Shown here in pieces: positions 1-26,932 of a stretch of 26,932 bases of DNA. Numbering within the stretch: position 1 is the stretch's first letter; each line of letters starts with the position of its first letter. The DNA is from Candidatus Heimdallarchaeota archaeon (GTDB taxonomy: Archaea > Asgardarchaeota > Wukongarchaeia > Wukongarchaeales > JBHIFL01): positions 1-26,932 of the forward strand of contig JBHIFL010000056.1 in NCBI GenBank assembly GCA_046761065.1, in the 5' to 3' direction. Made by a program: the position numbers and the translations under genes. The notes below the pieces were generated by a model. That model worked only from the letters and a program-made list of their open reading frames with translations, had not been told where the DNA came from and did not search any database.

Positions 1-59
1 AAAGGGAAGTGCCCCAAAAAGCCGCTCAGAAAAAATTTTACACATTTCTGTTAAAAATC

Positions 60-76
60 ATATAAACTATTTTCTT
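60..76 (-). promoter_or_regulatory. Candidate archaeal BRE-TATA promoter firing leftward out of the window
   Basis: Minus strand reads AAGAAAATAG-TTTATAT (purine-rich BRE-like run then TATA). The transcript would start near position 35 and its target is outside the window. Confidence 0.3.
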
Positions 77-254
77 AGACAAAACAGTTTAAACAGAAAT
101 TGCTATGATTAAATACATTATCTGTCACAATCTACTGTAGCTCAAGATTTTATGGAAATGTTCCAGAAGTGTTGTGACTTTTTACCTATGGTTTCATTTT
201 CCAAAAGATGTTGAAGCGGTTTAATTGCATTTAAGTATGAGATTCGCTGTCTAT

Positions 255-854
255 TTATGCTCTACTACTTTTTGAGTTTATCAGATCATGAAATACAAGC
301 AGAATGAAGAAAAACAACAAATAAAAAAGGTAAGAGGGCATAGTCGCTGTCCATAATCCATTGGATTCCTGTATTTGTTGTTGCAATGTGATTTTCCTCC
401 ATCCCATCTCAAAGCGCTCAATTCTACCATCAAAAGAATTAAAGACAATTGCAATTACTAGTTCAAATTGCTCTTCAGAAAAAGGGTAAAATAGTCCTAT
501 CGCAAATGGTCCAGTGATGTCTAACAAGATATGACTATATAGGAGAAACGCAACAAAAAGAAGGGAGATCCATCCAATTTGTATTGAGTATTGGTTTGAT
601 ACAGCTCCCAATCTCCTCCAACGCCATAAGATGATCCCCACGAAGAGAAAAATCGTGGGCCAAACTAATGAATGGGTGTAGGCGCGGTGTAATCCGAGGA
701 AAATGTCGAAATCAGGAAGAATTGAAAAGCTCAATATACTTAGGAAGAGAAATTTCCTTTTTCTGTTCTGAAGATAGATAGAGTCCTTGCCAAATTTCTT
801 GAGAAGAACCCAGCCAATAGTTCCTTCCAAGGCCAAGTGAGAAATTGTGTCCAC
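255..854 (-). CDS. Membrane-bound metal-dependent hydrolase (YdjM / LexA-binding inner-membrane family)
   Basis: Motifs MDTISH, LPDFD, HRAYTHSL, HILLD and GLFYPFS plus several TM helices. GTG at 854 is preferred over TTG at 866 because GGTGA precedes it and MDxxxH is the usual family N-terminus. Confidence 0.85.
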   Translation of the reverse strand: MDTISHLALEGTIGWVLLKKFGKDSIYLQNRKRKFLFLSILSFSILPDFDIFLGLHRAYTHSLVWPTIFLFVGIILWRWRRLGAVSNQYSIQIGWISLLFVAFLLYSHILLDITGPFAIGLFYPFSEEQFELVIAIVFNSFDGRIERFEMGWRKITLQQQIQESNGLWTATMPSYLFYLLFFFILLVFHDLINSKSSRA

Positions 855-962
855 TTGTTTCACCAATCAAACTAATTGGATCACTTGTTCTTTAAGGAAT
901 GGGATATTGGCTATTTAGAGTATTTTCGCTGGTGTCTTTATTGAGATCCGTTGTAGTTCAAT

Positions 963-1541
963 CTACCATATTTCTGGCTTACAGAGCAACTTCTTCAACT
1001 TCATATCAAAGAAATTGTTAGAGTGGACAGGGCTTATCACCCAGGCTGTGTCCGCGCCACGACCAGTCCCAGCAATGGCGATTATGTCTGACCCATCCAT
1101 TGGGATCAAATGCGCATCCGCGGCCATCACCGTTATTTCAACGCAAACTTTTGTGCCTTCACCAAAGAGACGGAGGATTTTTGCGAACAATTCAAGAGGC
1201 AGCCAAGTTGTCAATTCTTTTCGGACAGCCCGCTCAATCCCCGAGAAGGCATGGGAAGCGATCAGAATCTTGGCACCCTGCGTTTCAATTTGTTCTCTAT
1301 TCTCTGGTAAGAGTTCGATTTCTCCTGGTGCTCGAAAACCGGCATGGTGTGTAACTATAATTAAATTAAATTCACTCGGAGGAAAAACTTCACACGCTTT
1401 AACACCTGTTTGCCCTTGAGTAGAAGCAATGACAATTGTTCGAATGTTGTTGGCAACAGCGTATCTTTTTACCACTTCGAGAACTTTTTCTGTGTTTCTT
1501 TGATCTATATTCGCAAAGTAAAAAACTTTTTCTTCATTCAT
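963..1541 (-). CDS. Stand-alone pyruvate-kinase C-terminal alpha/beta-domain protein (MTH1675-like)
   Basis: Motifs YF...NT, IVIASTQGQTG, IIVTHHAGF, HAFSGIER, FGEGTKVCVEITVMAADA, IAIAGTGRGADTA and terminal CKP. Confidence 0.85.
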   Translation of the reverse strand: MNEEKVFYFANIDQRNTEKVLEVVKRYAVANNIRTIVIASTQGQTGVKACEVFPPSEFNLIIVTHHAGFRAPGEIELLPENREQIETQGAKILIASHAFSGIERAVRKELTTWLPLELFAKILRLFGEGTKVCVEITVMAADAHLIPMDGSDIIAIAGTGRGADTAWVISPVHSNNFFDMKLKKLLCKPEIW

Positions 1542-2191
1542 AACTTATCCCAAGGCTCCTTCCTTCTTTTGACTTTTTAAGAAAGTATCTTTTGTGAGAA
1601 AAAAGGAGTCATTAGATGTGTTCCTCATTATCCGAACTGGAGGACACAAAAACCCTTGATACAAAAAAATCCATGAAAAACTCCTAGTATAAGTTTGCAA
1701 ATATAATTTGGGGGTTGTATATGTTAAATGGTCTATATCCGATTAATTTCTATAGTTAAAGAGATTTATCCCTTAACGAGGAAGATTCAATCATCAAGAA
1801 CAGCAAACAAACCGTTGAATTATTATATTTTCTTTTCAAATGGGCAGTATTCACCTTAGGTTGAAATAAACCAAATCCAGGCAACCTCAATGGTCGGGGA
1901 ATCCTTATATTAGAAGAAAATCCGTAGAACAGGAAATTATAAAAAAAGCTGATTAGTGAACAGTTCATAATTTTTATTTACACTGTGTCAATGGCTCTAT
2001 ACATCATATGATAGAAAAAAGGTAGAAAGACAAAAAATATTAAGTTAAACAATCAACCGAGTAAATCCCAACACTGATTTCTTAATTCAATAGAAGTAAG
2101 AAAAGAATAATCAGCAATTAAATTAATTGAAGAAAATAGTGAGGTTACCATTCTGACATTTCCAATTTCCCTCAAAAAGGGCATTTCGAAG

Positions 2192-4264
2192 TTGAAAACT
2201 ATATTCGAGCGCCCTGATGTCACCCAAGAGCAATTTTACCATAAATTGTCTTTGATTCTAATAATGATCGCGAGTTTTTTCATTCGTATGATCCCTTATT
2301 GGAGATACGACCATTTACTCAAGGCGTTCGATCCTTACATTCAATTCGAGATAGCAAACCACATCTTGAATCATGGCTTCACAGATTGGGTGAACTGGGT
2401 AGACCAACAGACATGGTACCCAAATGGTCGAATAATGGGACAAAGCTCCTATATTGGTGTCCCTCTCAGCTCGGTAATCTTCTACAAGATCTTGCATGTA
2501 TTCAGGATAAATATTGATTTGATGACAATTTCATTCATTACTCCAGCGATCCTAGGAACCTTATCGGTTCTAGCAATTTATTTCCTGGGGAAAGAGGTTC
2601 AAGGTAAAAGAACAGGACTGTTCACAGCTCTCTTGTTGGGTGTAACTCCCGCGCATATTCAGAGAAGTATTACAGGCTTCTTTGATAATGAGAGTATCGG
2701 AATTCTTCTTCTAGTTGTAACTTATGTATTCTTTGTGCGTGGCCTTAAAACCAATAGCATGGTATATGGGCTTTTTGCAGGGATTACTCTTGGGTTTCTA
2801 GGCATAAGCTGGGGTGCTGCGAAATATGCCTTCGATTTTCTGGCACTTTACGTAATTGTTCTAATTCTCTTGAAAAAACATTCCACTCGTTTATTGGCGG
2901 CTTATGGTCCCTGTATCATTGTAGGAACAACAATCATCGCCATGATCCCCAAGATCGGGCCACAGATAATAACAAAGATTGATCACGCTTTCCCAATAGG
3001 GATCTTAATCCTATTAGCAGGTGTACTTGCCTATGAAGAGCTTGTTCAGACCACAGAAAAGCGTTCATCGCGTAAGTACACCCAATACTTCGCATTATTG
3101 GCAGGATTAGGGTTCACAGGGTTGATGCTTGCCCTTTGGGCCTTAGATATTGTGGGGGGGGTTGCAGGCAAATTTATTTCCGTCCTCTTTCCGTTCCTCA
3201 GAGAGGAACATCCCTTGATTGCAAGTGTAGCAGAGCATCTGCCTCTCAATTGGGCTAATATGTTCATTAACATTTATGTCATGACTTTTTTGATCCCAGT
3301 TGGTGTCCTCTACGCATTCCGACGCAGGAGAGAACTTGATATCTTTGCTCTACTCTTCACCTTGTCCAGTCTCTATTTTGCCAGCAGTATGGTTCGACTC
3401 CTGCTTATCCTTGCGCCTGCGGCCGCTCTCTTAAGTGGGATCGCACTCGACTCGATCATCACTCCCTTCGCCTTAGCATTCCAAGAACGGCTTACCCTTA
3501 GTAGGCGAAGACTCCGAGTCAGTGTGCATATTGGACGGGATTTCGCCGGCATTGCCATCCTCATCATCATGATGATGATGTTTTTCAACATCTGGCATGG
3601 CTTAAGATATACAAGTCGCAACCTATCCGCTCCCGAGATTGAGATCGCTTACGAAGTCAAAGGAACCCCGGAAACTGAATCCTTAGGAGATTGGCAAGAA
3701 GCTCTCGGCTGGTTACGCCTTAAAGGTCCTGAGACGATTGTCTTGAGTTGGTGGGACTATGGTTACTGGATCAGAGTTATGGGAAATGTCACAACTTTAG
3801 CAGACAATGCTACGGCTAATAGTACCCAAATTGGGAATATTGGAGCGTTCATGATCTCGACTCCAGACCTCTCGATAAAGATTGCAAAACTTTATGATGT
3901 CGATTACGTTGTTATCAACTTGGCAGCTGGTAATCTAAATGCGGGTTCGGATTTAGCAAAAGTTCAATGGATGATCAAGATCGGCGCAAAATACTCAAAT
4001 CTTGTGGATTTTGAGGTTACAGACTATTACATTGAGAATGCTACTCAACCCGAAGAGACCTTTACCGACAAATTCTGGAATTCCACCATTTATCAGCTGG
4101 CTCTCTATAATCTTGGCTCTCTCGTTTCTGAGATGCAAAAAGCTTATATAACGATGAAAAATGCCCCAATAGTCGATACCCTTCCCAAAGGCTTCAGGGA
4201 GGAGTATACGACCAAGAGCAATTGGGTTCGAATATACAGTGTTAATTACGATGACTTTGACTGA
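2192..4264 (+). CDS. aglB: Oligosaccharyltransferase catalytic subunit AglB/STT3 (eukaryote-like type)
   Basis: FDP acidic loop, WYPNGR, GFFDNE, IASVAEH, many TM helices, SWWDYGYWI (WWD at 3749), DNATANST and DLAKVQWMIKIG. The frame is open back to 2111, so the true start may be CTG at 2153. Confidence 0.97.
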   Translation: MKTIFERPDVTQEQFYHKLSLILIMIASFFIRMIPYWRYDHLLKAFDPYIQFEIANHILNHGFTDWVNWVDQQTWYPNGRIMGQSSYIGVPLSSVIFYKILHVFRINIDLMTISFITPAILGTLSVLAIYFLGKEVQGKRTGLFTALLLGVTPAHIQRSITGFFDNESIGILLLVVTYVFFVRGLKTNSMVYGLFAGITLGFLGISWGAAKYAFDFLALYVIVLILLKKHSTRLLAAYGPCIIVGTTIIAMIPKIGPQIITKIDHAFPIGILILLAGVLAYEELVQTTEKRSSRKYTQYFALLAGLGFTGLMLALWALDIVGGVAGKFISVLFPFLREEHPLIASVAEHLPLNWANMFINIYVMTFLIPVGVLYAFRRRRELDIFALLFTLSSLYFASSMVRLLLILAPAAALLSGIALDSIITPFALAFQERLTLSRRRLRVSVHIGRDFAGIAILIIMMMMFFNIWHGLRYTSRNLSAPEIEIAYEVKGTPETESLGDWQEALGWLRLKGPETIVLSWWDYGYWIRVMGNVTTLADNATANSTQIGNIGAFMISTPDLSIKIAKLYDVDYVVINLAAGNLNAGSDLAKVQWMIKIGAKYSNLVDFEVTDYYIENATQPEETFTDKFWNSTIYQLALYNLGSLVSEMQKAYITMKNAPIVDTLPKGFREEYTTKSNWVRIYSVNYDDFD

Positions 4265-4356
4265 TTCCCAAAGGTTTAGATTGTGTCGAACTATGTATTG
4301 TATGGTATTTACCTTGTTATGTCACATGGTCAGGTCAAAATAGAGGAAGCAGTCCT

Positions 4357-5343
4357 TTGAACAGGAGAGCAATAATAGTAGTAGCCAGAAGATCAACAAG
4401 AGCGGAAACATTCAAACGAATTTTACTAGAGCTAGGATTTAATGTTAGATTAGTCACCAGGAAGAGTAAACTAAGATATACTAATATTTTTTCGGAAATT
4501 TTGAGATGGAAGCCCAGCCTTATCCATATTTTGAATGGGCCAGAAATAGTTGGCCTTCCTTCTCTGATAGCGGCTAAGCTTATTGGAGCAAAAACAGTCT
4601 ATGACGTAAGATCAACCAGTTCTCTCAATATTGCAGAGAAATTTGGAAGAGGACTTTTGTTTGGTCTTGATTATCTGTTAGCAAAAAATTTGCCAAACAA
4701 GGCTGATGTTGTGATCACTCCTATACTCCAATACGCTCAAGAAAATCCTGAATGGGTTCTAATGCCGCAGGCAATTGATACGAGTGCCTTTAAGTCAGGA
4801 AGCCCTACTTCCAGAAATAGGAGAATAATTTTGTGTGTGAGCTCATTAACCCCAAAGGAAGGAATTGATACACTCATCAAAAGCATGGCGTACATTTCAG
4901 ACAATGTTGAACTGTGGATCATCGGGAATGGACCCGAAAAATCAAAATTGCAAACACTCGCAAGACAAGATCCCAGAATCAAGTTCTTAGGACATATCGT
5001 GCACTCTGCCATTCCGGATTATCTTAGTCAAGCATCTGTATGTGTTTTTGCTGCAAGAGGTGTGACTGTTCACAAATATGCCTCCTATACTTCTGTCCTG
5101 AAGATTGGAGAGTACTTGGCGGCACAAAAACCAATCGTCTCTTCAAATCTGGAAGCAATGATTCCAGCACGAGAATTTGGGGTGGTGTTTGCGGAGTCAA
5201 ATAATCCCCAAGACTTCGCAGAGAAAATAAAGGAGCAATTAAAGAACCCTACACCTACAAAAACTCCTATTGAAATTCGATATGATTATGTAAAACAAAG
5301 ATATCTAAATATAATCCAACACTTAGGATTTCGAGTTCTTTAA
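4357..5343 (+). CDS. Glycosyltransferase family 4 (GT-B)
   Basis: VYDVRS, SSLTPKEGIDTLIK, IIGNGPE, FLGHIVH, and LKIGEYLAAQKPIV (the KxxEYxA subtype of the GT4 motif). TTG start with GAGG upstream. Confidence 0.9.
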   Translation: MNRRAIIVVARRSTRAETFKRILLELGFNVRLVTRKSKLRYTNIFSEILRWKPSLIHILNGPEIVGLPSLIAAKLIGAKTVYDVRSTSSLNIAEKFGRGLLFGLDYLLAKNLPNKADVVITPILQYAQENPEWVLMPQAIDTSAFKSGSPTSRNRRIILCVSSLTPKEGIDTLIKSMAYISDNVELWIIGNGPEKSKLQTLARQDPRIKFLGHIVHSAIPDYLSQASVCVFAARGVTVHKYASYTSVLKIGEYLAAQKPIVSSNLEAMIPAREFGVVFAESNNPQDFAEKIKEQLKNPTPTKTPIEIRYDYVKQRYLNIIQHLGFRVL

Positions 5344-5380
5344 AATGTTCGTGAAATAAGTATTAGAATAGGTTAAATTA

Positions 5381-6406
5381 ATGAAGTTATTCGTTATAGT
5401 AGGTGGAAACCCCATTTTCATAAATGATCTACTAGAAGTGTGGCAAGAGAAATATCAAGTGAAAATTTTCAGCAAACATCGGAACACAGTAAATGTCGGA
5501 TTCCTGAAAAGAAAACTTCGAGCAACAATAAATATCATTAATATGAAGAAGGGAGAGATTCTAGCAAACTATAGTTGGAGTGACATCACTTTCGTGGAAT
5601 GGGCATCTTACGCGCTTAGAATAATAAGTGAAAGAGTTGATGGGAGTACCCCTATTATCACAAGATTGCATGCATATGAGGTGTTTTCCCCCATCTTAAA
5701 AAGGATTAATTTCAGCATAGTATCTAAAGTTGTACTAGTTTCTGATGTTATCAAACGAGAATTATTAAAACAAATTCCCGGGCTTAAAGAAAAAGTGATA
5801 ATAATACCTCATGGCATCCAAACTCAGAATTTCCATTTTTCAAACAAAAAACAAAGAACTCGAAAAATTTGTGTCATTTCCTCATTGATTCAACTAAAAC
5901 GAATAGATCTAATCATGAAAGCCTTAAAGTCGATCGATAATATTTCCTTACATATTGCTGGTGATGGCAGGTTACTTAACAATTTAATGAAATTGGCTCG
6001 AGAATTGAAGATCGATGGACGTACTTTATTCTATGGTCAGATCCCACACCATGAAATTCCAAGATGGCTATTAGACAAAGATATCATTATTAATGCATCT
6101 GATCGTGAATCATTTGCGGTTTCTTTGATTGAAGGGATGTCATTGGGTGTAATTCCTCTAATACGGAACTGGCCTGGGGCTGACGAAATCTATCCTAATG
6201 AGTTTATCCTTCCTTTCCGTGATCAAGAGTTTATTGATTCATTATATAAAAGGGTAGTAGAATTCTATAATCTTAGCGAAGATATAGTTGAAAAAAAGAG
6301 GGAGCAAGTGAGAATTATCGCTAAAGGAAAATTTTCATTTAATAAGCAAGTTGAAAGATATGATAAACTCTTTTCAGAAATCCTTTTAGATAAAACGCAA
6401 CAATAA
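5381..6406 (+). CDS. Glycosyltransferase family 4 (GT-B)
   Basis: FVEWA, RLHAYEVF, IPHGI, KRID, HIAGDG, and the E-x7-E motif RESFAVSLIEGMSLG. Confidence 0.92.
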   Translation: MKLFVIVGGNPIFINDLLEVWQEKYQVKIFSKHRNTVNVGFLKRKLRATINIINMKKGEILANYSWSDITFVEWASYALRIISERVDGSTPIITRLHAYEVFSPILKRINFSIVSKVVLVSDVIKRELLKQIPGLKEKVIIIPHGIQTQNFHFSNKKQRTRKICVISSLIQLKRIDLIMKALKSIDNISLHIAGDGRLLNNLMKLARELKIDGRTLFYGQIPHHEIPRWLLDKDIIINASDRESFAVSLIEGMSLGVIPLIRNWPGADEIYPNEFILPFRDQEFIDSLYKRVVEFYNLSEDIVEKKREQVRIIAKGKFSFNKQVERYDKLFSEILLDKTQQ

Positions 6407-6713
6407 AATCATTTTAAACTTTAATTAATGATTTATAGTTTTCAATTTTATTCTAGAACAAATCAAACAATTCTTATGAATAAAGTGTGATAGTTTTTAC
6501 TTAAGAAATTTCTTTCTAAACGGATTTCATTTCAAGTCACCATTATTTTTACTGCACCACAACAATACTAAACACCACAGAGAACCTAAATCGAATTTTT
6601 TTAATGGAAACAATTCGCAATTCTTATTTGTCTGCGGTTCCATACAAACGATCCATGATAACATAAATGGCAGGATTATCATCACCAGCAGTAGCTTTTA
6701 GTCAATTTGTAGT

Positions 6714-7223
6714 TTACCACTGGATAACAGTTTCATGAAAAAGTCGGTGAAGATGTTTCCAAAAGAAAATCCGTTCTCGAAAGCGTATTCGCCAATTTGT
6801 TTTCCATAAAATACGTTTTATTTGTTTAAATGCTTTAACATACCCCGCTTGCCCAAATTCATGCGACTGCATGGAAGGATCAACTACCCATTTGTGAATT
6901 CTTAAATTGGTATCTATGAATAATTCCCAAAAACGGGAGGGGAACGTAACATATCCATGCTTTCCAATGCGTTTAAGTTCTTTAAAAGCTAGAGTTGGGT
7001 TATCAACATGTTCAAGCACATGTGTCGACCAAACAAAGAAAAAAACACTCGTTTTGAATGGTAAATGTTGTATATCACAGCAAATAAATGGACGCCCGTC
7101 AAGTAAGACTGATTTGCCACCTCTATGTACCGTAGGATCAACATATAAATCACAAAGTATAGTAGCTAGTGGTAATGGATCTGCACCACTCCCAGCATCT
7201 AGAATATGTCGTTTTTCGCTCAT
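6714..7223 (-). CDS. Class I SAM-dependent methyltransferase (Methyltransf_11-like)
   Basis: Motif I ILDAGSG, then CDIQHLPFK and THVLEHVDNP..FKELKRIG. Confidence 0.88.
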   Translation of the reverse strand: MSEKRHILDAGSGADPLPLATILCDLYVDPTVHRGGKSVLLDGRPFICCDIQHLPFKTSVFFFVWSTHVLEHVDNPTLAFKELKRIGKHGYVTFPSRFWELFIDTNLRIHKWVVDPSMQSHEFGQAGYVKAFKQIKRILWKTNWRIRFRERIFFWKHLHRLFHETVIQW

Positions 7224-7233
7224 GATAGGTTTC

Positions 7234-7599
7234 TCATAACATAATTTTAGGTATGTCAGGGAGGAAATCTATGGAATAATTGTGACTTTGAAATTCTCCA
7301 ATTTTCATATCACTACATTTGTTATATCTATCCAATTATTGTTTTAACACTGAATTAACTCTGAATTCTTTCCATCTGTTGATATAAAGACCTATTTTAT
7401 AATTGATATCTAAATATTAATTTTCCATTAGTTAATATCTAAGATCTTCATTTTGTGATAATACATTCTAACAATAAACTCAATATTAAATAATGTTTCC
7501 AAATCTTGGATAGTTAAACCCCTGTAATCCAAAACATTTTCGAAATTTAGTTTTCCAATAATCTTAATAGTCAAACATGTTCATATTATTTTTCTCCAT
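7234..7599 (-). pseudogene. Decayed SAM-dependent methyltransferase (N-terminal half) with multiple stops and frameshifts
   Basis: Hand translation from ATG 7599 gives MEKNNMNMFDY*DYWKTKFRKCFGLQGFNYPRFG...YLDINYKIGLYINRWKEFRVNSV, then IDITNVVI*KL in a shifted frame. This resembles glycan-cluster methyltransferases of the pattern YWExRL..FxLxGVGY..LG / LDIGxGTGFYIxRWKELGV / GIDIT (recalled, not searched). Confidence 0.55.
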
Positions 7600-8062
7600 A
7601 AATTATAGTGATAAATAACGTTAAAGCGAATATGCGAATACAAAGCGTAAACACGCTTATGTGAAGCATATTAATGATTTCCAATGGCATCTCTTATCAA
7701 GATTTTCAACACATAATTCATAATAAAATGTCTTGTTAAACATCATCGAAGTGTGACAAAAGCGCAACGATTGAAGAGGAAAAATCAATTAAAAAGTAGC
7801 AAAATGGCAAAAATACGAAATAAGTAATGAGTAATGATAACAAATTTAGAAGTATTTTTATAGAGAACCAGAGTGAAAAAGGGGCAATTCCGCACGACTA
7901 AAATGTATACTCTAAAGCATGTATATCATGTTGCCAATACTTTCTTGTTTGTAAAAAAGGTCAAGAAGGAAATAAGGACTGAAATCGAAGTTCATCAATT
8001 TTTATTAGCAGTTTCTTTAATTCCTATTCAAACAGAAAAGTAATAGAACTAGTGAGAAAATA

Positions 8063-9568
8063 ATGACATATAACGAACAATTCAAGACAAAGACGATTAC
8101 AGGCACCTTTTTTCTTTCACTTCAACCAGTGAGCACTATGCTTATTGGTTTTCTCATAATTCATGCAATTTCAAAGAACATATCAGCAGAGGATTTGGGT
8201 ATTTTCTCGTTTCTTAGCATGTTATACAACTGGTACGCCAATATTTTCCTATTGATGATTCACGGGGCTATAACAAAATATGTAAGTGAATATATTGGGC
8301 GAGAAGACAAGCAAAAAATTAAGAATTTGATTAAAACAAACACAACATACATTTTACTAGTTGCTCCGGCAACAACTTTCATAGCTTTTTTTATGACTAT
8401 GTATATCTTTAACATTTTATTATTGAAAATTGACTTATTTACAATTTTGATCTTTTGTTTAGCAACTGGCTCAAGTATTGTTGTCATATTGATGACAGCA
8501 CTTGGACGAGGATTACAAAAACTTAGAAAAGTGGGAATTAATTCATTCATTGGAACAATTATAGCCCAGACAATTACTTGGGTTCTCCTTATTTCAGGGT
8601 TCGGAATATCTAGTTTGATTTTCAGATGGTTATTAGCTAACGTCATAATAAGCTTCTTACTAATAATCTCAGACAGATCTCTTATATCTTTGAAGGGGGA
8701 CTTTTTTCCCTTTAGAAAACTCGTTAATTTCGGGTTTCCAATCTTTCTTGCATCTATGATTGCATTTGTTGGTCAACAATCATTCCTCAGGATAGTACTG
8801 AAGAACTCTTTTTCATTAAATGAAGTCGGATATTTTGAATTCGGAATGAGGCTAAGTGTTCTTGTCAGTACATTGGCTCTTGGGTATCAATATGCTTTGA
8901 CTCCATATTTTGCAACCGATTATGGGTATGGAGGTGAACAACTCTTAAGTGAAAATCTCGGATGGACTATAAAATTTGGGTCATTTGTATTTTCACTAAT
9001 GATTATAAGTAGTGTGACTGTGGGAAAGATTATTTTCGATATTATATTCAATGAGTATCTCCCCGCTTATCCTTTTTTTGTTGTGTTAGTTTTTGGACTT
9101 TGGCCTGTATTGCTTTTTCGACCTTTCGCAGCTGTTTTAATGGCTGTGGGGCATCCTGAGAAGCTTTTAATTGCAAGAATAATTTCGACCATATTTGGTG
9201 TCCCTTTGGCATTTATTCTTATTAGGTTGGGCGCGTTGGGTATAACTTTAGTGTGGGTGTTCATGGACACAGTATTGAGTGGTTTAATTTTCGTTTTTAG
9301 TAGAAGATATGTTAAAATACGAGTTAACTGGAAAAAAACTCTCAAACTTCTGATTTCTGCTATTCTTGTCATTCCTGCTGTTATAGTTGAGATTCATTTT
9401 CTACAAGACTTTACTGCTCTTTTTGTGGTAATATTGACGAATCTTATTATATACATCGTTCTTGTAAGAACACTCGGTCTGATCACAGAAAGAGAAGTTT
9501 CAATTGCACTTGCTTTTATGCCTGAAGGTTTAAGGAAAAAAATTGCACGAATACTGAGCAAATATTAG
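8063..9568 (+). CDS. MOP-superfamily oligosaccharide flippase (Wzx/RfbX-like)
   Basis: 501 aa with roughly 12-14 hydrophobic segments; AEDLGIFS, ITKYVSEY, LVNFGFP, EVGYF and LMAVGHP patterns; located in a glycosylation cluster. Confidence 0.9.
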   Translation: MTYNEQFKTKTITGTFFLSLQPVSTMLIGFLIIHAISKNISAEDLGIFSFLSMLYNWYANIFLLMIHGAITKYVSEYIGREDKQKIKNLIKTNTTYILLVAPATTFIAFFMTMYIFNILLLKIDLFTILIFCLATGSSIVVILMTALGRGLQKLRKVGINSFIGTIIAQTITWVLLISGFGISSLIFRWLLANVIISFLLIISDRSLISLKGDFFPFRKLVNFGFPIFLASMIAFVGQQSFLRIVLKNSFSLNEVGYFEFGMRLSVLVSTLALGYQYALTPYFATDYGYGGEQLLSENLGWTIKFGSFVFSLMIISSVTVGKIIFDIIFNEYLPAYPFFVVLVFGLWPVLLFRPFAAVLMAVGHPEKLLIARIISTIFGVPLAFILIRLGALGITLVWVFMDTVLSGLIFVFSRRYVKIRVNWKKTLKLLISAILVIPAVIVEIHFLQDFTALFVVILTNLIIYIVLVRTLGLITEREVSIALAFMPEGLRKKIARILSKY

Positions 9569-9692
9569 CTAATAGAGAGAAATAGTGAATGATATTTCAG
9601 ACTCAAGTCAATAATGTAATTTTTGTCTTTAGAAAACAACTTAATCAACCATATACATTCGATATTGAATGAACGCGAATGAGGTAGAGATC

Positions 9693-10775
9693 ATGAAAAT
9701 ACCAATTGCAAAACCACGCTTATCAGAAAAAACCCTTGAAAAAGTGAAGTCCGTCTTAGAATCTGGGATGTGGATAGATAGTTCCAACGTAAAGAAACTT
9801 GAAGACGCGTTTGCAAGATATTTAGGGGTAAAATACGCGAGAGCAGTAAGTAATGGAACTGCTGCACTGATGGTAGCTGTTAATTCCCTGAATATAGGAT
9901 TAGGAGATGAAGTCATTGTTCCCAGTTTTTCATTCGCAGCTACTGCAAATTGTGTGTTATTCCAAGGTGCAAAACCAATATTTACAGATATCGATCCAAT
10001 GACCTTCAACATAGATCCTAGAAGTGTTAAAAAGAATCTCTCGAATAAAACAAAAGCTATAATTCCTGTTCATCTCTATGGCTTACCTGCACCAATGGAT
10101 GAGTTATCTGACTTGGCACACGATAGAATTTGGATAATCGAAGATGCATGTCAAGCCCATGGGGCTGAATACAACGGACAGAAGGTCGGGAGTATCGGAA
10201 CCATTGGGGTTTTTTCTCTTTACCCTACAAAAAACATGGTGTGTGGGGGGGAAGGCGGGTTGATTGTAACAAACAACGAGGAGATATTTGAGCGAATCCA
10301 ATTGTTTGTTAATCACGGTCAAGACAGAAAATATCATCATGTTGTGCTTGGCTACAATTTCAGGATGTCGGAAGTTAACGCAGTCATCGCATTGGACAGC
10401 CTTAAAACCCTTGATTCTTTCAATGATAAGAGAATCGCCAATGCCGAATCCTATAGTAGGGAATTGAGCGATGTTACATACCTCGACCTTCCAGTAACCC
10501 CCAATGGCTGTAAACATGTCTTTCATCAATATACAATTAAGTCGAAGATACGAGATCAAATCATAAAAACCTTTGAAGAAACCGGGATTGGGTTTGGAAT
10601 TCACTATCCTCTACCCATCCACTTACAACCCTTCTATAGGGCAACTCATGGCGATATCCACCTAAAGAACGCAGAAACCGTTGCTAAACATGCGATATCA
10701 ATTCCAGTCCGTCCTGATTTAACAGGAGAGGAAAAGAGAAAAATTATCAGTGTTTTGAGAGGACTAGGTGGCTGA
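9693..10775 (+). CDS. DegT/DnrJ/EryC1/StrS PLP sugar aminotransferase (WbpE/WlbC-like)
   Basis: [49 protein letters not shown] (PLP lysine), GEGG and GYNFRM. ATG 9693 follows GAGGT; the ORF track starts at 9669. Confidence 0.95.
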
Positions 10776-11364
10776 TGTGTCAAGAGAACTCGAGAAAAAC
10801 AAAGGTATAGTTGTTCACAAACATGTAAAAATAGGTCAAAGTCCCAATATCGGGTCATTTGTAGAGCTAGGGCTAAATGACATGTCCTTAGAAATTGGGG
10901 ATGATGCTGTTATAAGATCGGGATCCGTTATATATGGCAATGTCAAGATTGGTCACCATTTTCGATCAGGTCATCATATTTTAATCCGGGAGAAAACAAT
11001 AATCGGCGATAACGTTCAGATCGGAACCAATAGCATCGTCGATGGAAATTGTGTAATCGGTGATCATGTCAACATTCAAAGTAATGTCTACGTGACTTGG
11101 GGGATGAGGATAGAGGATGGAGTGTTTATGGGACCGTGTTCTGTCACAATCAATGATAAAATTCCTCCAGCAACAAATCGATCCTTGCTTCAGGCCTCTA
11201 TTTTGAGAAAAAAATGCGTCATAGGAGCTGGGGTAATAATCCTTCCTGGGATTGAGATAGGAGAAAATTCGTTGATCGGCGCTGGCTCAGTGGTTACGAA
11301 AAATATTCCTAAAAATGTAATAGCCTATGGCAATCCTTGTCGAGTGCAAAAAAGTAGAGAATAA
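10768..11364 (+). CDS. Left-handed beta-helix N-acetyltransferase (WbpD/WlbB-like)
   Basis: Hexapeptide repeats ([24 protein letters not shown]), IQSNVYV, FMGP, NDK and [12 protein letters not shown]. Overlaps the upstream gene by 8 nt. Confidence 0.93.
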
Positions 11365-11471
11365 GCAAAAATGTGGGGAGGGTAAAATCACGACTTCAAA
11401 AGTAACGAAGTAGATAGAAATATTTGAAATCTAGCTCAGGATTCATATGACTGGATCATTTTGGTGATAGT

Positions 11472-12863
11472 ATGACTTTACTTTTTCTCTCAATTGATGA
11501 ATTGAAAATGCGATTACGCTCTGGTAAGATTACAATTTCAGTGCATGGGTTAGGAAAGCTAGGATTACCTCTCGCAGTCATCTATGCAAATGCAGGCGCT
11601 CGAGTGATCGGAGTAGACCGTTCCCAAGAAATTGTCGATGCTCTTAACCAGGGAAAGATACTTGATAGCACCGAACCTCACATCCATGAGTTGGTTGAAT
11701 CTCTGGTTCACCAACAAAAGCTAAAAGCCACAATGAATGGCGTAGAAGCGGCCCGAAAATCCGATATATCGGTAATAGTGGTACCTACTCTAGTTGATGA
11801 GCGGTTAAGACCCAATCTATCATTTTTGAAATTAGCTGCAATAGATATCGGTCAAGGGCTACGAAAGGGAGATGTTGTGCTTTTGGAGAGTACGGTCCCT
11901 CCTGGGACTACGGAAAATTTTCTCCGCCCTGTTTTAGAAGACGTGAGTGGACTTACAGTTTCTAGGGATTTTGGGTTAGGATACAGTCCGGAACGGGTTT
12001 ATGTTGGACGTATAATCTCAGATGTTGTTGATCGCTATCCAAAATTAGTAGGAGGGATAGACAAAAAAAGTGAAGAGGTAATCGCTGCAATTTACGAGGT
12101 TATTGCCAGAAAGGGAGTTATCCGGCTTGGCAGCACACGAGCAGCAGAGATTACAAAGGTATTTGAAGGGATTTACAGAGATGTGAATATAGCACTTGCC
12201 AATGAAATGGCTTGGATCTGTGAAAAATTGAATGTTGATGTTTATAGAGTTATCCGAGCCGCTAATACACAGCCTTTTTGCAATATCCTACAGCCAGGAA
12301 TTGGTGTCGGGGGGCACTGTATTCCGGTATACCCTCATTTTCTAACGGATGTGATCGAATCTCTTAACCATAAACCTTCACTAATCCAAACTGCACGCAA
12401 AATCAATCTAAGAGCGCCTCTACATACAACTGAATTAGTACTAGCAGAACTAAAAGCTGCAGGAAAACCTTTGAAGAATACAAAAGTTACAGTTCTTGGT
12501 CTATCTTATAGGGCAGGAGTAAAAGAGGATCGATTCTCACCTGTATACCCATTAGTTGAAGCTTTGAAGGAACACGGCCTTGTGGTAGTGGTACACGACC
12601 CTTTATGGTCCCGGAATGAAGCAGATCGATTTCCATTTGACTTTACTGATGATCTAGAAGAAGCTCTTTCAGGAGCAGACTGTATTATAATCGCAACTGA
12701 ACATCGACAATATCAAGAAGAGACGCTTCTTCCGTTATTTGAGAATGTTAATAAGCCTATTATTCTAATAGATGGAAGAAGAATGTTAGATAAAACTCAG
12801 GTGATGAATATCAAAGACATGAGATATGTTGCGATTGGGGATATTTCTGTTCCTAACGGTTGA
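11472..12863 (+). CDS. UDP-N-acetylhexosamine 6-dehydrogenase (WbpA/WecC family)
   Basis: GLGKLG Rossmann motif, VVPT, LESTVPPGTT, YSPER, YRDVNIALANE, PGIGVGGHCIP (catalytic Cys), LGLSYR and DGRR. Confidence 0.95.
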   Translation: MTLLFLSIDELKMRLRSGKITISVHGLGKLGLPLAVIYANAGARVIGVDRSQEIVDALNQGKILDSTEPHIHELVESLVHQQKLKATMNGVEAARKSDISVIVVPTLVDERLRPNLSFLKLAAIDIGQGLRKGDVVLLESTVPPGTTENFLRPVLEDVSGLTVSRDFGLGYSPERVYVGRIISDVVDRYPKLVGGIDKKSEEVIAAIYEVIARKGVIRLGSTRAAEITKVFEGIYRDVNIALANEMAWICEKLNVDVYRVIRAANTQPFCNILQPGIGVGGHCIPVYPHFLTDVIESLNHKPSLIQTARKINLRAPLHTTELVLAELKAAGKPLKNTKVTVLGLSYRAGVKEDRFSPVYPLVEALKEHGLVVVVHDPLWSRNEADRFPFDFTDDLEEALSGADCIIIATEHRQYQEETLLPLFENVNKPIILIDGRRMLDKTQVMNIKDMRYVAIGDISVPNG

Positions 12864-12938
12864 TTATCCAACATATCTGAAGAGCCTTAATATCAGGCAA
12901 ATACATAACTTAATTATCTTTTTTTCTAATTAATTGCG

Positions 12939-13997
12939 CTATTCCCAGTTTATTCTTGTAACTTCACCTGTTTTTGCAGATTCAATCGCACTAAGAATGC
13001 ATCGTAAAGCGTTTGTTCCAACGATTCCATCTACTTCAGGAGCCCTATTATTGTGTAATGATTCTAAGAAATGTTTGTCCTGTAAATACAAGGGTTCAAC
13101 TCTGTCTTTAGTAAAAAGAAAGCGTTCAGTTTGTTCACGACCAAGATATGTAAACATAACATCCATAAAACCAGCTTTGGCGCTTTGTGGTACTTGCCCT
13201 TTTAATTCAACTACAGATTGAAGCACATAATCCATCGTTATTGTTCGAGAATAAGTTTGAATTGTAAGAAATCTTTGTTTTAAGTTGGGATTTGCGCGAT
13301 ATGAAGCTCTTAGGTTCGCCAAAAGGATTCCTTCGTCGTTGAAAGGGATTTCAAAAGTATAAATTGCTTGTAACTCTGAAGCATAAAGAAAATTAGTCGG
13401 TTTAGCTTCAACAGCGGTTACAAATGTAGGTTTGGAGTCAAACAAATACATACATATGTCTATATCATGGATTAAGAGATCAAAACCTACGCCATGATAA
13501 GATTTAGGGCTTGGGGGACCTGGTCCAATCCTTTTTGAAAAAAAATCAATAATTGGTTCATCTTCAATTAGTTCTTGAAGGGTTGTCTTTAAGGCAGTGA
13601 CTGCGGGATTGAATCGCTCGATATGTCCAACTTGAAGGAATTTTTTATGCTTCTTGGCCGTTTCAAGTATGTGTTTTGCATCATGAAGAGTGAGTGCTAT
13701 TGGCTTTTCAATGAATAAATGTGAAAATGGAAGCAGTTTCATTGCGAGTTCGTAATGAGTATCTGTTGGGGAAGCAATAATAGCAGCATCTGGTGTTTTT
13801 TCTTTTAACATTTCATCGATATTGGAAAAAGCATCATGTATATTATATTGTGCTGTAATTCTGTTTAACGTCTCTTGATTATGGTCACATAAAATGAGTT
13901 CATCACATAAACCCATTTCAGAAAGCTCTGAATAAACCCTTACATGGTTGTATCCCCACTTACCACCCCCAATAATAGCTAAGGATAGGTTTTTCAT
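12939..13997 (-). CDS. Gfo/Idh/MocA oxidoreductase (WbpB/WlbA-like UDP-GlcNAcA 3-dehydrogenase)
   Basis: IIGGGKWGYNH, SPTDTH, FIEKPIA, VGHIERFNPA and DLLIHDID. GTGAGG RBS upstream. Confidence 0.92.
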   Translation of the reverse strand: MKNLSLAIIGGGKWGYNHVRVYSELSEMGLCDELILCDHNQETLNRITAQYNIHDAFSNIDEMLKEKTPDAAIIASPTDTHYELAMKLLPFSHLFIEKPIALTLHDAKHILETAKKHKKFLQVGHIERFNPAVTALKTTLQELIEDEPIIDFFSKRIGPGPPSPKSYHGVGFDLLIHDIDICMYLFDSKPTFVTAVEAKPTNFLYASELQAIYTFEIPFNDEGILLANLRASYRANPNLKQRFLTIQTYSRTITMDYVLQSVVELKGQVPQSAKAGFMDVMFTYLGREQTERFLFTKDRVEPLYLQDKHFLESLHNNRAPEVDGIVGTNALRCILSAIESAKTGEVTRINWE

Positions 13998-14099
13998 CTT
14001 TTTTTCCTCACTAAAAATTATTACATTGCTTTATTGCTTTAATACAGAAAATTTGGTTTAATAATAACCGGTACAAATTCTCTTTTTTGATTAAATATA

Positions 14100-15122
14100 T
14101 TAACTGATATTTAAACGGACCACGAATATCTCAGCATAGACTAAAGCAACTACAAGTATCATTACTACAAATTGGATTGCCCAAAAGAGGTAAACTATCT
14201 GCTTTTCTGTTAGATCATACTTCCACATGATTAAATGGGTTAAAGAGCTGATTTGGGTTTTTCCATTTAACTTAGGAGGTTTAAGTTTACCTTCGTCACT
14301 TAAAACACCAAAACTCTCTCCGTTGAATTTTGTTTTGGCTTTAAAAAAAAGTTCGAAAAAATGTAAACCTAATATAGCTGTTCCTGCCATAGGAAGTAAT
14401 GCAACAGCTCCAGCTTTTTCCATATTTCCCATTGTAGACATTATAGCCAAAGATGCGCCTATGATTAGGGTTCCAGTATCTCCGGGAAAAATCTTGGCAG
14501 GATAGATATTGTATTTCAAAAAGGCAAGTAAAGCGCCTAATAAAGTAAGTCCAAAAATAGCACTAATATTAGAATCTGTTATAAAAGCACAAATAACCAA
14601 TCCTCCACATGCTATAGCACCTATACCTGTTTCTAGACCATTTAAGCCTGCTAACATATTTATCGCATTAGCTGCTCCTGTTATCGCAATTGGGATAATA
14701 ATAAACCAATAAATCCTTCCTAATTCCAATATGCCAAAAAAGGGAATATAAACCAAAGATCTTCCAAAACGGATCATAACTAAAGGAGCGCTTCCGAAGG
14801 CGCATAAAATAACTTTTTGAGATTGTTTTAACGGAAAAAGGTCGTCTATCATTCCAATTATCGCAATAAGAGTAAGAGTACATAAGGCAGCAAGCAGGAT
14901 TGTTTTAGAAATAGTATCTACAAAAGTAGCAGTAATAATTATGCTTGAAATCATTCCTATTAGAATAATTACTCCTCCCATTTCCGGAACTCTAGGTTTA
15001 TCAACTTTATGAAAATCAATTCCTACAATACCTATTTTTTCAAGTTTTTTAGTCATATAAGGAGTCAATACTAAAGTGACAATAAATGAAATAACAAAAG
15101 GTATTACAAATTCCAGAATCAT
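14100..15122 (-). CDS. aglH: UDP-GlcNAc:dolichyl-phosphate GlcNAc-1-phosphotransferase (AglH/Alg7/DPAGT1, MraY superfamily)
   Basis: GIDFHK..PRVPEMGG, IGMIDD, NAINMLAGLNGLETG, YNIYPAKIFPGDTG and SLTHL; about 10 TM helices. Confidence 0.93.
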   Translation of the reverse strand: MILEFVIPFVISFIVTLVLTPYMTKKLEKIGIVGIDFHKVDKPRVPEMGGVIILIGMISSIIITATFVDTISKTILLAALCTLTLIAIIGMIDDLFPLKQSQKVILCAFGSAPLVMIRFGRSLVYIPFFGILELGRIYWFIIIPIAITGAANAINMLAGLNGLETGIGAIACGGLVICAFITDSNISAIFGLTLLGALLAFLKYNIYPAKIFPGDTGTLIIGASLAIMSTMGNMEKAGAVALLPMAGTAILGLHFFELFFKAKTKFNGESFGVLSDEGKLKPPKLNGKTQISSLTHLIMWKYDLTEKQIVYLFWAIQFVVMILVVALVYAEIFVVRLNIS

Positions 15123-15238
15123 GTATATCCTTCTACTTCTTTATTGTTGAATAGATATTAGCTTTGCTTTCGAATTATATGATGTTAAAATGATGATTTA
15201 ACCAAATATATTTTTGTTTGGAAATTGAATCATTTAAT

Positions 15239-15715
15239 ATGCGAAAAAAAGTGCTTTTAGTGATGAGTCATGGTGGACATACTAAACAAATGTTACTTTT
15301 AGACGAACAACTAAAACCAAAAATTGACTCATGCTATCTTGTACTCAAAAGAGAGCGATTTGGACTAGATAAAATGCATGGAGAGATTTATCGAATTTTT
15401 GGAGCTAGGAAAAAAGATTCTGGCTTGATTTACGATATTTTTGGAACTTTAGTTATGATTTTTCAATCATTCTGGATTTTACTAAAGGCGAGGCCTGATG
15501 CAATTATATCTTGTGGAACAAGTTCATCTGTACCAATTTCCTATCTAGGAAAACTTATGGGAAGGAAAGTAATTTTCATTGAAAGTTGGTCTCGTGTTTT
15601 TGACCGATCTTTATCAGGGCGACTAATCTATCCAATTGCTGATCTATTATTCGTTCAATGGAAAAAATTGAAAGCTTTATATCCCAAAGCTATTTATGCA
15701 GGCCGATTTAGATGA
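15239..15715 (+). CDS. alg14: Alg14-like acceptor-binding subunit of a split GT-B glycosyltransferase
   Basis: SHGGHTKQM, RPDAIISCG..SVP, FIESWSRV..SLSGRL and FVQW..LKALYPKAIYAGR. ATG 15239 is preferred over TTG 15218. Confidence 0.92.
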   Translation: MRKKVLLVMSHGGHTKQMLLLDEQLKPKIDSCYLVLKRERFGLDKMHGEIYRIFGARKKDSGLIYDIFGTLVMIFQSFWILLKARPDAIISCGTSSSVPISYLGKLMGRKVIFIESWSRVFDRSLSGRLIYPIADLLFVQWKKLKALYPKAIYAGRFR

Positions 15716-16167
15716 TTTTTATAACAGTGGGTACTACAGAATTTGATGCCTTGCTTAGAAAGATCGATAACTTAGTTGAGAATAAAAAAATTCGAAATGA
15801 GGTTATAGCGCAAATTGGAAACGGTAGTTACGTTCCAAAAAATATCAAATTTTTTCGATTCGCAAAATCATTAATCCCTTTTTTAAAAAAAGCGAAGTTA
15901 ATCATATCTCATGCGGGAGCTGCTACGATTTTTGAATGTTTAGAGCTTAAAAAGAAACTCATTGTAATTGAAAATCCAGATGTAAGAAGAGATGCCAAAC
16001 AATTTTTGAAAGAATTATCCAGTAAAAATTACTTAATCTGGTGTAAACATATCGACCAATTGTTAGAGTGTATTGAAAGTGCAAATACCATACAATTAAA
16101 CTATTACAGTTCTCCAAAATGTACGATCTCAGAAAAAATCATCAATTTTCTGAACCAAAATATGTGA
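15712..16167 (+). CDS. alg13: Alg13-like nucleotide-sugar-binding subunit (GT28 C-terminal-like)
   Basis: MIFITVGTTEFD, QIGNGSYVP, LIISHAGAATIFE and LIVIEN. ATGA 4-nt overlap with alg14. Confidence 0.92.
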   Translation: MIFITVGTTEFDALLRKIDNLVENKKIRNEVIAQIGNGSYVPKNIKFFRFAKSLIPFLKKAKLIISHAGAATIFECLELKKKLIVIENPDVRRDAKQFLKELSSKNYLIWCKHIDQLLECIESANTIQLNYYSSPKCTISEKIINFLNQNM

Positions 16168-16442
16168 TTTACGAAAATAGACAAAATAAAGGAATTTTGA
16201 TCAACAATAAAAGTGAAATGAGGCTTTAATTATCTTTTTAAGGCATACGAAGAACGAAATCCCGATTTCACATTCTATCCATTAATTGTTTATTATTAAC
16301 CCAAATTTCATTCTTACTCTTATTAATTTAACCTTTCACACTCTTGATACAAGTAATTCATGAGAATGTAAATTAACACATACGGAATTTCCTTAATTTG
16401 ATGATAAGACTCTGTATTTATAATATAAGAGGAGTAGATATA

Positions 16443-18380
16443 GTGGTTTTTGAATTAAGATACAAAGATGGGCTTGGAAGGATTGGTATCTTAGAGACAC
16501 GTAGCGGAATAATTGAAACACCCTGCCTCCTTCCCGTTATTGATCCAATTCACCAAAATATCGCTCCAAATGAGTTAAAAAAAGCTGGAACCAGTGTTGT
16601 GATCACTAATGCATATCTCATTCATTCAAATGAAGATGTAAGGAGGAAAGCCCTAGACTTAGGTGTTCATAAGGTCATTGGATGGCTAGGTCCGGTGATG
16701 ACCGATTCTGGTGCTTTTCAATTGATGCAGTATGGAGCCATTAACATCACAAATGAAGCAATTATTGAATTTCAGTGTGCCATCGGCTCAGATATTGGAA
16801 TTATACTCGATATCCCTGTAGCAAAGGGTTCACGAAAAGACTTTGTGAAAGCAGTACAAGAAACATTAAAACGTGCACAAGAGTTCGAAAACCTTGATAA
16901 GAGCAAAAAAATTTTGTGGACAGGACCTATTCAAGGAGGTCCCTATATCGATTTAGTGACAGAATGTGCTCGCATCTTAGGTAAGCTCCCTTTTGATTTA
17001 CATGCACTAGGAAGTGTAGTTCCACTTCTTGAAGAATATAAGTTCTCAACCGTTGTAGAAATGATCTTTGCATCAAAGCAACATATGCCTGTGAATCGCC
17101 CATTACATTTATTTGGGGCGGGTCATCCAATGTTTTTCGGGTTTGCTGTTCTTTTAGGGTGCGATTTGTTTGACAGCGCTGCCTATGCATTGTTCGCCAA
17201 AGAAGGCCGATACCTAACCCCTCACGGGACATATCTTCTAGATAACCTTGAGTATTTCCCTTGTTCATGCCCTATTTGCTCAAAACATGAGCCAAATGAT
17301 ATCCGAGAGATGAGCCGTGATGAAAAAGAAAAGGATCTCGCGATTCATAACCTTTATGTGAGCTTTCAAGAACTTAACCTTATTAAACAGGTAATTCGTG
17401 AAGGATCCTTGTGGCGACTTGTCTCAGAACGAATTGCAGCGCACCCACACTTAGTAGATGCTTGGAAAGCGGTTTTTGAACGGAAACACATCCAATTCAT
17501 TGAAAGATTTGAACCCTTGTCAAAAAAACGAGCCCTATTCATCACAAGACAAGAACTGTTACAGCATCCCTTAATTATAAGACACCGTCAGCGAATACTT
17601 GACTCGTTTTATGTGTGGAGCGATACACTCCTGTTAACGCGAACAACACATGGCATAACTCCTTCACCAAGCTGGCAAATTTGCATCGTATCTGATGTTT
17701 TTGGATTGATACCACTTGAAATCCAACAGAAGTATCCTTTGCTTCAGTATAAGTCTTATAAAGTCTTTATAAATCAAGAAGAATTCTTACATACATTTTT
17801 AGAAAAGATTGTCCCATATTTTAAGGAAGTTTTGATTCATCAGAGCGTAGAGGCTGCGAGTAGCCTTGCAGAAGCCTACGGATGCGAATTAGTAGAAACA
17901 ATGGATTCACCTTCAATAACAAGTGAAAGATATGACGAAGTTATAGCACGCTCTTTCTTAGCCTATCAATTTGGCTTGGAGGCGGGAAATGCAATAGCTA
18001 ATCCGAAAATCCATCGGTCGAAGCGTACGGGAAGAATTGGGTGGATCTACGATGATTCAATTCCCATGGCCTCAATTAGGGCTCGTGATTTCGTTATTAT
18101 TCCACGTATCGAGTTGGCAAAAGTTCTTAATAAATTATTACCCTATCCGAATATGCGAGTTATTGTCGATAAAACGGCTGAACCCTTCGTCCGTGAAGGG
18201 AAGAGCGTCTTTGCAAAATTTGTACGGGGTGCTTGGGAGGGGATTAAATGTGGTGATGAAGTCCTAGTAGTTAGTGAGACAGGGGATTTGGTGGCTACCG
18301 GAACAGCAATACTGGCGCCCTTGGAAATGTTACACTTCAAAAAAGGAATTGCTGTTAAAACTCGGGAAGGGCTTAGATAA
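16443..18380 (+). CDS. tgtA: Archaeosine tRNA-guanine(15) transglycosylase with C-terminal PUA domain
   Basis: FE..KDGLGRIG, ETPCLLPVIDP, ITNAY, MTDSGAFQL, HLFGAGHP, DLFDSAAY, Zn site CSCPIC...HN and PUA GKSVFAKFV. GTG 16443 follows AGAGGAG; the ORF track starts at 16398. Confidence 0.96.
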   Translation: MVFELRYKDGLGRIGILETRSGIIETPCLLPVIDPIHQNIAPNELKKAGTSVVITNAYLIHSNEDVRRKALDLGVHKVIGWLGPVMTDSGAFQLMQYGAINITNEAIIEFQCAIGSDIGIILDIPVAKGSRKDFVKAVQETLKRAQEFENLDKSKKILWTGPIQGGPYIDLVTECARILGKLPFDLHALGSVVPLLEEYKFSTVVEMIFASKQHMPVNRPLHLFGAGHPMFFGFAVLLGCDLFDSAAYALFAKEGRYLTPHGTYLLDNLEYFPCSCPICSKHEPNDIREMSRDEKEKDLAIHNLYVSFQELNLIKQVIREGSLWRLVSERIAAHPHLVDAWKAVFERKHIQFIERFEPLSKKRALFITRQELLQHPLIIRHRQRILDSFYVWSDTLLLTRTTHGITPSPSWQICIVSDVFGLIPLEIQQKYPLLQYKSYKVFINQEEFLHTFLEKIVPYFKEVLIHQSVEAASSLAEAYGCELVETMDSPSITSERYDEVIARSFLAYQFGLEAGNAIANPKIHRSKRTGRIGWIYDDSIPMASIRARDFVIIPRIELAKVLNKLLPYPNMRVIVDKTAEPFVREGKSVFAKFVRGAWEGIKCGDEVLVVSETGDLVATGTAILAPLEMLHFKKGIAVKTREGLR

Positions 18381-18526
18381 ATATGTTTGTTTCTTGCTGA
18401 TGATAAATGAATATTAAAATAAGTTATAAATCAGGAGTACCGCGTTCAGTTTCCATAAATATACCGCCATAATTCATTCAGAACCACTTGGAAGCGGTTG
18501 CGGAATTTCTGTAGATACAAAGATTT

Positions 18527-19237
18527 ATGAGTGTGATTTGGCTGAAAAAGAAAACAGTGATTTTATCAATCCATGATGTCTCTCCACAATTTGCCGCTGA
18601 CATTCAGGGGATCATTCAGACACTAAAACAGTTAGATATTGATGAATATGTTTTTTTGGTAGTTCCAAATTATTTGGGTGAAAAGAAGAACGATATTAGA
18701 TATCATCGCAAATTCTTCCAAAAAATCTTACGGGGAGGAGAACCAGTATTACATGGGTATACGCATGAAACAACTGCCTACACAAACGAATATTTTCTTT
18801 TAGAACGAAAGGCAATTCATCAGCGGATTGTTCAAGGAAAACGAATTTTACAGCAGGTGTGTGGAAAGAAAATCTGGGGATTTGTGTCACCGAAATGGAT
18901 TTTGTCTAAAGACCTTATCTCTGTTCTTAAAGAAGAACATTTCCAATATACAACTACCTTTCTTCGAATCATTCATTTTAATCAGAACAAAATTTTTTGC
19001 CCTGCAATAAATTTTTTTTACACTTACAGTTCCTTAAATAAGGTTTTAGTGAACCTTGCTGTACTATACGCAAAACGTCAATTGAAGCGTAGGAAGTTCA
19101 TACGAATAGCGATTCATCCAGAAGGATTTTCATCCAGAAGGATCTTTGTCGGAAACATCCTAAAACTAGCTCGCCGTGCTGGTTACAACTTCGTGACATA
19201 TAGCACATTACTTGAACTAGCTGATACCAAAGATTAG
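18527..19237 (+). CDS. DUF2334 / NodB-like (CE4 superfamily) deacetylase
   Basis: LSIHDVSP, FLVVPNY, LHGYTH, GFVSPKW and IRIAIHP. Confidence 0.85.
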   Translation: MSVIWLKKKTVILSIHDVSPQFAADIQGIIQTLKQLDIDEYVFLVVPNYLGEKKNDIRYHRKFFQKILRGGEPVLHGYTHETTAYTNEYFLLERKAIHQRIVQGKRILQQVCGKKIWGFVSPKWILSKDLISVLKEEHFQYTTTFLRIIHFNQNKIFCPAINFFYTYSSLNKVLVNLAVLYAKRQLKRRKFIRIAIHPEGFSSRRIFVGNILKLARRAGYNFVTYSTLLELADTKD

Positions 19238-19340
19238 TTATATGGTCATAAAACTTATTAAGCAGTTATTGGCTCAATTACTCTATAAATATTATGTTTT
19301 ACTTTCTTAAGCACTCCTTCCTCCCAAGTCCATGTAGAAA

Positions 19341-20120
19341 CTACTGATGTTCTACCATTTGAGCCAATTCGAAGACTGTAGGATATTTGGCTTTTCCTAC
19401 GAGGTGTTCGATGACTCGCAGGATCACTAAGTAGATCGTGGGAAAGAGAATTAGACTCGCAATCAAATCCACAATATAGTGTTCCCCAAGATAGAGCACA
19501 ATTGGGGGGAATATAAGCGTATTCAATATATAAATAATGTTCATTCTTCGGTAGTTGATTCGCTTTGTTAGTAAGATACCAAAGATTGAATACCCGAAAT
19601 GGCCTGAAGGGATACCTCCGTACTTTATACCAACCAATTTTTCACTCGAGGGCCAGATTTCCTTCCTGATCGGTCGAATATCTTTACTCGATCGTATTGG
19701 AACAAGAACCGGAAACATTATTTGCAACGAGAACTGTGCTAGGCCACATACCAACCAAGCGAGACCGTAACGCCAAGCTTCTCTTCCCGTGGTGATCATG
19801 ACTAGTAAAAGCGAAGCTAACACAAAAGTGAATGCAAAAACATAAAGAAGAGAGGCCACCCAATCAATAATCCAGAATGTATTAGGAAAGTGGGTTAACA
19901 CGTATACTTGGAGGGTCTCAGTAACTGATGAAGAAAAGATTATACTATCAGCGGCTATTTGTTGTAAATCCTCTGAAAACTGACGGGTTTGATAGAACAC
20001 AAAATATGTAATTCCAAGAAGGAGCAGTGCCACATTTTTTCGTTCTTTTACGAATTCCTGTGTCGTAAGCCGCAGGAGTATATAGAATCTTTCTAGCGAC
20101 GATCTCTTACTTACTTCCAC
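19341..20120 (-). CDS. PAP2_3 / Aur1-Ipt1-like lipid phosphotransferase (inositol-phosphorylceramide-synthase family)
   Basis: About 6 TM helices; FPVLVP, GIPSGH and LYLGEHYIVD (His/His/Asp triad of the Aur1/SMS/PAP2 type). GTG start after GAGGAG. Confidence 0.8.
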   Translation of the reverse strand: MEVSKRSSLERFYILLRLTTQEFVKERKNVALLLLGITYFVFYQTRQFSEDLQQIAADSIIFSSSVTETLQVYVLTHFPNTFWIIDWVASLLYVFAFTFVLASLLLVMITTGREAWRYGLAWLVCGLAQFSLQIMFPVLVPIRSSKDIRPIRKEIWPSSEKLVGIKYGGIPSGHFGYSIFGILLTKRINYRRMNIIYILNTLIFPPIVLYLGEHYIVDLIASLILFPTIYLVILRVIEHLVGKAKYPTVFELAQMVEHQ

Positions 20121-20284
20121 TGTGCACTCCTCGCGGTTTCAGTAAGCACATCTAGTAAACTTCTCTTTTTTATGATAGGATATATGTAAAATTCCTTAAA
20201 GGTTCATTTAAGTTTGATGAACTAAGATAATTGAGTCACAGAAAAGATATTAAATATATATCCCAATAAAGCACAAAAGAACTA

Positions 20285-20719
20285 ATGGTGTTCCCAATGA
20301 CAGAAGATGACACCTCTCAAGCAGAAGTAGTAGTTGCTTCAGCAGAAGATGAAACTAGGAAGATTCTAAAGGATTTACTCGAAAATGTTTCCAAAGTTGA
20401 AGCAGCACTTGTTGCAAGTGCTGATGGCTTACCTATTGCTGCAGAACTTCCAAGTGGCGTGGATGATCTAATTATTGGGGCAATGACTGCAGCCGTATTA
20501 TCTTCATCTGGAAGGGCTTCCGAGGAACTTCAAAAAGGGCATTTAGATACAATAATGATTAAATCGGAGGAAGGGATGATCTTCATAAAGGGGTTGGAGA
20601 ATGCAGTTCTAACGGTTTTAGCAAAATCGGATGTGAACGTCGGTCTTTTATTAATATACATGGATAAGGCTTGTAAACATATTGCTGATATAGTATCAAA
20701 ATCATGGATTACTGAATGA
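20285..20719 (+). CDS. Roadblock/LC7 (MglB/LAMTOR2-like) domain protein
   Basis: VEAALVASADGLPIA, AMTAAVLS..RASEEL.KG.L..IMIKSEEG and LTVLAKSDVNVGLL. Alternative start ATG 20297 after GGTG. Confidence 0.92.
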   Translation: MVFPMTEDDTSQAEVVVASAEDETRKILKDLLENVSKVEAALVASADGLPIAAELPSGVDDLIIGAMTAAVLSSSGRASEELQKGHLDTIMIKSEEGMIFIKGLENAVLTVLAKSDVNVGLLLIYMDKACKHIADIVSKSWITE

Positions 20720-20827
20720 ATATGTCATTTCTATAAAGGCCATTTTGAAGTCTGTAAACATAGCTAGATTCTATGATCCTTTAAGATTATAGCTCATTAT
20801 GAATGAGCGCTAACATGAGGATCTTAT

Positions 20828-21916
20828 ATGCGAGTTGTTCATCTCCTGAACAGTTACGGAACCAATTATGGAACTCAAGAAGTAGTCCGTAACTTAGTTC
20901 AACAAGAAACTGAAGCTGGTTATACACCGGAAATAATCACTTCAGATCTCTCAAAAAATACAACAACAGATATATGTAAAGTAACGAGGATTCCAGCTCT
21001 CTTTACCTTTTCTCGGACACCTTTTACTCCCTCCTTAGTACGTCATATCTTATCAAAGGACGCAGATATTTTTCATTTACATGGACCTCTACCTTGGTTC
21101 GACTCTGTTTTACCATTGAAGAGAGCAGTTGATGGCAAGAGCAAATTTGTTTATACAATTCAAAACTTAACACCTGAAACCCAATTTCTTACAAGGGTTT
21201 TAAGCTTCGGTTACCAAAATATCGCCCTACGAATTGCGGCAAAAATTGCAGATGTTGTTATCACCCCAACAAAAGCCTTGGTTCAATTGTTGGGGCGGTT
21301 AGTTGACCCAAATAAGACCGTCGTAATTCCTAATGGGGTTAATGTAGAAGAATATACCCCATCCTACAAGTATTCTTCAAACATATTATTCATTGGAGGA
21401 ATAAAACCCGATAAGGGCATTCATGTGTTAATTAAAGCATTTCGAAATATTAAGCACATTGTAGATAATCTAACATTAAACATTGTGGGTGCACCTCTGT
21501 GGAAAGATGACTACTACCTGAGATTACGCGAATTAACAAAATCCGATCCTACGATAATCTGGCATGGACGAGTATCTGAAGATCGAAAGAAAAAAATCCT
21601 TGCTAATTCAGGAGTCGTCGTCCTTCCATCCGTCAGCTTAACTGAAGGCTTTGGACTCGTTTTATTGGAAGGTATGGCCTCTGGAAAACCTGTGGTCGGT
21701 TCAAACCTTCCAACAATCGCTGAATGGATTGACCCATCTTTTGGATTACTCTTTCAAACAGGAAATGCCGATAATTTGGCTCAAACAATTGTAATCGCGT
21801 TACAAAATGCAGAACGCTTAGGTATAAATGGTCGTAAGTGTATCGAGAAGCGTTATAATTGGAATCTAATCTTCGAAGATTATAGAAACATCTACGAAAT
21901 CCTATCTAGGCGATAA
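20828..21916 (+). CDS. Glycosyltransferase family 4 (GT-B)
   Basis: DADIFHLHGP, VIPNGV, FIGGIKPDKG, LPSVSLTEGFGLVLLEGMASGKPVV and YNW. Confidence 0.93.
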   Translation: MRVVHLLNSYGTNYGTQEVVRNLVQQETEAGYTPEIITSDLSKNTTTDICKVTRIPALFTFSRTPFTPSLVRHILSKDADIFHLHGPLPWFDSVLPLKRAVDGKSKFVYTIQNLTPETQFLTRVLSFGYQNIALRIAAKIADVVITPTKALVQLLGRLVDPNKTVVIPNGVNVEEYTPSYKYSSNILFIGGIKPDKGIHVLIKAFRNIKHIVDNLTLNIVGAPLWKDDYYLRLRELTKSDPTIIWHGRVSEDRKKKILANSGVVVLPSVSLTEGFGLVLLEGMASGKPVVGSNLPTIAEWIDPSFGLLFQTGNADNLAQTIVIALQNAERLGINGRKCIEKRYNWNLIFEDYRNIYEILSRR

Positions 21917-22336
21917 TGTCATAAAATTAAAAACTCTTTATAATAATGAAGGACATCAGACGATTTTAAATTCCTTCAAGTCCTCTATCCCTTCAAGCAT
22001 GAATGGATATCCGATGCAAGAAGAAGAAAGCTAATCTGAACACGCAGTGGAAACATGGTAGGATTACTTTATTTGAGATGAGTTGAATTTTCTCTCCGTT
22101 AGTAAGAATATATTTACTTAAATTAGTACTTACCCAGTGTAATACAAGACATACTCACCTAGCGAATTAATACTTTGAATCTATAAACAATTTTTATGCA
22201 AAATTCATCCTAAGTTCGGATTGGGTTTCCTAATACAACAACGTAATGACCTTAGAATTATCATATCTGGTTTACTAGACTAATTGCATATGCTGGTCTT
22301 TAATGAAACAGTCCAATTGTCACTTGATGTACTTGG

Positions 22337-24403
22337 TTATTTTAATTTTACAACCAATAATTGGGAGTACTCGAATTTTTGGAACCCCGACAGTTCTTCC
22401 CATACTTCATCCCAAGATTTTGTCCAAGATTCTAGTGGAGGCGTATCCCATTTATAAAATCTAGCTGTCATCAAGATATCCAGTCGTGTTTCTTCGTAGA
22501 TCTGCCGAGTTGTATTCCAAGTTGTCCTCCGTATTATGAAAAGGTTTACATTGTTGTCTCTCAATAGTTGCAAGTATCTGGTCAGTTTAGCTAGTATAAC
22601 GGGTTTCCCAAGTTGATTGCCCCATACCAGAAATGTTGAGTAATTAACCTCGAACTTGGGAAAAAGGACACCTTCTATCATATACACTAGAACTAAATCA
22701 GGTTCCAAGCAGAAAATAGATCCAGTTTCTACAGGTAAATCATTAGATATTTTAACTAAATCATGATATGCTTTCTCCTCTTCCCACATATAAACTCGGC
22801 CACTAAGTGAAATGCCATAAATCATCTGTATAAGTAGAATAATCAATACGAGTTTTTCTGCATTCTTCAATAATGAAAGCCTAAGGTAATTGCTCTTTAT
22901 ATTTACCACTCTTTTTTTTGTATATTGAAGGAAGCATCCAATCGATACTCCCACAATAATGCTTCCTGCCAAAGCCACATAGAGACTTAATCGAAATTGT
23001 ACTGTGAATAAACCAAAGGGCAGAACACTCCAAAATAAACTGAAAGCCAGCCCAAGAAAAAATATTCCATAGATTAATTGAAAGGGCTTTCGAGTAGAAT
23101 TATTAAACTCTAGGTATTTCCAATATCGGGGTAAAAAAATTCCTACAATAAAGATAACGCCCGTACCAATTATTCCTATGGAATTTGCAATAACATTTGC
23201 AAAGTCGAAAAGTCCTACAGCTCTAAACATTCTTTTATTACTAGTGTACTGTGCCTTTGGTGTTTCTAGGTTGTTTAAAAAAAGTGATATATCATAGTAA
23301 ATTTCATCGAGACTAGAAATAATCGACAGTAAAGGATATAATATGAAGTAAAAAACAATGAGCCATGTCTTCCAGGTTTTTGCACATCCTAAAATTTGAA
23401 ATTTCCAAGTTTTGGCTTGGTGGGTTCGCAACCAGCGGAAAAACGAAAAAGTTCTTTGAATTATCATTGTTATAGAGACCATATAAAGCGTGAGTGTACT
23501 TGTTGCCCAAAACAAGCATAAATAAATAACCAGTAGCTTTTGATAGGCTGTATTTGGACGTGGTTTTATTTTCACAGAGATTATCAGCAAAGAAAAGATT
23601 AGTGGGATCGATAGTGTTTCATGAACAACTAGAAGGGAATGATAAATTATTATTGGAGCTGTAACATAAAAACACATTGCAACGATCCCTCCTGTTAAGG
23701 CAATTGAGCGAGAGACTCGCGGTTTTAGGTATATTTGTACTAGAACAAAAATCCCTGCAATTTCAAGAAAAAACATCATGAGTCCAAAGAATTTAGTCAC
23801 ATCTATGGTTAGTTGAACTGTATTTACAGGAAGAAAAATACTTGCTAAAAAGCACTCAATTGCGTGACTATAAAAATCTAAAACATATGGTTCAGAAAGC
23901 TGCCCAGATGCCGCTACACGTCGACCAAGTCGCCAATACTTCCATGTATCAAACCAATAAAAATCAGTTTTTTTCATGGCGTAGTGATAAATTTTTGGGT
24001 CAATTAGAATGGTTAGGCAAATAATAATAATCGCCAACCCTAGAGACTCATAGAATTCCTGTTTAAAGAAAAAAGTACTAAATTTTCTCAATAAATAAAA
24101 CGATGAGTTTGTAGAGATTTTTTTCCCGCGAAATATTCGTTCAGGCGTTTCCAATATAAAAATGAATAAAATAAGAGGAAGTATTGCAACAATAACCACT
24201 GTAATTGGGACTAATAAACTTAGAATGCCCAAGATCAAATAGGAATAAGCTAAATATCCAATTGCAAGTGGAATAATGACTACTAATATTTCTAATAAAG
24301 ATAATTGAATTCTTAAACTTCTTTTTAGCAAATAATGGATTCCCAATGCAGCTAGACTGGTTAGTAAAATCATCCAAAGATAAGGGATAATGCTACTCAG
24401 CAT
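22337..24403 (-). CDS. Large polytopic membrane protein, possibly a GT-C-fold glycosyltransferase
   Basis: Many TM segments, an acidic/aromatic loop (DFYWFDTWKYW) after the first TMs, HETL before a later TM, and a soluble C-terminal domain. ATG 24403 gives an 11-nt overlap with the upstream gene; the ORF track starts at 24436. Confidence 0.6.
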   Translation of the reverse strand: MLSSIIPYLWMILLTSLAALGIHYLLKRSLRIQLSLLEILVVIIPLAIGYLAYSYLILGILSLLVPITVVIVAILPLILFIFILETPERIFRGKKISTNSSFYLLRKFSTFFFKQEFYESLGLAIIIICLTILIDPKIYHYAMKKTDFYWFDTWKYWRLGRRVAASGQLSEPYVLDFYSHAIECFLASIFLPVNTVQLTIDVTKFFGLMMFFLEIAGIFVLVQIYLKPRVSRSIALTGGIVAMCFYVTAPIIIYHSLLVVHETLSIPLIFSLLIISVKIKPRPNTAYQKLLVIYLCLFWATSTLTLYMVSITMIIQRTFSFFRWLRTHQAKTWKFQILGCAKTWKTWLIVFYFILYPLLSIISSLDEIYYDISLFLNNLETPKAQYTSNKRMFRAVGLFDFANVIANSIGIIGTGVIFIVGIFLPRYWKYLEFNNSTRKPFQLIYGIFFLGLAFSLFWSVLPFGLFTVQFRLSLYVALAGSIIVGVSIGCFLQYTKKRVVNIKSNYLRLSLLKNAEKLVLIILLIQMIYGISLSGRVYMWEEEKAYHDLVKISNDLPVETGSIFCLEPDLVLVYMIEGVLFPKFEVNYSTFLVWGNQLGKPVILAKLTRYLQLLRDNNVNLFIIRRTTWNTTRQIYEETRLDILMTARFYKWDTPPLESWTKSWDEVWEELSGFQKFEYSQLLVVKLK

Positions 24404-24950
24404 GGTCCGGATCTCTCTTTTGTTGTAATTGCTCATATGTCAGAAAGATACCCAATCCTGTTGAAAAAAGAATAAACCAAGTGATCTTTCCTTCAAGGAA
24501 TATATCGCTCCCATCACTCCCTATAATCAGGATGAGGGATATGAGGATTAAAAGAAAAGCAATATATCCTTGCTGGAAGGTTTTGTTAGGAGGAATATTG
24601 TGGTTAATCGCATAGATTCTGGCAATTACAGATGTGATAACTATTTGATATGCGAGAATCCTCCCCTGAACTTTGATTGAATCTCTTAAAAATCCATATC
24701 CGTTCGCTAATTCCCAGAGATTTCTTTTAAAATCAAATATAGTGACAGGGTACCGATTTACTGGGAAAATTGGATTAAGATCGTACGACTTGGGCAAGAA
24801 CACCAGGAAATTAGTTGTAGTAATAAGAATTGAAGAAACAAGAATTATAATCATACCAATTAAATACAGGTTCAAAATTTGTTGTTTTGATTCGAGAACA
24901 TCTGAAATAAATATTTGTAGCTTAATCATGAGTTTTTTAAGGGTATGCAA
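24393..24950 (-). CDS. Hypothetical membrane protein (about 4 TM)
   Basis: 185-aa ORF with hydrophobic segments, overlapping the next gene. The start may be ATG near 24929. Confidence 0.65.
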   Translation of the reverse strand: MHTLKKLMIKLQIFISDVLESKQQILNLYLIGMIIILVSSILITTTNFLVFLPKSYDLNPIFPVNRYPVTIFDFKRNLWELANGYGFLRDSIKVQGRILAYQIVITSVIARIYAINHNIPPNKTFQQGYIAFLLILISLILIIGSDGSDIFLEGKITWFILFSTGLGIFLTYEQLQQKRDPDHAE

Positions 24951-25253
24951 CGTGAATTCCCGACATTTAAGAGATAGTTATTTCGAATCAATTGATTTGC
25001 TTTTATAACGTTATGTCTTGATCAAAAGTCTCAGTTCGAAATTTAATCACTTCAATACCATCAATACTTCGAGTTTTCCACTTCTTTGCGAGTTAAGGCT
25101 TTATTTAACATTAAACCTATTAGCAAATCAACATAAACAACTGTGTTCATCAAAATGAACTATATAAATAACCAATTAATATCATTTTCTTGTAAAAAAA
25201 CTCTTAAGATGTCTGAAGGATAACAAATTTGCCACATCCCATGGAGGCGTAAC

Positions 25254-25931
25254 ATGAAGCAATGTTCTTCTTATTTCCCTTTACTTCTTTTAATATTACT
25301 CCCTTCATTATCAGTTGGGGGTTTCTCCGCATCAACATCTTTGAAAGTTAACTATTACAACATTGTAAATCCTGGAAAATGGTATTTTGTCCCCAATGGA
25401 TTAAATCCACCTTGGAGATTGTTTATTTTAAACCAATTGGTCTATAATGAATCAACACCAAACCCTGCAAAGATTATGATGGGACAAAACACATTGGGGG
25501 GTCCAAATATCTGTCTAGACCTCGGTTTTTATCGAAAATTTGTCCTCCAAGTAAATGTCAATCCGAAAAACAACGATTCTCAAATAAACCAAATTCCATG
25601 GGATCCTAACAATGAAACAATTATCGTTCTTAGCAACTCATATTTGTCAATCTCAGATATCTCTATGAAACTCTTGAAAAAGCCTATCACTGAATTTAGA
25701 ATAGACTTTCTAATTTTTTGGGCTGCTAATCAAGTTCTCCTCAACGGAGCATTTCACCTCCGATGGGAAAGTTATGAAAAACATGTTAATCCTTTTTTAA
25801 CTTTATTTTACAACCTTTATGATGGGATCCAAAGAACTCCTCTTGTGGAATTTGCAGTTTTTGTTGTTATTCTTTTATTAGTCTACAACGGTTGGATGTT
25901 TTTGTTAAAACAACTGGAAAAGAAACACTAG
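25254..25931 (+). CDS. Hypothetical exported single-pass (type I) membrane protein
   Basis: GGAGG RBS, N-terminal hydrophobic signal, Asn-rich ectodomain with NES and NET sequons, C-terminal TM and a short basic tail. Confidence 0.75.
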   Translation: MKQCSSYFPLLLLILLPSLSVGGFSASTSLKVNYYNIVNPGKWYFVPNGLNPPWRLFILNQLVYNESTPNPAKIMMGQNTLGGPNICLDLGFYRKFVLQVNVNPKNNDSQINQIPWDPNNETIIVLSNSYLSISDISMKLLKKPITEFRIDFLIFWAANQVLLNGAFHLRWESYEKHVNPFLTLFYNLYDGIQRTPLVEFAVFVVILLLVYNGWMFLLKQLEKKH

Positions 25932-26141
25932 ACTTGGAACTTCTAGGAGATAGAAATTTGTACCCAAAAACTAGTTATCATCACAGTTAATTGTAACTAG
26001 AATATACAAAATTCAATAAATTGAACGCACTTCATTTGATTTCTTATAGTTTAAGTGATAAATACTATTGTATTTATTATTATGTTTCTAAAATGGATAA
26101 ACGCCTAAAAACAAGCAGTTTTCTTCTTACGTTGATTTTGG

Positions 26142-26897
26142 TTAACAGAAACGTTCCTTTAGCATAAATAACAAGTGACGCCAACCATCTCTAAGTGTGT
26201 GGAGTTTTGGTGGAGATCCTAAACGTGGTCGATATGTTATTGGGACTTCGGTAATTTTCAGTCTTCTTTTTGCTGATTTAATAATAATTTCGCTTGCAAA
26301 TTCCATACCGGGTGATTGAAGATCAAGTTCGAGAATTTCATTGCGTCTGAAAGCTCGAAAACCACTATGCGCATCAGAAATTTTCAATCCGAATAAAATA
26401 TTGAGTAGGAAAGTTAAAATTCGATTGCCAATTTTATGTACAAAAGGCATGGCACCAGGTAATATTTTACCTTTCAGTCGCGAACCGATGACAATGTCGG
26501 CTTCTCGTCTGAGTAACGGCCGAACTAAGTGTAAAGTATCTTCGACGGGGTATGTTCCATCGGCATCAAACATTACAATAATATCTCCCTTTGCTTCAGA
26601 ATATCCCCGAAGGTAAGCATTTCCATATCCTCTATTCTTTTCTATCACGACTTTTGCTCCCCATTTTTTTGCTATATCTCCTGTTCGATCTTCGGAGGCA
26701 TTATCTACTACTACAACCTCATAATTCATTCCATTACGTCTGATTTTCCTTACAGGGATTTGATCTAGAGTAGCACGGATCACTCCCTCCTCGTTTAAAG
26801 CTGGAATGACAAATGATAGATCAATATGATTGGCTTTCTCTTTTTCCATTGTTTTAAGGTTCTTATGCATTAATGGTCTTCTCCAGATCCTCTCCAT
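26142..26897 (-). CDS. GT2 polyprenol/dolichol-phosphate glycosyltransferase (DPM1-like)
   Basis: SFVIPALNEE, VVDNASED, NRGYG, FDADGTYP, DAHSGFRAF, MEFASE and EVPITYRPR.G..KL..LRDG. The start could be 26870 or 26849. Confidence 0.93.
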   Translation of the reverse strand: MERIWRRPLMHKNLKTMEKEKANHIDLSFVIPALNEEGVIRATLDQIPVRKIRRNGMNYEVVVVDNASEDRTGDIAKKWGAKVVIEKNRGYGNAYLRGYSEAKGDIIVMFDADGTYPVEDTLHLVRPLLRREADIVIGSRLKGKILPGAMPFVHKIGNRILTFLLNILFGLKISDAHSGFRAFRRNEILELDLQSPGMEFASEIIIKSAKRRLKITEVPITYRPRLGSPPKLHTLRDGWRHLLFMLKERFC

Positions 26898-26932
26898 TCG
26901 GTTAGTTCAAATTGTTCATTTAAAGATTGTGC

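Follow-up and report, generated by a model that had tools for sequence, protein, structure and literature searches.

The 26,932-nucleotide stretch of a Candidatus Heimdallarchaeota genome analysed here (the window) carries a three-gene cassette, in which a gene for an AglH/Alg7-type transferase lies back to back with a translationally coupled pair of genes for the two halves of an Alg14/Alg13-type glycosyltransferase. The donor half lacks a histidine-glutamine (HQ) dyad that is present in 275 of 284 aligned members of its family, and the cassette adjoins genes that resemble a pathway for a 3-acetamido uronic sugar. On balance we favor regarding it as the start-and-extend module of a lipid-pyrophosphate (PP)-linked N-glycan, with a second sugar that is possibly not GlcNAc.

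The AglH gene, for a polyprenyl-phosphate HexNAc-1-phosphate transferase, occupies positions 14100-15122 on the minus strand (340 aa, multi-pass; PF00953, 123 bits). On the plus strand are the two halves of a split GT-B enzyme, namely the Alg14/PssD-type acceptor subunit (15239-15715; 158 aa; PF08660) and the Alg13/PssE-type subunit for the nucleotide-sugar donor (15712-16167; 151 aa; PF04101). The stop codon of the former and the start codon of the latter overlap in an ATGA (15712-15715) that can be read directly from the sequence. All of this, including the divergent 116-nt spacer (15123-15238), is as the initial annotation described it. The divergent trio is retained in five related contigs (L020, L050, L047, L048 and L049; Alg13 identity 64-90%) while the flanking genes vary, and its layout is therefore beyond chance. 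Among the Asgard genomes sampled, the AglH-Alg14-Alg13 linkage is tightest here. Alignment of the AT-rich spacer with its orthologues (five spacers, 67-141 nt) shows conservation only at the two ends, each of which has a promoter-like block with a TATA-like run, AAATATATTTTT ahead of Alg14 and TTTTTATTG, which is CAATAAAAA on the AglH strand; in L020 the middle part of the spacer has been lost. The comparison supports a cassette that has been conserved together with its two TATA-like blocks, which stand back to back. An alternative TTG start at 15218 was considered and set aside: it is not conserved, and L048 has a stop codon in that frame.

The motifs defined for Sulfolobus acidocaldarius AglH (PMC5222938) are present in the window protein as D36xxK39, D92D93 and N151xxN154xxxG158xxG161LxxG165, with proline at the fifth position of DDxxN/D; HIHH is absent. 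About 9-10 hydrophobic segments indicate a multi-pass topology. The protein belongs to the PNPT family, with GlcNAc-1-P transfer its predicted reaction. Its PDB scores, 64 bits for MraY and 61 bits for human DPAGT1, are so nearly equal that they do not discriminate. The gene is closer to AglH genes of other Asgard archaea, where it is single-copy, than the second paralogue in its own genome is.

The Alg14-like protein, encoded by the only gene in the genome with a PF08660 match (84.6 bits; cut-off 27), also passes the NCBIfam PssD model NF041549 at 143.7 bits (cut-off 110), for which the Odin, Thor and Entamoeba proteins score 96-103. It has the HGGH14 loop and E115, which are invariant or nearly so in family alignments; the histidine equivalent to H14 of the GGH motif is essential in Agl24 (PMC8993221). 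The absence of an N-terminal anchor, already noted in the initial annotation, is borne out: there is no hydrophobic N-terminus, the sole hydrophobic stretch (residues 63-81) being internal. Split prokaryotic Alg14 homologues are generally anchorless. The C-terminal YAGRF had been offered as a eukaryotic likeness, but it is no such mark, because Odinarchaeia and Aenigmatarchaeota have the same ending.

The Alg13-like protein matches PF04101 at 72.1 bits (cut-off 22) and the NCBIfam PssE model NF041548 at 137.6 bits (cut-off 120). The latter was dropped as a discriminator between bacterial and eukaryotic proteins, a ciliate ALG13 passing it at 135.2 bits. A phmmer search of the PDB with the window protein gave no match; a search with the family profile placed yeast Alg13 (2KS6, 2JZC) at the top and MurG next. 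The absence of VGTHEQPFD had been taken as a mark against a bacterial PssE. Named PssE proteins of Vibrio and Endozoicomonadaceae, however, start with VTVGTTxFD or ITVGTTEFD, so the missing signature does not separate the window protein from bacteria. The earlier comparison with human ALG13 had, moreover, ended just ahead of NHQ, which the window protein does not have.

In place of the HQ dyad there are D94-A95 and a one-residue deletion, in an altered donor-site loop R92-Q97 (RRDAKQ; 15985-16002, plus strand). The dyad is conserved in all sampled eukaryotes and also in the Thor and Odin homologues; the exceptions are the window subclade, P0007, Aenigmatarchaeota L021, P0030 and the outgroup. 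In human ALG13, N107 stands immediately ahead of H108-Q109, and N107S reduces activity to 8% (PMC9527342). The G-loop HAGA and the E75 that follows it are retained in the window protein, and the HQ-less form is found intact in three further contigs (81-90% identical) with the ATGA coupling retained. The loss has occurred twice independently, in the window's Asgard subclade and in a group of Aenigmatarchaeota, the latter with a different sequence form, xNPDL. Family members credited elsewhere with Gal, Glc or GlcA donors retain HQ, so that its loss alone names no sugar.

Next to the cassette lie genes for a DegT aminotransferase (9669-10775, plus strand), a hexapeptide N-acetyltransferase (10768-11364, plus), a nucleotide-sugar 6-dehydrogenase (11472-12863, plus) and a GFO-type 3-dehydrogenase (12939-13997, minus), assigned with Pfam and NCBIfam. 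These are the four enzyme classes of a putative Wbp-type UDP-GlcNAc3NAcA pathway, corresponding to the WbpA/B/E/D scheme (PMC10622841), with the 3-dehydrogenase matching NF040723 at 173, below its cut-off of 450; no 2-epimerase was seen alongside them. Among the best named PDB relatives are the C-3 aminotransferases QdtB and WbpE and the 3-N-acetyltransferases QdtC and WlbB. At the HQ-less loci of this lineage (the window, L020 and L050) the DegT, acetyltransferase and dehydrogenase genes adjoin the cassette, the GFO gene being present in the window and L020 and missing from the cassette site of L050; the HQ-keeping sisters L047 and L048 are without the sugar-pathway set. In the Aenigmatarchaeota a GFO gene adjoins three of four HQ-less loci (two also have the acetyltransferase) as against none of 23 HQ-keeping loci; of the 30 loci in all, L062 reads DQ and two have no Alg13 match. 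Over both lineages, the HQ-less loci trace back to no more than two independent losses, and the contigs of the HQ-less P0007 and P0030 are too short to show neighbors. Tentatively, and with the balance still tilted against so specific a statement, HQ-less Alg13/PssE proteins may be a sub-type, arisen by loss on at least two occasions near a 3-acetamido-uronic pathway, in which a 2,3-diacetamido uronic acid has taken the place of GlcNAc as the second N-glycan sugar.

Farther out, the window encodes an AglB/STT3 oligosaccharyltransferase (2192-4264, plus strand; PF02516 at 180 bits, and PF21436), which on domain matches marks the region as a putative N-glycosylation island. Also on the plus strand are two GT4-type transferases (4357-5343 and 5381-6406; Pfam), a candidate Wzx-like flippase (8063-9568; PF13440 at 29 bits, a weak assignment) and a further GT4 transferase (20828-21916; Pfam). 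The minus strand has a methyltransferase (6714-7223; Pfam) and a PAP2-family phosphatase (19341-20120; Pfam) that may recycle lipid-PP. GT2 transferases (Pfam) also belong to the island, and a Roadblock/LC7 gene lies between the PAP2 and GT4 genes (within 19341-21916). An island of this content makes it likely that the trio takes part in initiating a lipid-linked N-glycan.

The sequence of events that we envisage is as follows. AglH would place HexNAc-1-phosphate, probably GlcNAc-1-P, on a polyprenyl or dolichyl phosphate carrier. The Alg14-like and Alg13-like proteins, both small and presumably soluble, would be translated from one message by way of the ATGA overlap and, as we infer from that gene coupling only, would form a heterodimer, a two-chain GT-B enzyme belonging to the Alg14/Alg13-EpsE/F-PssD/E family, and attach a second sugar at the C4 hydroxyl of lipid-PP-HexNAc. 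AglB would later move the finished lipid-linked glycan to protein. The loss of HQ and the 3-acetamido-uronic pathway genes beside the cassette raise the possibility that this second sugar is a 3-acetamido uronic one, for example GlcNAc3NAcA, instead of GlcNAc, and for the same two reasons the chitobiose product (Dol-PP-GlcNAc2) of the initial annotation is doubtful. Other transferases of the island could also be users of the special sugar.

The window pair is not the specific sister of eukaryotic Alg13/Alg14. In the tree of concatenated subunits it is placed, with weak support, among pairs from Aenigmatarchaeota, Bdellovibrionales and gamma-proteobacteria, while the eukaryotes join Odin, also weakly. 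An exclusive group of the window clade and eukaryotes is rejected by the AU test (308 columns; p = 0.002), the eukaryotes being represented by only four fused Alg13-Alg14 proteins, one of them named (Entamoeba). A group of all Asgard pairs plus eukaryotes is not rejected (p = 0.083). Alg13 on its own does not reject the window clade with eukaryotes (p-AU 0.51), but its 153 columns are powerless on deep branches, and the one fused sequence serving there as outgroup has a very long branch that attached at different points in different runs; Thor and the window clade fall within one 20-row group in that tree (support 90/84). Fused TACK-type proteins (L019 and L036), with only 22-31% identity, were used as outgroup. 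An Alg14 profile search returned mostly Thorarchaeota. The proposed tree check thus leaves family-level homology to Alg7, Alg14 and Alg13 standing, together with weakly supported Aenigmatarchaeota and bacterial neighbors, and takes away the exclusive eukaryotic group; likeness specifically to eukaryotes is further contradicted by the PssD score above its cut-off. The distribution of the pair is patchy: among 151 Asgard genomes only Odin, Thor, f15, f26 and the window genome have it, and the two Wukongarchaeum genomes, from the GTDB order in which the window genome is placed, do not. That placement comes from another genome of the order, whose arcTGT matches Ca. Wukongarchaeum yapensis at 100%; a search for related loci with the window's own arcTGT gave no match. 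Beyond its own lineage, the sampled pairs that come closest to the window pair are those of DPANN archaea and of a Bdellovibrionales bacterium.

It has nevertheless to be asked whether the trio is a vertically inherited archaeal forerunner of the ER initiation complex, making Dol-PP-GlcNAc2 and with AglH anchoring Alg14. All three genes are homologous to the eukaryotic ones at the family level, the window Alg13 shares 38% identity with the ciliate ALG13 P0046, the two more permissive AU tests leave room for a connection, and published trees have Thor and Odin homologues adjoining eukaryotes (PMC8993221). The exclusive grouping with eukaryotes nevertheless fails in the concatenated data, the best tree points to DPANN and bacterial neighbors, both Wukongarchaeum genomes are without the pair, the HQ of every sampled eukaryote is absent here and an anchorless Alg14 follows the prokaryotic rule, so that we consider such a forerunner unlikely.

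A different product has a still slimmer claim: the cassette might initiate a surface polysaccharide (a capsule, an exopolysaccharide or an S-layer-linked polymer) and not an N-glycan, in the manner of the bacterial PssD/E, EpsE/F and Cps14F/G pairs. The pair does pass the PssD/PssE models, and its named bacterial relatives sit in clusters for O-antigen or capsule, together with Wzx, sugar dehydrogenases and genes of polymerase- or ligase-like type. The Wzx-like gene and several GT4 genes of the window would fit; AglB/STT3 within the same island does not, nor do the AglH, which is the conserved Asgard copy, and a genome with this single Alg14-type gene, and polymerase, chain-length and export genes were not seen in the window. 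We regard this as distinctly improbable. That the Alg13-like subunit is decaying or non-catalytic can hardly be credited at all, for although HQ is nearly universal in the family and the N107S change beside it is severe in human ALG13, the HQ-less form persists intact and coupled in the three further contigs, HAGA and E75 are still there, and an independent HQ-less group exists in several Aenigmatarchaeota genomes. A start-and-extend module for an N-glycan, with a second sugar that may be unusual, is what we continue to prefer.

How eukaryotic N-glycosylation acquired its first steps is debated, and this locus bears on the question. Split Alg13/14 homologues had been published from only two Asgard groups, Thorarchaeota and Odinarchaeota, and only fused, TACK-derived homologues had been reported from the window genome's order (Meyer et al. 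2022, PMC8993221); with this locus they are joined by a third Asgard lineage, from the Wukongarchaeum order. A "eukaryote-like trio" is, at the same time, no evidence of direct ancestry, because the module also occurs in DPANN archaea and beside a WecA-type gene in a bacterium, and because the pair does not group with eukaryotes. The locus also suggests a possible rule, that loss of the HQ loop may accompany a different donor sugar. If that is true, a Methanococcus-like sugar would be built on a eukaryote-like, PP-linked start of Alg7/13/14 type, and donor choice would be predictable from the HQ loop throughout the large Alg13/PssE family.

Among known systems, eukaryotic Alg7 (DPAGT1) with Alg13/Alg14 comprises the same three families and the same division of a GT-B enzyme into acceptor and donor halves. 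The window trio is presumed to catalyse the two reactions by which this complex initiates lipid-linked oligosaccharides on a PP-linked carrier. The window Alg14 is anchorless, its Alg13 is without HQ, its genes are clustered and divergent, and its donor may differ from UDP-GlcNAc. Agl24 of Sulfolobus acidocaldarius and bacterial MraY-MurG provide an analogous second step on a lipid-PP-sugar after a PNPT, with GGH in common; Agl24 and MurG are single chains, whereas the window enzyme is split. The bacterial pairs PssD/PssE, Cps14F/Cps14G and EpsE/EpsF, whose NCBIfam equivalog cut-offs the window pair passes, resemble it in size and in being anchorless and translationally coupled, and like it they lie in glycan clusters next to sugar dehydrogenases. 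Their sampled clusters consist of O-antigen or capsule genes, one of them (L055) with a Bac_transf-type initiating transferase, in contrast with the AglH-type PNPT and the AglB/STT3 of the window. The Thor and Odin homologues, likewise Asgard pairs, belong to the same family as the window pair, are also split and anchorless, and have 31-42% identity to it. AglH is on other contigs in Thor and about 3 kb from the pair in Odin, where this closeness was rejected as evidence of a glycan cluster because the intervening genes are housekeeping genes. In a Bdellovibrionales genome the pair adjoins a GT4-family (PF00953, WecA/AglH-type) phosphotransferase. The closest relative outside the lineage is an Aenigmatarchaeota pair, at 47-49% identity, and in 6 of 30 Aenigmatarchaeota loci AglH is no more than 1.5 kb from the pair; DPANN AglH genes are mostly co-directional with the pair and upstream of it, whereas the AglH gene of the window is divergent.

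The initial annotation had an AglH gene facing an overlapping alg14-alg13 pair across a 116-nt divergent spacer, and the ORF list, Pfam matches and the sequence at the gene overlap bear out that layout. The AglH-type gene (14100-15122, minus strand, 340 aa) matches Glycos_transf_4 (PF00953) with 123 bits; the Alg14-like gene (15239-15715, plus strand, 158 aa) matches Alg14 (PF08660) with 85 bits, and the Alg13-like gene (15712-16167, plus strand, 151 aa) matches Glyco_tran_28_C (PF04101) with 72 bits. An ATGA at 15712-15715 overlaps the stop codon of the former with the start codon of the latter. An in-frame TTG at 15218 is ruled out as the Alg14-like start because the same frame has a stop codon in the orthologous contig L048. 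The genome holds a second AglH paralogue (contig C123, L034:1228-2193, minus strand, 321 aa) that is 35% identical to the window protein and adjoins a methyltransferase gene. Of the two copies, the window's is the closer to the lone AglH found in other Asgard genomes; against a Wukongarchaeum genome, for instance, it scores 156 bits and the paralogue 103. The only other PF04101 match in the genome, a 413-aa GT1-like protein with a GT28 C-terminal domain (L032:790-2031, contig C1), was rejected as an Alg13 homologue.

The same divergent trio is found in the related contigs L020, L050, L047 and L048/L049, whose Alg13 proteins are 90, 81, 72 and 64% identical, respectively, to that of the window; in L057 (56% identity) no AglH gene was found upstream of the pair. 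The window spacer (15123-15238) is AT-rich. In the orthologous spacers, which are 67-141 nt long, conservation is confined to a block at either end, both blocks containing a TATA-like run; this pattern fits two back-to-back promoters. The archaeosine tRNA-guanine transglycosylase gene arcTGT adjoins the trio in every related contig, while the remaining flanks vary. L048 instead has it at the opposite end of the trio, beside AglH and on the opposite strand, a sign of local rearrangement around a fixed trio.

The window is a glycosylation island in an Asgard genome. PF08660 searches among relatives put this genome in the phylum of Ca. Odinarchaeum yellowstonii LCB4 and Thorarchaeota. A same-order genome, whose arcTGT is 100% identical to a record of Ca. 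Wukongarchaeum yapensis, assigns it to the Wukongarchaeum order of GTDB, where it makes up a separate family; a Heimdall/Hod-type assignment is not supported. AglB/STT3 (2192-4264) is followed by two GT4-type transferases, a methyltransferase and a Wzx-like gene, then by a DegT aminotransferase, a hexapeptide acetyltransferase, a nucleotide-sugar 6-dehydrogenase, a GFO-type oxidoreductase and the trio. Beyond the trio lie arcTGT (16398-18380, with TGT, C2 and PUA domains), a DUF2334 deacetylase-like gene, a PAP2-family membrane phosphatase (19341-20120, minus strand), a further GT4 transferase and a GT2 transferase. L050 also has a PAP2 phosphatase; that of the window may recycle the carrier as a dolichyl-pyrophosphate phosphatase, a role that would be in keeping with a PP-linked glycan. 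Inside the island, between the phosphatase and the GT4 transferase, is a gene with a Roadblock/LC7 domain (20285-20719), a family that is expanded in Asgard archaea. ORFs of 699, 185 and 225 aa (22337-24950, minus strand; 25254-25931, plus strand) match nothing in Pfam at E <= 0.001. The contig was rejected as a bacterial contaminant: it carries an archaeal arcTGT with its PUA domain, and the Roadblock/LC7 gene. L020 (JBHIAC010000082.1) was deposited as 'bacterium isolate K_3_bin.3'; nine consecutive genes there are 83-94% identical to the window at the protein level, and the label is very probably wrong.

The initial annotation went further, reading the trio as an archaeal version of the ER complex that initiates lipid-linked oligosaccharides. 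Its motif arguments do not separate eukaryotic from other sequences: named bacterial PssE proteins also start with VTVGTTxFD or ITVGTTEFD, and the YAGRF ending of Alg14 recurs in Odinarchaeia and Aenigmatarchaeota. Other family members were scored as a control for the NCBIfam PssD and PssE calls on the window pair. With PssE (cut-off 120), the window scores 137.6 bits, Odin 132.8, Thor 129.5, a ciliate 135.2, other eukaryotes 88-99 and the named bacterium Pseudoalteromonas 169; since the ciliate, Odin and Thor pass, the model does not discriminate. PssD (cut-off 110) does set the window Alg14 (143.7 bits) apart from those of Odin (103), Thor (97) and Entamoeba (96).

A profile built from two eukaryotic Alg13 sequences yielded 150 representatives for phylogeny, of which those looked up have eukaryotic sources; fused Alg13-Alg14 proteins of Entamoeba are among them. 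In an Alg13-only tree (89 rows, PMSF, ultrafast bootstrap) a 99/87 split separates the eukaryotes from the other sequences. Among the latter, the window clade (99/97) falls in a 20-row group with Thorarchaeota, one Aenigmatarchaeota and one Bdellovibrionales sequence (90/84), and Odin joins named bacterial PssE in another (98/89). Alg13 by itself leaves sisterhood of the window clade and eukaryotes undecided (p-AU 0.51). A concatenated Alg14 and Alg13 set (27 taxa, 308 columns), in which four fused proteins, one of them named (Entamoeba), stand for the eukaryotes, gives a tree with a weak backbone. There, the window clade groups with Aenigmatarchaeota and Bdellovibrionales (57/86), joined successively by gamma-proteobacterial pairs (62/36) and by Thor with a further Asgard family (78/82), and the eukaryotes go weakly with Odin (51/13). 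With the eukaryotes so represented, an AU test rejects an exclusive grouping of them with the window clade (p = 0.002). The locus shows no privileged link of the trio to the ER complex. The broader groups of all Asgard pairs plus eukaryotes (p = 0.083) and of all Asgard pairs (p = 0.13), both chosen after the tree was seen, are not rejected.

The window enzyme has an altered donor loop. An HQ dyad follows the fourth strand of the Alg13 half in 275 of 284 aligned family members, named eukaryotes, Odin, Thor and named bacterial sequences included. The window protein has VRRDAKQ against VRGKHQWE in its HQ-keeping sisters: one residue is deleted, and D94-A95 stands where HQ would be. In human ALG13, N107 directly precedes H108-Q109, and N107S leaves 8% activity (PMC9527342, as taken from the printed primer); superposition on MurG puts N107 in the substrate-binding region (PMC8945535). 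The loss is common to the window, L020 and the proteins P0002, P0003 and P0004 (the last encoded on L050); orthologous L047 and L048 keep HQ. The DegT, acetyltransferase, dehydrogenase and GFO genes all adjoin in the HQ-less window and L020, and all but GFO in HQ-less L050; the HQ-keeping L047 and L048 are without the set. Just downstream of its HQ-keeping Alg13, L048 has a 47-aa DegT remnant (L048:3782-3922), a hint that this locus formerly had the special-sugar genes, or lost them. A separate loss, of different form (xNPDL), occurred in Aenigmatarchaeota. Among 30 loci there (one, L062, reading DQ and two giving no Alg13 match), GFO adjoins three of the four HQ-less loci, two of these also having the acetyltransferase, and none of the 23 HQ-keeping ones; pairs next to AglH all keep HQ, or DQ in L062. 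Special-sugar neighbours thus track HQ loss, but with only two independent events the association is suggestive and not proof. Family donors are GlcNAc (Alg13/14, MurG, Agl24), Gal or Glc (EpsE/F, Cps14F/G) and GlcA (PssD/E, WelK-type), so that a change of donor would be within the family's range. The HQ-less loop and its special-sugar pathway make the most interesting lead.

The neighbouring genes may bear on the sugar. The top NCBIfam match of the GFO-type oxidoreductase is archaeal UDP-GlcNAc 3-dehydrogenase, under that model's cut-off. Among named proteins of solved structure, the best matches to the aminotransferase include QdtB and WbpE, and those to the acetyltransferase QdtC and WlbB, all of which work at C-3 of a nucleotide sugar. 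By homology, the aminotransferase, the acetyltransferase and two dehydrogenases would match the WbpA/B/E/D route to UDP-GlcNAc3NAcA (PMC10622841). Family homology and context suggest that AglH would make lipid-PP-HexNAc. The anchorless Alg14-like half would bind this acceptor at the membrane surface, perhaps through an internal hydrophobic helix (residues 63-81) by analogy with peripheral MurG, and the UDP-sugar would come through the Alg13-like half, giving a beta-1,4-linked disaccharide-PP-lipid. On the same grounds of homology and context, further island transferases would then extend the glycan, to be flipped and passed by AglB to protein. Chitobiose is a possible but less than likely product; a 3-acetamido(-uronic) second sugar is about as probable or slightly more so.

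The locus broadens the range of Asgard archaea with split Alg14/Alg13. In a sample of 151 Asgard genomes, searches found an Alg14-type gene in Odin (4/4), Thor (24/26), one further family (1/1), this genome, and two of four genomes of a family with fused TACK-type proteins; the two Wukongarchaeum genomes, 87 and 92% complete, yielded none. The pattern is in line with Meyer et al. 2022 (PMC8993221), who found split homologues near eukaryotes in Thor and Odin only, and fused, TACK-derived ones in Wukong. The patchy occurrence, together with the identity of the closest relatives, speaks for either lateral acquisition or ancient loss in other lineages, with no preference between the two. In a Sedimentisphaerales contig (L054, JAFGBG010000013.1, 4001-6192) the split enzyme is uncoupled and reversed, with Alg13-like first, a GT1 gene and then Alg14-like. 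A sample of the Aenigmatarchaeota phylum has the pair in 34 of 151 genomes, with AglH within 1.5 kb in six of 30 loci examined. The cassette is conserved, but as a recurrent archaeal module and not an Asgard speciality. Unlike the window, Thor has AglH on other contigs than the pair, and Odin has it ~3 kb away, with cytidylyltransferase, riboflavin kinase, Trm112 and NAD synthase genes between; the window's arrangement is matched in one Bdellovibrionales genome, where a PF00953 GT4-family (WecA/AglH-type) phosphotransferase gene likewise diverges from the pair.

Follow-up and report, generated by a model that had tools for sequence, protein, structure and literature searches.

Alg13 and Alg14 make the chitobiose core that underlies every eukaryotic N-glycan. 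In eukaryotes this is the second step on the way to the dolichol-linked oligosaccharide, and the donor is UDP-GlcNAc. The same two-gene architecture is found in bacterial PssD/PssE (the Rhizobium GlcA-beta-1,4-Glc transferase), Cps14F/G and EpsE/F, which add the second sugar onto a lipid-linked monosaccharide by an inverting beta-1,4 transfer; enzymes of the PssD/PssE type belong to exopolysaccharide and capsule synthesis. Characterised members of this Alg13/PssE family use UDP-Glc, UDP-Gal, UDP-GlcNAc or UDP-GlcA, and all four of these donors bear free 3- and 4-hydroxyls. MurG (GT28) is a single fused chain that acts on lipid I, and its residues Q288 and Q289 touch the 3'- and 4'-hydroxyls of GlcNAc (PMC5785501). 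In human ALG13, the substitution N107S leaves 8% of the activity (PMC9527342).

Archaeal relatives of Alg13 and Alg14 are central in the debate over the origin of the N-glycan pathway. Among described archaeal enzymes, Agl24 of Sulfolobus acidocaldarius, a chitobiose synthase of family GT115 that is compared here along with the MJ1255 family, is a GT-B transferase for the second N-glycan sugar. In Methanococcus this second sugar is a HexA(NAc)2, added by the GT2 enzymes AglC and AglO. AglC and AglK of M. voltae and AglO of M. maripaludis, which place GlcNAc3NAcA at this position, have a GT-A fold, belong to family GT2, act on Dol-P and not Dol-PP carriers and form a beta-1,3 linkage. The core of Pyrobaculum calidifontis is GlcA(NAc)2-beta-1,4-Glc(NAc)2, for which Meyer et al. 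put forward a homologue of AglC as the transferase; the HexA(NAc)2-beta-1,4 step of Pyrobaculum and Nitrososphaera has no assigned enzyme beyond such a GT2 suggestion. In the only Asgard archaeon analysed so far the chitobiose core is absent, and our literature search for GlcNAc3NAcA linked to an Alg13/14- or EpsE/F-type enzyme found no paper.

The locus described here lies in an archaeal DNA stretch of 26,932 nt, the whole of which is called the window below. Its Alg14-Alg13 pair resembles eukaryotic ALG13/ALG14 in the split halves, the link to an Alg7-type polyprenyl-phosphate HexNAc-1-P transferase (GPT) and an STT3-type transferase, the fold and the G-loop. It differs in that N-N-H-Q (with N107) reads R-R-D-A and in that the predicted donor is not UDP-GlcNAc, the identity of the Alg13-like protein to eukaryotic sequences being 27-30%. 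The predicted transfer is of the PssD/PssE, Cps14F/G and EpsE/F kind, but the window pair shares its contig with AglB, and the surveyed bacterial loci of the EpsF/Cps14G type ('VPR') keep the H-Q dyad that is lost here. MurG has the same C-terminal domain fold and a similar G-loop (SGALT against HAGAAT); unlike the window protein it is fused, takes lipid I and has kept a Q-Q dyad. Agl24 also departs from the window pair, as a fused protein of a separate clade with UDP-GlcNAc as donor, while AglC, AglK and AglO are functional analogues of the enzyme proposed here and are not homologous to it.

Results and discussion

The Alg13/PssE-like gene (15712..16167, plus strand) encodes 151 amino acids that form the donor-binding half of a split GT-B glycosyltransferase. 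The product matches Pfam PF04101 (Glyco_tran_28_C) with 72.1 bits (cut-off 22) and lies above the cut-off of the NCBIfam PssE/Cps14G equivalog NF041548 (137.6 bits, cut-off 120). The ORF translates as ...LIISHAGAATIFECLELKKKLIVIENPDVRRDAKQFLKELSS... and includes SHAGAAT and IENPDVRRDAKQFLKE. Directly upstream lies the Alg14/PssD-like acceptor and membrane half (15218..15715, plus strand; Pfam PF08660, 84 bits; NCBIfam PssD NF041549, 143.5 bits, cut-off 110), whose start is likely the ATG at 15239 and whose stop codon overlaps the Alg13 ATG by 4 nt (ATGA). The catalytic motifs of this partner, GGH (in SHGGHT) and IESWSR, are intact, the conserved Glu included. An AF2 model of the Alg13-like protein (pLDDT 88.4) has a Rossmann-type fold, and its Foldseek matches are C-terminal donor domains of GT-B enzymes, yeast Alg13 (2jzc) and MurG (7d1i).

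Split Alg13 genes are common in genomes of the window's phylum, and the window's clade falls within a 23-row group of eukaryote-like and own-phylum sequences (SH-aLRT 89, unstarred, on 154 columns). The description of the enzyme as eukaryote-type in the original prediction has weak support: the grouping with Asgard and eukaryotic sequences is weak, and the protein passes the cut-off of the PssE equivalog. No second canonical Alg13/14 pair was found in the window's genome, which gave a single Alg14 match; its other GT28_C match is a 413-aa MJ1255-like glycosyltransferase (L002).

Several neighbouring genes are predicted to serve glycan assembly. Divergent from Alg14-Alg13 there is an AglH/Alg7-type GPT (14100..15122, minus strand; Pfam PF00953, 123 bits), followed by a Gfo/Idh/MocA oxidoreductase (GFO) resembling WbpB and UDP-GlcNAc 3-dehydrogenases (12939..13997, minus strand; Pfam PF01408), with a best NCBIfam match to the UDP-GlcNAc 3-dehydrogenase model NF040723 at 173 bits, under its cut-off of 450. 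On the plus strand lie a WbpA/WecC-like UDP-sugar 6-dehydrogenase (11472..12863; PF03721, PF00984 and PF03720; TIGR03026, 382 bits), a WbpD-like hexapeptide-repeat N-acetyltransferase (10768..11364; Pfam Hexapep, NeuD/PglB/VioB subfamily), a WbpE-like DegT-family sugar aminotransferase (9669..10775; Pfam PF01041, 382 bits), a polysaccharide-biosynthesis membrane protein of flippase type (8063..9568; Pfam PF13440) and an AglB/STT3 oligosaccharyltransferase (2192..4264; Pfam PF02516, 180 bits). All four families of the UDP-GlcNAc3NAcA pathway, whose counterparts are WbpA/B/E/D and Methanococcus MMP0350-0353, therefore occur together at 9669-13997. The window also carries three GT4 glycosyltransferases, two of them in the surroundings of the pair, one GT2, arcTGT and a Roadblock/LC7 protein. 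The last two, with the split Alg13 genes frequent in the phylum, mark the organism as archaeal and Asgard-like.

A UDP-GlcNAc 2-epimerase (PF02350) was not found in the window's 91.5%-complete genome, a negative that is limited by this incompleteness, although the control gave matches in 11 of 14 genomes. Without a 2-epimerase the product of the wbp genes should be the gluco form, GlcNAc3NAcA, and not the manno form. The gluco configuration is also that of the known HexNAc donor of the Alg13/14-type family.

The rewritten donor-sugar loop, R92-R93-D94-A95-K96-Q97-F98 (RRDAKQF, in the context NPDVRRDAKQF), lies at 15985..16005 and the G-loop, H67-A-G-A-A71 (HAGAA), at 15910..15924, both on the plus strand and within the interval 15901-16020 that the original prediction had given for them. 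Family alignments place D94-A95 at the H-Q position and make the loop of the window one residue shorter. The family profile aligns these two residues with the consensus H-Q and with the Q-Q of E. coli MurG, and HMMER and hhalign match the family H-Q to D-H-Q of Acinetobacter baumannii MurG and to R-Q-Q of E. coli MurG, so that homology with MurG Q288/Q289 supports a donor-sugar contact at this position; the residue before the dyad is the counterpart of human ALG13 N107. The free 3- and 4-hydroxyls common to the characterised donors are in keeping with a dyad that would bind these groups whatever the substituents at C2 and C6 and the epimer at C4. In the AF2 model the strand 82-86, the loop 87-94 and the helix 95-104 put the dyad position in the loop and the first helix turn, and the mean pLDDT of residues 91-100, 76, is below the whole-model value.

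Of 161 library homologues 131 carry H-Q or Q-Q, as do 115 of 135 loci from public contigs (about 85%), counts that refer to the surveyed homologues. Its absence from the window is hence a real departure from the family norm, and the window ORF lacks the H-Q (or Q-Q) that serves as a membership criterion for the PssE/Cps14G/Alg13 family. The original prediction was right about the conservation and the site of the dyad. No sequence match to the ALG13/14 heterodimer was obtained in the public structure library, and a tblastn search of a plasmid collection for Rhizobium PssE gave matches only in lactobacilli. The change of HAGxG to HAGAA, which had also been read as part of the rewriting, carries no signal, since the HQ-keeping sister P0005 has HGGAAT and MurG has SGALT.

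The unusual loop is neither an assembly error nor a product of decay. Logan unitigs from three runs span 15919-16091 without indels and depart from the window only at V91, by a synonymous variant that one of the runs shows. The three belong to a single study, probably that of the source sample, and are thus not independent; the runs with this sequence are hydrothermal-vent metagenomes. A VRR[A/D]A loop is also present in contigs from other samples (L004, L006, L088 and P0003, 81-90% identity), which with the window makes five assemblies, and in a more distant relative, P0007 (56% identity), VRRPA keeps R-R and the aligned Ala. R92-R93 and A95 are invariant across the window and the four close relatives, among which positions 94 and 96-98 vary. 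Pairwise comparisons among HQ-less clade members give dN/dS values of 0.14-0.33 for Alg13 and of 0.08-0.46 for Alg14. Assembly error and relaxed selection, which the original prediction had named as threats to itself, were therefore rejected, the former by the five assemblies and the agreeing unitigs and the latter by the dN/dS of Alg13 and the intact Alg14 motifs. A compensated frameshift was considered as the origin of the loop and discarded: the nucleotide alignment with L005, the contig of P0005, is dense in substitutions with a single gap of 3 nt, and the two loops were not seen to resemble each other in a shifted frame.

The closest relatives that keep the dyad, P0005 (72% amino acid identity), P0006 (68%) and P0017 (49%), read VRG[K/R]HQ, which indicates that HQ is ancestral in this 8-member clade (support 97, starred) and was lost inside it. 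From the GPT stop codon past Alg14-Alg13 and into arcTGT, contig L005 and the window are collinear, with 85% nucleotide identity. Upstream of GPT, however, small ORFs fill about 1.7 kb in L005 where the window has about 6.9 kb with genes for the flippase, the aminotransferase, the acetyltransferase, the 6-dehydrogenase and the oxidoreductase; this block is absent at this place in L005, which is known as a 6.9-kb contig only, so that wbp genes may exist elsewhere in that organism. HQ-less L004 and L088 carry the whole wbp/flippase block, and HQ-less L006 has three of the four wbp-like genes, the 6-dehydrogenase included. Of the fixed differences between HQ-less and HQ-keeping sisters, 6 of 21 fall within an 8-column patch at the loop (permutation p=0.006).

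To look beyond this clade, a clade profile was used to fetch 160 loci, and for each of them the loop type and any homologues of the window's pathway genes up to 8 kb away were scored, a 3-amino-sugar gene set being a 3-dehydrogenase-like GFO with an aminotransferase and/or an acetyltransferase, sometimes with a 6-dehydrogenase. Among loci with at least 5 kb upstream, the gene set accompanied 8 of 9 HQ-less pairs and 2 of 62 HQ pairs (naive Fisher p=4e-8). When a further set from one archaeal class was added, 11 of 16 HQ-less loci with full flanks had it; addition of 47 loci from the window's own phylum gave 2 of 109 for HQ, and an H-E variant from that phylum (GGHEWE) gave 0 of 12. The contigs of P0017, P0007, P0116, P0065, P0057 and P0019 were too short for neighbourhood scoring, and on the short HQ-less contigs L231 and L230 a DegT aminotransferase gene adjoins the pair.

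Gene order at these loci is informative. In L120, L030 and L247, GPT is divergent from a GFO, 6-dehydrogenase, acetyltransferase, (aminotransferase), Alg14 and Alg13 operon; L044 and L249 have GPT divergent from GFO, acetyltransferase, aminotransferase, Alg14 and Alg13, without a 6-dehydrogenase, and L253 has the same operon on a contig that begins just upstream of the GFO, hence with no GPT visible. In the L044 operon the HQ-less Alg14-Alg13 is the sole glycosyltransferase. Against the archaeal UDP-GlcNAc 3-dehydrogenase model, the GFOs of HQ-less L030, L044, L092, L099 and L120 reach 254-402 bits.

HQ-less forms are scattered in the trees, with a TACK-type clade (97-98, starred) apart from that of the window, and their loop types differ from clade to clade (RRxA, NPD, NHEL, QxENxD). 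A search with the NPD type, which sought a link to Pyrobaculum or Nitrososphaera, returned only Methanomethylicia-type names among its matches, and two MAGs labelled 'Nitrososphaerota' (L114 and L119) share a class of 1-1.6 Mb genomes with Methanomethylicales.

Exceptions exist in both directions. In an HQ-less subtype with Q-x-[ED]-N-[IL]-D-I, wbp genes are missing beside GPT and Alg14-Alg13 at 4 of the 5 loci that have full flanks; a 3-dehydrogenase was not detected in two genomes of this subtype, nor seen in three further MAGs with cut contigs and of unstated completeness. L121 is another HQ-less locus without pathway genes. Conversely, bacterial L109 and L123 keep HQ and directly adjoin 3-dehydrogenase-like and aminotransferase genes. 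HQ loss is thus neither strictly necessary nor sufficient for adjacent pathway genes, and its association with 3-amino-sugar genes is a strong tendency. Independent contrasts in the short and poorly resolved tree number about five, of which two lie on well-supported branches, and with so few a sign test or a phylogenetically corrected test cannot reach significance. Of the coupling between HQ loss and wbpABDE that had been anticipated, the sister contrast and several archaeal clades bear out the rule, and the exceptions take away its strictness.

HQ loss together with genes for a diacetamido sugar acid, here and in several unrelated archaea, makes a modified N-glycan core probable. By a modest measure, we judge it probable that the sugar which the pair adds to lipid-linked GlcNAc is a 3-acetamido sugar and most likely GlcNAc3NAcA. 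In this proposal the Alg14-like and Alg13-like proteins would form an active two-subunit inverting GT-B transferase for the second sugar, with the GPT next door supplying the lipid-linked HexNAc that receives it. The H-Q predicted to hydrogen-bond the 3- and 4-hydroxyls of the donor is replaced by small residues (D, A or P, then Ala) in a loop shorter by one residue. Because an acetamido group at C3 cannot offer a hydroxyl and needs room, such a remodelled pocket would fit a donor in which acetamido replaces the 3-hydroxyl. The donor may then be UDP-2,3-diacetamido-2,3-dideoxy-glucuronate (UDP-GlcNAc3NAcA), the predicted product of the four wbpABDE-like enzymes, and we infer GlcNAc3NAcA-beta-1,4-GlcNAc-PP-lipid as the product, which would be extended and then moved to Asn by AglB. 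As far as can be judged from homology, the loss of both HQ and the N107 equivalent argues against UDP-GlcNAc as donor.

The original prediction had attributed the change to the carboxylate of the sugar, bound by two newly gained Arg. This part is not supported: R92 is shared with HQ-keeping sisters (VRGKHQ, VRGRHQ), R93 replaces a K/R, and other HQ-less clades with an adjacent 6-dehydrogenase have no Arg in the loop. Moreover, with PssDE as its GlcA transferase, the family already takes a carboxylated donor. Since PssDE takes UDP-GlcA, R92 is common to HQ sisters and other clades lack the Arg, the carboxylate is an unlikely driver, and the 3-substituent is the better reason for the loss of HQ. 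Nor would the proposed core be unprecedented, with precedents in Pyrobaculum and Nitrososphaera; what is new is the predicted assignment of such a core to an Alg13/14-like enzyme.

Two further points weigh against GlcNAc3NAcA as the donor: the GFO of the window reaches only 173 bits on the 3-dehydrogenase model, and the three GT4 and one GT2 enzymes of the window could use the wbp product instead. In Pseudomonas the known transferases for di-N-acetylated uronic sugars are GT4 enzymes. It could also be that the wbp product enters as first sugar, through GPT, on the model of the Pyrobaculum core with its two di-N-acetylated sugars. The pair might still be a UDP-GlcNAc transferase that makes chitobiose with a drifted or compensated loop, the wbp product going to GT4, GT2 or GPT. 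Such a role would suit the HQ-less subtype in genomes without a detectable 3-dehydrogenase, a sign that some other activity does not strictly require HQ, as well as L109 and L123, which keep HQ beside the same pathway genes. We nevertheless regard it as unlikely, given that HQ is kept in about 85% of a family whose known donors are Glc, Gal, GlcNAc and GlcA, that N107S, adjacent to the dyad, is alone sufficient to cut human ALG13 to 8%, that the changes are clustered in the donor loop, and that no other glycosyltransferase than the HQ-less pair is present within the L044 operon.

Of similarly low probability, in our view, is that the donor did change, but to UDP-GlcNAc3NAc, UDP-GlcNAcA or a modified HexNAc unrelated to the neighbouring pathway. 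In L044, L249 and L253, whose operons have no 6-dehydrogenase, the donor would be GlcNAc3NAc; oxidation may come early or late in the pathway of the window, and the RRxA, NPD, NHEL and QxENxD loops may mean different donors. On the other hand, the window, L004, L006 and L088 all have a 6-dehydrogenase gene, and the four enzymes that stand side by side in the window, L004 and L088 would together yield the uronic form.

That the HQ-less feature is an assembly or sequencing artefact or a decaying pseudo-enzyme under relaxed selection is hardly credible, for although the loop is modelled with lower pLDDT and varies at positions 94 and 96-98, it recurs in five independent assemblies and, without indel, in the unitigs of three runs, has dN/dS of 0.14-0.33 and invariant R92-R93 and A95, and is paired with a partner whose catalytic motifs are intact.

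Conclusions

The Alg13/14-like family emerges as a further candidate for the Pyrobaculum core step, beside the AglC homologue. Tentatively, yet as a quite plausible proposal, HQ-less pairs may be the missing beta-1,4 transferases for the second 2,3-diacetamido (uronic) sugar of the modified-chitobiose cores of Pyrobaculum and Nitrososphaera, having arisen repeatedly. The lineages with HQ-less pairs in that reading are, by their public-record labels, Methanomethylicia-type and DPANN-labelled MAGs and the window's Asgard-like lineage.

Loss of HQ together with gain of a 3-acetamido-sugar pathway forms a natural series. It offers a testable determinant of specificity, an enzyme that may catalyse the HexA(NAc)2-beta-1,4 step and a way to predict cores from metagenomes. 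Should the pair instead prove ordinary, the loop would tolerate more change than the effect of N107S in the human enzyme leads one to expect. If the proposal is true, the clade of the window nearly catches the switch, with a sister at 85% nucleotide identity that keeps HQ and lacks the sugar-pathway block, and the chemistry of N-glycan cores in uncultured archaea would be predictable from a sequence signature, the short donor loop that follows the fourth strand.

Strain variation and gene neighbourhood in the window

In the Logan unitigs, a second haplotype was detected in every run at positions 15863-15918 and 16092-16144 of the window, within the gene for the Alg13-like half-transferase (15712-16167, plus strand), with 5-7 linked differences per unitig and about one quarter to one half of the depth. 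Since this haplotype is present in all runs, at least two strains occur together in the samples; the loop of the Alg13-like protein (RRDAKQF, 15985-16005) is altered by neither haplotype.

In the close relative L004, the 6-dehydrogenase gene (L004 3824-5045) is not one continuous reading frame but consists of two or more ORFs, at 3824-4654 and 4764-5045; the break is due either to a frameshift or to faulty assembly of the L004 contig. The window also encodes a Roadblock/LC7 domain protein (20285-20719, PF03259), a family typical of the Asgard "eukaryotic signature" set, flanked by a PAP2-type gene on one side and a GT4 gene on the other.

Other Alg13-like types and a second GT-B transferase

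The Q-x-E-N-I-D-I subtype is a second kind of enzyme lacking the H-Q donor-sugar dyad. In L245, L246, L250 and L251 it lies in an isolated three-gene cassette, GPT|Alg14-Alg13, where GPT is the AglH/Alg7-type transferase, and in some genomes of this set no 3-dehydrogenase was found. In L232 (772-4937) and L233, the operon order is AglB-Alg14-GPT-Alg13, so that the GPT gene separates the two transferase halves, and the Alg13 half is likewise HQ-less, with the loop GKNSDLL.

A distinct split Alg13-like type carries an H-E dyad (GGHEWE) and the G-loop SNCGAGT, without His (GNCGAGT in L226). Of 59 split Alg13 loci that were sampled in the organism's own phylum and could be scored, 12 are of this type; it occurs in that phylum in L199, L201, L206, L207, L211, L213, L222, L224-L226 and L228, and further in L050/L051. 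Among the split Alg13 loci sampled in that phylum, no 3-amino-sugar genes were found near those of the H-E type.

The window's own genome encodes a fused GT-B protein of 413 aa belonging to the MJ1255/VC2487 family (contig C1:158614-159039; L002 790-2031; TIGR00661, 99.9 bits, under the cut-off), with a GIGAGH loop at its N-terminus. This protein is a possible alternative transferase for the second step, in which a sugar is added onto the lipid-linked HexNAc.
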